A stretch of 64,000 bases of DNA from an uncultured Thiotrichaceae bacterium (GTDB lineage Bacteria; Pseudomonadota; Gammaproteobacteria; Thiotrichales; Thiotrichaceae): NCBI GenBank assembly GCA_902727985.1, contig CACVAY010000103.1, positions 11,086 through 75,085 on the forward strand. The letters run 5' to 3'. Both the position numbers and the translations under genes were made by a program. A model generated the notes under the pieces. The model worked only from the letters and a program-made list of their open reading frames with translations, did no database searches and was not told the DNA's origin. Shown here piece after piece: positions 1 through 64,000 of the stretch. The number at the start of each line of letters is the position of its first letter. Positions within the stretch are counted from its first letter, which is position 1.

Positions 1-3000
1 GGCCCCCAGATTAAAGATTTTCCACCTAAGCCCATCGCTAAAGAAAATAACCCCGCTATCGTGGTCAGGGTTGTAATGATGATAGGAATTACGCGTCGTC
101 GTGAGGCAAAAATGATGGCATGTAGTGTGCCCATGCCCTTATTGCGTCGATCATTTGCTGCTGAAATCAGAACGATAGCTGAGTTAACGGCAATACCTGC
201 CAAAGCGACGACACCGTATAAGGTATAGAGGCTTAAAGGACTTTGTGTAAATAACAAGCCGAAGATGACTCCAGCGAAAGCCATAGGTATGGTGGCGAGT
301 ATCAGTAAGGGTTGAAAATAGCTTTTGAACTGCGTACCAAGAATTAGATACATCAGTCCAATACCGATCAGAAACAGTTTGCCCATAGCATCAATACTTT
401 CGTTAATATCATCAAGCTGGCCAGAGAAGTCCAAATCAATACTGGGATGTTCAGCTTTAATAGAATTCCAGTACTGCAAAAGCTTGGCGTTGGCAGTAAC
501 CGTATCAATGCTACATTTTGAATAGTCCTTCGCGGTTTTTTTCCTCTGCGGTTCTATTTGGCAAGTATAAAAGTCTTCATTCGGATACTTCTTCAGATCG
601 GCTTCAACAGAAATGGAGCGTCGAAAATTGTGATGACGAATATTCCCTACCGCGAGTTGCTTGTTTTGTTGAGTGAGTTCACTAAGGGCAATGCTTCCTC
701 GATTGGCGGTAGGAATTTGGAAATCCAGGATGTCATCAATATTGATGAATGATTGTTGATTAGCGCGTAAACGAATCCGTAATTTCTCGCCTTGATCTTG
801 CATATCTGCAACAATTTCACCATCAATGAGTAGGCTTATCGTTCGCATTACATCGTTGGGATTAATACCTGCAAGACGAACGGCATCATGATTTAGGCTT
901 AAGCTAAGTTCCATACGTCCACTTGTCGCATTGTCAGCGATATCGTCAATACCACCTATTGTTTCAAGATGAGCTTTGATCTTCTCAGCAACACGATTGA
1001 TTTCTACAAAATCATCGCCGCGGATTTTTACACTAATCGGTTTGCTGGCCGGAGGGCCCGAGGAAAATGTCAAAAAAGAAATGTTGTCAGCACCAGAAAT
1101 ACTAGTGACGTCTTTTCGCATCGACTCCACAATATCTTCAACACGGCGAGCATTCCCATAATCAGGCTTTAATCCAACGATGATTTGTCCATAACGGTTG
1201 CCAAATAGGGGTTCAGTCTCAGTGAACATCTGTCCAGCGTAACTGACAACTGATCTAGCTTCGTTATCTTGCAAGTGTTTTTTTACTTCTTGTTCGATTT
1301 CCAGTGTCTTGTTGAGAGTGTTGTCTAGCGTGGATGTAGCGGCCATTTCGACGTTTACGTAGAACAGGCGTAAGGTATCTGCGGCAAAAAAGTTTACTTT
1401 AATGAGTCCTGCAGCAAGAATGCCTATTGCAAGAAAAAACAAGAGCATTACCGTGCTTAAGGTGGTTTTAGGCCAACGTAAAGCATAAATCAATAAGATA
1501 GAATAGCGATGTCTAATCCAGCGCATGGCTCGTGAACGTAATTGCTGTATTTTTCCGGGTTTTCTCATATTACCTCCCATCGAGGCGACATGGGCGGGCA
1601 GCATCCAAAAGGCTTCCACAAGGCTCAATAGAAGAGCAATGGTGACGACTAGTGGGACTACCAGCATGAATTTTCCTAAGATTCCAGGTAGGAGCATCAA
1701 GGGTAAAAAGGCAGAGATGGTTGTTAGTACCGCGGTGGTAACGGGTTGTGCGACTTCTTGCAAGGATCGCACAGAGGCTTCAAGAGAATCCATGCCACGT
1801 TGCATGCGATAGTAGATGCTTTCGACGACCACAACCGCATCATCGACGAGCATGCCAAGTACAATCACTACACCCAGTAAGACTGTTACATTGAGTGTTT
1901 GTCCGATGGCTGAAAGAATCCAGAATGTGCCAGCTAGGATGAAAGGAATGCCAATCGCTGTGAGAAAGGCGATACGTAGCCCCAAAAATAGCCAGGCAAC
2001 CAAAAGAACAAAGGATAACCCTATCAAAGCGTTACTTTGCATGATGTTGATCGCTTTCAGGGTTTGTGGGGTGCCATCATCAACTAAGATGAGTTTAATA
2101 CCTGTTTTGTCACTGATAGTATTTTGTGAGATGAGATAGGCATTGATGTGTTCTAGCAGTTCGATAATGTTTGTATTATCTTGCTTCATAATGGCGAGTA
2201 AGACCGCTGGATTGCCATCGACACGGACTTTCTCTGAGGCTTTTTCCCGTGTGCGTTCAACCGTTGCAACGCGACTGATGGGGACTTCACCTTCTAAATC
2301 AACGATAGGTAGTTGACTGATAACTTCTGGATCACTGGTTTTCCCCGTTATGCTAACCAGCCAATTCTGTCCTTCTGTGTCGATAGTGCCTGCGGCAATA
2401 TCTTGGAACCAAGAGCGAATCGTATCAGAAATTTGCCCAGGCGTTAGATTGAATTGTTCCAGTAAATCTGGTTCAAAGCGTACCAATAATTCTGGCTCGT
2501 TGAGTGCTACCGTATCTACACGATCAATGCCTGACATTTGTTCGAAATATTGGGTGATATTACGTGTTGCGATGCGAAGGTTTTCATCGTCTGCGATTGA
2601 CGTTATCGCAACGGTGGCAGCGGGGTAAGCATTCCCGGATGTGATTTCGACAATTTGTGGGTCATCAATGCCATCAGGTAACAAGCTCTCGGCATTTTGA
2701 AGTTCGCGCCGCATGTCCGCGAGGCGTTTTTCAAAAAGTGCAGGGTTAAGATCCTCAAAACGCACCAGAATAGACGATACATTTTCGCGACTGGTACTGG
2801 AAACGAAGCGTAAGTCTGGAATGCCATCAATCGCGTCCTCGAGTACATCCGTAATACGTTTTTCAACATCCGAAGCGCTAGCGCCAGGGTACTGGGTAAT
2901 AATACTTATCCAGTTGAAGTTGATAGTGGGGTCTTGCTGTCTGGGAAGTGCTTGATAAGATAAAAAGCCCACCACCAGCACGAGGATAAAGGTCAGATTA

Positions 3001-3035
3001 GCCAGTACGTGGTTTTGCAGCAATCGATAGAACAT
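1..3035 (-). CDS. RND efflux transporter permease (AcrB-type); C-terminus runs off the window start
   Basis: This ORF is absent from the ORF track because it has no stop in the window. My minus-strand translation starts at the ATG that is the complement of 3033-3035. It reads MFYRLLQNHVLANLTFILVLVVGFLSYQALPRQQDPTINF... and stays open to position 1. It ends ...FKSYFQPLLILATIPMAFAGVIFGLLF...ALAGIAVNSAIVLISAAND...RRRVIPIIITTLTTIAGLFSLAMG, a typical RND TM10-12 region. The + strand here has only short shadow ORFs. The gene begins 4 nt after the adaptor gene stop. Confidence 0.85.
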   Translation of the reverse strand, partial: MFYRLLQNHVLANLTFILVLVVGFLSYQALPRQQDPTINFNWISIITQYPGASASDVEKRITDVLEDAIDGIPDLRFVSSTSRENVSSILVRFEDLNPALFEKRLADMRRELQNAESLLPDGIDDPQIVEITSGNAYPAATVAITSIADDENLRIATRNITQYFEQMSGIDRVDTVALNEPELLVRFEPDLLEQFNLTPGQISDTIRSWFQDIAAGTIDTEGQNWLVSITGKTSDPEVISQLPIVDLEGEVPISRVATVERTREKASEKVRVDGNPAVLLAIMKQDNTNIIELLEHINAYLISQNTISDKTGIKLILVDDGTPQTLKAINIMQSNALIGLSFVLLVAWLFLGLRIAFLTAIGIPFILAGTFWILSAIGQTLNVTVLLGVVIVLGMLVDDAVVVVESIYYRMQRGMDSLEASVRSLQEVAQPVTTAVLTTISAFLPLMLLPGILGKFMLVVPLVVTIALLLSLVEAFWMLPAHVASMGGNMRKPGKIQQLRSRAMRWIRHRYSILLIYALRWPKTTLSTVMLLFFLAIGILAAGLIKVNFFAADTLRLFYVNVEMAATSTLDNTLNKTLEIEQEVKKHLQDNEARSVVSYAGQMFTETEPLFGNRYGQIIVGLKPDYGNARRVEDIVESMRKDVTSISGADNISFLTFSSGPPASKPISVKIRGDDFVEINRVAEKIKAHLETIGGIDDIADNATSGRMELSLSLNHDAVRLAGINPNDVMRTISLLIDGEIVADMQDQGEKLRIRLRANQQSFINIDDILDFQIPTANRGSIALSELTQQNKQLAVGNIRHHNFRRSISVEADLKKYPNEDFYTCQIEPQRKKTAKDYSKCSIDTVTANAKLLQYWNSIKAEHPSIDLDFSGQLDDINESIDAMGKLFLIGIGLMYLILGTQFKSYFQPLLILATIPMAFAGVIFGLLFTQSPLSLYTLYGVVALAGIAVNSAIVLISAANDRRNKGMGTLHAIIFASRRRVIPIIITTLTTIAGLFSLAMGLGGKSLIWG

Positions 3036-3039
3036 GTGC

Positions 3040-4089
3040 TTATTCGACGATGATGCTATCTGCATCTTGCAGCGTGAGGAGATTACTAATAATGAGTAGG
3101 GTCTCCCCCGGAAGCTCTGTTGTTGTGGACTGTCCTTCAATGGCATGATTGATAGGATGGAAGCTTGCAGATTGTTTGTCTTTTGTGATCATAACACCCA
3201 GTTTTCCATTTCTTTTGATAAGGTATTTTGCCGGCAAATATCCTTCATGGCTTTGCCATTGCACGCGTCCGCTTAAACCAATGATCAGTTTATCTGTTGC
3301 TGGTTTTTGTGAAAAACGAACCGTTAAGGAGTTGGTTTGTGGATCAATAATATTCACCATTGTGTCCAGCTTTAGTGAGGATTTTATGTTCTTTGCAATG
3401 AAATAAATATTTCTGGCCTGCTTAATAGACTGGCTTTTGATTGGCGTAAGTTGGGCCTCTACTTTAGATGCCTGGGTTTGTAATAAGCGTAATACAGGTT
3501 TTCCAGGAGTTAAAAAATCTCCCAAACTGCTGAGCCTTTCGGTGATTTGACCTTGGAAGGGAGCTTTTATCAAGCATTTATCAATAGTTAAATTACTAGC
3601 GGATAACAGAGCTTTTTTAAGAGCAACATCCGCTAAAGCTTGGTTTCTTTGAGCGAATGAAATATCGACATTATTTTGTGAAATCGTATTATTTTGGGAA
3701 AGTGATTGATTTCGCAAATATTGTTTTTTAGCGAGTTCATACTGGGCTTTTGCAGCATCAAGTGCAGCTTTGGCTTGCTGTCGTTGATTTGTGTAGTCTT
3801 TACAATCTATTTCTAGCAATATTTGGTTTTTTTCAACTATATCCCCTTTTTCAATATGTATTTTGATGACTCTGCCACTGACTTCTGCGGCCAGTAAAGC
3901 ATGGTTAATATTGACTATTTTTGCTGGCGCACTTTCTATTTTGTGGCGAAGTAGCTCCGAAAGAGGTTCTATAGCGACTGTGACACCTTCTTTCGCATGG
4001 AGGGTCGTAGTAAGTAAGCACACAAAGAGCAATATTTTGATAAATAAGAGAGTTTTATGGATGTGCCTCCACATTTTTATTAGATTCAT
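3040..4089 (-). CDS. RND efflux periplasmic adaptor (membrane fusion protein, HlyD/AcrA family)
   Basis: 349-aa ORF with an N-terminal signal/anchor (LLFIKILLFVCLLTTTLHA). It has a coiled-coil hairpin segment (QRQQAKAALDAAKAQYELAKKQYLRNQSL) flanked by lipoyl/beta-barrel-like segments. It lies immediately upstream of, and is co-oriented with, the RND permease. Confidence 0.85.
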   Translation of the reverse strand: MNLIKMWRHIHKTLLFIKILLFVCLLTTTLHAKEGVTVAIEPLSELLRHKIESAPAKIVNINHALLAAEVSGRVIKIHIEKGDIVEKNQILLEIDCKDYTNQRQQAKAALDAAKAQYELAKKQYLRNQSLSQNNTISQNNVDISFAQRNQALADVALKKALLSASNLTIDKCLIKAPFQGQITERLSSLGDFLTPGKPVLRLLQTQASKVEAQLTPIKSQSIKQARNIYFIAKNIKSSLKLDTMVNIIDPQTNSLTVRFSQKPATDKLIIGLSGRVQWQSHEGYLPAKYLIKRNGKLGVMITKDKQSASFHPINHAIEGQSTTTELPGETLLIISNLLTLQDADSIIVE

Positions 4090-4355
4090 GAATTAGCTTT
4101 GCCAATGATTGCTCTTAGTCAATTTTTTATCTATAAGGCATTAAATTATAAGATATAGATGATAAAAAAGAGTAAAGGTCTCGGTTTAGTTGTTGTTTAT
4201 TGTGAAACATTATTGCTCTGGCGTAAGAAAGTATCAATGAGAGTGCTAATAGCGGTTAGCTGAAGAGAGGGCGATTGTCTGATAGCAATGAGGTTTGTGG
4301 AGAGAGAGTTTTGAAACCAAGGGGGAAATGAAAAAATAGGCATACTTCAGCTGCT

Positions 4356-4721
4356 TTACCTGCTACATGATGCTGGGCGAACATGAGAGTTTAAGCATCG
4401 TTTGTCCTTTTTAGCATTACGTGTTGCTTTAGGGTCTAGAATGAGTTCGTTCGCTTTTACCCAGCCCGTTTTTTTATTCCAAGTAATTTTCCTCCAGTAT
4501 TGTTTGCTATAGAGGCGTTTTTTGGATCTTTTGATAATCCACTTGGCTTTAGCTGGGATTTTGACAATTTTAGCTGAATGAATGGTGGGATCCTCATATA
4601 TGAAAAGTCCTTTTTCGGTGAGAGACTTAATCATATAAATTTCAATCTTTCCAGCATGAGAAACGTTAAAAAAGAAAGTCATTGATAAAATGTAAAAAAC
4701 TGTTTTTAGGGATTTTTTCAT
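4356..4721 (-). CDS. small secreted protein, possibly SH3b-like
   Basis: 121-aa ORF with a signal peptide (MKKSLKTVFYILSMTFFFNVSHA). The segment ...AKIVKIPAKAKWIIK...WRKITWNKKTGWVKANEL resembles bacterial SH3 domains. The function is not supported beyond that. Confidence 0.45.
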   Translation of the reverse strand: MKKSLKTVFYILSMTFFFNVSHAGKIEIYMIKSLTEKGLFIYEDPTIHSAKIVKIPAKAKWIIKRSKKRLYSKQYWRKITWNKKTGWVKANELILDPKATRNAKKDKRCLNSHVRPASCSR

Positions 4722-5142
4722 AGCATCTTTTTTCCCGAATGATTATATGTATAGCGCTTACAGCACTGACGAACGTGTGCATACTATCCCGCAATACTAA
4801 ATCTGCCAAATAGTATAACTTATAGCTGCGATTAGTTTTTTGTTGGTATAAGTTAAGTTAAAGTATTCGAATATTTAGACATAGTATTTTATATCTGTTT
4901 ATGGGTACATATATCCGTAAATTATTACCACTAATCTGTTTTTCAAAAGAAAATGGCCATGTTGCTTTTTTTTCAGAAGAATCATATTAGTATTTAATGA
5001 ACTATTCCTGATATAGCGGTTCAATGATAGACACTCTTTCTTGGGTGATTGTTATTGATGAGCCTGTATCAGGGGGCACTAAATTGTATTTCAAGGTGTC
5101 ACCATGTTATGACCTCTAAATAATTGGGACCGATACTTAACT

Positions 5143-5613
5143 ATGTTTGATGATATGCTACTAATGACTAATTGGCCCTTTTATGTGCTGTTCTTGTTGC
5201 TTGGTTTCATCTTTGGATGGGTAATAAAGGGGAACTGCCGTAGAAAGTTGCTAATGATGGAGGATGAGTGGCGTTCACGTTACCAATCACTAGAAGCTGA
5301 ATATGCTGATGTATTTGGTAATGCATCTTCTGATGACGCTATTCTAGCTGAAAACAAGAAGCTGAGTCGAAAACTTAAACAGATGGAGAAAGGGGCAAGG
5401 CTTTCTGCCAAAGAGGGGAAAAAGAACCTTGAAAGAATTCGTTTGCTTGAATCAGAGTCAGAAGAGTTTCAGGATCAAGTAAAAGATCAAGAGAAGTTAG
5501 TAACTTCTCTGCAAGATACCATTTTAAAACTTGATGAGAGTATCCACAGTACAGAAAGCAGGGTGCAGGTTTTAGAGGGTGAGCTTCAGACTATTGGTTT
5601 AGATACAAAGTAG
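5143..5613 (+). CDS. hypothetical membrane-anchored coiled-coil protein
   Basis: 156-aa ORF with one N-terminal TM helix (WPFYVLFLLLGFIFGWVI) followed by a charged heptad-like region (KKLSRKLKQMEKG...LLESESEEFQDQVKDQEKLVTSLQDTILKLDE). I recognised no catalytic motif. Confidence 0.5.
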   Translation: MFDDMLLMTNWPFYVLFLLLGFIFGWVIKGNCRRKLLMMEDEWRSRYQSLEAEYADVFGNASSDDAILAENKKLSRKLKQMEKGARLSAKEGKKNLERIRLLESESEEFQDQVKDQEKLVTSLQDTILKLDESIHSTESRVQVLEGELQTIGLDTK

Positions 5614-5640
5614 GATGTTTAGAGCTATCTCTTCATCGTT

Positions 5641-6666
5641 TTATTTTTTGGTTAGGAGCATGGCATCACCATAGCTGAAGAAGCGGTATTTTTCAGCAAT
5701 GGCATGTTCATAGGCTTTAAAAATGTTTTCATAGCCTGAAAATGCAGATACCAGCATTAGGAGCGTTGAACCGGGTAAGTGGAAGTTTGTCACCATAATA
5801 TCGACAATACCAAATTCGAAACCTGGTGTGATAAATAGCTCTGTGTCCCCAGAATACGGTTGAATGCCACCTTTATGAAAAGCTGATTCCAAGCTTCTTA
5901 CAGAGGTAGTGCCTACGGCAACCACCCGTCCACCTGACTCTTTGCATGCGATGATTTTGTCGCAGGCTTCTTGATTAACGTCGATATATTCTGAATGCAT
6001 GACATGCTGGCTTAAGTCATCATGTTTTACAGGCTGAAATGTTCCTGCGCCAACATGTAGGGTAACTGATGCGGTGTTGATGCCTTTATCTTGGAGTTTT
6101 GTCATCAAGGCTTCATCAAAGTGAAGACCTGCAGTCGGGGCGGCAACAGCCCCTGGTTTGTCAGCAAAAATTGTTTGGTAGCGTTCTTTGTCGGCCTCCG
6201 TATCTTGGCGTTCAATATAGGGTGGAAGAGGGATGTGACCATACTCTTCTAGCAACTCGAGAATTGATGAGGTATCTGTTAATTGTAGTTCGAAGAGTGC
6301 GCCTTGCCTGCCGATAACTTCCATGCTGAACGCATTCTCGAGTGTAATCTGAGAACCCCCTTTGGGAGACTTACTAGCACGTATATGTGCTAGACAATTT
6401 GTATCACTCAAAACTCTTTCAATGAGAACTTCAATTTTTCCTCCTGTAGATTTAGTACCGAATAATCTAGCGGGTATTACACGAGTATCATTAAATACCA
6501 GCAGGTCATTGGGTCTTAGTACATGCTCGATATCAGCAAAGGTTCCATCGTTGATGGTGTTGGTTTCGCCTGATACTTGTAAGAGTCTACTTGCCCCTCT
6601 TTCTGCCAACGGTTGTTGTGCGATAAGCTCGGGGGGAAGGTCATAAATGAAGTCACTGAGTTTCAT
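5641..6666 (-). CDS. queA: S-adenosylmethionine:tRNA ribosyltransferase-isomerase
   Basis: 341 aa. The N-terminus MKLSDFIYDLPPELIAQQPLAERGASRLL, together with ...GAVAAPTAGLHF... and ...VAVGTTSVRSLES...NFHLPGSTLLMLVSAF, are characteristic QueA blocks. Confidence 0.95.
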   Translation of the reverse strand: MKLSDFIYDLPPELIAQQPLAERGASRLLQVSGETNTINDGTFADIEHVLRPNDLLVFNDTRVIPARLFGTKSTGGKIEVLIERVLSDTNCLAHIRASKSPKGGSQITLENAFSMEVIGRQGALFELQLTDTSSILELLEEYGHIPLPPYIERQDTEADKERYQTIFADKPGAVAAPTAGLHFDEALMTKLQDKGINTASVTLHVGAGTFQPVKHDDLSQHVMHSEYIDVNQEACDKIIACKESGGRVVAVGTTSVRSLESAFHKGGIQPYSGDTELFITPGFEFGIVDIMVTNFHLPGSTLLMLVSAFSGYENIFKAYEHAIAEKYRFFSYGDAMLLTKK

Positions 6667-6790
6667 GGGACAGGATTGTGACGATTTTTTTGGAGCGATA
6701 CAATGAAAATTACTTACGCGTGTTGATTCAGTTCCAATTTTTCATTCTCTCATCTAGTATGGCATCTCTTTTTTTATTTATATCACGCCT

Positions 6791-7468
6791 ATGCGAATTC
6801 AGGATCAACCAGACCCCTATATCGTCCCTCATTGCGAGAAGCAGATAGAAATTCTCCATCAAGACGATGATTTATTGCTCATCAATAAGCCTGATGGACT
6901 ATTAAGTGTTCCAGGGAGACACCCTTTGAATAAAGATAGTGTGATTAACCGCCTGCGTGAGGATTTTCCTGAAGCTGAGATGGCGCATCGACTTGATCTT
7001 GATACCTCGGGGATTATGGTGGTTCCCTTGCATAAAGAATGTTTAAGGTACGTTAATCGTTTATTTCAAGAGCGTGAAGTCGATAAGACCTATACTGCAG
7101 TTGTTTATGGCGTTGTTGAAGCAAATACTGGTAAAATCGAATTGCCTTTGATAAAAGACTGGCCAAATCGCCCCTTACAGAAAGTTTGTCATGAATCTGG
7201 AAAGTGGGCTTTGACGTACTATGAAGTAATGGAGCGGAATGAAATTGAGAATTCATCAAAGTTACTTTTGACTCCAGTTACTGGTCGGTCACATCAGCTG
7301 AGAATTCATCTTAGTAAAATTGATCATCCGATTTTGGGATGTGATATGTATGCCCACCAAGAAGGATATGATATGGCTGATCGACTTTTATTACATGCGA
7401 CAACGCTATCCTTCATTCATCCGAGTACAGGTGAGCGTTTACAGGGTGAATGTTTACCCGAATTTTGA
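6791..7468 (+). CDS. rluA: RluA-family RNA pseudouridine synthase
   Basis: 225 aa, with LLINKPDGLLSVPGR, the catalytic-Asp block HRLDLDTSGIMVV, KTYTAVVYG and TGRSHQLRIHL. The size matches RluA-type enzymes, which lack an S4 domain. Confidence 0.88.
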   Translation: MRIQDQPDPYIVPHCEKQIEILHQDDDLLLINKPDGLLSVPGRHPLNKDSVINRLREDFPEAEMAHRLDLDTSGIMVVPLHKECLRYVNRLFQEREVDKTYTAVVYGVVEANTGKIELPLIKDWPNRPLQKVCHESGKWALTYYEVMERNEIENSSKLLLTPVTGRSHQLRIHLSKIDHPILGCDMYAHQEGYDMADRLLLHATTLSFIHPSTGERLQGECLPEF

Positions 7469-7708
7469 GGCGTTATTCTTTAGATTTGTTGTGGTCTCTA
7501 AAGAAATGTCGGGAATAAAGCTAGATTTTTAGGCTATAGTCCCCACTTAAGATATACTGTTGGGGAATGTCGAGAAGTTGAAAAAGGGCGGTCAGGTAAC
7601 TTTCATTTATATATTTGACAAGTTATATCTAAATTTCTAGGTGTATGAGTTTTATCCTAGATTACATGCCTCTGTTAGAAATATTGGCAGATTGAGAAAG
7701 TTGAAATA

Positions 7709-9883
7709 ATGATAAATCACAAATCTATACTGGCTACAGCTATACTGCTATTACCGCTTTTCAGCGTGAGTAGTTGTTATGGCAATGCACAAAATAATAC
7801 AACAGCTGTTGCGGAAGAGCCGTCAAATGAGACGCTGACACCTAGACACGGCTATGAATTGAGAACGATTGACCAACTTCTGGGAAAATATCATCTCAAA
7901 AAATTCACTTTAAATGATTCTTTCTCATTGAAGATTTGGGACAGTTATATTGAGCAGTTAGACCCTAATCGAATCTATTTTACACAGAAAGATATCGATG
8001 CTTTGTCGAAGCATAAAAACCAATTTGATGAGTATATTGAAAGCGGCAACACAACTGCCGCATTAGAAATCTTCAATGTCTATAAAAAGCGGGTCAAAGA
8101 ACGTTCAGTCTTTGCGGTAAAGCGTGTAAAGGAGCCCTTTAATTTTGCTTTAAATGAAAGTTATGTCATTGACCGCGCTGAAGAGAAATGGGCTGCGGAT
8201 ACACAAGCTCTAAATGATTTATGGCGAAAACGGATCAAGAATGACTTGATTAGTTTGAAACTTGCCGATGATAAAGAGAAAGACCCCATTGAGTCTTTAA
8301 CGCAACGTTATTCGAATTTAGCCAAGCGGACAACTCAATTAAAGCAAAATGAAGTGTTCCAGATTATTGCTAATTCATTTGCAGGTGCGCTAGAACCACA
8401 TACATCTTATTTCTCCCCCCGTGCGTCAGAAGAATTTAATATCCAGATGCGCTTATCGCTAGATGGTATCGGTGCGGTTTTACGAACTGAAGATGATTAT
8501 ACAAAAATCGTGAGTATAGTACCGGGTGGGCCTGCTGATAAGGTTGGTGTGCTGAAGGCTGGTGATTATATTACGGGTATTGCTCAGGGAACTGGTAAGC
8601 CGGTGAAAGAAGTCATTGGTATGCGTTTATCAGATGTGGTGAATCTCATTCGTGGGAAGAAAAACACAACGGTTGAGTTGACGTTCTTGCCAGGAGCTTC
8701 TGGGATTCATGGTAAAGCCCGGAAAGTATCGATTGTGCGCGATAAGGTTAAGCTTGAACATCAAGCAGCTAGTAAACGTATTATTGATGTTAATACAGAA
8801 ATTGGGAAGTCGAAGATTGGTGTCATTGATCTACCTTCGTTCTATATTGATTTTGAAGCACGTGCTCGAGGTGATAAAGATTTTCGCAGTACAACCCGAG
8901 ATGTTGAGAAACTGCTGAGTGAACTCAGAGATAAAGACAAAGTTGATGGGGTCGTTATTGATCTCCGCGGAAACGGTGGGGGCTCGCTCTCAGAAGTTAT
9001 TTCTCTAACAGGTTTGTTTATTGATGAAGGTCCTGTTGTACAAGTAAGAGATTCAGAGAATCGTAAGTTGGTACAAGATGATACATATCCTGGTATTGCT
9101 TACGACGGGCCTATTGCCGTTATGGTTGATCGAGGAAGTGCTTCTGCTTCAGAGATTTTTGCAGGCGCTATCAAAGATTATGATCGAGGCATTGTGATTG
9201 GTGAGACAACCTTTGGTAAAGGTACGGTGCAGACCATTTTACCGATTGGTTCCGGTAGTACTATGTTTAGTGGTTTTAAACGAGAAAGCTTGGGACAGGT
9301 GAAAATCACAACAGCGCAATTTTTTCGAGTGAATGGCGAAAGTACGCAGTACCGGGGTGTAGAGCCTGATATTACGTGGCCAATTCCAGAGCAACCTGAG
9401 GATTTTGGTGAGCGTTCACTGAAAAATGCAATTGACTGGACTTCGGTAGATAAGGCGCCATTTCGCAAATATCCAAAAGCAATTCACCCATCGGTATTAG
9501 ATCAGGAACGTAAGATATCAACCAATCGTATCCACCAGGATGAAAAATTCCTTGCGATGATTGATAAACTAAAATTACTGACGGATGCAGGTAAAGAAAA
9601 GCGTATTTCTTTGAGTTTAGAGACACGTAAAAAGAAGCGTGAAGAGTTTAATCACAAGTTGTTAACTGCAGAAAATAAAATACGTAAAGCGGATAAGCTT
9701 TCTGTTTATGCATCGATAAAGCAGATGCAGGATGAGCAATCTGCGCGCAGCGATGATATTTTCAATAAGGAGGAGCAACCTGTCGATCCTTTCTTGAAAG
9801 AAACGGCTAATATTTTGAGTGATATTCGTTATTTATCTTCCATAGACCAGCTGACTAAGAGTAAGTCTGTATCCCAGTTTTAG
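7709..9883 (+). CDS. prc: tail-specific (C-terminal processing) protease
   Basis: 724 aa with a signal/lipobox-like N-terminus (LLLPLFSVSSC), a PDZ block (LDGIGAVL...IVSIVPGGPADKVGVLKAGDYI) and an S41 catalytic core (VIDLRGNGGGSL...GSASASEIFAGAIKDY..GETTFGKGTVQ). Confidence 0.92.
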   Translation: MINHKSILATAILLLPLFSVSSCYGNAQNNTTAVAEEPSNETLTPRHGYELRTIDQLLGKYHLKKFTLNDSFSLKIWDSYIEQLDPNRIYFTQKDIDALSKHKNQFDEYIESGNTTAALEIFNVYKKRVKERSVFAVKRVKEPFNFALNESYVIDRAEEKWAADTQALNDLWRKRIKNDLISLKLADDKEKDPIESLTQRYSNLAKRTTQLKQNEVFQIIANSFAGALEPHTSYFSPRASEEFNIQMRLSLDGIGAVLRTEDDYTKIVSIVPGGPADKVGVLKAGDYITGIAQGTGKPVKEVIGMRLSDVVNLIRGKKNTTVELTFLPGASGIHGKARKVSIVRDKVKLEHQAASKRIIDVNTEIGKSKIGVIDLPSFYIDFEARARGDKDFRSTTRDVEKLLSELRDKDKVDGVVIDLRGNGGGSLSEVISLTGLFIDEGPVVQVRDSENRKLVQDDTYPGIAYDGPIAVMVDRGSASASEIFAGAIKDYDRGIVIGETTFGKGTVQTILPIGSGSTMFSGFKRESLGQVKITTAQFFRVNGESTQYRGVEPDITWPIPEQPEDFGERSLKNAIDWTSVDKAPFRKYPKAIHPSVLDQERKISTNRIHQDEKFLAMIDKLKLLTDAGKEKRISLSLETRKKKREEFNHKLLTAENKIRKADKLSVYASIKQMQDEQSARSDDIFNKEEQPVDPFLKETANILSDIRYLSSIDQLTKSKSVSQF

Positions 9884-9941
9884 AGAGAAATAACACTTGT
9901 CCTAATCATAGCCTAGAAAGCAAGAATGATGGTTAGCGCTT

Positions 9942-9967
9942 AAAGCCCCTTTTGTAGGGGCTTTTTT
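9942..9967 (+). terminator. intrinsic terminator after prc
   Basis: The stem AAAGCCCCT (9942-9950) pairs with AGGGGCTTT (9956-9964) around the loop TTTGT, and TTT follows. It lies about 60 nt after the prc stop. Confidence 0.65.
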
Positions 9968-10108
9968 GTGTGCCAGATTTCTAGAAAATGAAGATGGTGG
10001 AATAGGTCTAAATGTTATGAGAAGGGAGCTTAGGCGATATTTTATAGGGTAGTTGAATTTCGTGTTGTAGCTGGTTGTAAGGTTTAGAGAGCAGCAATCT
10101 TATAACGA

Positions 10109-11188
10109 CTATTTAGCAATTTTCTTGATATATTCTCTCAGAGGGGTCTCAAATAATTTGTATGAAGCAATTGAGATTGCAATCAATACAACTAGGTATA
10201 AATAGAAATGTGCGGCCTCAGGTATTGCTAGATACTTGCCAATCGTTCGATCGTAAATTCCGTAAACAGGTCTTTGTAGAATATAAAGGGAATAACTGGC
10301 TTCGCCTAAAAGAATCAGGATGGGCAGGTTTAGTGTTTTTGCAATTACACCTTTATTGATCGCTAAGGCAACAATAAAGAGAAGAAATAAGGGGCCAATC
10401 AGTCCATTGGTGAGAGCAATATCTAGATTGAGTATAGCTATCTTGGCTGGTTGAGGTTGTGCAAGAAGTAGGATGAGAATGGCACTACTGACGAAGAGAA
10501 TTACATTGCTGTATTGGCCAAACGTAGTTTCAATTTTCTGACTGTTTTGTTTGAAATAAGCGCCGACAACAACACCTAGAATAAAGGCGTTAATATGCAT
10601 CAAAGGGTGGTAGTAAATAGCGTCATGCACCAGGTTTTTTGCTTGATAGGCCGTGCTATTTAACCAATAGGTGTGGATGAGTTGTGTAGTGAACCATAGT
10701 AAGAGTGCCAATAGTGTAACTTTCTTTAAACCAATGCGCTGAATGAATATCAGAATAAAAGGAAAGGCCGCGTAGAAAAATGCTTCAACCGATAAAGACC
10801 AGCCAGGAGAGTTGAGGCTGAGCGGGTAACCTGGAATCCAAGCCTGCAATAAACTCAAATTGAGCAATAAATCAGTGGTGAAACCGGGGTCTTTAAACTT
10901 CCCAGCAGCAACGAGTAGTAGCGCAAGTAAATAGACGGGATATATGCGGGCAAAACGTGCAATCCAGTATCGCTTTTTATTGAGCGTTTTCGATTGATCT
11001 GCTGAAAAATAGGCAATTGCCATAATGAAGCCAGAGAGCAGGTAGAAATAGTTGACAGCAATCGGGCCTGCTTGAAAGGCTTGACCAAAGAAAGGAATAT
11101 TGGCAGGAAATACTTCACTACCATAGTGAAAAAAGACAACCGTTAAGGCTGCCAGAAATCGCGTAAACGTTATTTGATTAAGATGCAA
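10109..11188 (-). CDS. acyltransferase family 3 (O-acyltransferase, 10-TM type)
   Basis: 359 aa and polytopic. The N-terminal AT3 signature is ITFTRFLAALTVVFFHYGSE. The composition is hydrophobic throughout. It is the last gene of the minus-strand polysaccharide block. Confidence 0.85.
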   Translation of the reverse strand: MHLNQITFTRFLAALTVVFFHYGSEVFPANIPFFGQAFQAGPIAVNYFYLLSGFIMAIAYFSADQSKTLNKKRYWIARFARIYPVYLLALLLVAAGKFKDPGFTTDLLLNLSLLQAWIPGYPLSLNSPGWSLSVEAFFYAAFPFILIFIQRIGLKKVTLLALLLWFTTQLIHTYWLNSTAYQAKNLVHDAIYYHPLMHINAFILGVVVGAYFKQNSQKIETTFGQYSNVILFVSSAILILLLAQPQPAKIAILNLDIALTNGLIGPLFLLFIVALAINKGVIAKTLNLPILILLGEASYSLYILQRPVYGIYDRTIGKYLAIPEAAHFYLYLVVLIAISIASYKLFETPLREYIKKIAK

Positions 11189-11213
11189 AGCTTAGGATGC
11201 TGACTATTGGTGC

Positions 11214-12599
11214 TTAGTAAGCATTTTTATCCGTGAAACCACGGAAAATCGTATAAATAATGATTTTTATATCTAACCAGAGTGACCACTCTCGCATGTA
11301 CTCTAAGTCAAACTCTAGACGTTTTCGCATCTTGTAAAGTGTGTCTGTTTCTCCGCGCCAACCATTAATTTGTGCCCAGCCAGTAATGCCGGGTTTTATT
11401 AAATGTCTCAGCATATAGCCTTGTAGTTGTGAGCGGTATTCTTCGTTATGCGCAATAGCATGAGGGCGCGGGCCAACAATCGACATATCGCCACGGATAA
11501 CGTTGAAAAATTGAGGGAGTTCATCAAGTGATGTTTTACGCAGAAATGCGCCAAACGGGGTGATGCGACTGTCATTACGGGTTGCTTGTTTTACTTTCTC
11601 ACCATTTTCGCATACTGACATGGTGCGAAATTTCCAGACATGAATTTTTTCACCTCCTAAACCATAGCGTTTTTGACGGAAAATGATGGGGCCAGATGAG
11701 GTGAATTTAATGGTTAGTCCAATAATAACCATTACTGGCATGATTAAGAGCAGTATGAGCGAGCTGATAAGAACGTCTTCTACGCGTTTGATAAAGGCAT
11801 TATGCGGTGAGAACGGCGAATCATAAATGCACAAGACAGGCGTTTTGACAATTTCAAGATATTTGCTTTGTAAAAGACTAGAGGTGAAGTAGTCAGGCAG
11901 CATACGAATAGGGGTTGCTGTATCAGAAAGTCGATCAAGTAAGTTGGAGATGCGTTTCTTTGATTCAATTGGTAAGGCCAAATAGACCTGGTCATACTCT
12001 CCTCGCTGAGCAACGGTAATTAAATCTGAGAAATTACCAAGGACTGGGTAGTGATCTCGGATTTCAGGACAGCTACCTGTTTCTGGGTCACCGTAAAAGC
12101 CCGCAACCTGATAACCAAAATCAGGGCTGGATTCTAGCTCTTTGGCAAAGCGCAGGCCGTTTTCAGTTAGTCCTGCGATAACAACGGTTTGATTGTTTAA
12201 TCCCATGGTTTTAAGGTAAGAGAAAAATCTTCTCAAACCATAGCGTGCTGTAATGAGCATCATGGGGGTTATGATTAACCATGATACTAAGGTTACACGA
12301 GAAAACTCAGAGCTGGTTTTAGAGATAAAACCGAAGAAAATCAATACGAGATAAACAAAAAACCAGTTGGCACTAATATGCAGGGCTTCTTCTTTAAAAG
12401 GGCGAGCAGTCCATGATGAATAGATATCGGTGAAGCGACCTATTACACCAAAAAGAATCAGACTAGATAATCCGGCAATGAGATAACCTTCTGGATAGTA
12501 ATAATCTGTATGCAAATAGGTAATGTAAAGTGCAGTGATAATAATCAGGGAGTCTACACCGCGATAGATAAGTTCTGCACTGATTCGTTTGTCATTCAC
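11214..12599 (-). CDS. initiating polyprenyl-phosphate sugar-phosphate transferase (WbaP/WcaJ-type)
   Basis: 461 aa with 4-5 N-terminal TM helices and a central Rossmann-like region. The C-terminal bacterial sugar-transferase domain carries RQKRYGLGGEKIHVWKFRTM...DELPQFFNVIRGDMSIVGPRP. Confidence 0.9.
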   Translation of the reverse strand: MNDKRISAELIYRGVDSLIIITALYITYLHTDYYYPEGYLIAGLSSLILFGVIGRFTDIYSSWTARPFKEEALHISANWFFVYLVLIFFGFISKTSSEFSRVTLVSWLIITPMMLITARYGLRRFFSYLKTMGLNNQTVVIAGLTENGLRFAKELESSPDFGYQVAGFYGDPETGSCPEIRDHYPVLGNFSDLITVAQRGEYDQVYLALPIESKKRISNLLDRLSDTATPIRMLPDYFTSSLLQSKYLEIVKTPVLCIYDSPFSPHNAFIKRVEDVLISSLILLLIMPVMVIIGLTIKFTSSGPIIFRQKRYGLGGEKIHVWKFRTMSVCENGEKVKQATRNDSRITPFGAFLRKTSLDELPQFFNVIRGDMSIVGPRPHAIAHNEEYRSQLQGYMLRHLIKPGITGWAQINGWRGETDTLYKMRKRLEFDLEYMREWSLWLDIKIIIYTIFRGFTDKNAY

Positions 12600-12765
12600 G
12601 CTATGAAGCTCTCCAAAATTTCGTTACTTCTCGTCCTTGAAAAACGTACTTATCGGTTATCTACTGAACCATGAGTCGTTATTACTGTGGGTTAAGTTCA
12701 TCTGCTGGGCAATATACAGTAGATATTTGCGTAAGCAAATTTTAGAGGATTAACCAGCATTTCGT

Positions 12766-13590
12766 TTATCGTGAGGTGTGATCTTTTTCCCATCGATAGT
12801 TTTCGATGGCTTTAAATTGTTTTTTTGCTCTAAAACGAATAAATAATGCAATAAGCATATAAACAAAGGTTGGTATAGCGTCTTTACTCAACAATTTGTT
12901 CTTGAATGATACACCATATTTTGCTTTTTTGGGTTTTGCGCATAAATTAAGAGCATCAAGCTGCATATTACCCAATCGTGCCCGTGTTTTTATCTTGATC
13001 AACGAATACAGATTCTTAGGTGCCGTGATATGAATAGTTGTGCCGGCGATATTGGCTCTTTCTTGGCTTTCGAAACAACATCTCACATAACCATCGTCAT
13101 TGATAATGTCAGGAAATTTTTTGAAGCGCTTTCGCCCTTTTTTACTGAGGATAAAGCTGCATGTTCCGATGACGCCATCTTTTATATAGGGTAGTTCGAG
13201 CCAAGTTTTATAGTATTGACGAACTGGCCATGAAGATTGTGTGAGGTCGATATTCGGCGTAGGTGCTGAAAGCAAAATATCATTTTTTTCAACATGTGCA
13301 GAAATGAAAGCAACAGCATTCTCACTAATGCGTGTATCCGCATCAAGATAAAATACGGGGTAGCTTGTTATGTGTTGATCGGCTTCGTTGAGTGCATTGG
13401 TTTTAGAGGGTTTTTCAATATCAAGACAAATGGCTTCAGGATAATGTTCTCTGACAATATCAGCGGTATTATCACTACAGCCATTGCAGGCCACAATTAT
13501 TGTTTCAACATCTTTTTGATCAATAACGCTGTCAATGCAAGCACGTATCACCGTTTCTTCATTATGCGCAGGAATAATAATCGTTGCCAT
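12766..13590 (-). CDS. family 2 glycosyltransferase
   Basis: 274 aa with ATIIIPAHNEETVIRACIDSV, the DxD-type block FYLDADTRI, and a C-terminal TM segment. Confidence 0.85.
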   Translation of the reverse strand: MATIIIPAHNEETVIRACIDSVIDQKDVETIIVACNGCSDNTADIVREHYPEAICLDIEKPSKTNALNEADQHITSYPVFYLDADTRISENAVAFISAHVEKNDILLSAPTPNIDLTQSSWPVRQYYKTWLELPYIKDGVIGTCSFILSKKGRKRFKKFPDIINDDGYVRCCFESQERANIAGTTIHITAPKNLYSLIKIKTRARLGNMQLDALNLCAKPKKAKYGVSFKNKLLSKDAIPTFVYMLIALFIRFRAKKQFKAIENYRWEKDHTSR

Positions 13591-13591
13591 A

Positions 13592-14530
13592 TTATGCCCA
13601 GCCTTTTAACCAGTCGTGACGCGCTTTAAAAATGGTTTGCCATTCGGCAAGGCGTGCTTTTTTTTGTGGCTTAATTAAGCTAAGCAAGTGATGGGCTGCT
13701 AACTGGTTTAGAACATAGATATAGAGCAATCCGCGATGAAGAGGTCTTTCCAGTGGTTTTGAATGTCGATTAACCAGTTCTACCTTCGCTTTTAAGAGTT
13801 TGATCATCTTGCCAGACAAATTGACTTCACTGGCTCCTCCATGATGAATGATTTTCGCATCAGGTGTGATCAGAGGTTGTTTGCCCTTAGCGATGGCTTT
13901 TAGACAGTAATCACCTTCTTCTCCGTACATGAAAAAGGTTTCATCAAAGCCTCCGATTGTCTCCCATAATTCACGGGTTGTGAGGAAAAAGCAGCCTTGT
14001 AAGATATCGACCGTTTTTATGCTATCACGTTGCCAGCAGCCATAGTTTCCGCTATTAAAAAAACAACTGTTCTTGAAGATCTTACTGAAGCCCAAGGCAC
14101 TAAATAGTAATGTTTGTGTAGAAGGTCTGGCCCATGCGTTATGGGTATTGATGCTGCGATCATTATTAAGTGTGATGCCACCCCAAATGCCGTTTTCGGT
14201 GTTTTCTTTGGCGAAGGCATAGAGCTTATCAATGGCTCCATCCAGAATCACAGTATCAGGGTTAAGAAACAGTAATTGTTCAGAAGAATAAACGCGTGAA
14301 CCTATGTTAATACCACCAGCAAAGCCCGTGTTGTCTAGCGAGCGAACCAAATGCACATCAGGAAATTGTTTTTCGATCGCATCTGCTGAGCCATCATGTG
14401 AGTTATTGTCGACAACTATCAGGTTGAAGCTTGTGTCTTTGGTTTCTTCATAGACACTCGCAATCGCACGCAGCGTCATTTCTACGGTGTTATAAGAGAC
14501 TATGACGATGTCGAGTTGTTTAATCGTCAT
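13592..14530 (-). CDS. family 2 glycosyltransferase (rhamnosyltransferase-like)
   Basis: 312 aa with LDIVIVSYNTVEMTLRAIASV, VVDNNSHDGS, FAGGINIG, LFLNPDTVI and MYGEEGDYCLK. Confidence 0.85.
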   Translation of the reverse strand: MTIKQLDIVIVSYNTVEMTLRAIASVYEETKDTSFNLIVVDNNSHDGSADAIEKQFPDVHLVRSLDNTGFAGGINIGSRVYSSEQLLFLNPDTVILDGAIDKLYAFAKENTENGIWGGITLNNDRSINTHNAWARPSTQTLLFSALGFSKIFKNSCFFNSGNYGCWQRDSIKTVDILQGCFFLTTRELWETIGGFDETFFMYGEEGDYCLKAIAKGKQPLITPDAKIIHHGGASEVNLSGKMIKLLKAKVELVNRHSKPLERPLHRGLLYIYVLNQLAAHHLLSLIKPQKKARLAEWQTIFKARHDWLKGWA

Positions 14531-14975
14531 GTTTGATCATTCCGTAGGCAATAGTCTCGATGTTTTCTTTAATGACTCTAGCTGGGTTGCCGCCCACTGC
14601 GCTATTTGAAGGGATGTCTTTTGTGACTACACTTCCGGCTCCAACAATGACATGATCGCCAATAGTTACATTGGGTAAGATAATAGACCCCGCTCCGATA
14701 AAACAACATTCTCCAATAATTGTCTTTGCGTCATGGCGGCGTGTTGAAAAATCATGTGAAAGAATAATGGCATCAAAAGCAACGTAAGTTTTTGCGCCAA
14801 TATGTAATCCTTTGGGGTTGGTTTTATCAATACGGGCTTTGAATGAGATACGTACATCTTCAGCGATATCCATACCATAGATTTTTCGGAAATAGGCGGT
14901 GCGGAGTTTTAGAATGGTGTTGCGTATAGTTACCAGAACCATAAACATTCGTTGATTGATAAAGCGGGCGCGCAT
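14520..14975 (-). CDS. hexapeptide-repeat (LbH) O-acetyltransferase
   Basis: 151 aa. The left-handed beta-helix repeats are IGECCFIGAGSIILPNVTIGDHVIVGAGSVVTKDIPSNSAVGGNPARV. It overlaps the upstream GT2 gene by 11 nt. Confidence 0.85.
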   Translation of the reverse strand: MRARFINQRMFMVLVTIRNTILKLRTAYFRKIYGMDIAEDVRISFKARIDKTNPKGLHIGAKTYVAFDAIILSHDFSTRRHDAKTIIGECCFIGAGSIILPNVTIGDHVIVGAGSVVTKDIPSNSAVGGNPARVIKENIETIAYGMIKHDD

Positions 14976-14985
14976 GATTCTTGTC

Positions 14986-15915
14986 CTACATGGAGATAAC
15001 TGATTTTATCGGATAGTGGTCTGAATGCGAGAACTCAGAAAGTCGTTCGTAGCTTAAGACCTTAAACGGCGCCGAGAATAGCAGATAATCAATTTTGATG
15101 AAGGGGATGGGGGATAAAAACTCACTTCCAGGTGAGGGGTAGGTGAATAAGCCTTTATTTTTTGCAGCATGAAAGCTCGGAGTGAGAAACTGAAAAAATG
15201 ATTTCATCGCATCATTTTGTGGCGTTGAGTTAAAGTCACCGCAAACGATTTTATGGGGGTGCTCATTCTCCTGTACATCTGCTCGAAGCAAATTCATGAA
15301 TATGGTTTGATGATGTTCCAGGTGTAAGGACTTTGGGGAGTGAAGATTCCAGACCAGCACTTCTTGGCCACCAAGGTGCGTCTTTGTTTGCATATAGGGA
15401 GTGGTTTTTAGTGGTGTTAAGGGGGTTTTAGAAAGCACCATTAAGTTTTCTTCTTTCGCATAATTATGATGCATGTCGATGTTATGTGTTTTTAGTACCT
15501 TTTTGAAAACCTCATACTGATCAAAAGGCAACTCCTGTAAACACATAATATCAGCAGGGTTCTCTTTTAACACTTTTGCTACATCATCATACTTGTGGTT
15601 GGATTTATTCATGCTAAATGAAAGCAGAGTGAATTCTTTTTGTTGTTTCTCGTCGTAGCTTATGTGTTGAGTATTTTCTGATGCAATCATGGGTAGCCAG
15701 TAAGAAATGACAATAAAGAGTAGTGCTGGAATGAACCAAATGAGTTTTTTGCGATGAGCAATCAGTAAGTAGAGGGAAAAGCCAATACTCGCAAGCATGA
15801 AAAATGAGTATAAAAAATGTAGATATCTCACTACAAAGTAGTCGTCGCTGAGGATTAATTCAAGACCGATAAGTCCATAAAAAGCGCAAATAATAAGAAC
15901 GATAAATATATTCAT
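14986..15915 (-). CDS. membrane-anchored endonuclease/exonuclease/phosphatase (EEP) family protein
   Basis: 309 aa with three N-terminal TM helices. The EEP blocks follow: ADIMCLQELP, VLVWNLH, VCGDFNSTP and HSDHYPI. Confidence 0.75.
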   Translation of the reverse strand: MNIFIVLIICAFYGLIGLELILSDDYFVVRYLHFLYSFFMLASIGFSLYLLIAHRKKLIWFIPALLFIVISYWLPMIASENTQHISYDEKQQKEFTLLSFSMNKSNHKYDDVAKVLKENPADIMCLQELPFDQYEVFKKVLKTHNIDMHHNYAKEENLMVLSKTPLTPLKTTPYMQTKTHLGGQEVLVWNLHSPKSLHLEHHQTIFMNLLRADVQENEHPHKIVCGDFNSTPQNDAMKSFFQFLTPSFHAAKNKGLFTYPSPGSEFLSPIPFIKIDYLLFSAPFKVLSYERLSEFSHSDHYPIKSVISM

Positions 15916-15939
15916 GATAGTTTATTGGTGATGATTTTC

Positions 15940-17199
15940 TTAGCCCTTCCGTTGATGAAGCCATGCTAAATGACCGATTTTTTCTTTTAAACCTGGATAA
16001 CGAATCCAGCCAATAGCGCCCATCGTGAAGAAGAACAATGGCTGTAATTTGCCAAAGTAATCAACAGTAAAGCCTATTAAAATGAGTGCCATAAATGATA
16101 ACAACCATGCATTGATCATCCAGCGATAAAGCTCGTGATGTGTGTGTAGTCGATTCATGACGTGAAATAATAGATAGATTGAACAAACTAGCAAAAGTAT
16201 CCCCGCAGGGATGCCATGTTGCATAGTCATGAGTAACCAAAAACTATCAATGCTGTAGTTAAGCCATTCAGGTCGAGACCATTCACTAACACCAATACCT
16301 AATAGAGGATTTTCCAGAATATCATCGGTTGCATAGCGCCACTGGAACAGGCGGTAATACCCTGTATTTGGATTGAATGTGAGATGGGAAATCAGTATCG
16401 CAAAAAAACCTCGGTTTGAAATCGTGCTGATGAGTAATGCGACAGAAATGCCGATGAATGCAAGTGACATCCAAAAGCGACGAGCGCCATTCCAGAAATT
16501 GGTAAGTAGGGCGCCAGAAGCCTGAAACACAGTTGAAAGCAACGGTGCAGAAGATAAAGTCAACAGCATGGAGGCGAATAACGCTACAGAAGTAACGATA
16601 TAACGTCCACGAAATGCATGTAACATTAACAAGATGGCAAATGGGAAGAATATAGCGGTAACAGTTCCATAGAGGATTGGATGTGCAAATACGTTTGTTG
16701 CACGCATAATACCGTTTCTGATGTAGTAATGTGTGAATAGGCTAGGGTCTAGAGAGTTATGGCCTGTAACGGCTGTTGCCCATTCATGCAGAATACGATG
16801 TTTGAAGAAGCTTTCGTAAACGCTGAACCCAGCTAGTAAGGTTAAAATAACGACAAAGGCGATATTAATCTGGAAAAAACGTTTTGGCGTGGTGATAAAA
16901 AAACGTGCCAGATAAAAAGCCCCAAGCACTTCAATAATGAAGATGCCTGCAGATTCAATGCCTTTTTGTAGGCCATGGTTGGCAATAAAACTCATGGTGG
17001 CCAATAGTGTAAAGCTAACCAATAAAATGTCGACTAGATCGGCTTGTTCAAGCAACTCTTTGAAATTGATGAAGGCATAGATCAGAGTCAGAATTAAAAC
17101 GATGCGATAGAGTTCTAAGCGCAGACCTCCTGCTGAGAAATAAAATTCGACAGGAATAAAAATCGAAAGAACAAATAATGCAGCGAGTGCTTTAATCAT
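15940..17199 (-). CDS. O-antigen polymerase/ligase-family membrane protein (Wzy-like)
   Basis: 419 aa with about 10-12 TM helices and a large loop region (GHNSLDPSLFTHYYIRNGIMRATNVFAHPI) typical of the Wzy_C family. It is adjacent to the flippase. Confidence 0.7.
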   Translation of the reverse strand: MIKALAALFVLSIFIPVEFYFSAGGLRLELYRIVLILTLIYAFINFKELLEQADLVDILLVSFTLLATMSFIANHGLQKGIESAGIFIIEVLGAFYLARFFITTPKRFFQINIAFVVILTLLAGFSVYESFFKHRILHEWATAVTGHNSLDPSLFTHYYIRNGIMRATNVFAHPILYGTVTAIFFPFAILLMLHAFRGRYIVTSVALFASMLLTLSSAPLLSTVFQASGALLTNFWNGARRFWMSLAFIGISVALLISTISNRGFFAILISHLTFNPNTGYYRLFQWRYATDDILENPLLGIGVSEWSRPEWLNYSIDSFWLLMTMQHGIPAGILLLVCSIYLLFHVMNRLHTHHELYRWMINAWLLSFMALILIGFTVDYFGKLQPLFFFTMGAIGWIRYPGLKEKIGHLAWLHQRKG

Positions 17200-18469
17200 G
17201 ATGTTTATATTTTACAAGCAATTTGTGGTGAAAGAAGAGTATTACAACCGAGCCCGCAAGGAAACCATTTGCTATTAATGTTGCGGTTGCCGCACCCTCC
17301 ATGCCGTAACGATTAATAAGGTAATAGTTGGCAAACAGGTTGATGATAAGGGACATTACCATAACGATGTTTAATCGTTTAACCTGATTCTCAATGATAA
17401 ACATAAATGAGAAGGTTAGGCTGGTTGCACGTAACCATTGCGCAGCCAGAAGAATCAGTAAAGCAAAAGTCGCCTGCTTAAATGTTTCACCAAATAACCC
17501 AAGAGCGGGTTTGGCGAGTACTGCCATAACGAGTGTCACTAATAATAAACCCAAGATGACTAAAGCCGTAGCTTTCCAGAAAAAAGATTGGAGTTTGTCT
17601 GGATGATTTTTACTGATATTGAGGAGTCTTGGGTAAATGGTTGCATCCAAAGCGCCTAAGAAAAATAGACTGATAAATGATATTTGAGCGGCTGTTGAGT
17701 ATAGGCCAACTTGTTCGCTATTGAGTAAAGCACCGACCATGACCGTATCAGAATACAACATGAAAAAAGGAAACAGAGATACTGGTGCAAGAGGTAAGGA
17801 TCGTTTGATGATCTGGGCAAAACGTGGAATGTTAGGTTGTTGTGCCCGCTTTCGGTTTAGCCAAGGGAGAATCACCATGACCGACAAGATGCCCGCAAGT
17901 ACATTTGAAGCGGTGTAAAGATTCAAATAGTTTTGGTTTTGTTGGAAGCTAGACCAAAAGATACCGATGAGTAGTAGAAAGCTAATCGCAGGAATAGCGT
18001 TTTGCACTAAAGCGGATGATGATGCCATGCGTAAACTTTTAAAGTAGAAGGCATTAATCGTCACTAGGTTGAAGAACAGAATGCCAATACCCGCCAGCAT
18101 CATATTTTGATGGGTAATATTCCCAAATAAGCTGTCAGCGATCCACGGGCTGAATAGCAACCAAAGGCTAATAAATACAAAAGAGGTAAAAAAGATGACG
18201 TGGTAACTATTTTTCAAGAACTGTGTGCCAAAGGTTTGTTGATGCTCTTCAACGCTGGCAATTTCTTTGACAATTAATTGCTCAATACCAATGCGGCTCA
18301 TCAATGCTGTGCCTGTTACCAATGTCAGTAACATTTTGACATCACCATAGTTCCCCAAGGTCAACATGCGGGCGAGAAGAATGTGCAGCGCAAAATTGAG
18401 CCCAACGCCAATAAAGCGAGCAATCATTGAGAGAAGGCTGTGGAGTAATAAACCTTTATCGGCTGACAT
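17192..18469 (-). CDS. wzx: Wzx-type polysaccharide flippase (MOP superfamily)
   Basis: 425 aa with about 12 TM helices. The N-terminal LLHSLLSMIARFIGVGLNFALHILLARMLTLGNYG pattern is typical of polysaccharide-biosynthesis (PST) proteins. It overlaps the next gene by 8 nt. Confidence 0.8.
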   Translation of the reverse strand: MSADKGLLLHSLLSMIARFIGVGLNFALHILLARMLTLGNYGDVKMLLTLVTGTALMSRIGIEQLIVKEIASVEEHQQTFGTQFLKNSYHVIFFTSFVFISLWLLFSPWIADSLFGNITHQNMMLAGIGILFFNLVTINAFYFKSLRMASSSALVQNAIPAISFLLLIGIFWSSFQQNQNYLNLYTASNVLAGILSVMVILPWLNRKRAQQPNIPRFAQIIKRSLPLAPVSLFPFFMLYSDTVMVGALLNSEQVGLYSTAAQISFISLFFLGALDATIYPRLLNISKNHPDKLQSFFWKATALVILGLLLVTLVMAVLAKPALGLFGETFKQATFALLILLAAQWLRATSLTFSFMFIIENQVKRLNIVMVMSLIINLFANYYLINRYGMEGAATATLIANGFLAGSVVILFFHHKLLVKYKHHD

Positions 18470-18663
18470 GTGGAAATATGGTGAGAAACTTTGAAGCGGC
18501 GATTATATGCTGATGCAGAGGTAACGGCAATCCATACCGCTAAGGCTATTCCGTTATGTTTTTACGGAGATTTAGGTGTTTCTGGTATGAAGAAATAATT
18601 CGCCTAAGCAAGACTGAGTCGATAGGATTGCCAGCAATGAATATTCTTACAGGCGTTTAGGTC

Positions 18664-18915
18664 GTGATGAAAACAACTGAAAATACACTGAATTTATTTT
18701 TAGAGTGGATAGGAACGGTGATGGCTGTTTCTGCTGCTATTTTGCTTGCGATAAATATTCCTATCAGTGGTTGGGCGTATGTGTTTTATCTTGTATCGAG
18801 TGTTTTATTGATGTGGTGGGGGTTTAGAAGAAAAGCCTATGGAATTGCGATGCAAAACGTAGTATTTATTGTGATTAATATTATTGGCATTTATCGTTGG
18901 TTGATTATCGCCTGA
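18664..18915 (+). CDS. small 3-TM inner-membrane protein (possibly a SemiSWEET/PnuC/YgjV-like half unit)
   Basis: 83 aa. The track starts at GTG 18664, but ATG 18667 is equally possible. It has three predicted TM helices and an aromatic-rich loop (LLMWWGFRRKAYG). The fold assignment is a guess. Confidence 0.45.
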   Translation: MMKTTENTLNLFLEWIGTVMAVSAAILLAINIPISGWAYVFYLVSSVLLMWWGFRRKAYGIAMQNVVFIVINIIGIYRWLIIA

Positions 18916-18953
18916 GGAGAACGGATCTTCTCCTCCAACAGGATGAGCTATGA

Positions 18954-19484
18954 TTAAAGACTTTGTCTTTGAATGTAAGCTTTGATTTCTGTCGGTCGGA
19001 TATTGCCAGATTGCATCGCTTTCAATTTTCCAGCGGGTGAAAAAATCAGGTAGGTTGGAGCACCTGATAGTGGTTTTTTTGCTATTTTTCGAACATAGGA
19101 GTCAAAGTCATTAATATTTGTAAGTAAGGTAGGGAAATTTACTTCAAAACTATCAATGAAACCTTTCGCTTTTTTTAGGTCGTTATCTAAAGATACGCCA
19201 ACGAGTGTCGTGTTTGGCATAGAGTTAGCTGACTCCACTAATTCAGGCATGGTGTCTTTGCATGTTCCACATTCAGAGTGCCAAGCTTCAACAACAACCC
19301 ACTGACCTTTACCCACATATTTAGATAATGCGGCAGGTTGCCCTTGCATATCGGTCATGCTCGCTTGGGAAGTGTTGGCGATAATTAAAAGTGTGAGGAA
19401 GGGGAGAAATGCAAATAGTTTCAGGTGAGATGTCATGCTATAAATCAAGTTGCTAAGAACAGAATAGGATTTTCTAAAAGACAT
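18954..19484 (-). CDS. TlpA/redoxin-family periplasmic thiol:disulfide oxidoreductase
   Basis: 176 aa with a signal/anchor (LKLFAFLPFLTLLIIANTSQA) and a thioredoxin-fold CxxC motif in WVVVEAWHSECGTCKDTMPEL. Confidence 0.8.
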   Translation of the reverse strand: MSFRKSYSVLSNLIYSMTSHLKLFAFLPFLTLLIIANTSQASMTDMQGQPAALSKYVGKGQWVVVEAWHSECGTCKDTMPELVESANSMPNTTLVGVSLDNDLKKAKGFIDSFEVNFPTLLTNINDFDSYVRKIAKKPLSGAPTYLIFSPAGKLKAMQSGNIRPTEIKAYIQRQSL

Positions 19485-19899
19485 AAAAGGCAGCGATTTT
19501 GGTAAGATGTTTAATAGGTGGCAAAAAAATCGTTTGCTTTATATCACCGTTTTATAATATTAACAAGTTGTATGATATAAAAAGGAATGGTGCTTTTCTG
19601 TCAAAACAGGTTTGTATTTTAAAAGTAACACTTTCTGTTGATAGTATTGACAATAATGTACTATATACAACATATTTATACGTGTTTTTTCTCATTAAAG
19701 GAGTGTCTGATTAAGTGAGGAGCTGGGGGTTTTCATTAGGAAAATTATTCAGATTTGTTGCTTGAGAGAAGATCACATAGGTTCTGTTTGTAATTCATTG
19801 ACAGATTCTAGGGGGTTAGAAAATCTAATTATCTCCCTCGTTATTTATTCAGATGCCCTTTAACTTATTCAGTGACTCAGTGTCACCAAAGGAGCTACT

Positions 19900-20448
19900 A
19901 TGACAGACTCAACGTTAGATTTATCCAGACGAAGGTTTTTTTACACGTCCACAGCTTTACTTGCCGGAGTAATGGTGGGTAAAAGTGCTTGGGCTGAAGA
20001 AGAGCCTGAAAAAGGTAAAGAACCAGATCAAATCACATCTCGTCCTGCTGAAGGGGATTGTCCACTAAATAGTGGCGGGGCATCCCTGTTGAATTCAGAA
20101 TGGAAAGTTGAATCAGTTTACGGTAATAAAATTCCGGATGTGGTGACGATGAACTTAAAAGTAGGTCAGACAACGTTATCTGGAGAAGCTGGCTGTAATA
20201 GTTACAATGCAATTTTTCAACAAGTTGGATATACAGGGTTTAAGATCACGGAGATCAATAAAGGTAAAAAAGGGTGTCGAATCGTCAATTCTTACCCTAG
20301 TGGGCCTACAGTAAACGTTGGTGATCTAGAAAACGGGTATTTGCGCACATTGCGTCGTATGGGAAGTGTTCAACAGTTTGAAAATAAGCTCGTCTTTTAT
20401 AATCGGAATGGAGATAAAGCGATTGAAATGACCAAAGTCAGTACTTAG
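19900..20448 (+). CDS. META (HslJ-like) domain protein with twin-arginine signal
   Basis: 182 aa. It has a Tat-type leader (LSRRRFFYTSTALLAGVMVGKSAWA) and META-domain blocks (SEWKVESVYGNKIP...LSGEAGCNSYNAIFQ...LENGYLRTLRRM). Confidence 0.72.
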   Translation: MTDSTLDLSRRRFFYTSTALLAGVMVGKSAWAEEEPEKGKEPDQITSRPAEGDCPLNSGGASLLNSEWKVESVYGNKIPDVVTMNLKVGQTTLSGEAGCNSYNAIFQQVGYTGFKITEINKGKKGCRIVNSYPSGPTVNVGDLENGYLRTLRRMGSVQQFENKLVFYNRNGDKAIEMTKVST

Positions 20449-20767
20449 AAGGCATTTTTTAAAGATACAGTCTCAGATACAGAGGTGCTGAATATATTTA
20501 GCGCCTTTGCTATGATTTTTCTATACAGCGGTCGTTGTATTCTTGGCTTTTTAGCCTCAATTTTATTCGAAACTCCTGAAGCTCTCCTTTGCTTTAATGA
20601 ATTTACTCAGATATTCGGCCGTTTATTCATCTGTGAAATGATGCAGAAGTAACCATTAATCCGTCCTCTAAATTCTTCTGTAGAGATATCACTAGGCATT
20701 ATCAGTGGTTTGGTCAATGCTCCGATAGAGTCATTTTTTCGCATATTAACGTGTAGTCACGAGGTAA

Positions 20768-22084
20768 ATGATGAGTCAAAAGCAGCCTATGGCTTATATC
20801 ATTCTGATAGCCTTTTTCATACATCTTGTTTTTCTTAGTTATCTGAATAATTTCAATGTGGCTGGTTTGCCATTGCGCTCTTTCTTCGTCATCTTTTGTG
20901 GAGGGTTGGTGCTGTTGCAAGGAAGTTCTTATGTTACAGATTTAAAGCTTTTGAACATTAGTTATGCGTTGCTATCCATGTTGGGATTGTTGGTCTCGGT
21001 TATTAATCAAATTGATAATGGGGTTATTTTTGCTGGATTATTTAGGCTTTTGCAGTCCTACCTGGTGATAGTTTCCGGTTATTACTTATTGGTGAATTTT
21101 GGTTATAAGGTCATTCCTTATACTGTATTAGCCGTGGCGGTGCCGTCTGCGGTTGTGGGTATTCTACAGGCGATGGGGATGGACTTTGCCTGGCAGATTC
21201 GTGAAATGTTGGGGGCAGTTCAAAACACAGCTATCAGCCATGAAATAACGGAGGTCTTTGTGAATAATCGATCTCGTCCTCCTGGGCTTTTGTTATTTGC
21301 AATACCTCAGACCTATCTGCTTTTAACTGCACTTGCAATGTCTTTGTTTTTGTACATTAGAGCCTATGAAAGGGGAGAGGATACACATACATTTTTGTTT
21401 TTAACCACTGTGGTTTTTGTAGGATGTGTGTCATCAGAAACACGTTCTGCTATTGGTGCTGCCGCTATTCTCATCTTGCTGACATTTTGGCGAGTGAATT
21501 TTACCTTGCTTGCCGGAGCAGGAATTGCCATGACGATGGTGCTGATGGGGTCTCAAATTTACTCAGCTCAACTTCCCGTTAAAACAGATGCCGAAACTCG
21601 GGTGCTAAGTTTCACAGATGATTCAGCGAAGGGGCGAATGACACTGTACAAGTATGGCACCGAGTTAGTATTACAGAGCCCATTGGGCTATGGGTATGGA
21701 TTTAATTCGAAAGAGGTTGCGCCTGAGTATTTTTCGAATGAAAAAAATATTTTTGAATATGCGCCGACTGCTAAAGTGCAGTATTTAACAGAAGTACATA
21801 ATGCTTTATTAAATATTACTCATATTTATGGAGTTATTGGTTTAGCTATTTTTGTTATTTTCGTCTATCAGTTAAGTGTGGTTAGGTGGTTTTTTACTTT
21901 TGTCTTGGTTGGATATCTTCTCAACGCCTTTTTTCATAATAATGGCATCATGCTAGGAGATCTGTATTTTGATTTCTTCATATCAATGATTCTTTACTAT
22001 AAATATTATGTTAATAGACTTATAGAGTGTCAACCAGCAACCCCCAAAGTCGATCACTCATTGAAATATGCTGTACACATGTAA
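20768..22084 (+). CDS. O-antigen ligase-family membrane protein (WaaL/Wzy_C-like)
   Basis: 438 aa and polytopic. The Wzy_C-type loop is VGCVSSETRSAIGAAAILILL, and there is a periplasmic loop of about 90 aa (AQLPVKTDAETRVLSFTDDSAKGRM...). Confidence 0.7.
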   Translation: MMSQKQPMAYIILIAFFIHLVFLSYLNNFNVAGLPLRSFFVIFCGGLVLLQGSSYVTDLKLLNISYALLSMLGLLVSVINQIDNGVIFAGLFRLLQSYLVIVSGYYLLVNFGYKVIPYTVLAVAVPSAVVGILQAMGMDFAWQIREMLGAVQNTAISHEITEVFVNNRSRPPGLLLFAIPQTYLLLTALAMSLFLYIRAYERGEDTHTFLFLTTVVFVGCVSSETRSAIGAAAILILLTFWRVNFTLLAGAGIAMTMVLMGSQIYSAQLPVKTDAETRVLSFTDDSAKGRMTLYKYGTELVLQSPLGYGYGFNSKEVAPEYFSNEKNIFEYAPTAKVQYLTEVHNALLNITHIYGVIGLAIFVIFVYQLSVVRWFFTFVLVGYLLNAFFHNNGIMLGDLYFDFFISMILYYKYYVNRLIECQPATPKVDHSLKYAVHM

Positions 22085-22489
22085 TTTCTCACCGAGGCAT
22101 ATTCAGTTTACCTTGCCCTCATATCTTCCCTTGCTCCTTTTTTCTATTTTTTTCATCTGAACAAGGTGCACAGAGTGGAAGGTGCCCTTGTCAAGATTTT
22201 TAATCACCCAATGATAACTACCGCTTATCGTGTCTCAAGACCTTTTATCAAGCTGTCAAATATCTATAGCCATTGGAATTCTTCGTGCTGTCATAAGCGT
22301 TTTTTGAAAATTATAGTGTTCTTAATCAACGCTAATTATCTCGAGCACGGATGAGTTTTTTGTAGATCGAGTGTACTAAAAGATACACGAATCTCTTTGC
22401 ACCAGATACATCTGTATCAAGCATCATGCGATTACGAAAAAACAGGATTTAGCTTTTAAAAACTCAAAAGAACAATAAAGAGAAAGATT

Positions 22490-24739
22490 ATGTCGCAAAC
22501 TGTTCCAGTTATTGCAGCTCAAAGCGAACCCGTTTTAGAAACATTGGCAATCCCACAATCTCCTTCATCTGATCAAAAGTATTCCTATGATAGAGGCATG
22601 GGGTTCAAAGATTATCTGAAGAACATGAGTCGTCATAAGATGATCATTGTTGTTTTGTCTCTAATGGGGTTGTTGGTTGGTTATTTTCTTAGTCAAGTGA
22701 TAAAAGATCAATACACGGCTGTGGCAACCATCAAAATTGATGCGGAACCTGTGCAAATTCTGGATTATGGCATTGATGTGCATCAGAAAAAATCGATGAT
22801 CAATAATGCGATCTTCTTTCAAACGCAGTACAAGCTGTTACGCAGTAAAAAACTGGCAAAGCGTGTTATCGAAGATTTAAGTTTGGAAAGCTATCTTCAG
22901 TCGCAAAGTAAGCTTACCCCTGGAGCAACTGATGTGTTGGAGCGCTTTAAAGAGGAGGTGGTTGCTTTACGCGATCAGTTTTTCACAACCAAGCCTAAGC
23001 AGATCGTTCCTGTTCAATTAGAAAATATTTTCTTAGAAAGCCTCACTATTCGCCCACTGAAAGATTCACAGATTGTGGAAGTGACGTTTCAATCTAACGA
23101 TGAGCAGTTGTCGATTGATGTTGTGAACGGTTTTATCAAAAACTTTATGGAACAACGCGCAGAGATACACAGAGTCTCAGCAGATAGGGCAGCGACGTTC
23201 TTAAGAAATGAATTGTTAACCGCAAGAGGCCGTTTACAAGAGTCGGAGGAGGAGTTATTAACGTACGCAAAGCAAAATAATATCATTGATACGAAAGGTG
23301 ATCGATCGATCATTGCTCAGAGCTTAGAGGATTTAAGTGCGGCTTATATCAAAGCCAAGCAACAAAGAATAATGGCTGAAAGTGTCTACGCCGAGCAGCG
23401 TGAGGCGGCTGGTGATCTTTATGCCGCTGATAGCAATCTGATATCTGATCTTAAGGAGCGCGTCTCTGCAGTATCCGTAAACTATACCGAAAAGCTTAAG
23501 ACCTATAAGCCAGATTATCCTGAAATGCTAGCTTTAAGATCACAAATCAATGAGTTGAATAAGCAAATTTCTGCAGAAAGAGGTCGGGCTAAACGTTCTG
23601 TGGCAAATGATATGAAAGCTTCTTTTCAATCTTCACTACAGCAGGAACGTAGATTGAACAGTGAAATTCTTTCCTATGAAAAGCAGCTACTGAATTTTGA
23701 AGATCGGAATTTGCAATATACGAATCTTCAACGAGAAACAGAAACTAATCGTGTTCATTACGAAGGGCTATTACAACGACTAAAAGAAGTTACCGTTGTT
23801 GGAAGTTCGAGCAATGAAAGCATCGATATTATTGATGATGCATATCCATCTGTACGTCCTTCCTCCAAAAGAAGCCTTTTAAATGCACTTCTTGGAATGA
23901 TTGTGGGTCTGTTTGCAGGTGCAGGTCTTGCGCTGTTAAAAAGTCTTATGAATCAACGGGTTCAGTCTCTTGAGGATTTGCAGGATATGCAACTTCCTTA
24001 TCATATATTAACAGCATTGCCAAAAGTAAAGCACCCAAAGAAAAATAATATTCCATTGCTTGCAGCAAATAAGCCTAACTCCTCAATGGCTGAGTCTATT
24101 CGTTATCTCTATGCCAATTTGACGATGGGTAATACACAGAAGATCCCACGTGTTTTATTAATTACTAGCTCAATCCCCGGAGAAGGAAAGTCAAGTACGG
24201 TTATTAATTTGGCGAGCATGTTGGCAAAAAATGGGAAGCGAGTATTGATTATTGATGGAGATTTGCGGAAACCAACCATTCATAAGCATCTTAGGGTTGA
24301 TAACAGTGAGGGTTTGAGTAATTACCTGGCTGGTTTAAGCGCTAAATTACCGCTTAAAAAAGTTGCCAGCAAATCCCCTTTATTTGTTATTCCTGCTGGC
24401 CCAATGGTTTCGGATCCTGTTGGCATACTTTCAACACAAAAGATGATTGATTTATGCGCGACATTACGCGATTCATTTGATCAAGTGATTATTGATTCTC
24501 CTCCAGTATTAGGTATGGCAGATGCGTTGGTCTTATCAAATAGATCAGATGCAACATTATTTGTTGTGTCAAATGATAAACCCAGTAAAAAAGATATTCA
24601 TTCAGCATTAAGAAACCTGGAAAAAGGTTTTGCAAATATTGTTGGCATCGCCTTTTCCAAAGAAAAGAGCTCTCGTCATAATCAATATTATAAAAACAAT
24701 AGCTATTCAGACGGGCGCTCTCATCTTGTATTGTCATAA
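22490..24739 (+). CDS. wzc: polysaccharide co-polymerase / tyrosine autokinase (Wzc/GumC-type BY-kinase)
   Basis: 749 aa. It has a Wzz-like N-terminus with TM1 (MIIVVLSLMGLLVGYF), a long coiled-coil periplasmic region and TM2 (LLGMIVGLFAGAGLALL). The kinase motifs are Walker A ITSSIPGEGKSSTVINLA, A' VLIIDGDLRKP and B VIIDSPPV. The tail is Tyr-containing (NQYYKNNSYSD). Confidence 0.9.
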   Translation: MSQTVPVIAAQSEPVLETLAIPQSPSSDQKYSYDRGMGFKDYLKNMSRHKMIIVVLSLMGLLVGYFLSQVIKDQYTAVATIKIDAEPVQILDYGIDVHQKKSMINNAIFFQTQYKLLRSKKLAKRVIEDLSLESYLQSQSKLTPGATDVLERFKEEVVALRDQFFTTKPKQIVPVQLENIFLESLTIRPLKDSQIVEVTFQSNDEQLSIDVVNGFIKNFMEQRAEIHRVSADRAATFLRNELLTARGRLQESEEELLTYAKQNNIIDTKGDRSIIAQSLEDLSAAYIKAKQQRIMAESVYAEQREAAGDLYAADSNLISDLKERVSAVSVNYTEKLKTYKPDYPEMLALRSQINELNKQISAERGRAKRSVANDMKASFQSSLQQERRLNSEILSYEKQLLNFEDRNLQYTNLQRETETNRVHYEGLLQRLKEVTVVGSSSNESIDIIDDAYPSVRPSSKRSLLNALLGMIVGLFAGAGLALLKSLMNQRVQSLEDLQDMQLPYHILTALPKVKHPKKNNIPLLAANKPNSSMAESIRYLYANLTMGNTQKIPRVLLITSSIPGEGKSSTVINLASMLAKNGKRVLIIDGDLRKPTIHKHLRVDNSEGLSNYLAGLSAKLPLKKVASKSPLFVIPAGPMVSDPVGILSTQKMIDLCATLRDSFDQVIIDSPPVLGMADALVLSNRSDATLFVVSNDKPSKKDIHSALRNLEKGFANIVGIAFSKEKSSRHNQYYKNNSYSDGRSHLVLS

Positions 24740-24823
24740 AGAATAGTTTTCTCGATAAAAACTAGTTAAAACTTTAATCATATGCAAGAAATATAAACAT
24801 ATTTAAATTCAGGTTTACATCAT

Positions 24824-25960
24824 ATGAAGAAAAAAATAGCAATATTAGGTGCGCGAGGAATTCCAGGAAATTACGGTGGATTTGAAACGTTTGCTGAAGA
24901 GCTAGCAGTTAGACTGGTTACTAGAGGTTATGAGGTGACGGTTTTTTGTGAGAAAAACACTGATATGCCAACCTCTTATAAAGGTGTAAACCTGAAATAT
25001 GTAATGGCCCCAAGTTTAGGCCCATTGAAGACCATTATTTATGATGTGGTTAGTATGGTTAAAGCAAGAAAAGAATATGATATTGTTTATATGTTGGGTT
25101 ATGGGGCAAGTTTCTCATGTTTCATTCCTCGAATTTATGGTAATGAAGTTTGGATAAATATGGATGGCATTGAGTGGAAGAGAAGTAAATGGAATAAATT
25201 AGCTAAACTTTGGTTTATGGTCATGGAAAGGATTGCGATAACGACGGCTAGTAAGATAGTGGCTGATGCACAATCCATACTCACACATTTAGAAGCACGA
25301 TATAAAAGCCTGCCAAATAGTTCAGTTATAGCCTATGGCGCACCTGCTCTTAGAGAGAAACCACATGAAGAGTTGTTATCAGAGTGGGGCTTGGCAAAGG
25401 AAAAGTATTATATCTTGGTGGGTCGATTAGAGCCAGAGAATCATATACTTGAGATATTAGAAGGCTTCAAGCAGTCAAACACAAAGATGAAGTTGATTGT
25501 TTTGGGAGACCATAAGGCTAAGAACAGTTATGTTGAGAAATTAATAACTATTAAGGATGAACGAATTCATTTAATCGGTACAGTTTTTGATAGCTGTAAA
25601 TTGGAGGCCCTACGGTATTATTCGATCGCATATTTTCACGGCCATTCAGTTGGAGGAACTAACCCATCACTTTTGGAAGCTCTCGGTTGTAGTAATCCAG
25701 TTATTGCTCACGACAATGTTTTCAATCGCGAAGTGGCTAGAGATGCAGCGGTATATTTTGAGAACAATGAAAGTATACCTAAGTTGATCAATGAGATTGA
25801 AAATGATGTGGGTAAGCGTGAAAGAATGGGGGAGAAAGGTTTGGGTATCATATCTAACTTTTATACGTGGGATATCATTGTAGATAAATATGTTGCATTA
25901 ATGGGGGATGATGAAAATTATGTGGAAAGAAATGCTGAGATAAAAATATCTAAAGGTTAA
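24824..25960 (+). CDS. GT4/GT1-fold glycosyltransferase with DUF1972-type N-terminus
   Basis: 378 aa with KIAILGARGIPGNYGGFETFAEELAVRL (a DUF1972-like start) and the C-terminal motif GHSVGGTNPSLLEALGCSNPVIAHD (EX7E-type region). Confidence 0.85.
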   Translation: MKKKIAILGARGIPGNYGGFETFAEELAVRLVTRGYEVTVFCEKNTDMPTSYKGVNLKYVMAPSLGPLKTIIYDVVSMVKARKEYDIVYMLGYGASFSCFIPRIYGNEVWINMDGIEWKRSKWNKLAKLWFMVMERIAITTASKIVADAQSILTHLEARYKSLPNSSVIAYGAPALREKPHEELLSEWGLAKEKYYILVGRLEPENHILEILEGFKQSNTKMKLIVLGDHKAKNSYVEKLITIKDERIHLIGTVFDSCKLEALRYYSIAYFHGHSVGGTNPSLLEALGCSNPVIAHDNVFNREVARDAAVYFENNESIPKLINEIENDVGKRERMGEKGLGIISNFYTWDIIVDKYVALMGDDENYVERNAEIKISKG

Positions 25961-25988
25961 TTTTCCAAAAATATAAATAGGTTTATAT

Positions 25989-27011
25989 ATGCGTGTTTTA
26001 TTCGTTACGAACGGTTATCCCACTGAGGATCATCCTGAATATTGTGTTTTCAATAAAGAGCAGGTGTCTTCTATAGAAAAAAGAGGCGTTGAAGTTGATG
26101 TTATATTCATTAACGCACGAGATTATGGTAGGTCTGAGTATGTAAAGGCAATTAAAATAATTAAAGATAAATCTAAAAATGCTGACCTAATACATTGCTT
26201 TCATGGCTTGTCGTACCTTATTACATTACTCTCTGTTGGTAAAAAAGTGCCTTTAGTAGTATCTTTCCTCAATGCCATCGAAAATGAATATATAGAGTTT
26301 CCTAAGCCGGTGTCACAAATATGTAGTGTGATAACGAAAATGTTGGTTAAGAAAAATATAGGAATGATTTTTAAGGATCGTGTTCCTATCTGGGCAAAAA
26401 CTAATAGCTTAGCCAAAAATATTCCCAATGGAGTGAATATTGAACAGTTTTTCCCACTGAAAAGGTCTGAGGCAATACAGGCCCTAAACCTTGATAGTAG
26501 TAAAAGGTATGTACTTTTTGTCAGTTCTAAAGACAAATTTAGAAGACAAAAACGGTATGATATGTTCACTTTGGTACTTAAGAACTTAAAAGCTGATCAA
26601 GCATTTTCCGATGTGGAAGAGTTATGCTTAGTCAATGAAACGAGAGATCGGGTACCATTGTATTTCAATAGTGCCTCTGTGCATCTTTTAACATCGGATT
26701 TTGAGGGGTCGCCAAACTCTGTTAAAGAAAGCATGGCTTGCAATACTCCTGTTGTTTCCACGAATGTTGGAAATGTGAAAGAGATGTTTCAAGGAGGGGA
26801 GGCAGGGTGCGAATTCGTTAATGTTGGTGATGTTGATGCATTAACCGAGTCTCTCAAAAATACCTTGGGAAGCTCTGAGCGTATCGATTTGTTGAGTGTA
26901 TTAAAAAATAATGACTTAGATTCAGTAAGTTCGGCACAGGCTGTATGTCAGTTATATAGCGAAGTGTTGTCCAATTTCGCCACATCGAATAAATTTTTAT
27001 CTACCCCGTAA
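25989..27011 (+). CDS. GT4-family glycosyltransferase
   Basis: 340 aa with MRVLFVTNGYPTEDHPEYCVF and the C-terminal block TSDFEGSPNSVKESMACNTPVVSTNVGN. Confidence 0.8.
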   Translation: MRVLFVTNGYPTEDHPEYCVFNKEQVSSIEKRGVEVDVIFINARDYGRSEYVKAIKIIKDKSKNADLIHCFHGLSYLITLLSVGKKVPLVVSFLNAIENEYIEFPKPVSQICSVITKMLVKKNIGMIFKDRVPIWAKTNSLAKNIPNGVNIEQFFPLKRSEAIQALNLDSSKRYVLFVSSKDKFRRQKRYDMFTLVLKNLKADQAFSDVEELCLVNETRDRVPLYFNSASVHLLTSDFEGSPNSVKESMACNTPVVSTNVGNVKEMFQGGEAGCEFVNVGDVDALTESLKNTLGSSERIDLLSVLKNNDLDSVSSAQAVCQLYSEVLSNFATSNKFLSTP

Positions 27012-27110
27012 GAAGCCATCAGTTACCGTTCTAAGTGATTGAAGGAAGGAGTGTATAGGTTTTGCGAGTGAAATGATTTCACTTCTACCTTTCGTCATTT
27101 AAGGAATCCG

Positions 27111-28109
27111 ATGAAAGTCACAAGGCTGTTAGAATTAGATGCATTGAGAGGGTTAGCCGCCTTGGCTGTAGTTTTTTATCACTATTTCTATAGGTACGAC
27201 ACTCTTTATCAGCATGATGACAATATTGCTGTGAAATGGGCGCAGTTTGGGCACTTTGGCGTAGAACTCTTTTTCATGGTGAGTGGATTCGTCATTTTTT
27301 GGACATTGCATAGGGTAAAAGCACCTCTCGATTTTATTGTATCCAGGTTTTCAAGGCTCTACCCAACGTATTGGGTATCCCTTGCCTTCACCTACATGAT
27401 TATCAGTGTATTTGGTTTGTCAGGAAGAGAAGTGCCTCTGACAGAGGCTCTAGGCAATATGTTGATGTTTCATCAGTATTTAGGTATTGAGCATGTTGAT
27501 GGGGTGTATTGGACATTAACCGTCGAATTAACGTTCTATTTTTGGGTTTTTTGCCTGTTTCTGATGAATAGTTTGAGTAAAGTGGAGTATGTATTTATTA
27601 CCATGGTGGGGTTTTCTGTACTTGATGGTTTAGGATATTTGAATATTCCAAAGCCAGTTTATGCGGCCTTTATTTTGAAATATATTTCTTTTTTCTTGGC
27701 AGGAATATGTTTTTATAAAATTACTCATGATATGAAGGCGAATAAAACATGGGTGATTCTGGGAATGTCACTTTTATCGACGATTGCTGTATATTCGTAT
27801 GGCGAGTTTTTACTGTTTTGTTTTTTTTATATTATTTTTTATTTAGCATCTTCAGGGAATTTACGATTTTTAACGTATAAGCCACTTGTCCTTCTAGGGA
27901 GCATCTCGTATCCCTTATACCTCATACATCAAAACCTGGGCTATGTTGTTATTAATGCTTTCTATCAATTTAAGTGGCATCCGTTGGCGGGGATTCTACT
28001 AGCACTAGTACTGTCAGTTATTGTTGCCTATGTGTTGGCCAGGTTTGTTGAGAAGCCTGCAGTGGCATCTATCCGTCAGTTTTATAGAGACTGGAAAACA
28101 ATAAGATAG
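27111..28109 (+). CDS. acyltransferase family 3 (second copy in the locus)
   Basis: 332 aa. The AT3 signature is LELDALRGLAALAVVFYHYF...GVELFFMVSGFVI. It is polytopic. Confidence 0.85.
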   Translation: MKVTRLLELDALRGLAALAVVFYHYFYRYDTLYQHDDNIAVKWAQFGHFGVELFFMVSGFVIFWTLHRVKAPLDFIVSRFSRLYPTYWVSLAFTYMIISVFGLSGREVPLTEALGNMLMFHQYLGIEHVDGVYWTLTVELTFYFWVFCLFLMNSLSKVEYVFITMVGFSVLDGLGYLNIPKPVYAAFILKYISFFLAGICFYKITHDMKANKTWVILGMSLLSTIAVYSYGEFLLFCFFYIIFYLASSGNLRFLTYKPLVLLGSISYPLYLIHQNLGYVVINAFYQFKWHPLAGILLALVLSVIVAYVLARFVEKPAVASIRQFYRDWKTIR

Positions 28110-28217
28110 TAGTGAAGGGAAAAAGCTTTAATCAGATAAAGTAGTCAATATCAATCAGTCAATAAAAAAATCATCATATTCTGATGGTGGGCAATTTGGG
28201 TCTAAACACAATGAGTC

Positions 28218-29741
28218 ATGAATAATATATTAGAAGCGCTGAATAAACAGACGACAAGAAACCAAGAGATGATAGTTTTTCTATTGTATCTGTGTTGTGT
28301 GCTGACTATTGCGGGTCATCACGAGGCATGGAGAGATGAAGCGCAAGCATGGTTGCTTTCAAGGGATTTGTCTTTTTTTCAGCTGATAAACCATATCAGC
28401 TATGAGGGAACACCGGCTTTGTGGCATTTAATATTAATGCTATTTTCCAAGACGGGATTCCCATATGAAACGATAAAGTATATCAATATTACTATTATTG
28501 CTTTTTCAGCATTTGTTTTTCTAAGATTTTCTCCCTTCACATTATTGACAAAAACCTTATTCATCTTTTCTTATTATATGGCATGGGAGTACTCAATTAT
28601 AGCGAGAAGTTATAGTGTTTCTATTGCTATCATTTTTTCTATTGCTGGATTTTATCATCTTCGATTTACACGTCCTATTGTCTATGCGCTATTAGTTTTT
28701 GTTTTATTTAACACTAATGCACATAGTTTCTCTCTAGCAGCCGCGATAGGTTTGTTATATCTATATGAGTCAAAAGATAATGAGAGTCTTGGGTGGGGTT
28801 TTCTAATATCCGTGTCTATCATGGCTTGCGGGGCTTTCTTAGCACTTTATCAGCTTATTCCTAATATTGATAATATGCATGACTGGAAGCTGAATATCTT
28901 TGCTCCCCCCATTGCTTTAATGAATGCTTTCTTCCCAGTGACCAGCTATCTGGAGGAGCAATTAGCTCATAAGCTCTATCTGACTCCTCTAGCTTTTATA
29001 GCGTTTCTGACTTTTCTGTATTTTATTTTATATCTACAAGCTAATTACCGTAACTTGTTTTTTTTGTACACATTCTTTGTTTTTGGAATGATAAGTATTT
29101 TCTTGTTCAAAAATTTTGGTACCTACCGCCATCATGGGTTTATTCTGATCATCCTGATTTTTGTTTTATGGGTGTCAAAAAACTACAAGAAAAAGAAGGA
29201 GGAAGATCATAATACTTTAGATCGATACTTCTCAAAAGGGTCTATTCCGTTTAAAAAAAGAACCGCGACTCTTTTGTTGAATATTGTCCTTGGGTTTTCC
29301 TTAATGGGGAGTGCAGTAATGTACTACAAAGAATATACGGGCTCATTCTCTGGTTCGAAAAAAATGGCGGAACTCGTCATTGATAATGGCTTTGAAGAAC
29401 GAGTGATTGTAGCCAGTTCATCACAAATTATGAGTAGTCTGTTACCGTATTTACCTAATACTACATTTTGGTATCCCGATGCTCAAAGGTTTGGAACCTA
29501 TATCGTTTGGACGCATGGCTATAAAAGTAATCGAAATCTTCCATTCGAAGAAGTAGAACGACGCGCAAAATCCGCAGGTGTCCTGAACAAGTCGACCTTG
29601 GTTCTACTCAGTAGGCCTATGCCTGACTCCTACTTGGCTCATTATCAGTTAGTCAATAAGTCAGATGAGGGGGTATTTGGAGCACTTGATGAGACGTATT
29701 ATTTGTACAAGGCTAAACAAGTTGGCGCTTTTGCCGAGTAG
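28218..29741 (+). CDS. large polytopic membrane protein, possibly a GT-C-fold glycosyltransferase
   Basis: 507 aa. It has about 11 TM helices and an early acidic loop (HHEAWRDEAQAWLLSRD), followed by a soluble C-terminal domain of about 150 aa. I recognised no family motif with certainty. Confidence 0.55.
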   Translation: MNNILEALNKQTTRNQEMIVFLLYLCCVLTIAGHHEAWRDEAQAWLLSRDLSFFQLINHISYEGTPALWHLILMLFSKTGFPYETIKYINITIIAFSAFVFLRFSPFTLLTKTLFIFSYYMAWEYSIIARSYSVSIAIIFSIAGFYHLRFTRPIVYALLVFVLFNTNAHSFSLAAAIGLLYLYESKDNESLGWGFLISVSIMACGAFLALYQLIPNIDNMHDWKLNIFAPPIALMNAFFPVTSYLEEQLAHKLYLTPLAFIAFLTFLYFILYLQANYRNLFFLYTFFVFGMISIFLFKNFGTYRHHGFILIILIFVLWVSKNYKKKKEEDHNTLDRYFSKGSIPFKKRTATLLLNIVLGFSLMGSAVMYYKEYTGSFSGSKKMAELVIDNGFEERVIVASSSQIMSSLLPYLPNTTFWYPDAQRFGTYIVWTHGYKSNRNLPFEEVERRAKSAGVLNKSTLVLLSRPMPDSYLAHYQLVNKSDEGVFGALDETYYLYKAKQVGAFAE

Positions 29742-29748
29742 TTGTTGA

Positions 29749-32700
29749 TTATCTTTGTGTAGAATGTTCTTGCCAGAATTTGTTAAGGCGCTTTGCCGAA
29801 ATGGGACGTTGAGTGCCAAGCTCCTGGGCGAATAAGGAAATACGGAACTCTTCAATCATCCAGCGGTATATAGTTAAGTCTTTTTCACTAAGCATTTGTA
29901 TATCAGCATTCTTTTTGATTTCTACGGTATAACGCTCCCATAAAGGTAATACTTGTAAGCGTAAACCTCGATCACGTGTTTCACTTTCTTGCAATTTATC
30001 GAGTCTTCTGAGAACACCCTTCAAGTACTTGGGAAGCATTCTAAGTTGTTCTAAGTCTAGTGATTCTAGAAACCCTGGGTAAATGAGATGTTGCATTTGT
30101 TTCTTCATATCATTGAGTGCTTCCAGCCAATTAATTTTTATATTGCCTTTTAATTGTTTGTGAATCTCGAAATGTGAAGCTAATACAGGGTCTAATAAAT
30201 GGCAGAGGGTTTTGCTTGTGTCTAAAAGGCTATTTTGACGGGATGTGAGTAGCTCTTGAAAGTCAGTTTGGGTTCTAGGAAGTGCTTCACGTAGAAAAGT
30301 GTGATCATAACTGGCGTCAACGAGAGCGCGTTGTAACTCGTCACATTTCCCCGTTGCGGAATACCACATACATAACTTTTGTTGTTGTGAGATATGTTTT
30401 TTGAGTTGTCGAAGTTGCTCAGTTGTTCGTAGTTGGAAGAGTTTACGTACCCCCTTTTTATGGGCTGTCTGTGATTCTAGGAGGCTATCAAATAACTGGA
30501 TATCAACAACGTCTTTTTTAGCAACGATCGCTGGATAGGCGCGTACATGGATACCATGATTATTCACTGAGAGGTATTCAGGTAAATCACCAAACGTCCA
30601 ATTACTTAGCCCTTGTTGCTCTAAAGCATGTGTTTTGATTTTCTGGAAGCTTTCGACTGTTTTGTGTTTTACGTCGCCCTTGAGTTTCAGTAAGTCTCTT
30701 CCTGTTTTCAGTGTTTTACCTTTTTCATCAATAATTTCAAACCGCATTACCAAATGCTCGGGCAATTTTAGCTTATCCCATTCTTCTTGTGGAATGGTTG
30801 AACCTGTCATGCGTAATAACTGATGATTCAAGGTACTAAACAAGGAATCTGTACTAGAGCTGTGGATGGCTTCAACGCATGCCTTTGCATATTCAGGAGC
30901 TGGCACGAATTGTTTGCGTGTTTGTTTAGGTAAGGCACGAATAATGTTAGTAATTTTCTCCTCTAACATGCCAGGTACAAGATAGTCAAACAGCGTCGGT
31001 TGAATGTGTGAGAGCAAAATATGTGGAACACTGCAGGTTACGCCATCATGATCATGACCTGGTTCAAAATGGTACTGTAAAGGCAGGCTAACACCTGAGT
31101 ATTTTAGTTGGTCAGGGAATGCTGCGGAGCCGATATGTTTGGTGTCGCGCTGGAATAAGTCTTCGGCTTTATAGAACAATGCATCAGCATGCTGCTTTTC
31201 CTGTGACTTTCGCCATTTTTCGAACGTTTTTCCATTATAAATAGTGGCAGGAATGATTCTATCGTAGAAGTCATAAAGGACTTCTTCATCGACTAAAATG
31301 TCGCGTCGTCTGGACTTGGCTTCAAGGTTCTCAATTGAACGAATCAATTTACGATTATGTTGGAAAAACGTGGCTTTGGTTTCGTATTCGCCATAGATCA
31401 AGGCGTGTCGAATAAACAATTCACGACTGTTTTTTGGATCTATAGGGCCATAGTTAATTTTGCGGCGGGCATGAAGGGTAATGCCATATAAGGTAATACG
31501 TTCAAAGGCCCCGACTTGCGCGGAGCGTTTTTCCCAATGAGGTTCTGAATAATGGCGTTTGATGAGGTGTTTGGCGCTATGCTCAATCCACTCAGGTTGA
31601 ATACGAGCCACAGTTCGAGCGAAGAGTTTCGATGTTTCGACTAGCTCAGCAGCCAATATCCATTTGGGTGGCTTTTTGTGTAAAACTGATCCAGGAAAAA
31701 GGGTGAATTTTTTTTGATGAGCGCCAAGGTATATACGGTCCTCATCTTTGAAACCAATATTGCCTAGCAAGCCAGTGAGTAAGCTCTTGTGAATCGCATC
31801 CTCATTTACATTCCAATCTTTAGCCAGAGTGCTGTCAAGTTGGCGAGCAATTTGGTCGCGAATATCTTGCCATTCCCGCATGCGGATATAGGAGATAAAT
31901 TCTTTTTTGCAGAGTTTCCGTAACTTATTCTGCGAGAGAGTAGCACGCTGCTCTTGAAAATAATTCCAAAGATTTATATAACCGATAAAGTCGGAATGTT
32001 TATCTTTAAAGCGACTATGTTTCTCATCAGCAGCTTGTTGTTTTTCCAGAGGGCGTTCACGTGGGTCTTGAATAGATAGGGCGCTGACGATGATGAGTAC
32101 CGCTTCCAAAGACTTAAGTGTTGTGGCTTCAATCAGCATGCGTGCTAAACGTGGGTCAATTGGCATACGGGCAATCTGCCGTCCCATTTTTGACAGACGA
32201 TGGTGTTTGTCTACCGCGTGAATTTCAAAAAGCAGTTTGAAGCCATCTTTAATTTGGCGAGAATCGGGTGGCTCGATAAAGGGGAAAGCGGCGATATCCC
32301 CCAGGCGCATATGAGTCATTTGTAAAATAACCGACGCTAGATTCGTTCTCAGAATTTCTGGGTCAGTGAATGCTGGACGTGCCAGAAAGTCTTCTTCGGA
32401 ATAAAGTCTGATAGCGATACCGTCACTGGTTCTTCCACATCGTCCAGAGCGTTGATTGGCTGAAGCTTGTGAGGTGCGTTCAATAGGCAAACGTTGAATA
32501 CGTGCTCGCCATGAATAACGAGAAATGCGTACTTGTCCTGTATCAATGACGTATTTAATGCCAGGGACGGTTAATGAGGTTTCCGCAACATTGGTGGATA
32601 AAATAATGCGTTGCCCACGATGTGCCTGAAAAATTCGATATTGTTCCTGACTGGATAAGCGGGCAAAAAGCGGCAAAATTTCTGTGGCGGCATAATTTTG

Positions 32701-33609
32701 TTTACGAAGCATATCTGCAGCATCGCGAATTTCGCGTTCTCCTGAGAAGAAAATCAGAATATCACCGCGAGATTCTCGTTTCAGTTCATCAACCGCATCA
32801 ACGATGCCTTGGAATATATCACGATCATCTTGCTCCTCTGTTTCTGAAACTAAAGGACGATAACGAATTTCGACGGGGTAGGTTCTGCCTGAAACCTCAA
32901 TAATGGGTGCATCATTAAAATGTTTCGAGAATTTTTCAGGGTCAATTGTCGCTGAGGTAATGATCAGCTTTAGATCTTTGCGACGCGGTAACAACCATTT
33001 CAGATAGCCTAGTAGAAAATCGATGTTTAGGCTGCGTTCGTGTGCTTCATCAATAATCAAAGTATCGTATTGGGTGAGGAATCTATCCTCCTGAACTTCG
33101 GCGAGCAAAATGCCATCTGTCATGACCTTGATATAGGAATTCGCATGCGTTTTATCATGGAAACGAATCTTATAGCCGGCGGCTTGTTCGCTTTTTAATT
33201 CTTCTGCAATACGTTTTGCAACACTTTGTGCGGCAAGGCGTCGAGGCTGGGTATGGCCAATATACCCATTAAGACCAAGTCCGAGCTCAAGACACATTTT
33301 GGGTAATTGTGTGGTTTTCCCAGAGCCTGTTTCGCCACAAATGATGACGACTTGATTCTCTTTAATCGCTGTAATAATCTCTTCACGTCTTTCTGAAACA
33401 GGCAGGTTTTCAGGGTAATCAGGCGTGGGTAAATGCTGTAAGCGGGATTGGCGAGTTTTTATTGAACGCTCAATATCATGCTGTAACTTAGCTAATGTTT
33501 TTGGCGTCGAAGATTTTTTCTCGCGTATAAGACGTTGACGAAAACGGAATTGCTCTGGAAAGAGGCAATTTTTCAGCTGTTCTTCAAGTTGTTTAAGCGT
33601 TTGTCTCAC
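29749..33609 (-). CDS. hrpA: ATP-dependent RNA helicase HrpA (DEAH-box)
   Basis: 1286 aa with the motifs GETGSGKTTQLP, IIDEAHERSL, SATID, TNVAETSLTVPGI and QRSGRCGR, plus the long HrpA-specific C-terminal extension. Confidence 0.95.
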   Translation of the reverse strand: MRQTLKQLEEQLKNCLFPEQFRFRQRLIREKKSSTPKTLAKLQHDIERSIKTRQSRLQHLPTPDYPENLPVSERREEIITAIKENQVVIICGETGSGKTTQLPKMCLELGLGLNGYIGHTQPRRLAAQSVAKRIAEELKSEQAAGYKIRFHDKTHANSYIKVMTDGILLAEVQEDRFLTQYDTLIIDEAHERSLNIDFLLGYLKWLLPRRKDLKLIITSATIDPEKFSKHFNDAPIIEVSGRTYPVEIRYRPLVSETEEQDDRDIFQGIVDAVDELKRESRGDILIFFSGEREIRDAADMLRKQNYAATEILPLFARLSSQEQYRIFQAHRGQRIILSTNVAETSLTVPGIKYVIDTGQVRISRYSWRARIQRLPIERTSQASANQRSGRCGRTSDGIAIRLYSEEDFLARPAFTDPEILRTNLASVILQMTHMRLGDIAAFPFIEPPDSRQIKDGFKLLFEIHAVDKHHRLSKMGRQIARMPIDPRLARMLIEATTLKSLEAVLIIVSALSIQDPRERPLEKQQAADEKHSRFKDKHSDFIGYINLWNYFQEQRATLSQNKLRKLCKKEFISYIRMREWQDIRDQIARQLDSTLAKDWNVNEDAIHKSLLTGLLGNIGFKDEDRIYLGAHQKKFTLFPGSVLHKKPPKWILAAELVETSKLFARTVARIQPEWIEHSAKHLIKRHYSEPHWEKRSAQVGAFERITLYGITLHARRKINYGPIDPKNSRELFIRHALIYGEYETKATFFQHNRKLIRSIENLEAKSRRRDILVDEEVLYDFYDRIIPATIYNGKTFEKWRKSQEKQHADALFYKAEDLFQRDTKHIGSAAFPDQLKYSGVSLPLQYHFEPGHDHDGVTCSVPHILLSHIQPTLFDYLVPGMLEEKITNIIRALPKQTRKQFVPAPEYAKACVEAIHSSSTDSLFSTLNHQLLRMTGSTIPQEEWDKLKLPEHLVMRFEIIDEKGKTLKTGRDLLKLKGDVKHKTVESFQKIKTHALEQQGLSNWTFGDLPEYLSVNNHGIHVRAYPAIVAKKDVVDIQLFDSLLESQTAHKKGVRKLFQLRTTEQLRQLKKHISQQQKLCMWYSATGKCDELQRALVDASYDHTFLREALPRTQTDFQELLTSRQNSLLDTSKTLCHLLDPVLASHFEIHKQLKGNIKINWLEALNDMKKQMQHLIYPGFLESLDLEQLRMLPKYLKGVLRRLDKLQESETRDRGLRLQVLPLWERYTVEIKKNADIQMLSEKDLTIYRWMIEEFRISLFAQELGTQRPISAKRLNKFWQEHSTQR

Positions 33610-33797
33610 GAAATATAAGTGTTTTGTGTATGAAAAGTGTCGCTATAGAGCGGTCTGAGGGCGAAAGTGTACAGAGTAATCTAAAGATATTGAATTTATT
33701 TACTAAGTCACTATAGTAAAGAACAGAGTCTAATTTATTCCACATCATTCTGAGTGTGGAGAAGTAGTCTAATAATTATTGATAGAACGAGGTTAAC

Positions 33798-34508
33798 ATG
33801 AGTTATCTAGATATTAATTCGGGGCAGGTAGTTGCTAATGCCTCAGAGGAAGCACGTGCTGCGTTTATTCGTCGTACCTATTTACATCTTGGTGGGGCGA
33901 TTGTCGCATTTGTTGGTTTAGAATATTTGATGATCCAATCGGGTATTGCACAGCAGTTTGCTGCGGTTCTTGGTGCATCAAAGTGGATGTGGTTATTGGT
34001 TATGGCGGGTTACATGGGTATCTCTTACCTTGCTGACAACTGGGCACGCTCCGCAATTTCACGTGAAAAGCAATACATGGGGCTTGGCCTCTATGCCGTT
34101 GCGTTTGCATTCATTATCAGCCCAATGATCTATCGAGCGGCGACGACAGCACCTGATGTGTTGATGAATGCGGTCATTGTAACGGGGGCATTGGTAGCGG
34201 GTTTAACCTTTACTGCTTTCACCTCTAAAGTGAATTTTTCATTTTTAGGACGTAGCTTGATGATCGGTGGTTTTGTAGCAATGGGTATTATTGTTGCGGC
34301 AATCATCTTCGATTTCTCGTTAGGTGTATGGTTTTCAGGTGCAATGATTTTATTTGCTGCAGCTTCTGTTCTATACAGTACTTCAAACATCATCCATGAA
34401 TATCACACAGATCAGCACGTTGCTGCTTCTCTGTCTCTGTTTTCAAGTATAGGTTTGCTGTTCTGGTATGTTCTGCAGTTTATGATGAGTCTAGGTGGTG
34501 GTGATTAA
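33798..34508 (+). CDS. BAX-inhibitor-1/YccA-family membrane protein
   Basis: 236 aa with 7 TM helices. The N-terminal FIRRTYLHLGGAIVAFVGLEY and the C-terminal acidic-residue region are typical of the BI-1 family. Confidence 0.85.
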   Translation: MSYLDINSGQVVANASEEARAAFIRRTYLHLGGAIVAFVGLEYLMIQSGIAQQFAAVLGASKWMWLLVMAGYMGISYLADNWARSAISREKQYMGLGLYAVAFAFIISPMIYRAATTAPDVLMNAVIVTGALVAGLTFTAFTSKVNFSFLGRSLMIGGFVAMGIIVAAIIFDFSLGVWFSGAMILFAAASVLYSTSNIIHEYHTDQHVAASLSLFSSIGLLFWYVLQFMMSLGGGD

Positions 34509-34536
34509 GCGATTTAATTAATGCTTCTGGAGACAC

Positions 34537-34566
34537 AAAAAAACCTGCTTAAAGCAGGTTTTTTTT
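34537..34566. terminator. intrinsic terminator (A-tract/stem/T-tract, bidirectional-looking) after the BI-1 gene
   Basis: The layout is A7 (34537-34543), stem CCTGC (34544-48), loop TTAAA, stem GCAGG (34554-58), then T8 (34559-34566). Confidence 0.7.
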
Positions 34567-34874
34567 ATTGTTGCGAATAAGTATGACGTATGATTTTTTG
34601 TTTTAAAAAGTAGAACTTGAGCGTTATCTACCGTGTTGTTTTATTCCCGATCTTCATCCCTTTAATCAGAAAAAATCGCATTATTATCCTTCCTAAAATA
34701 ACCTCTATGTTCTAAGAAGACCCATTTTATGAGTCGGCAGGGCATTATCAGATGTCGAAATGTTGATTGATCAGGGTGTTCAAGCTGTTGTGATGGCGAA
34801 GTGATTTCAAGAAGAGAGCTCACAGGAAGTAAGCCATCATAATCGTTCATAACTCTAACAAGAAAGTAACGTAT

Positions 34875-35345
34875 ATGGCATCCGATCGATTTATTTCTAC
34901 ACCCGAAGGTAATGATGCAGAACATGTAAATCTTGACGATATAAAGGTTCTGGTTGTTGATGATAGTAAAACGATTCTTCGTTCTGCCGAACTGTATCTG
35001 AAGGAAAAAGGCTGTGAAGTGAGAACGGTTGAAGATGGTTTTCAGTCACTCTCAATCATTGACGATTACCAACCTGATATTATTTTTCTTGACATCATGA
35101 TGCCACGTTTGGACGGCTATCAGACTTGCGCGATGATAAAGAGCAATGAGGAATATGCTGATATTCCCGTTATTATGCTGTCGAGCAAGCATAATTTATT
35201 TGATAAAGCCCGAGGGCGTTTGTCGGGTTCTGAAGAATATCTTACCAAACCTTTTTCTCATGATGATTTGATCAGTGCTATCAATACACACACACATACA
35301 CAAACTGATGATGCAGAAAAATTACCTGAAGAATTCTTGTTCTAA
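34875..35345 (+). CDS. pilG: CheY-like response regulator PilG
   Basis: 156 aa. It is a single REC domain with an N-terminal extension: KVLVVDDSKTILRSAE...PDIIFLDIMMPRLDGYQTCAMIK...IPVIMLSSK...EYLTKPF. It is the first gene of the pilGHIJ-chpA order. Confidence 0.85.
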   Translation: MASDRFISTPEGNDAEHVNLDDIKVLVVDDSKTILRSAELYLKEKGCEVRTVEDGFQSLSIIDDYQPDIIFLDIMMPRLDGYQTCAMIKSNEEYADIPVIMLSSKHNLFDKARGRLSGSEEYLTKPFSHDDLISAINTHTHTQTDDAEKLPEEFLF

Positions 35346-35365
35346 TGCATTGATAGGGGCTGATT

Positions 35366-35743
35366 GTGGTTGATGTACTGATTGTCGAAGATTCACCTAC
35401 AGCGTCCTTTGTTTTAAGACATATGATTGAAAGTTTGGGGTTTAGTGTTGCAATGGCATCTAATGGTTCACATGCGCTGGAAATGGCAAAGAAACAGAAG
35501 CCGGAATTGATTTTGATGGATTTGATGATGCCGATTATGGATGGTTATCAGGCAACGCGTATCTTTAAAACAAATGCTGAATTAAAGGGTGTACCCGTCG
35601 TGATCCATAGTAGTAAGAGTCAAACAACAGACAAGTTGTGGGCAAAAAAACAAGGTGCATCAGGTTTTCTTGCAAAGCCTGCCTCGAAAAGACAATTACA
35701 ACGAATGATGAATTATTTCCTTCCAAACCATGAGGTCAGCTAA
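35366..35743 (+). CDS. pilH: CheY-like response regulator PilH
   Basis: 125 aa with a GTG start. The REC domain reads VLIVEDSPTASFVLRHM...PELILMDLMMPIMDGYQATR...VPVVIHSSK...GFLAKP. Confidence 0.85.
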   Translation: MVDVLIVEDSPTASFVLRHMIESLGFSVAMASNGSHALEMAKKQKPELILMDLMMPIMDGYQATRIFKTNAELKGVPVVIHSSKSQTTDKLWAKKQGASGFLAKPASKRQLQRMMNYFLPNHEVS

Positions 35744-36245
35744 TATGTTATCACCGCATGGTCTTATTGTCGGTATGGCGTTAATTGATAAGCATAATCA
35801 ATCGCAAGAGAATTATTTATCGGGCTTGTCTGGAATTCTTGTGAAATCTCAGCAATATCATTTGTTGATCAAGAAAGAACGCATGTTGGAAATTCAAACC
35901 GTTCAGGAGATGACAAGAGCTATTGATGACCGCCGTTGGTTAACGGGCTTGATTCAGTACAATGGGCATGTGATTCCGCTGATTGAAATCAGCATGTTGC
36001 TGAATACTCAAGCATATGGTTCGGGTTTAAAAGATCGTCAAGTCATTGTTGTTAATAGCGAGATTGGCATCATTGGTTTGTTGGTCGAAAAAGTTTTAGG
36101 TTACCGGGATTTTTGGACAGATGATAAAGCGCTGGAATCGATTGATGAAAACAAAACAGGCATCATCTCTCATACATTAAACTACGCTAATAAAAAAATC
36201 TCTATTTTATCTATGAGTAGGTTGGCTAAGGAAATTAATCAATAG
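35730..36245 (+). CDS. pilI: CheW-like coupling protein PilI
   Basis: 171 aa of CheW-domain size and pattern, lying between pilH and the MCP gene. An alternative ATG at 35745 would remove the 14-nt overlap with pilH. Confidence 0.75.
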   Translation: MRSANMLSPHGLIVGMALIDKHNQSQENYLSGLSGILVKSQQYHLLIKKERMLEIQTVQEMTRAIDDRRWLTGLIQYNGHVIPLIEISMLLNTQAYGSGLKDRQVIVVNSEIGIIGLLVEKVLGYRDFWTDDKALESIDENKTGIISHTLNYANKKISILSMSRLAKEINQ

Positions 36246-36326
36246 GATAGAAAATATAGCTCTGTGAAATGCTGATGGGGTTAGCACTAATACCCCTCTA
36301 AATAATTAAAACAATAAAAAGTAATA

Positions 36327-38447
36327 ATGTCACGAAACCTATTATCATTGAGTATTTCTAGAAAATCTGTATGGATTTCGCTTGTGCTTTTATTGTTGTT
36401 ACTGAGCTTAATGATTCTTAGTTTTAGTTATTCTTACCGACAATCACTTGCAGACAATCAGCGCTTGCAAATTGTTTCAGAGATGAATTTGCTTTCTCAG
36501 CAGCTTCTAACGTCAACGGCTATTACAGTAAAAAGTGATAAGAGTTCCTTTGAACGGTTAGAGGCTCAAAGGGATGAGTTTCAGGTGAAATTTACAGAGT
36601 TGGAAACCTTGCAATTGGAATCCAGGTTTGCTGTGAAGCTTGATTCTTTAGATGAAGTTAGGGTGAGCTGGAAACCATTTTACGAACAGTTAGCGAATAT
36701 TCTGAAGCACCGAACAGCTATCAATAACACTCATGCCTTTGCAAAAACTATTTATGAAACATTACCAACAATGCAGCTGGCTGCAGAGCAGGTAGTTTTA
36801 AGGCTAGAAAAGAATAGCAGCAATACTGAGCAGTTAAAACTAGCGATCAGTCAGCTCATTTTGTTACAAAAATTAGAGAATAATTTACTTCTGATGATAG
36901 AAGGAAGAGGAAATATTGAACGGGTCATTAATAGCTTCTCCATACAGACATTGAAATTTGATGAAAAACTCAACTTATTATTGAAAGGAAGTCGTCAGAA
37001 GGGGTTAGTCGCCGTTTCAAATCGTGAAGCACTCTTTTATTTGGAGGAGATATCAGGAAAGTTAGAGGAGCTAGGTCAAGAAATTCGTTCACTATTGGAA
37101 AGCGCGACATCTTTACAAAGAATTTATGATGGAGTGAATGTGGGTGAGATATTGGGAGAGCAATTGTTTCAGGCTGTTAAAACTATGCACACGCAAATTG
37201 GGGAGCGAAAGCGCTCTACTCAGGTAATCAACTTGTCTGGTTATGTATTTGCGGCTTTGAGTTTTCTCAGTTTGATCTGGTTAGCCTATGCGCTTTTTTA
37301 TGATCATCGTGAACAACTCCGCAAGACAACAGAGGAAAATGAAAGCAATCAACAGGGTATCATGCATTTGATGAACCGTATGACCGCGTTGTCTCAGGGG
37401 GACTTAACGGTTTCTGCAAGAGTCACAAAAGATATCACAGGGTCTATTGCTGATGCGTTTAACCACACGGTAGAAGAACTGAGAGAGCTGGTGACAAAAA
37501 TCAATACAACTTCAGGCCAGTTGAATGATTATGCACAACGTGCCGATAAAACAGCAGAGGAATTATCGGATGCCAGTAAGGCGCAAAGTAATGAAGTGGT
37601 TTCCGCATCAACCACAATTAGTACGATCACGAAGAATGTTGAACAAGTTGCCACCTATGCAGTGAATTCAGCGGAGGTCGCTCAGAAATCTTTAACCATT
37701 TCCAGAGAAGGTGCACAAACCGTTCGTGAGACGCTTTCAGGTATGCATGCTATCCGAGAGCAGGTTCAAGTAACTGCGAAACGGATTAAACGTCTGAGTG
37801 AGAGTTCTCAAGAAGTGAGCCATATTTCTCAACTGATGAATGAAATTGCGGAACAGACACAAGTACTCGCGTTGAACGCCTCTATCCAAATGAGTAGTGC
37901 GGGTGATTCAGGTAAAAGTTTTGGTGGGGTTGCCGAAGAGATTCAGTTGTTAGCAAAGCAGGCAACGAATACCTCTAGAAAAGCTGAGGTCCTTGTAAAT
38001 ACCATGCAAATGGATACTCAGAAAACAGTTACTTCCATGGAGGAAACCATTTCGCATGTGGTGAAGGGTACACAGACCGCCGAAGATGCGGGGAATGCCT
38101 TAGTGGCAGTAGAGTTTGAATCTGACCGAATTGCAAAATTGATGCTGAATATTGCTCGGGTTACTAAGGAGCAACTTGATCTATCACAGGTAACGAAAAA
38201 GAAAATGGCTTCTATTCAAGAAATTACTTTGCAAGCATTTGAGAGAGTAAGTGAGACATCGCAGTTGATTAATAGCCTGACATCCACGGCAAATGAGCTT
38301 CAGGTTTCAGTTTATCGTTTCAAGTTGCCTAAATTGAAGCGAACCAATCACAATCAGCCTGCTGTGTTTAATAAGCTGCCTCAGATGAGCAAGAAAAATA
38401 CAGCAATGGAAGAGACAAAAAAAACGGCAGTGGGTGCTATTTCATAA
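36327..38447 (+). CDS. pilJ: methyl-accepting chemotaxis protein PilJ
   Basis: 706 aa. It has TM1, a large periplasmic domain of about 270 aa, TM2, a HAMP-like region and the highly conserved MCP tip ISQLMNEIAEQTQVLALNASIQMSSAGDSGKSFGGVAEEIQLLAKQ. Confidence 0.9.
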   Translation: MSRNLLSLSISRKSVWISLVLLLLLLSLMILSFSYSYRQSLADNQRLQIVSEMNLLSQQLLTSTAITVKSDKSSFERLEAQRDEFQVKFTELETLQLESRFAVKLDSLDEVRVSWKPFYEQLANILKHRTAINNTHAFAKTIYETLPTMQLAAEQVVLRLEKNSSNTEQLKLAISQLILLQKLENNLLLMIEGRGNIERVINSFSIQTLKFDEKLNLLLKGSRQKGLVAVSNREALFYLEEISGKLEELGQEIRSLLESATSLQRIYDGVNVGEILGEQLFQAVKTMHTQIGERKRSTQVINLSGYVFAALSFLSLIWLAYALFYDHREQLRKTTEENESNQQGIMHLMNRMTALSQGDLTVSARVTKDITGSIADAFNHTVEELRELVTKINTTSGQLNDYAQRADKTAEELSDASKAQSNEVVSASTTISTITKNVEQVATYAVNSAEVAQKSLTISREGAQTVRETLSGMHAIREQVQVTAKRIKRLSESSQEVSHISQLMNEIAEQTQVLALNASIQMSSAGDSGKSFGGVAEEIQLLAKQATNTSRKAEVLVNTMQMDTQKTVTSMEETISHVVKGTQTAEDAGNALVAVEFESDRIAKLMLNIARVTKEQLDLSQVTKKKMASIQEITLQAFERVSETSQLINSLTSTANELQVSVYRFKLPKLKRTNHNQPAVFNKLPQMSKKNTAMEETKKTAVGAIS

Positions 38448-38555
38448 TACATAAGGAAGTTAGAGGAGAGCTCGTTTGAGATCATTGGTATTTTAAGCGG
38501 GTGTCCCCTGTAGTTTCCTCAAATAAGAATAATAAATCATAATAATAGGTGGAAT

Positions 38556-40346
38556 ATGATTTCTGATAAGGTGGGTCTTGATACACGCGTAGGGTGGATC
38601 AGAGGTGAAATCGAGAAAACAATCGAAGACATTGAATCAAAATTGAATGACTTTGTTCAAGAAAAAGATCTTAAGATCATTGAGGAAGTTAGCAATGAAA
38701 TGCAGACTCTTGAAAAGACTTTCAAGGTGGCAGGCATTAAAGGGGTTAAAATATTGGCAATGGAAATCGTCAATGTTTTAGAGGCTATTCTGGAAAACAA
38801 GATTTCAGATTGCGGTGTGACACAAGCCGTCTTATTGCAAGCGTGTTCGCAAATTTCAGATTATATTGAGCATCTGGAAGAGGGGTATGCGGATCTACCG
38901 ATTGTTATTCTACCTATTTTGAATGAACTAAGAGCGACCTATGGTAATGACCTACTTTCAGAGGAGTTGGTATTTCTCCCTCAGGATGACAATATTGGCA
39001 ATGCTGAAATTGGTAGTGATGAGTTTGTTGATCTTCAAGGTGCGAAACGGATACAAGTTTACAAACATTTGCGTATGCACTTTCAAACCGCCTTACTCAA
39101 TAGTTATCAGGGTAAAAGCGTTCAGGCATCGCTTAAAAAAATGCAAGTGCTTAGTAATGACCTGGTTAAGATCCATCAAGCTGAGGATGTCAGGGTATTG
39201 TGGTGGTTATCAAAAGCTTTAACGGAAGCGTTGGAGCATCAGGCTTTAGACTATGGTGTAGCTGTCAAACTGGTATTGGGTTCGCTCGAACGTCTGATTC
39301 TGAAGTTTGCTTCGGATGCGCCTCTCGATTCTCATGAAGCGGCAATCGGTTTAATTAAAAAGAATCTTCTATATTACATCGGTATGGCTGAAAGAGGCTC
39401 TGCGACTGTTGATAAGGTCAAAGATACTTTTCTGCTCGATATTTATTTACCGAAAGGTGAAACTCTCGAAAAGTTAAGAAAGCATTATACGTCTCCATCA
39501 CAACAGCTGTGGAGAGCGGTTGCCGAATCCGTCAATCTTGATATTGAAGATATTATTGATGGTTACAAGCATATCGAACTCAATTATGATGAAGGCACTC
39601 TGAAATTCATTCTTGAGAAGAGTAAGAAAACGGCTTCGACGCTTGGGATGCTTGGTCTTAGTAACCTTGCCGATATTATTGAAAAGCAGATCCTTCAGTT
39701 TAATGCCTTGTCACGCGATCCCCAACGATTTCCTAACGAACAACGTTTGGAAGTTGCGACTGAATGGTTGCGGGTTAAAGATATTTTAGAGGAATATTCT
39801 GAGACGGGGCAGGATGCGACACAGTATCTATATGATCAGGATAGTGGCTATCAGGTTTCAACCTATAATGCGCGTAAGCAAGTTTTCATCATCATCAAAG
39901 ATGAACTTGCCGCTGTAGTGGAGAATTTAGATGGTTATGAAAAAGATGCGCAGTTAGGAGCCATACATGCGTCATTACAAAAATTGTCAGATATCCGTGA
40001 AGTTTTTCATTTTCTCCATCAATCAGAAGTTGAGTTGCTTTTAGATGGGGCGATTAATTTTTTACAGCAAATAGCAGGTGCTTCCGAACTTACGGAAGAA
40101 TCCAGTGATGGTTTGAAAAATGTGGCAGAAATTATTGCTTCTGTCGAACAATCGGTGCTTGCTCAAAGGAACCATACAGATCATATAACTCCGCTTGATG
40201 GCGGCTTTACGGGTTTAAGGGCGCTTGATCAAAATTATGGTCTGGATGCGTCTATACGTGATGCTTTGGATCAAGCTCAGGGTCAGGTACTAGAGCTAAA
40301 AAAATTACAGCGCCAGAACAAGTTGGAGTTGATTCTGGCGCGTTAA
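38556..40346 (+). CDS. chpA: ChpA N-terminal segment in frame 0: a FimL-like region with histidine-less Hpt-like domains, ending at TAA 40344-40346
   Basis: 596-aa ORF. Its Hpt-like helical segments carry TFKVAGIKG (about 38718-38744) and KKTASTLGMLG (about 39624-39656) where Hpt domains have H-T-[LI]-K-G. The downstream -1 frame continues it (see the cassette at 40298-40341). Confidence 0.8.
   Translation: MISDKVGLDTRVGWIRGEIEKTIEDIESKLNDFVQEKDLKIIEEVSNEMQTLEKTFKVAGIKGVKILAMEIVNVLEAILENKISDCGVTQAVLLQACSQISDYIEHLEEGYADLPIVILPILNELRATYGNDLLSEELVFLPQDDNIGNAEIGSDEFVDLQGAKRIQVYKHLRMHFQTALLNSYQGKSVQASLKKMQVLSNDLVKIHQAEDVRVLWWLSKALTEALEHQALDYGVAVKLVLGSLERLILKFASDAPLDSHEAAIGLIKKNLLYYIGMAERGSATVDKVKDTFLLDIYLPKGETLEKLRKHYTSPSQQLWRAVAESVNLDIEDIIDGYKHIELNYDEGTLKFILEKSKKTASTLGMLGLSNLADIIEKQILQFNALSRDPQRFPNEQRLEVATEWLRVKDILEEYSETGQDATQYLYDQDSGYQVSTYNARKQVFIIIKDELAAVVENLDGYEKDAQLGAIHASLQKLSDIREVFHFLHQSEVELLLDGAINFLQQIAGASELTEESSDGLKNVAEIIASVEQSVLAQRNHTDHITPLDGGFTGLRALDQNYGLDASIRDALDQAQGQVLELKKLQRQNKLELILAR
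40298..40341 (+). promoter_or_regulatory. candidate -1 ribosomal frameshift cassette (slippery A_AAA_AAA + spacer + stem-loop) inside chpA
   Basis: In frame 0 the codons read CTA AAA AAA TTA, with A7 at 40298-40304. A 5-nt spacer (TTACA) follows. Then a perfect 9-bp stem forms between GCGCCAGAA (40310-40318) and TTCTGGCGC (40333-40341). Three more pairs are possible (40319-21 with 40329-31). The frame-0 stop lies 3 nt after the stem. Confidence 0.45.
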
Positions 40347-43300
40347 ATCCTCCACAGGATGAAAAAGAAGAAATAACTCCAGAAGATAGTTTTGCCAATG
40401 AGCTGCTGAGCATCTTTAAAGATGAAGCGCACGAAAACTACGAAGCACTGCGGCACAATTTTAAGGAATGGAAAGCCAGCGCTTATTCAGTCGCATTTTT
40501 GATGGAGTTTCGTCGCGCATGTCATACGCTCAAAGGCAGTGGCAGAATGGTTGGTGCTGTTGTACTTGGGGAATTATTTTGGGAGTATGAGAATCTTCTA
40601 AATCAGGTACATGAGGGGAAAATTAAAGTATCTAAGGAGCTGGAGTTAAAACTACAGCGGTTACTTGAATATCTCGATGAACATGAAGATGAGCTACTTT
40701 ATGCGAAGGAGGTGAATACAGCAGTTAGTGAGCTCATTCTTGATGCACAAAAGTTTGCACAAGTTGAAAATAAGACAGTGGATTCGCTTCCTAAAGGTAA
40801 AGAGGTTGTTGAGAAGCTGGTAGAAGAACAAGCTCCAGATCCCGTAGTGTCCATTTTTTTGGAAGAGTTATTGGAGTTATCTGATGTCTTTGAAACAAGC
40901 GTACAAGCTTTACACACGGATGCTCAAGATCATGGCGCTTTGAATGATGCTAAACGACATATGCATACCATCAAAGGCGGTGCACGCATGTCAGGGTTTT
41001 CTGACTTAGGGAATCTTTGTCATGTCACGGAGAGTGTTCTTGAGGAGTTTGAGGAGCGTTCATTCATTGATGAGGAGCTTGTTTTAGCGTGTATTCAAAA
41101 TGTTAGTGATATGTTATTTGTGGTTTCAGATGAGTTGGCACAGGGAAAACCAGAGCCTGATTTTGAACATTTGCTTGTTGATTTGGAAAATGTTTTTGAC
41201 AGCATCGAGCCTCAGAGCCAGCCTGTTCCAGAAGATGATTTCTCTTTAGAAGAGTCTGTTACGCCTCATGTTTTGGAGGCTGCTGAGCTTGAGAGTCAGG
41301 AGGGAGAAAAGGGGCCAGAACAATTTGACGGAACACATCAATTTGCGGCTATAAAAGCAGAAGAGCATGTTCAGGAAGAGAAGCTAATCCTTTCTTCTGG
41401 TTTGAAAAAGCATGAGCCAGAAGCTGATGACCCCATGCGCGAGATCTTTCTTGAAGAGCTGGCTGAATTGTTAGAGGATTTTGAGGGTGTCACACAAACC
41501 TTGGTGAATGCGCCTGATGATGCAGAATCGATTGCCAATGCCGAACGTTATTTACATACCATCAAAGGTGGTTCAAACATGGTCGGATTGCCAGCAATAG
41601 GCGATTTAACCCATGCTGGTGAATCTTTGTTAAATCAATTATCTAATGGTAAGGTTGATAGTAACGAAGCGGTTATTAATTGCTTGCAAGCTGTCAGTGA
41701 CCAATTAACGATGATGTATGAGTCTGCATTAGCAGGGCAAGAACCTGCACCTGCTTGGGATTTGTTAAGAGAGTTGGATGATCTTGGTGCATTGGAAGTT
41801 GCGCTGAATGACACGGCGCAGACTATTGCGCAAGAGGCAGCTGTTGATGATGCCGAACGGGCTGGTACAACAGCACCTAAAGAGGTTGTGGTTGCGGGAA
41901 TTGATTTTACTATTGATCAAGCATCGAGTGATATTGAACGTTTATTAGAAAATGTTACAAAACAGGTTGATATCAAGAAATACCTCCCTAGTGTAGTTGA
42001 GGAGTCTTCCAGCAACCAAGCTGAATCTACTCAATTTAGTTCATCTATCCGTGTGCCTGCTCCTCTCATTAGTAATCTTATTACGACTACCAATGAATGG
42101 GGGCATCAGAATATTCGTTTGAATGAACAATTTGAAGATAATCAGTTAAAAATTAAGGAGCTTAAACGTACAAGTACGCGTTTGCGTGAGCAAATTCGTG
42201 CCTTAGAATTGGAAACCGATTCTATGATTGATGCAGGTGTGGATGTCTCAGGGACTGGGAATGTCTCAGGTTTTCCAATGATTGAGGGAGAGCAGCATTT
42301 TGATCCTTTGGAAATGGATGGGTATTCTGAGTTACATCAACAGTCACGTGCGCTTGCCGAAAGTATGGATGATCTGTTTAGCCTTACTGATGGTTTGGAT
42401 TATGGTCTACGTCAGATGGGAGAGACACAACAAATACAGGAAAGAACGTGTAAAACCCTTCAAGAAGGGTTGATTAGTACCAGAATGACGAAGGTCTCAG
42501 GTTTAGTTTCGCGTTTAAAACGTATTATTCGTCAAGTATCTGCTGAATTAGGCAAGCATGTGGAGCTTGAAGTTGCTGATGAGTCAGCGGAAATGGATAG
42601 AACCATTCTGGAGAAAATTACCTCTTCTATCGAACACCTCATACGGAACTCTTTAGCGCACGGTATTGAAACACCAAAAGTGCGCCGTGCAAGTGGTAAG
42701 GAGCAGGTTGGTAAAATCTTTCTGAACATTGAACGGGATGAGCCGGAAATTGTTATTCGTTTACGCGACGATGGTGCGGGGATCAATGTCAAGAAGCTTA
42801 GAGAAAAAGCGCTTGAAAAAGGCTTAATAACTACAAATGAGCAGTTACGACGCGGTGAGATTTATCAATTGATTTTGCGCTCGGGTGTCTCTACCGCCAA
42901 ATCTATCAGCCAGGTGGCGGGTAGGGGTGTGGGTATGGATGTCGTCAATAATGAGGTTAACGCCTTGGGTGGCAGTATTGTCATAGATTCTGAAGAAGGG
43001 AAGTTTACGGAGTTTGTCTTACGTCTCCCTTATAACTTGGCGACGAATCAAGTGATGCTGGTAGAGGTTGGTGATGAGTTACTAGCCATTGCTGTTGCCA
43101 AATTAAAGGGTATGCAACGTTTTTCTGAAGCGGAAATTCAAAAGGTGTATGACTCTGAGAGCAAGATGCTTACCTATATGGGGGATTCTTACCGACTCAA
43201 TTATCTGGCACAAACTCTGGGAGCAGGAGAGAGAATACCTGCTGAATCTGGGTATACCAAACCCATTATTTTCTTTGATGAAAACAACCAGCGGGTAGCC

Positions 43301-43882
43301 TATGAGGTTGATGAAATTAAAGGTAACCGAGAAGTCATGTTGAAGCCGTTAGGGTCGCTATTCACGGATTCTCCGTTGCTATCATCGGCAACCGTTTTAG
43401 GGGGGGGGCAGATTGTCTTGTTGCTGAACGCTCATGAGTTGATTCGCCTCGGCATCCAGGGTGAGACGTTAGTAAATAAGTATATTGTGACCCAAGATGT
43501 TGTTGAACAACCTATTGTGATGGTTATTGATGACTCAATCACGGTTCGCAAGATAACAGAAAGCCTTTTGGTTTCTCTAGATTATCAGGTTTTGACGGCA
43601 AGTGATGGTGTCAATGCTTTGGAGGTTTTGGGTGAACAATTACCCGATTTAATTTTGCTTGATATTGAAATGCCAAGAATGGATGGCTTTGAATTACTAG
43701 AAACGCTACGGGCAACTCAGGAGTGGAGGTATATTCCTGTCATTATGGTTTCTTCGCGGTCGGGCGCAAAACATCGTGGACATGCTGAAAAATTGGGAGC
43801 CAATGGTTTTATCGGAAAACCATGGGAAGCTAAACAGCTGGAAAAATATATTTCTCAATGTTTACAAGAGGGGGTGAGTTAA
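40304..43882 (+). CDS. chpA: ChpA core in the -1 frame: three His-containing Hpt domains, a CheA-type kinase, a CheW-like domain and a C-terminal receiver
   Basis: This frame is open from 40262, and the track starts it at TTG 40499. The three Hpt motifs are RRACHTLKGSGRMVG, KRHMHTIKGGARMSG and ERYLHTIKGGSNMVG. The kinase boxes are N box IEHLIRNSLAHGIE, G1 LRDDGAGINV and G2 GRGVGMDVV. A CheW-like region follows (LLVEVGDELLAIAV...), then a REC domain (IVMVIDDSITVRK...DLILLDIEMPRMDGFELL...IPVIMVSSR...GFIGKP). The first Hpt helices (ELLSIFKDEAHENYEALRHNF) lie upstream of 40499, so the 5' boundary is the frameshift point rather than 40499. Confidence 0.85.
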   Translation: MTAPEQVGVDSGALNPPQDEKEEITPEDSFANELLSIFKDEAHENYEALRHNFKEWKASAYSVAFLMEFRRACHTLKGSGRMVGAVVLGELFWEYENLLNQVHEGKIKVSKELELKLQRLLEYLDEHEDELLYAKEVNTAVSELILDAQKFAQVENKTVDSLPKGKEVVEKLVEEQAPDPVVSIFLEELLELSDVFETSVQALHTDAQDHGALNDAKRHMHTIKGGARMSGFSDLGNLCHVTESVLEEFEERSFIDEELVLACIQNVSDMLFVVSDELAQGKPEPDFEHLLVDLENVFDSIEPQSQPVPEDDFSLEESVTPHVLEAAELESQEGEKGPEQFDGTHQFAAIKAEEHVQEEKLILSSGLKKHEPEADDPMREIFLEELAELLEDFEGVTQTLVNAPDDAESIANAERYLHTIKGGSNMVGLPAIGDLTHAGESLLNQLSNGKVDSNEAVINCLQAVSDQLTMMYESALAGQEPAPAWDLLRELDDLGALEVALNDTAQTIAQEAAVDDAERAGTTAPKEVVVAGIDFTIDQASSDIERLLENVTKQVDIKKYLPSVVEESSSNQAESTQFSSSIRVPAPLISNLITTTNEWGHQNIRLNEQFEDNQLKIKELKRTSTRLREQIRALELETDSMIDAGVDVSGTGNVSGFPMIEGEQHFDPLEMDGYSELHQQSRALAESMDDLFSLTDGLDYGLRQMGETQQIQERTCKTLQEGLISTRMTKVSGLVSRLKRIIRQVSAELGKHVELEVADESAEMDRTILEKITSSIEHLIRNSLAHGIETPKVRRASGKEQVGKIFLNIERDEPEIVIRLRDDGAGINVKKLREKALEKGLITTNEQLRRGEIYQLILRSGVSTAKSISQVAGRGVGMDVVNNEVNALGGSIVIDSEEGKFTEFVLRLPYNLATNQVMLVEVGDELLAIAVAKLKGMQRFSEAEIQKVYDSESKMLTYMGDSYRLNYLAQTLGAGERIPAESGYTKPIIFFDENNQRVAYEVDEIKGNREVMLKPLGSLFTDSPLLSSATVLGGGQIVLLLNAHELIRLGIQGETLVNKYIVTQDVVEQPIVMVIDDSITVRKITESLLVSLDYQVLTASDGVNALEVLGEQLPDLILLDIEMPRMDGFELLETLRATQEWRYIPVIMVSSRSGAKHRGHAEKLGANGFIGKPWEAKQLEKYISQCLQEGVS
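43400..43408 (+). repeat. G9 homopolymer inside the chpA coding sequence
   Basis: GGGGGGGGG encodes Gly-Gly-Gly in ...SSATVLGGGQIVLLL... within the CheW-like domain. It is the longest G/C run I saw in the window. Confidence 0.9.
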
Positions 43883-43883
43883 T

Positions 43884-44330
43884 ATGAGCTTATTAATGGA
43901 TATTCAATGTCATGTTCTGCCGATTGAACAGGGTAATTTGCTTATTCCATCTTCCTTGGTGGTTGATGAAATAGTGGTGGATGTTACTAGTGAAACACAT
44001 GAGTTCTCGTGGAGAAATAGAACCATCAAGTTGGTAAGTTATTCTGAGGTTCGTAAAGCTGCTAGTGAGGCAAAGCAACCTTATCGGGCCGTTGTTCTTC
44101 GCTCCTTGTCTACTGTGAAAGAGTTACCATTTTATGCGTTGGCAATAGAAGGTTTTTCTCATTCGGTGACGGCCAATCAAAATAACTTGGTGCTTAGCGA
44201 TCAGAAAACCTGTGAAATCACGACGTGTGCCGCCAAGATCGGCAGTCTAGTGTGTATGATCCCAGATTTGCCCATGATAGAGCAGAGAGTCCTTAGTTGT
44301 TATTATCAGAGTACATTGGTCTCAGCTTAA
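43884..44330 (+). CDS. CheW-like protein (ChpC-like)
   Basis: 148 aa. Its ATG lies 1 nt after the chpA stop, so it is translationally coupled. The CheW-like pattern is VLPIEQGNLLIPSSLVVDEIV...AVVLRS...FYALAIEGFSH. Confidence 0.7.
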   Translation: MSLLMDIQCHVLPIEQGNLLIPSSLVVDEIVVDVTSETHEFSWRNRTIKLVSYSEVRKAASEAKQPYRAVVLRSLSTVKELPFYALAIEGFSHSVTANQNNLVLSDQKTCEITTCAAKIGSLVCMIPDLPMIEQRVLSCYYQSTLVSA

Positions 44331-44350
44331 ACGGGGGTTTTTTCTTTGCG

Positions 44351-46585
44351 TTATTGGCAATTAGTCCACCAGCATTGGTCAGCTTCTTCTTGAAATTGTA
44401 ATGTGGCATCAAACTTTGGTGATTCTGTTCGTGGCTTTCTTAGATGCTCTTTTAAGCCAAAATTACCGAAGCGGTAGTATGACTGTGGCATGGTATAGAG
44501 TGTAAAGAGCGTTGCTCCTTGACCAAATAATCCCTTCCAGGCATTGAGAAGCTGTAGATAGCGGTCTTTCATGCGTGGGTCTCGGTTAGCGGCATTGAAT
44601 AATTGTCTCAACCTTGGTTTGTCACTTTCTGTAATGGCATTCCCGAATATGCCCGTTACTAAGTGTTGTCCACCTTCGTAAGTCACTAATTCGAGGTTGT
44701 AGGCTGCCATTTCATCAAGGTGGTTTGAAATAGTCTGAATGGTACTCTCAAGTGCTTTTACATCAACAGAACCCGGTTGGTCAATGACATCGAAAATATC
44801 ATCAACAGTTGTGGCCTCTAGCAATGTTTTTGGTGCGTCAGGGCAAATGCTTCTCTTTGCACAGCCGAAGAAATAGGGGGCGATTGCAACTGCATCAATG
44901 TCATCAGTAGAGATGTTTTTGAGCATTTCTCGAGTGAGAACTTTATCACCGATGAATGAGCCTAAGACGCGAACCACACGAGCACTATCATTTTCAAAAG
45001 CCTCAGAAAAAAGATTAAAAATCTCTACTGAACGTTGGCTATGATAACGCAATCGGGCAAAATATCTGGTATCTCGATTTGACCCAATATAGTCTGAGGG
45101 TACGTCACCCAGATCAAGTGCTAAGCCCTTGGTTGTTATGTATTCATGGGCCGCGAAGCCCGAGTTCCAAACTTCGTTTGAGTATTCAATATAGACTTTG
45201 ATTGACGTATCAAGTTGGCTGTAAAGGGCTGTTGACAGTTGTGTGACATAGTCATCGCTCGCAACATGGGGTATGTTTATCCAGATATCACGTTTTACGG
45301 TATTGGCAAGAGCAATAATGACTTCTATGGGCACGCCCTTATGCTCGATAGCTGCGGTTTCACCATCATTTCCTCCCCAGAATGCATCATCTAATGTGGC
45401 TCGGTTTTCCCAGGTGCCAGCTTCTGGGGGGCAGTTCTCTGGATCATGACAAAGATCTTTGAGACTGGCTTCCATAAGATTCATCATCCGAATGGTTTTG
45501 AAGTTACGAAGAAACAGCAGGTAATCGGGATTGAAAATGATGGTATTGCGGTCAGCAGATAATTGTTGGGCGAAACTTTCATAGCTGCTCGCTGTTGGGC
45601 AATCAGCTTGTGAATCGACGTATACGAATGGGTTTGAAATGTCGCTTGAATCTGTACAAGTGCCGCCAGGCATTGCAATACGAATATTTTTGATATAGCT
45701 ATCGGGAGTAATATTTTTGATATTCATGTTGATGGCATTGGTTTCAGAAGCCGCAGCCTCATTCGTTTCATCAAAGTCACTGAGCTGAAGGTTGAGAATA
45801 TATTTGTTTTCATTAGGAACTTTTATCGCAGAGCCGACAAGAGGTTCTCCACTAAATTCAAGTAAGCCATTACCCTCATACATGACAGTATATTTACCAT
45901 CTGGTATGGAGTCTCTTAGGTTGCCTTGCAGAAGCTTTGTTTTAATAAACCCAAGATCAGGGTCTAATTCTGTTGGCCAGCCGTTACTATCAAAAAGGGT
46001 ATTCGCATCAACGAGCGTGTTTTCATCATTATATTTTTTGTTAAATTCTTTGAAGGGGCGGGCTGTCCTGAAAATATCAGCAAAAGGCATGGGGTTGCCT
46101 GCCGTGACTGCGCCCGCTTGCGGGGTTTCTGTATTTACTCCCAAAGAAGGTTCAAAGGAGAGTTCTGGCATAAGGCCAGTTGCTTGATAAAGTGTTTTTA
46201 AAACAATGTCAGAGGGAATTGTTGCGCTTGACGTACCACCCTCTGTATTCGTGCTGCTGACGGTAATATCACCATAACTTTGAGCGCTCGTACTGCTGAT
46301 GGTGAAATCGCCGTTTTGGTCGGCAGTTGTTGTCTGTTGGCTACCACTGGGGAAGGTGATCGTAATGGTTGTGCCTGCCTCAGCTCTTCCTTGAACGGAG
46401 ATTAAACCATTTGAATCAGCATTCGTGCTTACTACACTTGGTTCTGTAGGTGTGTTTGGGGTTGTAGGTGTGCTTGGATTTGTGTTAGTACTATCGCCAT
46501 CTCCACTATCACCGTCACTACCTCCACAGGAAGCTAATCCAAGTGATAGCATGAAAACACAGGTATATAGAATTCTCATTAGCAT
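44351..46585 (-). CDS. large lipoprotein: Ig-like domain plus a putative TIM-barrel glycoside-hydrolase-like domain
   Basis: 744 aa with a lipobox (FMLSLGLASCGG) and a Ser/Thr/Pro/Asp linker (GDSTNTNPSTPTTPNTPTEPS). An Ig-like segment follows (ISVQGRAEAGTTITITFPSGSQQTTTADQNGDFTI). Then comes a domain of about 600 aa containing IWINIPH...VYIEYSNEVWN, which resembles the clan GH-A acid/base motif. The enzyme call is tentative. Confidence 0.6.
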   Translation of the reverse strand: MLMRILYTCVFMLSLGLASCGGSDGDSGDGDSTNTNPSTPTTPNTPTEPSVVSTNADSNGLISVQGRAEAGTTITITFPSGSQQTTTADQNGDFTISSTSAQSYGDITVSSTNTEGGTSSATIPSDIVLKTLYQATGLMPELSFEPSLGVNTETPQAGAVTAGNPMPFADIFRTARPFKEFNKKYNDENTLVDANTLFDSNGWPTELDPDLGFIKTKLLQGNLRDSIPDGKYTVMYEGNGLLEFSGEPLVGSAIKVPNENKYILNLQLSDFDETNEAAASETNAINMNIKNITPDSYIKNIRIAMPGGTCTDSSDISNPFVYVDSQADCPTASSYESFAQQLSADRNTIIFNPDYLLFLRNFKTIRMMNLMEASLKDLCHDPENCPPEAGTWENRATLDDAFWGGNDGETAAIEHKGVPIEVIIALANTVKRDIWINIPHVASDDYVTQLSTALYSQLDTSIKVYIEYSNEVWNSGFAAHEYITTKGLALDLGDVPSDYIGSNRDTRYFARLRYHSQRSVEIFNLFSEAFENDSARVVRVLGSFIGDKVLTREMLKNISTDDIDAVAIAPYFFGCAKRSICPDAPKTLLEATTVDDIFDVIDQPGSVDVKALESTIQTISNHLDEMAAYNLELVTYEGGQHLVTGIFGNAITESDKPRLRQLFNAANRDPRMKDRYLQLLNAWKGLFGQGATLFTLYTMPQSYYRFGNFGLKEHLRKPRTESPKFDATLQFQEEADQCWWTNCQ

Positions 46586-47125
46586 GATATGTCCTTATGC
46601 AACACTCTAAATGTGATGCAATTTAGGCGGGTAAGTTCACTATTTAGAAATAGGTCGATTTTGCCACAGATACTAAATTTTGCTGCTTTCAAGCAAAATA
46701 CAGTCGAACAGTTACCGCGTTTATACTTTTTCAGAAAGCGGTTATGGGTTATTTAAAATAGACGTGTGGGAGTCAAATGAGGTTCATTTTTCCACAAAAG
46801 ACTGATTGAATAACCTTTTAAAGACTGGAATGTATCATGAATGATAAGGTTTTCCTTTTTAATCTGATGAGATTCGCTGTCCATACATTATCAAAAAGGT
46901 AGTCATTCGTTTATAGATTGGCTTAATCATCTTAGGATACCTGCTTATCGCGCTAGGGTATTTATTGAAGGGTATTTATGGGCATATTATTTGGACAGGT
47001 GTATGACTACCATTGTGGAGTTTTGTATTCCACAGTGGAAAAATGAGAAGCGAAAGCAGACAGTCTCCAGTAATGAGGGGACTGCGTCCAAAGCTCTGAG
47101 AGAATAATGCTAGAAGGCTATGTTT

Positions 47126-47554
47126 CTAGGGAGATTGGAAAGCAACATTAGTTTGTGTTCGCTGTGGTGATACGAAGCAGTGTGTACCAGATGCCACTTT
47201 TTGATACTGCCCAGTTTTATTAGTCTGCTGAAAGGTATCGTAGCAAAATGTGTTATTGGCTGAATTCACCACGGTCAATGCTGCAATCTCAAAAGTACCA
47301 TCTTGATTTCTATCGAATACCCGATATAACTTGGATGGGTATTTTCTAATAAATTCGTGGCTGATCTTGGTGAGATTAGTCGGCTTTTCTCCTGTAGCAT
47401 GCACAATAAGCGTGTTTTTTTTGAAATAGATATTGGCTGATGTGTTGACGGTGGGTTGGAATACGCTAAAGCTATTATATTGATTCGCGTGAGATATTGT
47501 TGACAGTGCCAACAATAAAAAAGCGTAATTACCCGCCTGTGTAAGCATCTTCAT
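47126..47554 (-). CDS. hypothetical secreted protein
   Basis: 142 aa with a signal peptide (AFLLLALSTISHA). I recognised no motif. Confidence 0.5.
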   Translation of the reverse strand: MKMLTQAGNYAFLLLALSTISHANQYNSFSVFQPTVNTSANIYFKKNTLIVHATGEKPTNLTKISHEFIRKYPSKLYRVFDRNQDGTFEIAALTVVNSANNTFCYDTFQQTNKTGQYQKVASGTHCFVSPQRTQTNVAFQSP

Positions 47555-47806
47555 TTGAATAACCTCCGTGTATTCAAATTGTTAATGGGTATAACGAAGA
47601 GCGTTTTTATTATAAGGTTCTGAGTGGTTTTTTGTGAGTAGGCAAGAGAGTTATCCATAACATACCTCTAAGACCTTCTTTACATCAGATCATGATCCTT
47701 ACTTCTTCATTCGCATTAGTATAGTCAAAGAATGAGGAAATAAAGCGACTTTATGGTATTTTTTGATACTATCCCTAGTCTATTTCTCAAACAAAATATA
47801 TAAAAA

Positions 47807-49267
47807 ATGAACTACCTTTTTCTGAATAAAGCGAATGCCACTGACATTAAAACGGATTGCCTGATCTTGCCTGTCTTTTCTAATGGAGAGCAGAGTGATG
47901 CATTTAGTGCCGTTAATAGCTCTCTAGATAATCAATTGACCGAGTTATTCACTAATGGTGATATCACGGGAAAGCAGGGAAGTATTGAGATGCTTTATGA
48001 AGCACCGGATGTTGAGGCGAAGCGCATCATGCTGGTGGGGTGTGGTAAGCGTAAGGGGTTTTCATCTACAGTTGCTGGTGAGGTAATGAAGAAAGTGGGT
48101 ACTCGATTGAAGGGTATGAAAGTTGCGACGGCGATGAGCTTGCTAACATCTGGTGTTTTGGATGATAAAGATGCAGTCACACAAAGTGTGCTCGCCTTTG
48201 ATGAATGTTTCTATGATTTTTCGCACTACAAAAGTACTGCAAAAGCAGAAGATGCGAATCGTTTCGAAACTTTAACGGTTGTTGGCGTAATGGCTGAAGG
48301 AGTAGGGGCTCACGCTGTAGGCGTAGCATCAGGGAAACAATTAGCCAAAGATTTGGCCAATCATCCGGGAAATGTTTGTACGCCTTCTTATTTAGCGCAA
48401 ACGGCTAAACAGTTGGCTGAAGATTATGCTGATCTCGAGGTGGATATTTTGGGAGAGGCAGAAATGGATGAGCTGGGTATGGGCGCATTCATGTCAGTGA
48501 GCAAAGGTAGCCGTGAAGAAGGAAAAATGATTAGCATGCGTTACCAAGGTGGTGAAAGTGGTGCACGACCTGTCGTGCTAGTAGGTAAAGGCATTACATT
48601 CGATACCGGAGGGATTTCTCTCAAACCCGGTGCAAACATGGATGAGATGAAGTTTGATATGGGCGGAGCGGCAAGTGTTTTTGGCACAATGAAAGCGATT
48701 GCAGCGATGGGTTTGCCTATTAATGTCATTGGTGTCGTTGCAACGGCTGAGAATATGCCGAGTGGTCACGCTACCAAGCCCGGTGATATTGTTACTGCGA
48801 TGTCGGGGAAAACGATTGAAGTATTGAATACGGATGCAGAAGGCCGTTTGGTGCTGTGTGATGCATTAACCTATGTAAAGAAATATGATCCAGCTGTTGT
48901 CATTGATATTGCTACCTTAACGGGCGCATGCATCATCGCTTTAGGCCACCATATTAGTGGTTTGATTAGCAATGATGATACTTTGGCTGATGATATTCTA
49001 CAGGCGGGAAAGGATTGTCAAGATGAAGCGTGGCGTTTACCTTACAATGACAAATATAAGAAACAGCTTAAAAGTGAATTTGCCGATTTGGGCAATATTG
49101 GCGGACGTGCTGCTGGAACCATTACGGCTGGTTGTTTTCTTTCGGAATTTGCTGAGGAGTATTCATGGGCACACCTTGATATTGCAGGTACAGCATGGAC
49201 AGGTAAAGCGGCAACGGGACGTCCAGTACCCTTATTGACTCAGTTTGTGATGAATCGTTGTGACTAA
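47807..49267 (+). CDS. pepA: leucyl aminopeptidase (M17)
   Basis: 486 aa with VGKGITFDTGGISLKP, MKFDMGGAA and NTDAEGRLVLCDAL. Confidence 0.95.
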   Translation: MNYLFLNKANATDIKTDCLILPVFSNGEQSDAFSAVNSSLDNQLTELFTNGDITGKQGSIEMLYEAPDVEAKRIMLVGCGKRKGFSSTVAGEVMKKVGTRLKGMKVATAMSLLTSGVLDDKDAVTQSVLAFDECFYDFSHYKSTAKAEDANRFETLTVVGVMAEGVGAHAVGVASGKQLAKDLANHPGNVCTPSYLAQTAKQLAEDYADLEVDILGEAEMDELGMGAFMSVSKGSREEGKMISMRYQGGESGARPVVLVGKGITFDTGGISLKPGANMDEMKFDMGGAASVFGTMKAIAAMGLPINVIGVVATAENMPSGHATKPGDIVTAMSGKTIEVLNTDAEGRLVLCDALTYVKKYDPAVVIDIATLTGACIIALGHHISGLISNDDTLADDILQAGKDCQDEAWRLPYNDKYKKQLKSEFADLGNIGGRAAGTITAGCFLSEFAEEYSWAHLDIAGTAWTGKAATGRPVPLLTQFVMNRCD

Positions 49268-49673
49268 AGTCTCGTTTTATGTGGGATCGCAAAGCAACCT
49301 TAAAGATAGGTTGCTATTAGCTTGTAAGCTGACAGAAAAGGCACTCAAGCATGATATGAAGGTCTATATCCATACTGATGGTTATGCCACAACGAAACAG
49401 CTTGATGAGTTGATGTGGACATGGAGTGAATTAAGCTTCATGCCACATGCTGAACCTCCCAATGAGGCACCTGTACTTATTGGGCATGACTTTGAGCCGG
49501 TAGAAAATTGTGGTTACCTGATTAACCTTTCAACAGAGCAGCCTGTTTTTTTTAGCCGCTTTGAACGAATGGCTGAGATTCTCGACCAAACCCCGGAAAT
49601 CTTGGAAATGGGGCGTGATCGTTATCGATTTTATCAAGACAGAGGGTATGAATTGGACTACTATAAATTGTAG
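49260..49673 (+). CDS. holC: DNA polymerase III chi subunit
   Basis: 137 aa with a GTG start that overlaps the pepA stop by 8 nt, the classical pepA-holC arrangement. The pattern VSFYV...LLACKLTEKA...VYIHT...LDELMW...GRDRYRFYQDRGY matches HolC. Confidence 0.85.
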   Translation: MTKVSFYVGSQSNLKDRLLLACKLTEKALKHDMKVYIHTDGYATTKQLDELMWTWSELSFMPHAEPPNEAPVLIGHDFEPVENCGYLINLSTEQPVFFSRFERMAEILDQTPEILEMGRDRYRFYQDRGYELDYYKL

Positions 49674-49846
49674 GATATTTATTATTCGTCGGCTTCTTTA
49701 GCATGACATTGAGAGTAGTAGATTCTGAGAATGACACTAGAATTGAGCCGAACGCGCTTTAGGCTAAGATAAGGTTGTAGATACTAAAAATACAATGTAA
49801 TTACGAATAATCATCATGGAAGAAGATTGTTGAGGGGTATATAACT

Positions 49847-50071
49847 ATGCATTACACATTAGATCGAAAAAATATTGTCATTCCTGTGGTAACTGATGTT
49901 GTTATCCCAGGAGATCAAGCAATGAAAGAAAAGGCTCAGCAAGTGGCGCATAAGGATAGTGCGGTGGTTAATTTGCAGAAGCGAATCGATGAGGTCGAGA
50001 CAGCCATAGGCCAGAAAGAAGAGGTGTCTCATTCTAGAGCGCATGCTATTCGTGCAGAAGAGTCATACTAA
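49847..50071 (+). CDS. hypothetical small protein
   Basis: 74-aa ORF with no recognisable motif. The case for coding rests only on ORF length and a plausible upstream purine-rich stretch (GAGGGG). Confidence 0.3.
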   Translation: MHYTLDRKNIVIPVVTDVVIPGDQAMKEKAQQVAHKDSAVVNLQKRIDEVETAIGQKEEVSHSRAHAIRAEESY

Positions 50072-50106
50072 TCAATCAATAACATCCGCCAGCCTCTTTA
50101 TGGAAA

Positions 50107-50225
50107 CTCTGATCAAGTCTAATTTCTTTGGATTCGGGACTTTAGCTCCGCCCTTCGTATTTTATTTTCAATACGTTAGGTGAAGTTAAAGCCTCGGTTC
50201 CAATATTGTTTGGACTTGATCAGAG
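50107..50225. repeat. 119-bp imperfect palindrome (long hairpin element) between convergent genes
   Basis: The terminal inverted repeat is CTCTGATCAAGTC (50107-50119) with GACTTGATCAGAG (50213-50225). The interior also pairs imperfectly around a central CGTAT...ATACG stem. Confidence 0.6.
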
Positions 50226-50237
50226 CTTTCTTATGTG

Positions 50238-50271
50238 AAAAGTGAGCTTATGATTACATAAGTTCACTTTT
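50238..50271. terminator. bidirectional intrinsic terminator downstream of the 533-aa gene
   Basis: The layout is AAAA (50238-41), stem GTGAGCTTATG (50242-52), loop ATTA, stem CATAAGTTCAC (50257-67, one G.U pair), then TTTT (50268-71). On the minus strand the hairpin is followed by UUUUC. Confidence 0.6.
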
Positions 50272-50355
50272 GCCTATGTAGTAAATTTTTTGTATGAATA
50301 AAGTTCCTGGAACTTATGTCTACTCAGCTAAGGTTTATCTCTGGTTTGCCAAGGC

Positions 50356-51957
50356 CTATTGAGCAGGTACTGTCTCAAAGACAGGAGGTTTTGATAAATC
50401 CTTATTGGTGCTTTCAGGCTGTATTTTCTTCGCATCGTCATTTTTCTCTTCTTGCACTGCGATAGATTTGAGTGTTTCTTCAATGGCTATCGTCGCATAG
50501 TTACAATCAATAACAGGATTATTATCAATACAAGTCTGTCCAGGTTTCTTCACATAACATTGGGCTTGATTAATGTGCCAGCAATAATAGTAAATCTCAG
50601 TTTCAGAGGGGTGTTCATCTAAGAAAGTGAGAAAGTTGCTGAAATAAATAGAGGCATTGTTGCGTGCTTTCTCTGCTTCCTCTGTTAGGTTTTCTTTCTC
50701 GTATGCTTGAGCAAGTTGTTCAAAGAGAAGTCCAAGGCCATAGAGCAGTTTTCCATGATGTATCTGCTGATCTGGCGAGGCATGTTTCCACAATGTTGTG
50801 CTGGGTTCCATTAAGCCGATAGCATCGCGAATGGTTGCAATGGCAACATCGTCTACGCCGATAACGCTGGTAATTCCGAGGTGGTAGAAAAGACTCATAC
50901 CAATGTAGGCGCAACGTTCTCGACTCAAGTCATCAGGGAGGGCATTGATATGAGTGCATTTTTCATTAAACCTAATGACAGACTCTTTGTCTAAATTACT
51001 CATATACACCCACTGCGCCTGCTTTTGTATTGAGGTGGACTCATGAAAAAGTGACTCAAAGACTGTTTGCTTGGCGTCCTCAGAAAGGCTCAAGGAGCTT
51101 TGTTGATCGTTTGAGGCATGGCCGAGTGCGCTTAGTATGCCTGAAAGCTGGTTTTCAGAAAGCTGGTTTTGTTGCAAGCTGGCATCAATATCAGAAAAAT
51201 ACGTAGTTTTGTGTTCTGAAAGATATTGTGCAGCATCGCGACGGCGATAAGGATTTTTACTTTCAAGTGCCTCTTCGATCACCTGGTAGGTAACATCTGC
51301 TGCGAATAGATCGTTGAAGAAGAATTGACTAATAATATTCTGCTGAAGAAGATCCCTCTGAGTGAATATATTCGTCGTTATTGGAATCGGCTTGAGGGTT
51401 TTGAACCCATTGCCAATGGCGCGGTATTGTAAGCGGAAAACTTCTTGAGGATGGCGACGATAGATCAGTTCGATATTGTCTTCATCCGCATAATCCAGAT
51501 CCGATGAAATGAAATATTCACGAACAGTGTTGCCATCAGGTGCTTGAACGGTAAAAATTCTTTTGTCTAACGGTGTGCTATTAGTGAAATGCCATTCGAT
51601 CTCATTGGTCGGACTAAAAGGATTGCCCTTTGTAGTAAGGCGTTGGTAAAAGTTTTCACGTGAGTATACGCCAACATTATCGGGAACATTTGCGATATAG
51701 CCTTTAGAAACGATTGCTGAATTAGTTGCTGTCTCTCGTTGTACCCACAGTATAGTAACAATGGTGAGCATAGCTGCGATAAAGAGCCAATTGCCGACAT
51801 ATAGCCATTTCATGACGGTATGTGCGTTTTCTGGCGCGGTTTGCCAGCGATCTTTTAAGCGACGTTCCGCAAATAGCATTAAGACAGCTGCAATACCTGC
51901 GGGCCCCCAGCGCATAATGGCATCTGCTACTGGGTTTAAACTGTTTAATGCATCCAT
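50356..51957 (-). CDS. hypothetical membrane-anchored protein (two N-terminal TM helices, large unknown domain)
   Basis: 533 aa. The TM helices are GPAGIAAVLMLFA and WLFIAAMLTIVTILWV. The rest is soluble, with a helical-repeat-like middle and a Cys-containing C-terminal stretch (YYCWHINQAQCYVKKPGQTCIDNNPVIDC). I recognised no catalytic motif. Confidence 0.7.
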   Translation of the reverse strand: MDALNSLNPVADAIMRWGPAGIAAVLMLFAERRLKDRWQTAPENAHTVMKWLYVGNWLFIAAMLTIVTILWVQRETATNSAIVSKGYIANVPDNVGVYSRENFYQRLTTKGNPFSPTNEIEWHFTNSTPLDKRIFTVQAPDGNTVREYFISSDLDYADEDNIELIYRRHPQEVFRLQYRAIGNGFKTLKPIPITTNIFTQRDLLQQNIISQFFFNDLFAADVTYQVIEEALESKNPYRRRDAAQYLSEHKTTYFSDIDASLQQNQLSENQLSGILSALGHASNDQQSSLSLSEDAKQTVFESLFHESTSIQKQAQWVYMSNLDKESVIRFNEKCTHINALPDDLSRERCAYIGMSLFYHLGITSVIGVDDVAIATIRDAIGLMEPSTTLWKHASPDQQIHHGKLLYGLGLLFEQLAQAYEKENLTEEAEKARNNASIYFSNFLTFLDEHPSETEIYYYCWHINQAQCYVKKPGQTCIDNNPVIDCNYATIAIEETLKSIAVQEEKNDDAKKIQPESTNKDLSKPPVFETVPAQ

Positions 51958-52225
51958 AGCCCATTCCTCAATGTGGATTCTGATTGGAATCTGTGCGGCA
52001 TTTTCCGATGCTCTATGTGGCGCAATATATGAAGTGTGCGGAATAAATAGCCGAGATCACAGATGAACCTATTAAATATAGCGAATTACAGTAGAAAATT
52101 CAGAGAGATACTGCCTAAATTTTACCCTTATTAGTTTGAGAGGGTTAGGCTTGGTCTTATGGGTTTAGTAATGGCGCTAACTCCAGTAAGATATTTGCAC
52201 TTTATATTTATGACACCAAGAAACT

Positions 52226-53983
52226 ATGCCGGGCAGAATTCCGCGTTCCTTTATTGATGATATTTTGGCTCGTGTTGACGTTGTCGAAATCATCAATGCG
52301 CGTGTGCCTTTAAAAAAGAAAGGGCGAGAATATTCTGCCTGTTGTCCGTTTCATAATGAAAAGACACCATCTTTTACGGTCAGTCCTACCAAGCAGTTCT
52401 ATCATTGTTTCGGCTGTGGTGAACATGGAACCGCCATTACCTTTTTGATGGAATATGAACACTTGGATTTTGTTGAGGCGATTGAGTACATCGCTCGTTC
52501 TTTGGGTGTGGAGGTTCCTCGTGAAAAAGGCCGTGCAAAGTCTGCGGAGGAATATAAAAAACAAGGTGGTTTATATGAGTTGATGGAAGAGGTTAATCGT
52601 TTCTATCAATTTCATCTGACGAAACATTCCGACGCGCAACAGTACTTGGCTGAGCGGGGCTTGTCTGAAGATATTATTCAGCGTTTTGGTTTGGGCTATG
52701 TGCCAGATGCTTGGGATAATGTGCTTAAACAGTTTGCGAAATCTTTTTCTGTAAAAGACTTAATGGATGCTGGGCTATTAATCGAGAAAGATTCCGGGGG
52801 GCAATACGACCGCTTTCGTGATCGGATTATGTTCCCTATTCGTGATCGCCGAGGCAGAATTGTCGGTTTCGGTGGACGAGTCATGGGGGATGCTACGCCC
52901 AAATATCTCAACTCTCCAGAAACGTCCATCTTCCATAAAGGAACAGAGCTTTATGGCTTTTATGAAGCACGACAATATACGCGAAAGTTAGAGCGGCTGC
53001 TGGTGGTCGAAGGCTATATGGATGTTATTGCCCTAGCGCAATTTGACATCAGTTATGCTGTTGCAACATTAGGAACGGCAACTACCCAGGAGCATGTGAA
53101 TCTTATTTTTCGCGCGGTATCAGAGGTTGTGTTTTGTTTCGATGGAGATCGAGCCGGACAGGAGGCTGCTTGGCGAGCACTACAGAATGCCTTGGCGGTC
53201 TTGCGAGATGGTAAAGAAATTCGTTTCTTGTTTTTGCCAACAGGAGAAGATCCAGATTCGCAAGTTCGCAAGATTGGTAAAGAGGCATTTGAGGAGTTGC
53301 TTGTTTCTGAAAGTGTCTCGATGACGGATTATTTACTAGAGCATATGTCTGAGAAATACAATATTAGTAGTCGTGAAGGAAAATCACGATTCATGGATGA
53401 GATGTCTACTATGTTGGTTTCTATGCCAGATACGCTGATCCGAGATCAACTTATTGCTGATATTTCCAAGTTGACTTCTATCGAGGAAAACATACTTCGA
53501 AAGCGGCAAGTTAATTCGGAGCAAGTGCCGAAAACTCAAGGGTTTAAACGGATACAAAATCACGCAGTGCAAAAAACACCTGTCCGTTATGCGATTAGTT
53601 TGCTACTGAATCAACCTTCTTTGGTGTCAGAAGCGGGAAATCCGGAACAAATCGCTCGATTTGATCTGGCAGGATCTGATTTTTTAGCTACACTCATTGA
53701 AACAATCGAAGAGAATCCCCACCTTAATACAGCGGCAATGCTGGAACGCTGGCGAGGAACTCGTTATGAGCAGTCTATCGTCCAACTATTACGATGGCAG
53801 CCAGAGTCGACTGATGTTGAAATTTTACGGGAGGAATTTCGTGATTGTTTGCAACGAATTCAATATCAGGCACATGAACAACAACTTGAGTGTCTATTAC
53901 ATAAGGCTCGAACAGAAGGGCTTGATGACATTGAACAAAGAGATTTATTGATGTTATTGAGAGAAAACAGTAAAGAAAACTAA
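52226..53983 (+). CDS. dnaG: DNA primase
   Basis: 585 aa with a zinc ribbon (CCPFHNEKTPSFTVSPTKQFYHCFGCGEHG), an RNAP core (FRDRIMFPIRDRRGRIVGFGGR) and a Toprim block (LLVVEGYMDVIAL...FDGDRAGQEAAWRA). Confidence 0.96.
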   Translation: MPGRIPRSFIDDILARVDVVEIINARVPLKKKGREYSACCPFHNEKTPSFTVSPTKQFYHCFGCGEHGTAITFLMEYEHLDFVEAIEYIARSLGVEVPREKGRAKSAEEYKKQGGLYELMEEVNRFYQFHLTKHSDAQQYLAERGLSEDIIQRFGLGYVPDAWDNVLKQFAKSFSVKDLMDAGLLIEKDSGGQYDRFRDRIMFPIRDRRGRIVGFGGRVMGDATPKYLNSPETSIFHKGTELYGFYEARQYTRKLERLLVVEGYMDVIALAQFDISYAVATLGTATTQEHVNLIFRAVSEVVFCFDGDRAGQEAAWRALQNALAVLRDGKEIRFLFLPTGEDPDSQVRKIGKEAFEELLVSESVSMTDYLLEHMSEKYNISSREGKSRFMDEMSTMLVSMPDTLIRDQLIADISKLTSIEENILRKRQVNSEQVPKTQGFKRIQNHAVQKTPVRYAISLLLNQPSLVSEAGNPEQIARFDLAGSDFLATLIETIEENPHLNTAAMLERWRGTRYEQSIVQLLRWQPESTDVEILREEFRDCLQRIQYQAHEQQLECLLHKARTEGLDDIEQRDLLMLLRENSKEN

Positions 53984-54232
53984 TAGTCGTTATGAGCTTA
54001 GGGGATTGTGTAAAGTTGCATGAGCGAGTAAAAATACACTGGGCGTGTGAAACTACCATGTAGATTATCTCAAATTATTGATATTAATAAGTTAATTGAA
54101 TTTCTTAAAACCTAGCGGGTTGAGTGATTGATTTCTATAAATGATTTTTAACTATAAAATAATTTTATTTTATACAATTACTCTATTTCATATATAATCC
54201 CCCGTTAACTTTTTCAGGACGTATCCTAAGAT

Positions 54233-56107
54233 ATGAGCGACGACAATAAAAAAACTGGAATCCAGTTGCTAATCGCAAAAGGTAAAGAGCAAGGCTATTT
54301 GACCTATGCAGAAGTTAATGATCACTTGCCAGATACGATTGTAGACCCAGAACAAATTGAAGATATCGTTAGTATGATTGGCGATATGGGGATCAATGTT
54401 TACGAAAATGCACCTGAAGAAGCCAGTTCTATTCTGAATGATGATGAAGTTCAGGCGGATGATGAAGTTGAAGAAGCGGCAGCAGTAATCGCGAATGTTG
54501 ATAACTTTGGCCGGACGACTGACCCTGTTCGCATGTATATGCGTGAAATGGGGACGGTTGAGCTACTTACTCGTGAAGGTGAGATTGAAATTGCGATTCG
54601 TATTGAAGAAGGTTTGACAGAAGTACGTCGCGCGCTCGCACATTGTCCTAGTTCTGCAAAAATCCTGCTTGATCGTTTTGAAAAAGTAGAAGCGGAAGAG
54701 ATGCGTCTCACCGATGTAATTTCTGGATTTATTGACCCTAATCAGGTTGAAGAGCCTGTTGTCCCAGCCGCGAACTCTGCGGCAGCTGCAGAATCTGCGA
54801 AAGCTAAAAAAGCAGAGGGCGATGATGAGGATGCTGACGCAGATGACGACGAGGAAGAGGAAGAAGAAGTCGTTGATACTGGAATAGACCCAGAAGAGGC
54901 TAAAGAGAAATTTACCGAACTTCTCGCCTGTTACGAAAAAGTGTGTGCTTCATGTCAGACTGGTGATGAAAAATTAATCGATGAGGCGCGTCAAGAGCAA
55001 GTCGAAAAGATCATGGAGTTCAATATGACTCCAGTCATCATCGAAGAATTTACTTTTAAGTTATCAGAAATCATCAAGTTGATTCGTCTTCATGAGCGTG
55101 CAGCAATGAAGTTTTGTATTAAATTTGGTGGTATGCCTCGTAAAGACTTCATTAGAACCTTTCCGCAAAACGAAACAAACCTCGACTGGTTGGATGATTG
55201 GATTAAAGAAAATCCCAAATACGCGGATAAGTTAGATGCGTACGTTCCAGATGTGCAAGGTATCCAGCAACAGTTGATTAAAATAGTCGAACAAACGCGG
55301 TTGAGCATTGCGCAGATTAAAGACATTAACCGTAATATGTCAGTGAGTGAAGCAAAGGCTCGTCGCGCAAAGAAAGAGATGGTTGAGGCTAACCTGCGTT
55401 TGGTTATCTCGATTGCAAAAAAATATACAAACCGTGGTTTACAGTTCCTAGATCTTATTCAGGAAGGAAATATTGGTTTGATGAAGGCGGTAGATAAATT
55501 TGAATATCGTCGTGGTTATAAGTTTTCGACTTATGCAACATGGTGGATTCGTCAGGCGATAACTCGTTCTATTGCGGATCAAGCGCGGACTATTCGTATC
55601 CCTGTGCATATGATTGAGACGATTAATAAGTTGAATCGCATTTCGCGTAAATTACTACAGGAAAAAGGCCGAGAAGCGACGCCTGAAGAGCTTGCGGTTG
55701 AAATGGATATGCCAGAGAGCAAAATCCGCAAGGTGCTTAAGATTGCTAAAGAACCTATTTCTATGGAAACACCAATTGGTGACGATGAAGATTCTTCATT
55801 AGGTGATTTCATCGAAGATGGCAATGTAATGCTGCCTGTCGATAAGGCTACAACCCTTGATTTATCTGATACCACGCGTGATGCCTTGAGTAGTTTGACT
55901 TCAAGAGAAGCCAAGGTGCTTAGAATGCGTTTCGGTATTGATATGAATACTGATCATACTTTGGAAGAAGTGGGTAAGCAGTTTGATGTAACACGTGAGC
56001 GTATTCGTCAAATTGAAGCTAAAGCGCTGAGAAAATTGCGTCATCCCTCTCGTTCAGATATGCTACGCAGCTTCTTGGAAACAGACGGGGATCCAAGACC
56101 AGAATAA
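54233..56107 (+). CDS. rpoD: RNA polymerase sigma-70
   Basis: 624 aa with region 1.1 ([17 protein letters not shown]), an acidic linker, region 2 ([56 protein letters not shown]) and region 4 ([30 protein letters not shown]). Confidence 0.98.
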
Positions 56108-56124
56108 TCCCCGTTATATCTTTG

Positions 56125-56201
<77 letters not shown>

Positions 56202-56918
56202 ATATTATGTAAGCCTAATCAATTGGTTATATATTTGTATATGGCTAGCTGGTTGGGCTTTTTTGGTTTTTACGCAGGGCGAAGTTCGTAAAAAACACAT
56301 TCGGTTCTGTGTTTGGAGATATTTTTTGGAAGACGTTGTTGAAGATGACTTATTTGAGAGGTGCGAAGAGTATATCTGAAATAACTTGTTTAAAAAGTAG
56401 AATGAAGAATATTGAAATATATCAGGCGTTATTAATAGGATAAGTTTTCGAAAAGAAAAAAGTAATGATGAAAGACCAGCAATGAACAACAACACGAAAA
56501 CATCCCTAGCCCAACATCATTCCCCCTGAATTTATTCGCATAACACGAATAAAAGCCCTACTTTGTGTACTTACGAACCCCCTTTGCCTGTTGGTAAGTG
56601 CACGGTATAAGCTAATCCTCTACAACATACGGCAGTAGATGAGTGGCAAAAGTAAATACCTATCTAGCAGCCTTTACTAATTAATTATTTTGTTTGAATC
56701 AACTTATATGACTCATTATTACTGAAGGTGGTCAAAAAATAAATTCGACATGTGTTTATATGAAACCTAAACGTATGCTTAGGTTGAGTAAACATTAAAC
56801 TAGTTGGATCGTCCGCTTCAAAGAGTACAATAGCTCAAAATTCATACTCATAAGAATTGAGCAATTATTATACAAGACTTTTTTTGATTGTCTACTGTAT
56901 TAAAGTAGGGGTACTTTC

Positions 56919-58688
56919 TTGGAATATCGTAAAAAACTAGAAGAAGAATTTCTAGAAGTTATATCGAATCACTCGGCTGCTATTCCCTTCCCTGTTTTTC
57001 TTGCAGCTCTATTGATGGCTGTATCTGCCTCAATAAGTCCAGATCTTACGTATCTCCCCTTTATATGGTTGCTAGCTGTTTTCTTTGTATTGCTGGTTCG
57101 CTGGTTTTTTTTACGGGATATATTGACCAGTAAATATGTGAGTAAAGAGAATCGAATGACTTTGGTTATTCGTTTAAGTTTGCTTAACGGACTGGTTCAT
57201 GCCTCTGCAATATCCTTTTTTGATCAGTTGGATAGCCCCGAAAGAGCGGTTCAAACATTGTTGTTGTTAGGTGTTTCTGTGGGGGCCGTGGCAACAACAA
57301 GTGGTCATCGTCAGATATTTTCCGCATTTGCTTTTCCCGTGTTTATTTCTTTGTTCCTTTCTTGGGGCTTGTTTGGGGTTGATAAAACAGTTGAGGATAC
57401 ATTTGAAAAACAATTCTATCGATATGCGATTCCTTTTTTCCTTTTACTGTTTTTGATGGTTTTGCTTTCTCTGGCTAAAAACTATAGAAAAATGTTTACG
57501 GAATCTTTCAATATGCGTTCGCAGGAAGAGAAGACGAATGCGAAACTTAAAGGCTTAAATACACAGTTAACACAAGCTTTGGAAGAGACAACAGAAGCCA
57601 ATGCCTCGAAGACCCGTTTTCTAGCAGCAGCCAGCCATGATTTACGACAGCCAATTCATACTCTTACATTTTCTAGTACGGCCTTGTCTCTCCAAAACTT
57701 AGATGATGAATCAAGGCGAATTTCAAGGAATATGGATAAGGCCATTCAGGCTTTATCGAAACAGATGGATTCACTGTTAGATATTTCTAAATTAGATGCA
57801 GGAGTCGTTGAATTAGAGCCAGAAGTTTTCTCGCTGCATGACTTTTTGAATCAGTTGCATATCAATAATCTGCCTCAAATGCAGGATAAGCATGTAGAGT
57901 TTACGCTGGATCTGCCTGTCGTCATGGAAAATTTAGATATTGAGACGGATTATGTTCAGTTTAGCCGTATTGTAAATAACTTATTAAACAATGCACTCAA
58001 ACATACTGAGGAAGGGCAGATTAGTATTGAATTGAAGAAGGTAGGTGGAAAAGCTCTTCTTTCGATTATTGATACAGGAGAGGGCATTTCTGAGGATGAC
58101 CAAAAGAAGATATTTGATGAGTTTTTTCAGGTAAAGAATCCGCAGAGGAGCAGCAAAGAGGGGCTTGGATTGGGATTATCTATTGTTAAGCGCCTAATAA
58201 AGTTACTGGATATGCCGTTTCAATTGCAGTCCGTTCTGGGAGAAGGAACCAAGGTTACTTTAGAAATCCCGCTTATTAATGGCAATAATGAGGGGGGAGA
58301 GGAACAAGAATTCCCCTCATCTGATGCTCGTATCAATATTCTGTGTGTTGATGATGATGAACAAATTCTTGAGGCATTGAGAACCGTTTTTGAAGCAATA
58401 GGTTATGGCGTATATCTTGCGTCAGGGACTGATGCTGCAATGGGGGTGATTGAATATCATACGCCTGACATTTTACTGGCCGACTTGAGGTTAGAAGGTG
58501 AAGACAGTGGTTTTGAAACGGTGCGTTCAGTACGCGAAGTTCTTCCAAATCTCCCCGCCTTTTTGATTACAGGAAATATTGATCCGCAGAGTTTGAGAGC
58601 AGCTCGTGAAGCAGGGGTGGAGATGTTACACAAGCCTCTAGAGCCCAAAATCTTATTACAAAAAATTCAGGTGGCTTTAGGGGCTTGA
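56919..58688 (+). CDS. hybrid sensor histidine kinase (membrane-embedded sensor, HisKA-HATPase-REC)
   Basis: 589 aa with a TTG start. About 6 TM helices come first, then H box FLAAASHDLRQPIHTL, N box NLLNNALKHT, G1 IIDTGEGIS and G2 GLGLGLSIVKRL. The receiver is ILCVDDDEQILEAL...DILLADLRLEGEDSGFE...FLITGN...HKPL. Confidence 0.9.
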   Translation: MEYRKKLEEEFLEVISNHSAAIPFPVFLAALLMAVSASISPDLTYLPFIWLLAVFFVLLVRWFFLRDILTSKYVSKENRMTLVIRLSLLNGLVHASAISFFDQLDSPERAVQTLLLLGVSVGAVATTSGHRQIFSAFAFPVFISLFLSWGLFGVDKTVEDTFEKQFYRYAIPFFLLLFLMVLLSLAKNYRKMFTESFNMRSQEEKTNAKLKGLNTQLTQALEETTEANASKTRFLAAASHDLRQPIHTLTFSSTALSLQNLDDESRRISRNMDKAIQALSKQMDSLLDISKLDAGVVELEPEVFSLHDFLNQLHINNLPQMQDKHVEFTLDLPVVMENLDIETDYVQFSRIVNNLLNNALKHTEEGQISIELKKVGGKALLSIIDTGEGISEDDQKKIFDEFFQVKNPQRSSKEGLGLGLSIVKRLIKLLDMPFQLQSVLGEGTKVTLEIPLINGNNEGGEEQEFPSSDARINILCVDDDEQILEALRTVFEAIGYGVYLASGTDAAMGVIEYHTPDILLADLRLEGEDSGFETVRSVREVLPNLPAFLITGNIDPQSLRAAREAGVEMLHKPLEPKILLQKIQVALGA

Positions 58689-58734
58689 GGCCAAAGACGT
58701 GTGGGTATAGGAATAACAAAAGAGGGGGGTGGGT

Positions 58735-61700
58735 ATGTCGGCACAAATGCAATTTTCAAAGGGTTGGATTGCGGAAGGTCTTGAGCAATGTATTGTTGAA
58801 CAAGAAAGTCATGGGAGCCAAGTTGCTGACTTTGATGTTATTATCATTGGTAGCGGCTACGGTGGGGCGATTGCGGCAGCTGAGCTGGCAGGTGCTAAAG
58901 ATTCTGAAGGAAATACGATTTCAGTTTGCATTCTTGAGCGTGGTAAAGAATTTATTCCTGGGATGTTTCCTGCGGCAGAAGAAGAGTTGCCAGCAGAAGT
59001 GCGTGTAACTGCCCAAGGTAGTAAGCGCTCAATGGGGGCAATGGACGGCCTCTTTGATCTTAGAATGGGGCCTGAGTTAAACGTGGTTTTGGGAAATGGC
59101 CTTGGTGGTGGGTCGTTGATCAATGCGGGGGTGATGGATCGACCGTTAAAAAACGTTTTCCAAACCGGCTGGCCGCGCGCATTTACTGAATCTGCAAAGA
59201 TGGATGCTTATTATGATGAGGCGTCAGAGCTGGTGGGTAGTTCGGTTGGTAATGAACCGAATACCATTCTACGTCATAACAGCCATCAGGCTGAACCGCT
59301 GAAGAAATACCAATCCCTAAAAGAACTCAGTCATCTTAATATTGAAAATTGTTCATTTCGAGCAGCACCAATAACGGTATGTATGCAAGAAGGTGAATTG
59401 AACAGTGCAGATATTCCCTTGCATGCTTGTACCTTATGTGGAGATTGCGCTACTGGCTGTAATCATGGGGCAAAAAACTCATTAGATACGAATTTATTAG
59501 TGACGGCGAAACAACGGGGTGCTCGCATATTTACTGGCGCAAGCGTTATTAAGCTAGATGAGGGTGAGAATGGTGTTTGGGAGCTTGAAGTTGTTCATAC
59601 ACAGTCATCATTGCGTATTAAACAGGGGCACCCTTATAGTCTTCGTGCAAAGAAGGTCATTGTGGCTGCGGGAGCATTGGGCTCTACAGAAATATTGACG
59701 CGTAGTCAGCAGCAAACTCAACTGGAATTTTCAGCAAGGTTGGGAAAAGGCTTCTCTTCTAATGGTGATATGTTGGCGGTGGGGTATAAGCAAAATCAGG
59801 AAGCGAATACGATTGCAGATGAGGCGGTTGAATTCTCCAAGCGTCATGTTGGGCCAACCATTACGGGGATGATCGATCGACGTGACCCTCTGAATAAGAA
59901 GGGATTACTGATTGAAGAAATGTCGGTTCCAGCAGCAATGAAGCGGGTATTTGCTGAACTCTATACGACAGCCAATACCCTGCATAGTATGGAGAACTAT
60001 GATACTGGACGTCATCAACGTGCTTATGTAAAAAATGACCCCGCTAGTATTAACCAGGATGCACTAAAACATACTTCTCTCTATGCAGTGATGGGGCATG
60101 ACGATAATGTTTCACAAGGACGCTTGGAGTTACAGCCCACATCACTTTTCCCCACTGACAATACATCGAAATATCAGGAAGGTGTGATCCAAATACACTG
60201 GCCAGAGCTAGGTAAAGAGCCGTTATTTACCCAGCAGATAAAAACTTTGGCAGAAATGCTGAAAGAATCAGGTGTGGGTGGCAAGGTGATTGCAAACCCT
60301 GGTTGGAAGTTGTTACCCGACTCCATGATGTCTCTAGTTGATAATCAGGTTGGTGCATTAACTACTGTACATCCGCTTGGCGGTTGTTCGATGGCAGACG
60401 ATGTTGAGTCTGGTGTGGTTGATGATTGTGGTCGAGTTTTCCGTCGCATGGCAAAGCAAGATGATCCCTACTATAGCGGCTTATATGTATTAGACGGTGC
60501 GATTATTCCAAGCTCGCTTGGCATTAATCCTGCGTTGACAATTGCGGCGGTGAGTTTGAGGGCTGTTCGGTGCTTGAAAAAAGAGTGGGGCTATAGCGAT
60601 GCTTCGGGGGAAGCTGTCGTTGAGGTGCCGACTCCGCGTCCTATTTGTAACGAGCCACCTTTGCCTAAAGATAATCAGCCTACTGAAATTGAAGTGGTTG
60701 AACGTCTATCTGGTGATGCAAGAATTACGGATGATAAAGGAGAAAGCCATGATGTAGTCATTGAAGTGACCTTATCTTTTGCATCGAAAAAGGTTCTCGA
60801 TTTATGTCGAATGAGTGCTGAGTCTGATCATGAGGCTGAGGCTGGACGTTTACGAACCAAGGATAACAAAGACACTCATGAGTTAGAACGAAATCAAATA
60901 CGTGTATACCTAAAGAAGGATTGGGAAACATTACAGAGAACCATTTATAGCCCAGAACATATGAATAAGTTTGGCTCTAATTTGGCATATCTTGAAAAAG
61001 AAATGGATAAGGCTGCGACCTTTATTGGTGATGTTTCTGGAACCTTGGATGTATTTACCCGTGATAAGAGCTATTTCGTGCCCAGAGTGGCGCGTGTGCT
61101 TGGTTATTCATGGCTATTCAATCGTGGTCTGCGAGATACGTGGCAGCAAATGTTTCCCAAGCATTATGAAAAGAAACCTGGCCATGGTGAGAGAAAAGAG
61201 GGGGTATTAAAACGCATTGTAAAGCCAATCTCTAATTCCTTGAAACTCGCTTCTCGTGCAGGCGAAAAACGCATGTTGGAATATGCGCTGAACATAGACG
61301 ATGTTCGTGTGGGTAAAAACTTTCGTTCATTAAAGGGAACCTCGATTAAGGGTTTTAAAGTCTTTACCTATGCACGTCGTGCCAATCCATGGTGGCAGTT
61401 GGCAGAAATCTATTTAACAGATTTCCAGGGCCTAGAAAAGCACCCTACTGAAAAGAAAACAATTTTGAGGCTCGATACGCGTTATCTCGCAAGAATTAAT
61501 GTGCCTCTGCTGAGATTGTCTCGGCAAAGTGATCAATACAAGGCATTGATGGATGTGATGTCTTTGGGAATGTATGTGGTGCGACTACTCGTCAGTATCC
61601 ATTTGTGGAGTTTCCGAAGTCCTGATACGCCTGCGCCTCATGAACCAAAACGACTGCCGCAAAAAATCACTGGTCTGCCAGAGCCTGAAGTCAAGATGCT

Positions 61701-64000
61701 AACGGTGGGGGAGATCCCTAAAAATTCGGTGGATAATTTAACAAAGGGTATGGACGTTAAGATCTGCCTCACGCGTTATCCTCGCAAAAATAGCAATAAA
61801 AATCCGGTTGTGATGCTTCATGGTTATAGCGCCAGTGGAACATCATTTACGCACAACACCATCAATAAAACCTTGGTTGAATCATTTTGGGAAGATGATC
61901 GTGATGTGTGGATCCTGGATATGCGTACCAGCGCGGGTATGCCAACAGCGAGGTATCCATGGCGTTTTGAGGATGTAGCACAAAACGATATTCCCGTTGC
62001 CTTTAATTATATCTATGAGATGTGCAACAACAAGCCGGTTGATGCTTTGGTGCATTGCATGGGGTCAGTGATGTTCAGTATGTCAGTATTGATACCGGAG
62101 AGGATTAATTTTGACAATGCATATTTCAACAAGCTGCCTGCTTTTGATAAAAATATGGATAAGAGCCGTTTTTATGAAAAGCGTGTGAATGCTGTTATTT
62201 ACTCTCAAGTGACACCGATGGTGGTGTTTAGCCCAGGTAATCGTTTTCGGGCACTTTTAACCTCCTATTTGAAAGAATTGATTCCCCAGGATTATCACTT
62301 CAAACCTGTCAAAGAGCCTGGTTTGCTGGATCAAATACTTGACCGAGTGCTCTATACGCTTCCTTATCCAAGAAGCGAGTTTGATAGAGAAAACCCACCT
62401 TACAAGCCATGGAAGCGGGTAACTTTTGCGCGGACTCGTCATCGTATGGATGCGCTTTATGGCAGAGATTTTAATTTGCAGCAAATTGATGATGAGGTCA
62501 TGGAGAATATTGATGACCTATTTGGGCCGCTGAGTATTGATACGGTCTCTCAAGCCATTCACTTTAATCGGCAAAATATCATTACCAATCCTTATGGCAA
62601 GAACGAATACGTGTCTTTTGAAAATATGCAAAACTGGACGTTTCCCACCTGTGGTTTTCATGGGGGTTCGAATGGTTTAGCAGATATTGCAACGGCTGAG
62701 CGTACCAAACACTTTTTTGAATCCGCTGGACATGATTACCACATTATTCAGCACCCGGGTAAATATGGGCATCAGGATTCCTTGATAGGCCGAGATGCCC
62801 ATAAGGATATTTTTAAGCCCATTTTAAGATTCCTTCGTGAGCTTGAAGATAAAAAAGCAAAGACGGGTGACGAGCGTGTTGAAAAAGTGAAAGTGGTCAC
62901 AGAGGCGGGGGATGTTGATATCGAGATGCCCTGGTTTGGTCCTGTTTGTTATCCTGCTGACCAGAGCAGTAAAGCGAGAGTGCTGGTAGGCATTGACCCA
63001 ATACTCACCACAGCATATCCCCCTGTGTTTATTCCGATAACACGTACGGAAACGGGCGGACGAGCAATAATGGATGCGGGGGGCTTAAGTTTGCAGCGGG
63101 TTATTAGTGAGTACACAACCGTCTTTTTGAACCATTATCGAGATTCTAACTTTGAAAATTTTCAGCGTGAGCATCAATGCTTTGTTGAAAATTACCCTGA
63201 GTATTTATTACCACATAGCACTGAAATTGATGAGGTATTGGTCGTATTGCCCTATTTACGTTTCCCTGAAACGCCAGCGAAAACTGGCTCAGTTGATATT
63301 AAAGCTGCACAGGGGATGTTAAAAAAGGCGATATGTGACTTTGTAAACTCTGAGGGGGATATCAGTCTGGCTTGCATTCAACCGTATGGAGATAAGGATG
63401 AACAATCAGATACGATCATGGTAGCGTTTGGTAGCTGTCAATATACACATGGAATGCTGGATGAGGAGTTGTCATTCAAGAGTTATCATAAGCTTTCCAA
63501 TCGTCTGGCAGATGAAAAAGAGAATAAGCCTGATTTACTTTTGTTAATGGGGGATCAGGTGTATACCGACCCAACTGCGGGGTTATTTGATCCGCGTTCG
63601 AATGCTGATCGGTTTATTCAGCCCTATAAGCGTTGGTTGAGCAATAGGTTTGTACGCGATGTATGCCGTCAACTTCCCATGTATAGCATGCTGGACGATC
63701 ATGAAATCGTCGATAATTGGGAGCCAATTGCAAAGAAGGCTCAAGAGGTCTACCCAGAATACGCTGCTGATTTGAGAGAGAAAGCTGAGTATGGTGTGCG
63801 TGCTTATCTCTGTTTTCAGCGAGGAAAATTTGACCAGGATATTCAAGAAAAGTCACGAAATGATCTTCCAAAACTCTGGTATAGCTTTCAACGTAAGGGT
63901 TTTGACTTCTTCATGATGGATACTCGCACGGATCGTGGCATTAGAACGGCAACGGCAGAAGATGGGCTAATTTCTCAAGCACAATGTGATGATCTGAGAG
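58735..64000 (+). CDS. giant multidomain protein (more than 1755 aa, 3' end outside the window): GMC/cholesterol-oxidase-like flavoprotein, unknown middle region, alpha/beta-hydrolase and PhoD-like metallophosphodiesterase
   Basis: This ORF is absent from the ORF track because it has no stop before the window end. My codon-by-codon translation from ATG 58735 (SD-like GAGGGGGG at 58722-58729) found no stop.
- GMC domain: FDVIIIGSGYGGAIAAAELA (58849 onward), CTLCGDCATGCNHGAKNSLDTNLL, VAAGALGSTEIL, and HPLGGCSMADD (60370 onward) with LYVLDGAIIPSSLGINP.
- Alpha/beta-hydrolase: NPVVMLHGYSASGTSF (61801), VHCMGSVMF (62050) and KYGHQDSLIG (62761).
- PhoD-like domain: VAFGSCQY (63421), LLLMGDQVYTD (63538) and MLDDHEIVDNWEP (63688). 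Confidence 0.85.
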   Translation, partial: MSAQMQFSKGWIAEGLEQCIVEQESHGSQVADFDVIIIGSGYGGAIAAAELAGAKDSEGNTISVCILERGKEFIPGMFPAAEEELPAEVRVTAQGSKRSMGAMDGLFDLRMGPELNVVLGNGLGGGSLINAGVMDRPLKNVFQTGWPRAFTESAKMDAYYDEASELVGSSVGNEPNTILRHNSHQAEPLKKYQSLKELSHLNIENCSFRAAPITVCMQEGELNSADIPLHACTLCGDCATGCNHGAKNSLDTNLLVTAKQRGARIFTGASVIKLDEGENGVWELEVVHTQSSLRIKQGHPYSLRAKKVIVAAGALGSTEILTRSQQQTQLEFSARLGKGFSSNGDMLAVGYKQNQEANTIADEAVEFSKRHVGPTITGMIDRRDPLNKKGLLIEEMSVPAAMKRVFAELYTTANTLHSMENYDTGRHQRAYVKNDPASINQDALKHTSLYAVMGHDDNVSQGRLELQPTSLFPTDNTSKYQEGVIQIHWPELGKEPLFTQQIKTLAEMLKESGVGGKVIANPGWKLLPDSMMSLVDNQVGALTTVHPLGGCSMADDVESGVVDDCGRVFRRMAKQDDPYYSGLYVLDGAIIPSSLGINPALTIAAVSLRAVRCLKKEWGYSDASGEAVVEVPTPRPICNEPPLPKDNQPTEIEVVERLSGDARITDDKGESHDVVIEVTLSFASKKVLDLCRMSAESDHEAEAGRLRTKDNKDTHELERNQIRVYLKKDWETLQRTIYSPEHMNKFGSNLAYLEKEMDKAATFIGDVSGTLDVFTRDKSYFVPRVARVLGYSWLFNRGLRDTWQQMFPKHYEKKPGHGERKEGVLKRIVKPISNSLKLASRAGEKRMLEYALNIDDVRVGKNFRSLKGTSIKGFKVFTYARRANPWWQLAEIYLTDFQGLEKHPTEKKTILRLDTRYLARINVPLLRLSRQSDQYKALMDVMSLGMYVVRLLVSIHLWSFRSPDTPAPHEPKRLPQKITGLPEPEVKMLTVGEIPKNSVDNLTKGMDVKICLTRYPRKNSNKNPVVMLHGYSASGTSFTHNTINKTLVESFWEDDRDVWILDMRTSAGMPTARYPWRFEDVAQNDIPVAFNYIYEMCNNKPVDALVHCMGSVMFSMSVLIPERINFDNAYFNKLPAFDKNMDKSRFYEKRVNAVIYSQVTPMVVFSPGNRFRALLTSYLKELIPQDYHFKPVKEPGLLDQILDRVLYTLPYPRSEFDRENPPYKPWKRVTFARTRHRMDALYGRDFNLQQIDDEVMENIDDLFGPLSIDTVSQAIHFNRQNIITNPYGKNEYVSFENMQNWTFPTCGFHGGSNGLADIATAERTKHFFESAGHDYHIIQHPGKYGHQDSLIGRDAHKDIFKPILRFLRELEDKKAKTGDERVEKVKVVTEAGDVDIEMPWFGPVCYPADQSSKARVLVGIDPILTTAYPPVFIPITRTETGGRAIMDAGGLSLQRVISEYTTVFLNHYRDSNFENFQREHQCFVENYPEYLLPHSTEIDEVLVVLPYLRFPETPAKTGSVDIKAAQGMLKKAICDFVNSEGDISLACIQPYGDKDEQSDTIMVAFGSCQYTHGMLDEELSFKSYHKLSNRLADEKENKPDLLLLMGDQVYTDPTAGLFDPRSNADRFIQPYKRWLSNRFVRDVCRQLPMYSMLDDHEIVDNWEPIAKKAQEVYPEYAADLREKAEYGVRAYLCFQRGKFDQDIQEKSRNDLPKLWYSFQRKGFDFFMMDTRTDRGIRTATAEDGLISQAQCDDLR

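What the first reader, a model, noticed from the sequence alone, without database searches (positions are those of the whole stretch)
40262..40346. chpA is split into two overlapping frames exactly at a dnaX/IS3-style -1 frameshift cassette
Seen in the sequence:
- The 596-aa ORF (38556-40346, frame 0) and the kinase-encoding ORF ending at 43882 (the -1 frame) overlap.
- The -1 frame is open from 40262, after TGA at 40259-61. It reads ...KKITAPEQVGVDSGALNPPQDEKEEITPEDSFANELLSIFKDEAHENYEALRHNFKEWKASAYSVAFLMEFRRACHTLKGSG.
- The first helices of an Hpt domain therefore lie upstream of the TTG at 40499 that the ORF track uses, so an independent start there is not credible.
- Inside the 85-nt overlap sits A7 (40298-40304), phased in frame 0 as CTA AAA AAA TTA. 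This is an X_XXY_YYZ heptamer, A_AAA_AAA.
- After a 5-nt spacer there is a perfect 9-bp stem, GCGCCAGAA (40310-18) with TTCTGGCGC (40333-41), extendable by 3 bp.
- The frame-0 stop, TAA at 40344, follows directly.
- Weak SD-like AGGGT/AGGT motifs lie about 10-19 nt upstream (40279-40288).

Established knowledge: a Lys-Lys slippery heptamer, a 5-7 nt spacer and a stem-loop (sometimes with an upstream SD-like element) form the architecture of the -1 frameshift sites in dnaX and in IS3-family transposases.

Inference: standard decoding would give a 596-aa N-terminal protein. A -1 slip would give a 1775-aa full-length ChpA (583 + 1192 codons), with junction ...LELKK/ITAPEQ.... I know of no description of recoding in a Pil-Chp kinase.

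Alternatives: a homopolymer sequencing error (A8 would fuse the frames), a real inactivating or phase-variable indel, or transcriptional slippage.
Basis: partly seen in the sequence, partly recalled or inferred. Interest (0 to 1): 0.8.

Follow-up and report, generated by a model that had tools for sequence, protein, structure and literature searches.

The report
Conserved -1 frameshift site in chpA
The pilus-control kinase gene chpA of this sulfur bacterium and its whole family is written in two overlapping reading frames joined at a conserved ribosome-slipping signal, so one gene very probably makes both a short scaffold protein and the full-length kinase; no description of this was found.

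Summary

- **Not an error.** Two independent run-level assemblies carry the same A7 run. 42 of 44 related Thiotrichaceae loci, including six cultured type strains, keep a ~600-aa ORF followed by the ChpA body in the -1 frame. None is in frame at the run. More distant gammaproteobacteria have one continuous 2,000-2,500-aa ChpA that aligns colinearly.
- **No alternative start.** No conserved start codon exists for the downstream frame, yet that frame stays open and protein-conserved upstream of any start.
- **Cassette conserved.** In 13 loci of the window's clade (43-84% protein identity) these features are fixed to the nucleotide:
  - the heptamer A_AAA_AAR;
  - a 5-nt spacer;
  - a 9-bp stem with two compensatory pairs;
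  - a zero-frame stop 39 nt after the heptamer.
- **Short product is real.** The zero-frame tail is itself under protein selection. The short product corresponds to FimL, a separate paralogue in Pseudomonas.
- **Relatives differ.** The Thiothrix/Thiolinea clades carry A9-A10 runs without a hairpin, which suggests RNA-polymerase slippage, the alternation known from dnaX.
- **Novelty.** I found no earlier description. This is a new member of a known kind.

The parts
38556..40346 (+). Zero-frame ORF of 596 aa: the FimL-like N-terminal module of ChpA, produced by standard decoding.
   Evidence: Homologues carry the precomputed Pfam families FimL_2nd and FimL_C. It matches residues ~10-540 of 1,700-2,600-aa ChpA proteins. 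The AF2 model is all-helical with weak CheA-P1-like matches.
40259..40261 (+). TGA, the last stop in the -1 frame. It sets the 5' limit of the shift window.
40279..40288 (+). Weak SD-like purine motif (AGGGTCAGGT), ending 9 nt upstream of the heptamer.
   Evidence: -4.5 kcal/mol to the anti-SD, not unusual in the window. The equivalent position is stronger by duplex energy (-6 to -9 kcal/mol) in L001-L006, and SD-like strings are visible there in L061-L063.
40298..40304 (+). Slippery heptamer A_AAA_AAA (Lys582-Lys583 codons), in X_XXY_YYZ phase.
   Evidence: It is A_AAA_AAA or A_AAA_AAG in all 13 near-clade loci. K582 and K583 are invariant within an otherwise variable linker.
40305..40309 (+). 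5-nt spacer (TTACA).
   Evidence: The length is constant in all 13 near-clade loci.
40310..40341 (+). Stimulatory hairpin: 9-bp stem 40310-18 / 40333-41 with a 14-nt loop.
   Evidence: -17.9 kcal/mol, z = -4.06; 96.6% of cells paired in 13 sequences, two pairs with compensatory changes, covariation 0.191 against 0.093 shuffled (0/500).
40344..40346 (+). Zero-frame stop TAA, 39 nt after the heptamer.
   Evidence: The distance is the same in all 13 near-clade loci.
40304..43882 (+). -1 frame coding region (1192 codons plus stop): linker, 3 Hpt domains, HATPase_c, CheW and receiver. This is the ChpA body, reached by re-reading A40304.
40385..40525 (+). Helix 1 through the phospho-acceptor His (CAT 40523-25) of the first Hpt domain. 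It is mostly upstream of the first canonical start (TTG 40499 / ATG 40502).
   Evidence: The peptide is conserved in L053/L055 while the Met is not.
34875..38447 (+). Upstream Pil-Chp genes: two receiver proteins (PilG/PilH-like), a CheW (PilI-like) and an MCP (PilJ-like).
   Evidence: The order is the same in L053 and L055.

Best explanation
chpA in this Thiotrichaceae genome is a recoded gene that makes two proteins.

**Proposed mechanism (inferred).**
1. Ribosomes start at ATG 38556 and read 583 codons.
2. The two Lys codons of A_AAA_AAA (40298-40304) occupy the P and A sites. The hairpin 5 nt downstream (40310-41) sits at the mRNA entrance.
3. A fraction of ribosomes slip one base back, with both tRNA-Lys re-pairing on AAA.
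4. Slipped ribosomes read on in the -1 frame to 43882. This gives a 1775-aa ChpA: a FimL-like N-terminal module, a linker, three Hpt domains, the kinase, CheW and a receiver.
5. Ribosomes that do not slip read 13 more codons and stop at TAA 40344. This gives a 596-aa FimL-like protein with its own conserved C-terminal tail.

**Shown.**
- The anatomy of the site.
- Its conservation and covariation across relatives.
- The absence of a conserved start codon for the downstream frame.
- Selection on both reading frames in the overlap.
- Colinearity with continuous ChpA proteins in other families.

**Inferred.**
- That slippage happens on the ribosome rather than in RNA polymerase.
- Its efficiency.
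- That the short product acts like Pseudomonas FimL, a scaffold of the Pil-Chp system.
For: **The layout is conserved across the family.**
- 42 of 44 Thiotrichaceae loci that cover the site have the ChpA body in the -1 frame, overlapping by 61-133 nt.
- These include Thiofilum flexile DSM 14609, Thiothrix fructosivorans, T. caldifontis, T. eikelboomii, T. lacustris and Thiolinea disciformis.
- All 63 protein homologues at 28% identity or more are 369-648 aa; none is fused.

**The ancestral state is one ORF.**
- L047 and L049-L052 have single ORFs of 2045-2465 aa that align colinearly. The junction falls in their linker after about 600-717 aa.
- In an exhaustive search, hits outside the split clade are mostly 1,700-2,600 aa and match at their N-terminus.

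**The slip motif is conserved and in phase in every split locus**. K582 and K583 are invariant or nearly so in an otherwise variable tail.

**The cassette is fixed to the nucleotide in 13 near-clade loci**: heptamer, 5-nt spacer, 9-bp stem, and a stop 39 nt after the heptamer.
- 96.6% of stem cells are paired.
- Pair 1 is CG/GC/UG/UA and pair 4 is CG/UG/UA.
- The covariation score is 0.191 against 0.093 shuffled (0/500) and at most 0.077 in the slid controls.

**Nucleotide conservation jumps in the cassette.** It is 0.72-0.85 there against 0.35-0.66 upstream. At third codon positions it is 0.54-0.81 against 0.28-0.54.

**There is no conserved start codon.**
- 17 of 42 loci have none at least 40 aa before the first Hpt His, and 11 have none at all.
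- The -1 frame peptide upstream of the window's TTG/ATG is conserved in L053 and L055, with an in-frame indel. The Met itself is not conserved.

**Both products look functional.** In the overlap, variation falls on zero-frame third positions and the zero-frame tail is conserved as protein.

**A natural control.** L032 has lost the run (AAT AAG AAA AAA). Its ChpA is in the same frame, after two stop codons, and begins with ATG ATG.

**The A7 run is reproducible** in two independent assemblies.

**The hairpin is the most stable fold** downstream of any of the 94 heptamers in the window.
Against: - There are no reads, Ribo-seq data, proteomics or reporter assays. The trans-frame protein has not been observed.
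- The stem lies in doubly coding sequence, so part of its invariance could come from protein constraint in two frames. Only two of nine pairs covary.
- The SD-like element is weak in the window.
- An A7 run also allows some RNA-polymerase slippage.
- Relatives with A9-A10 runs have no conserved hairpin. The mechanism is therefore not uniform across the family.
- The exceptions come from MAGs of uncertain quality: L015 (+1 frame), and L016, L018 and L019 (interrupted downstream ORF).
Confidence: 0.8

Rival explanations
1. The frame change is made by RNA polymerase, not the ribosome. Slippage on the A run adds one A to a fraction of transcripts, and standard translation of those transcripts gives full-length ChpA.
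For: - Most relatives (Thiothrix, Thiolinea, Thiofilum) carry A9-A10 runs and have no conserved downstream hairpin.
- Runs of 9 A or T slip efficiently in bacteria and are used this way in Thermus dnaX (PMC5009743).
- L015, with A9 in place of A10, would still be rescued by heterogeneous slippage.
Against: - The window has only A7, and ten near-clade loci have A6G. Both are below the ~9-nt run length cited for efficient slippage.
- This same clade conserves a hairpin exactly 5 nt downstream, with compensatory changes. That is the signature of a ribosomal stimulator, and no role for it in polymerase slippage is known.
Confidence: 0.1
2. There are two ordinary genes: a fimL-like gene ending at 40346 and a separate chpA. 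The chpA would be translated from its own start, either TTG 40499 / ATG 40502 or a non-canonical codon, with no recoding.
For: - Gene callers annotate two genes in all relatives.
- L032 appears to have exactly this arrangement, with an ATG start.
- FimL is a separate protein in Pseudomonas (PMC3019171).
Against: - No start is conserved. 11 of 42 loci have none before the Hpt1 His.
- The window's ATG is Thr or Gln in the closest relatives.
- A start at 40499 would remove helix 1 of Hpt1.
- The -1 frame stays open and conserved for 60-370 nt upstream of any start.
- This rival does not explain the invariant in-phase heptamer, the fixed spacer, the covarying stem or the constant -1 relationship.
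- No start codon lies near the TAA that could serve for reinitiation.
Confidence: 0.07
3. The split is an artefact or a defect: a homopolymer sequencing error, a pseudogene, or a phase-variable on/off homopolymer.
For: - Homopolymers are error-prone.
- L015 differs from L012 by one A.
- L016 has Ns inside the run.
Against: - The A7 run is identical in two independent assemblies and in the 84%-identity relatives.
- 0 of 44 split-clade genomes are in frame at the run. About a third would be expected under phase variation.
- Downstream ORFs of about 940-1,860 aa remain intact across lineages that share only ~30% identity.
- The site shows the strongest local purifying selection, not decay.
Confidence: 0.02

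Closest known systems
E. coli dnaX -1 programmed ribosomal frameshift (tau/gamma)
   Same: - It uses a Lys-Lys heptamer. A_AAA_AAG is the exact dnaX motif and occurs in ten near-clade loci.
- It has a stem-loop a few nucleotides downstream and an SD-like element about 10 nt upstream.
- One gene yields two nested products (PMC5009743; the stimulator layout is from established knowledge).
   Different: - In E. coli dnaX the shifted frame stops after one codon and gives the short product. Here the zero frame stops and the shift gives the long product.
- The SD-like element is weak in the window.
- The gene is unrelated.
IS3-family transposase OrfA/OrfAB frameshift (IS911, IS150, IS3)
   Same: - The ORF architecture matches: a short upstream ORF with an independent role, and a -1 overlap.
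- It uses an A_AAA_AAG-type heptamer with a 3' structure.
- The frameshift fuses the upstream product to a downstream catalytic part (PMC5009743; PMC4066793).
   Different: - This is not a mobile element. It is a single-copy chromosomal signalling gene in a conserved pilG-H-I-J-chpA operon.
- It is conserved at family depth.
Thermus thermophilus dnaX transcriptional slippage (A9 run)
   Same: - The Thiothrix, Thiolinea and Thiofilum chpA genes carry A9-A10 runs without a hairpin at the homologous site.
- The chpA family therefore seems to alternate between a ribosomal and a polymerase solution, as dnaX does (PMC5009743).
   Different: - The window itself has A7 plus a hairpin.
- Slippage in the relatives is inferred, not shown.
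E. coli copA -1 frameshift that makes the CopA(Z) chaperone
   Same: The logic is the same. Recoding releases an N-terminal module as a separate protein, and that module is encoded by a separate gene in other bacteria (PMC5009743).
   Different: - In copA the frameshift gives the short product.
- The module and the pathway are different.
Pseudomonas aeruginosa FimL and ChpA
   Same: - FimL is homologous to the N-terminal 563 aa of the 2477-aa ChpA (PMC3019171).
- The slip site here is at residue 583, at that same boundary.
- The domain content and operon context match the Pil-Chp system.
   Different: - In Pseudomonas, FimL is a separate paralogous gene and ChpA is one continuous ORF.
- Here the FimL-like protein and ChpA share one start codon and 583 residues.

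Membership tests
Bacterial programmed -1 ribosomal frameshift site (dnaX / IS3 type) | Two ORFs overlap, with the downstream one in the -1 frame. | tested here: met
   85-nt overlap in the window, and a -1 relationship in 42 of 44 related loci.
Bacterial programmed -1 ribosomal frameshift site (dnaX / IS3 type) | An in-phase X_XXY_YYZ slippery heptamer lies inside the overlap. | tested here: met
   A_AAA_AAA or A_AAA_AAG in phase in all 13 near-clade loci.
Bacterial programmed -1 ribosomal frameshift site (dnaX / IS3 type) | A 3' stimulatory RNA structure lies 5-9 nt downstream and is supported by covariation. | tested here: met
   9-bp stem after a 5-nt spacer, 96.6% of cells paired, two compensatory pairs, and above both the shuffled and the slid controls.
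Bacterial programmed -1 ribosomal frameshift site (dnaX / IS3 type) | A 5' SD-like stimulator lies about 10 nt upstream (dnaX-specific, optional). | tested here: inconclusive
   weak in the window (-4.5 kcal/mol), stronger by duplex energy in L001-L006 (-6 to -9 kcal/mol). SD-like strings are also visible at that position in L061-L063. It may instead reflect conserved Glu/Gly codons.
Bacterial programmed -1 ribosomal frameshift site (dnaX / IS3 type) | Sequence conservation is enhanced at the signal relative to the flanking coding sequence. | tested here: met
   third-position identity is 0.54-0.81 in the cassette against 0.28-0.54 upstream.
Bacterial programmed -1 ribosomal frameshift site (dnaX / IS3 type) | The trans-frame protein is made in vivo and depends on the heptamer and the stem. 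| not testable with these tools
   This needs Ribo-seq, mass spectrometry, western blots or reporter assays.
ChpA (Pil-Chp hybrid CheA-type kinase) | Multiple Hpt domains plus HATPase_c, CheW and a C-terminal receiver, encoded after pilG/H/I/J. | tested here: met
   three Hpt stretches, HATPase_c, CheW, Response_reg; CheA models, below the equivalog cut-offs; operon context.
FimL | A protein of about 560-600 aa homologous to the N-terminal region of ChpA. | tested here: met
   - Precomputed Pfam families FimL_2nd and FimL_C on the homologues.
- A match to the N-terminal ~540 aa of long ChpA proteins.
- The definition is from PMC3019171.
- The local Pfam copy gave no FimL hit.
FimL | Encoded by its own gene, separate from chpA. 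| tested here: not met
   It shares its start codon and 583 codons with chpA. It works like FimL but is not a separate fimL gene.
Transcriptional slippage site (Thermus dnaX type) | A homopolymer run of about 9 or more A or T. | tested here: not met
   The window has A7. The feature is met in the Thiothrix, Thiolinea and Thiofilum relatives, which have A9-A10.
Phase-variable homopolymer (contingency locus) | Run length varies among close strains and switches the ORF on and off. | tested here: not met
   The A7 run is identical in independent assemblies and in the 84%-identity relatives. 0 of 44 loci are in frame at the run.
Any Rfam RNA family | A match at or near the gathering score. | tested here: not met
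   the best E-value is 0.74, far below the gathering score; only one tRNA in the whole window.

The most novel reading that the evidence does not exclude
chpA of a family-level clade (Thiothrix, Thiolinea, Thiofilum and marine Thiotrichaceae) is an obligatorily recoded gene. It sets a fixed ratio between a free FimL-like scaffold and the full kinase. Sub-clades have exchanged a dnaX-type ribosomal frameshift cassette (A_AAA_AAR plus hairpin) for RNA-polymerase slippage on A9-A10. That would make it a second cellular gene family, after dnaX, to alternate between the two mechanisms. It would also show that recoding and gene duplication (Pseudomonas fimL) are alternative evolutionary routes to the same pair of proteins.
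Probability: 0.45. Interest if true: 0.8.

Novelty: new member of a known kind. Interest (0 to 1): 0.72.

Why it matters
- **A rare class gains a member.** Conserved programmed frameshifts in non-mobile bacterial genes are few (prfB, dnaX, copA, csoS2 and a handful more). This would add a signalling gene, with more than 40 genomes of comparative support.
- **Current annotation is wrong.** The relatives are annotated as a hypothetical protein followed by an N-terminally truncated kinase with arbitrary start codons.
- **It links two Pseudomonas proteins.** FimL and ChpA would be two outputs of one gene here. This suggests that the free N-terminal module and the kinase are needed in a set ratio.
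- **It offers a natural series for studying how recoding signals evolve:** a continuous ORF, a heptamer with hairpin, an A9-A10 run, and two separate genes.
- **It is directly testable** in cultured Thiothrix or Thiolinea strains, or with reporters in E. coli.

Tried and rejected
- **Local Pfam and NCBIfam scans of the 596-aa product** gave no family. The FimL assignment rests on precomputed Pfam hits and on homology to ChpA N-termini.
- **A PDB sequence-profile search** gave only spurious occludin coiled-coil hits.
- **Foldseek on the AF2 model** gave CheA P1/Hpt matches with good target TM-scores (0.7-0.82) but non-significant E-values. I use this only as weak support.
- **Rfam** has no matching family.
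Extra near-clade loci came from exact-protein look-ups instead.
- **A possible pseudoknot** (loop TGGAG 40324-28 with CTCCA 40350-54) is not conserved in L053, L055 or L001-L006, judged by inspection. I dropped it.
- **A conserved hairpin after the A9-A10 runs** was looked for and not found.
- **ATT 40304 as a non-canonical start:** the equivalent codon is GTT, GCA or GCT in other near-clade loci. Rejected.
- **Termination-reinitiation at TAA 40344:** no start codon lies in the ChpA frame nearby. The ATG at 40359 is in frame 0. Rejected.
- **Literature searches** for chpA, FimL, CheA or Thiothrix together with frameshifting found nothing relevant. Neither did the GeneTack survey or the 2016 recoding review. 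The library lacks most subscription-journal papers, so absence is not proof.
Full report
**1. The observation**

Reading 40140-40560 and listing the ORFs confirms every coordinate in the finding.
- The 596-aa ORF runs from 38556 to 40346.
- The -1 frame is closed by TGA at 40259-61 and is then open to 43882.
- A7 at 40298-40304 is phased CTA AAA AAA TTA.
- A 5-nt spacer precedes the perfect 9-bp stem 40310-18 / 40333-41.
- TAA lies at 40344.

The hairpin folds at -17.9 kcal/mol, with z = -4.06 and no shuffle folding as well.

The -1 frame has no ATG, GTG or TTG before TTG 40499 / ATG 40502. Those codons lie 8 and 7 codons before the phospho-acceptor His of the first Hpt domain. Helix 1 of that domain would therefore be lost with an independent start.

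Pfam finds three Hpt stretches, HATPase_c, CheW and a receiver in the -1 ORF. The genes upstream encode two receivers, a CheW and a PilJ-like MCP. This is a Pil-Chp operon.

A Lys-Lys heptamer alone is not remarkable in this 40% G+C sequence: there are 94 against about 85 expected. Among those 94, however, this one has the most stable downstream fold.

**2. The split is real and old**

The window's 596-aa protein occurs identically in two separately assembled sequencing runs. The DNA across 40230-40520 is identical in both.

A protein search returned 63 homologues down to 28% identity. All are 369-648 aa, come from Thiotrichaceae, Thiothrix or Thiolinea, and none is fused.

A scan of one genome per species gave 52 loci.
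- Of the 44 split-clade loci that cover the site, 42 have the ChpA body in the -1 frame, overlapping by 61-133 nt.
- 39 of those 42 have a downstream ORF of at least about 940 aa or one that runs to the contig end.
- They include six cultured type strains.

Five more distant loci carry one continuous ORF of 2045-2465 aa: Cellvibrionaceae, Granulosicoccaceae and one deep Thiotrichaceae MAG. These align colinearly with the conceptual frameshift products, and the junction falls in their acidic linker after about 600-717 residues.

An exhaustive HMMER search agrees. Only the closest hits are about 600 aa. Beyond them the query mostly matches residues ~10-540 of 1,700-2,600-aa proteins.

The continuous gene is therefore the common state. 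The split has been maintained across lineages that now share about 30% identity. This excludes sequencing error and decay. Because none of the 44 loci is in frame at the run, it also excludes an on/off homopolymer.

**3. The signal is what is conserved**

In the C-terminal tail of the short protein almost nothing is conserved except Lys-Lys at 582-583.

At the DNA level every split locus has an in-phase A-rich slip motif.

In the window's own clade I examined 13 loci at 43-84% protein identity. They show A_AAA_AAA (3 loci) or A_AAA_AAG (10 loci), a 5-nt spacer, the 9-bp stem, and a zero-frame stop exactly 39 nt after the heptamer.

Stem statistics:

| Measure | Value |
|---|---|
| Cells paired | 96.6% |
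| Pair 1 | CG, GC, UG, UA |
| Pair 4 | CG, UG, UA |
| Covariation score | 0.191 |
| Shuffled control | 0.093 (0 of 500 reach the observed score) |
| Slid controls | at most 0.077 |

Mean pairwise nucleotide identity rises to 0.72-0.85 in the cassette, against 0.35-0.66 in the 200 nt upstream. At third codon positions it is 0.54-0.81 against 0.28-0.54.

An SD-like element sits 8-12 nt upstream. By duplex energy it is strong in L001-L006 (-6 to -9 kcal/mol) but weak in the window (-4.5 kcal/mol). SD-like strings are also visible at that position in L061-L063. I treat it as unproven for the window.

**4. No independent start**

Across 42 loci there is no conserved start codon in the -1 frame.
- 17 loci have none at least 40 aa upstream of the first Hpt His.
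- 11 have none at all between the run and that His.

Yet the frame stays open for up to about 370 nt before any start.

In the two nearest relatives the window's Met (FLMEF) is Thr or Gln. The peptide upstream of it (EEITPEDSFANELL.IFKEEA.ENY) is conserved, and the linker carries an in-frame one-codon indel. The sequence upstream of the supposed start is therefore translated.

One locus, L032, has lost the run (AAT AAG AAA AAA). There ChpA is in the same frame, after two stops, and begins ATG ATG. This natural control shows what an independent chpA gene looks like.

**5. Both products appear to matter**

In the overlap, substitutions concentrate at zero-frame third codon positions. The zero-frame tail is better conserved as protein than the -1 reading. 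In the Thiolinea-like group the figures are 0.80 against 0.49, with the motif TLYQKLRNQRLL. The near clade has RQ.K.E.ILA. The short protein therefore has a selected C-terminus and is not a by-product.

In P. aeruginosa, FimL is homologous to the N-terminal 563 residues of the 2477-aa ChpA (PMC3019171). The slip site here is at residue 583. Homologues carry the Pfam FimL_2nd and FimL_C families.

An AF2 model (pLDDT 79) is all-helical. It gives CheA-P1-like matches with TM-scores of 0.7-0.82 but weak E-values.

My inference is that standard decoding gives a FimL-like scaffold and that slippage gives full ChpA.

**6. Mechanism**

For the window I favour ribosomal -1 slippage with confidence 0.8. 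The reasons are the in-phase heptamer of the most shift-prone bacterial class, the fixed 5-nt spacer, and a covarying hairpin. The run is only A7 or A6G, short of the ~9-nt runs cited for efficient polymerase slippage.

The architecture is that of IS3 OrfA/OrfAB, with the zero frame stopping soon after the site and the long product made by shifting. The signals are those of E. coli dnaX (PMC5009743).

In the Thiothrix, Thiolinea and Thiofilum clades the site is an A9 or A10 run with no conserved downstream structure. That fits RNA-polymerase slippage as in Thermus dnaX (PMC5009743). This part is inference.

**7. Novelty**

Full-text searches combining chpA, FimL, CheA or Thiothrix with frameshifting found nothing relevant. 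Neither the GeneTack survey, including its supplements, nor the 2016 recoding review mentions chemotaxis kinases. No Rfam family matches.

The mechanism is of a known kind and the gene is new to it. I classify the finding as a new member of a known kind.

**8. Limits**

All the evidence is comparative.
- The trans-frame protein, its abundance and the site of slippage are untested.
- The stem lies in doubly coding sequence and only two of its pairs covary.
- Several exceptions come from low-coverage MAGs: L015, L016, L018 and L019.

Noticed in passing
L032:6670-6880: This dolphin-oral MAG has lost the A run (AAT AAG AAA AAA). Its ChpA body is in the same frame as the fimL-like ORF, after two stop codons, and starts with ATG ATG. 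It looks like a lineage that resolved the recoded gene into two ordinary genes.
   Followed up: partly
L015:7690-7810 (compare L012): The run is A9 where the sister locus L012 has A10. This puts ChpA in the +1 frame. It is either a homopolymer assembly error in a co-assembled MAG or real length variation that only heterogeneous transcriptional slippage could rescue.
   Followed up: partly
L007-L046, the A9/A10 runs about 60-80 nt before the zero-frame stop: The Thiothrix, Thiolinea and Thiofilum loci have A9 (phase 0, preceded by T, which makes a -1 frame TAA at the run) or A10 (phase 2, often preceded by a -1 frame TGA). No conserved hairpin follows. The -1 frame therefore opens almost exactly at the run.
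   Followed up: partly
window 40305-40343 and the homologous tails in L007-L046: The zero-frame tail after the slip site is conserved as a peptide: RQ.K.E.ILA in the near clade and (P)STLYQKLRNQRLL in the Thiolinea/Thiothrix clades. Its function is unknown. It might be a binding motif specific to the short product.
   Followed up: partly
window 60577-60625 (+): AAAAAAG is followed by a -17.6 kcal/mol hairpin, the second most stable after any heptamer in the window. It lies inside a giant ORF that is open from 58717 to the window end (at least 1761 aa). The heptamer is out of X_XXY_YYZ phase and the -1 frame stops 6 codons later. This is probably chance.
   Followed up: partly
window 38448-38555 and 43884-44330: pilJ is followed directly by chpA, with no CheR (pilK) homologue between them. 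The gene after chpA encodes 148 aa with no Pfam or NCBIfam hit, so no CheB or CheW was recognised there. The cluster seems to lack the adaptation enzymes of the Pseudomonas Pil-Chp operon.
   Followed up: no
window 40324-40328 with 40350-40354: Loop TGGAG could pair with downstream CTCCA to form an H-type pseudoknot over the zero-frame stop. The pairing is not conserved in the nearest relatives.
   Followed up: yes
window 29749-33609 (-) and 44351-46585 (-): Large ORFs flank the operon: one of 1286 aa, and one of 744 aa with a bacterial Ig (Big_6) domain. I did not examine them.
   Followed up: no

What the first reader, a model, noticed from the sequence alone, without database searches (positions are those of the whole stretch)
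58735..64000. Giant open-ended ORF fusing a cholesterol-oxidase-like GMC flavoenzyme, an alpha/beta-hydrolase and a PhoD-like phosphodiesterase
Seen: there is a single uninterrupted reading frame of at least 1755 codons. The ORF track does not list it because it has no stop in the window. Its parts are:
1. About 58.82-60.58 kb: a GMC oxidoreductase with the FAD motif GSGYGG, the Cys-rich CTLCGDCATGCNHGAKNSL block and the C-terminal active-site region HPLGGCSMADD.
2. About 60.6-61.7 kb: some 370 aa with no motif I recognise, ending in a hydrophobic helix (LMDVMSLGMYVVRLLVSIHLW).
3. About 61.73-62.83 kb: an alpha/beta-hydrolase (VVMLHGYSASG, an elbow at VHCMGS, and His in YGHQDSLIG).
4. From about 62.9 kb to the edge: a PhoD-like metallophosphatase (FGSCQY, GDQVYTD, DDHEIVDNWE).

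There is no signal peptide.

Established: each domain family is a well-known stand-alone enzyme, acting respectively in alcohol or sterol oxidation, ester hydrolysis or acyl transfer, and phosphodiester hydrolysis.

Inference: three catalytic activities chained in one polypeptide suggest sequential processing of one complex substrate. A phospho- and acyl-decorated lipid, polyol or sterol-like molecule would fit. I cannot judge novelty without a database search, but I do not recognise this three-way fusion as a characterised enzyme.
Basis: partly seen in the sequence, partly recalled or inferred. Interest (0 to 1): 0.72.

Follow-up and report, generated by a model that had tools for sequence, protein, structure and literature searches.

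The report
Kinase-linked giant three-enzyme lipid-type protein
The giant gene is real and encodes a 1925-residue protein joining three intact enzymes and an orphan domain; it belongs to a widespread but unstudied bacterial family whose gene almost always sits next to a membrane sensor kinase, which suggests an undescribed lipid-signalling module.

Summary
Window 58735-64000 (+) is open for 1755 codons (chance about 1e-48), and the same protein on other contigs is 1925 aa.

It has four folded modules:
- a cholesterol-oxidase-like GMC flavoenzyme with an invariant CxxCGDCxxGC block;
- a 380-aa domain "X" with a confident model, no PDB fold match and no occurrence outside this architecture;
- an acid-lipase-like alpha/beta hydrolase whose nucleophile is Cys in 73 of 73 members;
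- a PhoD phosphodiesterase with all metal ligands kept.

The fusion is not unique. There are more than 100 full-length homologs (37-48% identity) in Gamma-, Beta- and Alphaproteobacteria. Lineages with PhoD as a separate adjacent gene, or with another metallophosphoesterase in its place, support joint function. I found no paper on it.

In 59 of 71 loci a polytopic hybrid histidine kinase is adjacent (50 directly upstream, often overlapping), usually with a LuxR-type regulator. Several loci without it carry another signalling protein there.

My best reading is a cytoplasmic lipid-processing enzyme that makes or removes the ligand sensed by that kinase. The substrate is unknown and the signalling role is inferred.

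The parts
56919..58688 (+). Hybrid sensor histidine kinase (589 aa). It has an N-terminal block of about 5-6 TM helices with very short loops (aa 18-190), followed by HisKA, HATPase_c and a receiver domain. It is the conserved partner gene.
   Evidence: Pfam; hydropathy. The core is nearest to the NCBIfam NahK/ErcS family, at 262 bits against a cut-off of 400. It lies directly upstream on the same strand in 50 of 71 full-length loci. The kinase stop to enzyme start distance has a median of about 0 bp.
58721..58729 (+). Shine-Dalgarno sequence AGAGGGGGG ahead of the giant ORF. The gap to the kinase stop codon is only 46 nt, which suggests co-transcription.
   Evidence: Sequence read; no convincing promoter or terminator in the gap.
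58735..64000 (+). Giant ORF, residues 1-1755 of a 1925-aa protein. The last 170 residues and the stop codon lie beyond the window edge.
58825..60579 (+). GMC flavoenzyme module (aa 31-615), cholesterol-oxidase-like. FAD motif GSGYGG is at 58849-58866. The catalytic His546 is at 60370-60372 and Asn598 at 60526-60528.
   Evidence: Pfam. PDB profile E=1e-41 to cholesterol oxidase, against 1e-13 for the next GMC type. His and Asn align to ChoA H447 and N485.
59428..59460 (+). Invariant Cys block C232-x2-C235-G-D-C238-x3-C242 with ferredoxin-like spacing. It is a candidate Fe-S site.
   Evidence: Four invariant Cys. Present in 71 of 74 family members over 1000 aa and also in shorter GMC-only fragments. 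It resembles CxxCGxCxxxCPxGA of HdrC and Fe-hydrogenase, but only at E=0.17. There is a precedent for a 3Fe-4S cluster in a GMC Cys-rich loop (PMC6719666).
60574..61722 (+). Domain X (aa 614-996; folded core about aa 651-959). It is an alpha+beta domain with long beta-hairpins and long helices, and it is specific to this family.
   Evidence: AlphaFold2 model pLDDT 88.2, pTM 0.80. No PDB fold match: best E=0.08, TM below 0.2. No Pfam or NCBIfam hit. Only 356 representative clusters out of 1.84 billion contain it; in the long listed proteins it sits at about aa 600-1000.
61687..62868 (+). Alpha/beta-hydrolase module (aa 985-1378), acid-lipase-like with a helical cap. The predicted triad is Cys1108 (62056-62058), Asp1317 (62683-62685) and His1346 (62770-62772). 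The oxyanion motif is HGYS.
   Evidence: Model pLDDT 88.7, pTM 0.90. Foldseek: lysosomal acid lipase 6v7n and gastric lipases 1k8q/1hlg at E=4e-13, TM 0.6-0.68. Cys at the elbow in 73 of 73 members. Residue conservation.
62917..63414 (+). Poorly conserved region (aa 1395-1560) between the hydrolase and the PhoD catalytic core. It probably corresponds to the N-terminal beta-sandwich domain of PhoD.
   Evidence: Low conservation; no Pfam hit. The PhoD 2yeq alignment begins only after that enzyme's N-terminal domain. The assignment is an inference.
63415..64000 (+). PhoD-type metallophosphodiesterase catalytic core (aa 1561 onward, continuing to aa 1925 outside the window). In-window ligands are Cys1568 (63436-63438), Asp1607, Tyr1610, Asp1654/Asp1655 (63694-63699), Asp1660 and Asn1661.
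   Evidence: Pfam PhoD 43.9 bits against a cut-off of 27. Profile E=2.6e-20 to B. subtilis PhoD 2yeq, with ligands aligned. The ligand list comes from PMC4223295.

Best explanation
Claim. The gene encodes a cytoplasmic multi-enzyme of about 215 kDa, probably working at the inner face of the membrane, that acts on a hydrophobic substrate carrying a hydroxyl, an acyl (ester or amide) and a phosphodiester group.

The four modules:
- A cholesterol-oxidase-like FAD module oxidises an alcohol to a carbonyl. If its four-Cys block binds an Fe-S cluster, it passes electrons to an acceptor rather than to O2.
- An acid-lipase-like module uses a Cys nucleophile. It therefore forms a thioester acyl-enzyme, which favours acyl transfer or deacylation.
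- A PhoD-type module cleaves a phosphodiester or phosphomonoester, as the PhoD-family phospholipase D does.
- The family-specific domain X links the modules. It may hold or pass the lipid between them.

Proposed role. The enzyme is the input side of a two-component pathway. It makes or destroys a membrane-soluble compound that is sensed by the multi-helix transmembrane domain of the co-transcribed hybrid histidine kinase. The kinase then signals through a phosphorelay to a LuxR-type regulator.

What is shown: the architecture, the intact catalytic residues, the Cys nucleophile, the exclusivity of domain X, the distribution, and the gene linkage to signalling proteins.

What is inferred: the lipid nature of the substrate, the order of reactions, the Fe-S cluster, the cytoplasmic location, and above all the direction of the link between enzyme and kinase.
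For: - Real gene, real fusion.
- Catalytic competence of all modules.
- Lipid-type relatives: cholesterol oxidase at E=1e-41; lysosomal acid lipase and gastric lipase by Foldseek at E=4e-13; the PhoD family includes the S. chromofuscus phospholipase D (PMC4223295).
- The modules stay together when unfused, and another metallophosphoesterase can replace PhoD.
- Linkage to signalling: the hybrid kinase is adjacent in 59 of 71 loci and directly upstream on the same strand in 50. A LuxR-type regulator lies within 8 kb in 44 of those 59.
- The median gap between kinase stop and enzyme start is about 0 bp.
- Unbiased clustering of all neighbouring ORFs finds no other conserved neighbour.
- The kinase sensor part is purely transmembrane. 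The same TM module appears with an added HD-GYP output in L062, at E=2e-19.
- Several loci without the kinase carry another signal transducer next to the gene. These are a 7TM-GGDEF-EAL protein in Hylemonella and a cyclase-STAND protein in four rhizobial loci, and a REC-ANTAR regulator in Thiomicrorhabdus. Swapping of output type around a constant enzyme is what one expects if the enzyme acts upstream of the sensors.
Against: - No substrate, product or phenotype is known, and nothing here tests chemistry.
- Gene adjacency cannot tell 'enzyme feeds the sensor' from 'sensor regulates the enzyme gene'.
- About 15% of full-length loci (11 of 71) lack the canonical kinase within 8 kb, and a few (L013, L043) show no signalling neighbour at all.
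- PhoD-less forms in Acidobacteriota, Gaiellaceae and Myxococcales show no kinase link.
- No Hpt protein, which a hybrid kinase needs, is conserved in the neighbourhood.
- PhoD enzymes are normally exported and use Ca2+, which is scarce in the cytoplasm. The absence of a signal peptide is read from sequence only.
- The Cys block matches ferredoxin motifs only at a non-significant level. Its equivalence to the Fe-S loop of FAD-glucose dehydrogenase was not verified.
Confidence: 0.4

Rival explanations
1. Regulated catabolic or remodelling enzyme. The kinase senses a membrane lipid or membrane perturbation, or the substrate itself. The LuxR regulator then switches on the kinase-enzyme operon, and the giant enzyme simply degrades or remodels that lipid, for example to scavenge phosphate, carbon or acyl chains. 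The enzyme is the output of the pathway, not its input.
For: Two-component systems commonly sit next to the genes they control. The regulator is a DNA-binding LuxR/NarL type nearest to MctR, NarL and ErdR. The NahK/ErcS-ErdR type of system is linked with alcohol-oxidation regulation in Pseudomonas (my own knowledge). PhoD enzymes classically serve phosphate acquisition (PMC4223295).
Against: The enzyme is more tightly linked to the kinase (overlapping genes) than the kinase is to its regulator, whose position and strand vary. Where the kinase is missing, the neighbours are second-messenger enzymes (GGDEF-EAL, cyclase-STAND, HD-GYP) that do not directly control transcription of a neighbouring gene. 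No transporter or further catabolic genes are conserved nearby.
Confidence: 0.3
2. Accessory sensor protein ('trigger enzyme'). The giant protein binds the kinase directly and controls its autophosphorylation according to whether its own substrate or a redox signal (FAD or Fe-S) is present. Soluble H-NOX and NosP proteins control neighbouring kinases or c-di-GMP enzymes in this way.
For: The kinase core falls in the NCBIfam family named for kinases found next to NosP (NF041832). The partner-swapping pattern (kinase, GGDEF-EAL, HD-GYP) is the one known for H-NOX and NosP partners (the comparison rests on my own knowledge). Overlapping genes suggest matched stoichiometry.
Against: The kinase already has a large transmembrane sensor module of its own. 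Keeping three complete catalytic centres intact is more than a binding sensor would need. No interaction evidence exists.
Confidence: 0.15
3. Exported membrane-attacking toxin or effector. It would combine cholesterol oxidase, lipase and phospholipase-D-like activities against host or competitor membranes.
For: Each activity is known in secreted membrane-damaging enzymes. Classical cholesterol oxidases and PhoD enzymes are exported (my own knowledge; PMC4223295).
Against: There is no signal peptide or twin-arginine motif in the conserved N-terminus, and the FAD fold begins at about residue 35. No secretion-system, immunity or toxin-related genes are conserved nearby. The hosts are mostly free-living soil, freshwater and marine bacteria. 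There is no hit in the defence library.
Confidence: 0.05

Closest known systems
Class I (GMC-type) cholesterol oxidase, e.g. Streptomyces ChoA (PDB 1B4V) and Brevibacterium (1COY)
   Same: It is the best-matching characterised family for aa 31-615 (profile E=1e-41). The FAD-binding fold is shared, and the catalytic His447 and Asn485 equivalents are conserved.
   Different: It scores 160 bits against the 850-bit cut-off of the NCBIfam cholesterol-oxidase model. The substrate-domain segment that holds the isomerase base Glu361 does not align. It has a four-Cys block where ChoA has none. It has no export signal, and it is fused to three further domains.
Acid lipase family: human lysosomal acid lipase/cholesteryl-ester hydrolase (6V7N) and gastric lipases (1HLG, 1K8Q)
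   Same: These are the nearest folds to aa 985-1400 (Foldseek E=4e-13, TM 0.6-0.68), with an alpha/beta core plus a large helical cap. They also give the best PDB sequence-profile hit for this module.
   Different: The nucleophile is Cys rather than Ser in all 73 members. Sequence identity is only about 14-15%. The Pfam acid-lipase N-terminal signature is not significant.
PhoD phosphodiesterase/alkaline phosphatase D (B. subtilis PhoD, 2YEQ) and the PhoD-family phospholipase D of Streptomyces chromofuscus
   Same: There is a Pfam PhoD match. The Fe3+ ligands (Cys, Asp, Tyr, His) and the Ca2+ ligands are conserved and align residue for residue (PMC4223295).
   Different: There is no Tat signal and the location is presumably cytoplasmic. 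Asn271 is replaced by Asp. The N-terminal domain has diverged. The module is the C-terminal part of a giant protein, or a separate adjacent gene in some lineages.
Enzyme-plus-sensor pairs of lipid-type bacterial signals (CqsA/CqsS, RpfF/RpfC, LuxM/LuxN)
   Same: An enzyme gene lies next to a hybrid histidine kinase whose sensor is a bundle of transmembrane helices without a periplasmic domain. The comparison itself rests on my own knowledge.
   Different: The enzymes are unrelated in fold and chemistry. No signal molecule is known here, and the direction of the relationship is unproven.
FAD-dependent dehydrogenase complexes with a 3Fe-4S cluster in the GMC subunit (Burkholderia cepacia FAD-glucose dehydrogenase, 6A2U)
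   Same: It is a GMC catalytic subunit with a Cys-rich loop that binds an Fe-S cluster and passes electrons from FAD to a partner (PMC6719666). The family here has four invariant Cys in one loop of the GMC N-domain.
   Different: The Cys spacing differs (CC-x4-C-x3-C against C-x2-C-x2-C-x3-C). Equivalence of the loops was not verified. No cytochrome or 'hitchhiker' subunit genes are nearby.

Membership tests
Class I GMC cholesterol oxidase | GMC fold with an N-terminal FAD-binding GxGxxG motif | tested here: met
   Pfam GMC_oxred_N and GMC_oxred_C score above their cut-offs. GSGYGG is invariant.
Class I GMC cholesterol oxidase | Catalytic His447 and Asn485 (Streptomyces numbering) | tested here: met
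   They align to His546 and Asn598, both invariant.
Class I GMC cholesterol oxidase | Glu361, the base for the delta-5 to delta-4 isomerisation | tested here: inconclusive
   ChoA residues of about 326-370 do not align with the family profile.
Class I GMC cholesterol oxidase | Score above the curated equivalog cut-off (NCBIfam NF058674) | tested here: not met
   160 bits against a cut-off of 850.
Class I GMC cholesterol oxidase | Sterol 3-beta-hydroxyl oxidation activity | not testable with these tools
   This needs an enzyme assay.
Acid lipase family (gastric lipase, lysosomal acid lipase) | Alpha/beta-hydrolase core with a helical cap, nearest in fold to this family | tested here: met
   The top four Foldseek hits are 6v7n, 1k8q and 1hlg, at E about 4e-13 and TM 0.58-0.68.
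Acid lipase family (gastric lipase, lysosomal acid lipase) | Serine nucleophile in G-x-S-x-G | tested here: not met
   The elbow is H-C-[MIVYL]-G in 73 of 73 members, with no Ser.
Acid lipase family (gastric lipase, lysosomal acid lipase) | Asp and His completing the triad | tested here: inconclusive
   Asp1317 (at least 90% conserved) and His1346 (invariant) sit after the expected strands of the model.
PhoD phosphodiesterase family | Pfam PhoD match above the gathering score | tested here: met
   43.9 bits against 27, even though the window truncates the domain. The stand-alone orthologue in L074 scores 88 bits.
PhoD phosphodiesterase family | Metal ligands Cys180, Asp207, Tyr, Asp265, Asp266, Asn271, Asn272, Asp436 and His | tested here: met
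   They align to C1568, D1607, Y1610, D1654, D1655, D1660 (Asn to Asp), N1661, D1826 and H1828. The ligand list comes from PMC4223295.
PhoD phosphodiesterase family | Extracytoplasmic location through a Tat signal peptide | tested here: not met
   No signal or twin-arginine motif appears at the N-terminus of the protein or of the family consensus. The PhoD module is internal and C-terminal.
PHA synthase (PhaC), considered because of the Cys 'lipase box' | Cys nucleophile in a lipase-box elbow | tested here: met
PHA synthase (PhaC), considered because of the Cys 'lipase box' | Sequence or fold closest to PhaC | tested here: not met
   PhaC (5xav, 6k3c) matches only at E=0.09 in the profile search and is absent from the top 50 Foldseek hits. 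There is no PhaC Pfam or NCBIfam hit.
Fe-S-containing GMC dehydrogenases (FAD-glucose dehydrogenase type) | Cys-rich loop that binds a 3Fe-4S cluster | tested here: inconclusive
   There are four invariant Cys with ferredoxin-like spacing. The match to ferredoxin motifs is not significant. No alignment to the 6A2U loop was obtained.
Fe-S-containing GMC dehydrogenases (FAD-glucose dehydrogenase type) | Cytochrome c and small 'hitchhiker' partner subunits encoded alongside | tested here: not met
   The only conserved neighbours are the kinase and the regulator.
Signal-enzyme plus sensor-kinase pairs (CqsA/CqsS type) | Enzyme gene adjacent to a polytopic hybrid histidine kinase | tested here: met
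Signal-enzyme plus sensor-kinase pairs (CqsA/CqsS type) | The enzyme product is the kinase ligand | not testable with these tools
   This needs genetics and chemistry.

The most novel reading that the evidence does not exclude
This is a previously unrecognised signalling system, widespread in Proteobacteria. A giant three-enzyme protein converts a membrane lipid into (or removes) a small hydrophobic messenger by acyl transfer through a Cys thioester, head-group cleavage by PhoD and oxidation by an Fe-S flavoenzyme. A dedicated all-transmembrane sensor module reads that messenger and can be wired to a phosphorelay, to c-di-GMP or to cyclic-nucleotide outputs. Domain X would be a new lipid-handling fold.
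Probability: 0.25. Interest if true: 0.85.

Novelty: new variant of a known kind. Interest (0 to 1): 0.62.

Why it matters
Each catalytic domain belongs to a textbook family, but the assembly does not correspond to any characterised enzyme that I could find. It carries features that current automatic names hide:
- a universal Cys nucleophile in a lipase fold;
- a ferredoxin-like Cys block in a cholesterol-oxidase-like flavoenzyme;
- a confident domain with no known fold;
- a presumably cytoplasmic PhoD.

The tight, repeatedly re-wired linkage to membrane-embedded signalling proteins gives a concrete and testable hypothesis for an orphan two-component system present in dozens of cultivable genera, including Massilia, Ramlibacter, Roseateles, Variovorax, Ensifer, Rhizobium and Simiduia. 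If the enzyme makes or removes the kinase's ligand, this would add a new class of lipid-derived bacterial signal. If it does not, it is still a new multifunctional lipid-processing enzyme, and it shows how misleading the label 'cholesterol oxidase' is for these genes.

Tried and rejected
- **Assembly or frameshift artefact: rejected.** The identical 1925-aa protein is found on three contigs, there is an 85%-identical homolog, and more than 100 full-length homologs exist.
- **True cholesterol oxidase orthologue: rejected.** It scores 160 bits against an 850-bit cut-off.
- **PHA-synthase-like domain** (suggested by the Cys lipase box): rejected on sequence and fold.
- **Transmembrane anchor at aa 937-957: rejected.** Only one hydropathy window passes, the stretch holds conserved Arg and His, and it forms the terminal helix of a soluble domain.
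- **Anti-phage defence system:** no PADLOC hit for the giant protein; the kinase and regulator give only generic domain hits.
- **Other conserved neighbours** (transporters, Hpt, cytochromes, secretion genes): none found by all-against-all clustering of 1125 neighbouring ORFs. An ABC-ATPase cluster seen in 11 loci lies at scattered positions and looks like chance.
- **Fold match for domain X:** none in the PDB. The viral library was not tried because it was judged irrelevant.
- **Literature:** five searches on the architecture and its context found nothing relevant. One hit (PMC13083937) used 'GMC' only as a strain label. A Ramlibacter phosphatase survey (PMC5768637) does not mention the fusion.
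- **Alignment of the Cys block to the Fe-S loop of 6A2U:** not obtained, because a short-segment search returned only ferredoxin-type motifs at non-significant E-values.
- **Triad geometry:** could not be measured because model coordinates are not exposed.
Full report
**1.

Window 58735-64000 (+) is a single open frame of 1755 codons. The other five frames of the same stretch contain 69-189 stops. From base composition, the chance of no stop is about 1e-48. An in-frame stop lies 8 codons upstream, and a strong ribosome-binding site (AGAGGGGGG) precedes the ATG.

A database protein 100% identical over all 1755 residues (P0001, from an uncultured Thiotrichaceae MAG) is 1925 aa long. It is encoded on three contigs from independent samples. 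The window therefore lacks only the last 170 residues, and the fusion is not an assembly artefact.

**2. Anatomy**

Pfam confirms GMC_oxred_N and GMC_oxred_C (aa 113-324 and 499-606) and PhoD (aa 1567-1739, cut by the window edge). The alpha/beta-hydrolase matches are weak. In an alignment of 114 full-length homologs, the catalytic motifs of all modules are more than 90% conserved.

*GMC module.*
- A family profile matches class-I cholesterol oxidases at E=1e-41, against 1e-13 for the next GMC type.
- ChoA His447 and Asn485 align to the invariant His546 and Asn598.
- The protein scores only 160 bits against the 850-bit cut-off of the cholesterol-oxidase equivalog model.
- The segment holding the isomerase base Glu361 does not align.
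- I therefore call it cholesterol-oxidase-like, not a cholesterol oxidase.
- Where ChoA has no cysteines, this family has an invariant C-x2-C-G-D-C-x3-C block. It is present in 71 of 74 members over 1000 aa.
- On its own the block most resembles ferredoxin [4Fe-4S] motifs, but not significantly (E=0.17).
- A Cys-rich loop in another GMC enzyme binds a 3Fe-4S cluster that relays electrons from FAD (PMC6719666). An Fe-S site is thus a reasonable but untested idea.

*Domain X (aa 614-996).*
- It has no Pfam or NCBIfam match.
- It gives a confident model (pLDDT 88, pTM 0.80).
- That model has no significant match in the PDB (best E=0.08, TM below 0.2).
- A search of 1.84 billion representative proteins finds it in only 356. 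In the long proteins among the 150 listed it sits at about residues 600-1000. Those proteins are either 1.9-2.0 kaa (with PhoD) or 1.3-1.4 kaa (without PhoD); shorter entries look like fragments.
- It therefore appears exclusive to this architecture.
It carries conserved Arg950 and His956.

*Alpha/beta-hydrolase module (aa 985-1378).*
- The model is confident (pLDDT 88.7, pTM 0.90).
- Its nearest folds are lysosomal acid lipase/cholesteryl-ester hydrolase and the gastric lipases (E=4e-13, TM 0.6-0.68).
- PHA synthases, which I considered because of the Cys 'lipase box', are not close.
- The elbow residue is Cys in all 73 family members examined (H-C-[MIVYL]-G), and never Ser.
- Asp1317 and His1346 are conserved at the expected positions.
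- I could not measure the triad geometry.

*PhoD module.*
- A family profile matches B. subtilis PhoD at E=2.6e-20.
- Every metal ligand shown by mutagenesis to be needed (PMC4223295) aligns to an invariant or nearly invariant residue. The single conservative change is Asn271 to Asp.

All three catalytic centres therefore look functional. There is no signal peptide or twin-arginine motif, and the FAD fold starts at about residue 35.

**3. Distribution and variants**

- More than 100 full-length homologs at 37-48% identity share the architecture.
- A scan of one genome per species finds 595 relatives.
- The best 80 include full-length genes in these groups:
  - Gammaproteobacteria: Simiduia, Arenicella, Cellvibrionaceae, Halieaceae, Nevskiales, Hahella.
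  - Betaproteobacteria: Massilia, Ramlibacter, Roseateles, Variovorax, Rubrivivax and others.
  - Alphaproteobacteria: Ensifer, Rhizobium leguminosarum.
  - A Polyangiales MAG.
- Source names are only automatic: 'cholesterol oxidase', 'alpha/beta fold hydrolase', 'alkaline phosphatase D family protein'.
- Five literature searches found no study of the architecture.
- The modules remain neighbours when they are not fused:
  - PhoD is a separate gene upstream of GMC-X-hydrolase in Thiomicrorhabdus and Thiosulfatimonas.
  - PhoD is a separate ORF downstream in L014, L035 and L043. For these three, sequencing frameshifts cannot be excluded.
  - In a myxobacterial locus a calcineurin-like metallophosphoesterase gene takes that position.
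- This is independent evidence that an oxidoreductase, a Cys-hydrolase and a phosphoesterase work together.

**4.

- *The kinase.* The gene directly upstream in the window (56919-58688) encodes a hybrid histidine kinase. Its N-terminal 200 residues are 5-6 transmembrane helices with very short loops and no periplasmic domain. Its core is nearest to the NahK/ErcS family.
- *The regulator.* On the longer contig, a LuxR/NarL-type response regulator follows the giant gene.
- *How often they are linked.* I counted 71 full-length loci with enough upstream sequence:
  - 50 have this kinase directly upstream on the same strand;
  - 9 more have it within 1.5 kb in another arrangement;
  - 44 of these 59 also have the regulator within 8 kb.
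- *Spacing.* The kinase stop and the enzyme start are a median of about 0 bp apart.
- *Nothing else is conserved.* Clustering all 1125 neighbouring ORFs finds no other conserved neighbour.
- *The sensor module travels.* A profile of the kinase's transmembrane module recognises all the rearranged kinases. It also recognises a kinase with an added HD-GYP output in L062 (E=2e-19).
- *Loci without the kinase often hold another signal transducer:*
  - a 7TM-GGDEF-EAL protein directly upstream in Hylemonella;
  - a divergent adenylate/guanylate-cyclase-STAND protein in all four rhizobial loci;
  - a REC-ANTAR regulator in Thiomicrorhabdus.

**5. Interpretation**

What is shown: a conserved multi-enzyme with intact centres, lipid-type relatives, and a strong, re-wired genetic link to membrane signalling proteins.

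What I infer: the enzyme acts on a hydrophobic substrate bearing acyl, phosphodiester and hydroxyl groups at the cytoplasmic face of the membrane. I further infer that it produces or removes the compound sensed by the kinase's transmembrane module (confidence about 0.4).

Two observations favour 'enzyme upstream of the sensor' over 'enzyme as regulated target' (about 0.3) or 'enzyme as protein-binding accessory sensor' (about 0.15):
- The enzyme-kinase link is tighter than the kinase-regulator link.
- The output type is swapped around a constant enzyme.

Adjacency cannot decide this. An exported toxin is unlikely (about 0.05), and a defence role finds no support.

Weak points are the unknown substrate, the missing Hpt partner, a Ca2+-type PhoD site in the cytoplasm, and the roughly 15% of loci that lack the canonical kinase.

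**6. Verdict**

The finding is real, and the domain reading is essentially right. The fusion is common rather than unique, but it appears uncharacterised. It has several unannotated peculiarities: the Cys nucleophile, the Cys block, orphan domain X and the kinase coupling. I rate it a new variant of known kinds, of moderate to high interest.

Noticed in passing
window 56125-56201 (+): A tRNA-Met (anticodon CAT) lies just after rpoD, in the roughly 800-bp gap before the kinase gene. It is the only Rfam hit in the whole window.
   Followed up: yes
window 52226-56107 (+): dnaG (primase, 52226-53983) and rpoD (sigma-70, 54233-56107) lie directly upstream of the module. This is the classical macromolecular-synthesis gene pair, so the kinase-enzyme unit sits in core chromosome rather than on an obvious island.
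   Followed up: partly
L017, L018, L019, L023 (Ensifer and Rhizobium), about 3.5-7.8 kb, minus strand: In all four rhizobial loci the usual kinase is replaced by a divergently transcribed protein of about 1345 aa with an adenylate/guanylate-cyclase domain and an AAA_16 (STAND) domain, directly upstream of the giant gene.
   Followed up: partly
L077 5518-7974 (+) (Hylemonella MAG): A 7TMR-DISM_7TM + GGDEF + EAL protein ends 20 nt before the giant gene, in the position where the kinase normally sits. Its 7TM module is not homologous to the kinase's TM module.
   Followed up: partly
L084 6943-7893 (+) (Myxococcales MAG): A calcineurin-like metallophosphoesterase gene (Pfam Metallophos) lies directly upstream of a PhoD-less GMC-X-hydrolase gene. 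It looks like a replacement of the PhoD function by a different phosphoesterase.
   Followed up: partly
L074 7320-13402 and L081 6601-11797 (Thiomicrorhabdus, Thiosulfatimonas): The gene order is permuted: a stand-alone PhoD gene (563-588 aa) comes first, then GMC-(shortened X)-hydrolase (1141-1157 aa). In L074 a REC-ANTAR response regulator follows.
   Followed up: partly
window 56919-57560 (kinase aa 1-215) and homologs: The kinase's transmembrane sensor block has no Pfam family (best E=0.008, to irrelevant models). It behaves as a conserved module of its own and is reused with an HD-GYP output in L062. It may be an undescribed membrane sensor domain.
   Followed up: partly
window 40499-43882 (+): A 1127-aa CheA-like protein with multiple Hpt domains, HATPase_c, CheW and a receiver domain. 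It is one possible source of the Hpt activity that the hybrid kinase needs, but it lies 13 kb away and no link was tested.
   Followed up: no
window 44351-46585 (-), 50356-51957 (-) and 29749-33609 (-): Large ORFs of 744, 533 and 1286 aa. The first has only a bacterial Ig domain, the second has no Pfam match, and the third was not scanned.
   Followed up: no
L006 15765-16706 (+): In one metagenomic locus an outer-membrane channel of the MetA/Phenol_MetA_deg family, which takes up hydrophobic compounds, sits between the giant gene and the regulator. This fits a hydrophobic substrate but is seen only once.
   Followed up: no
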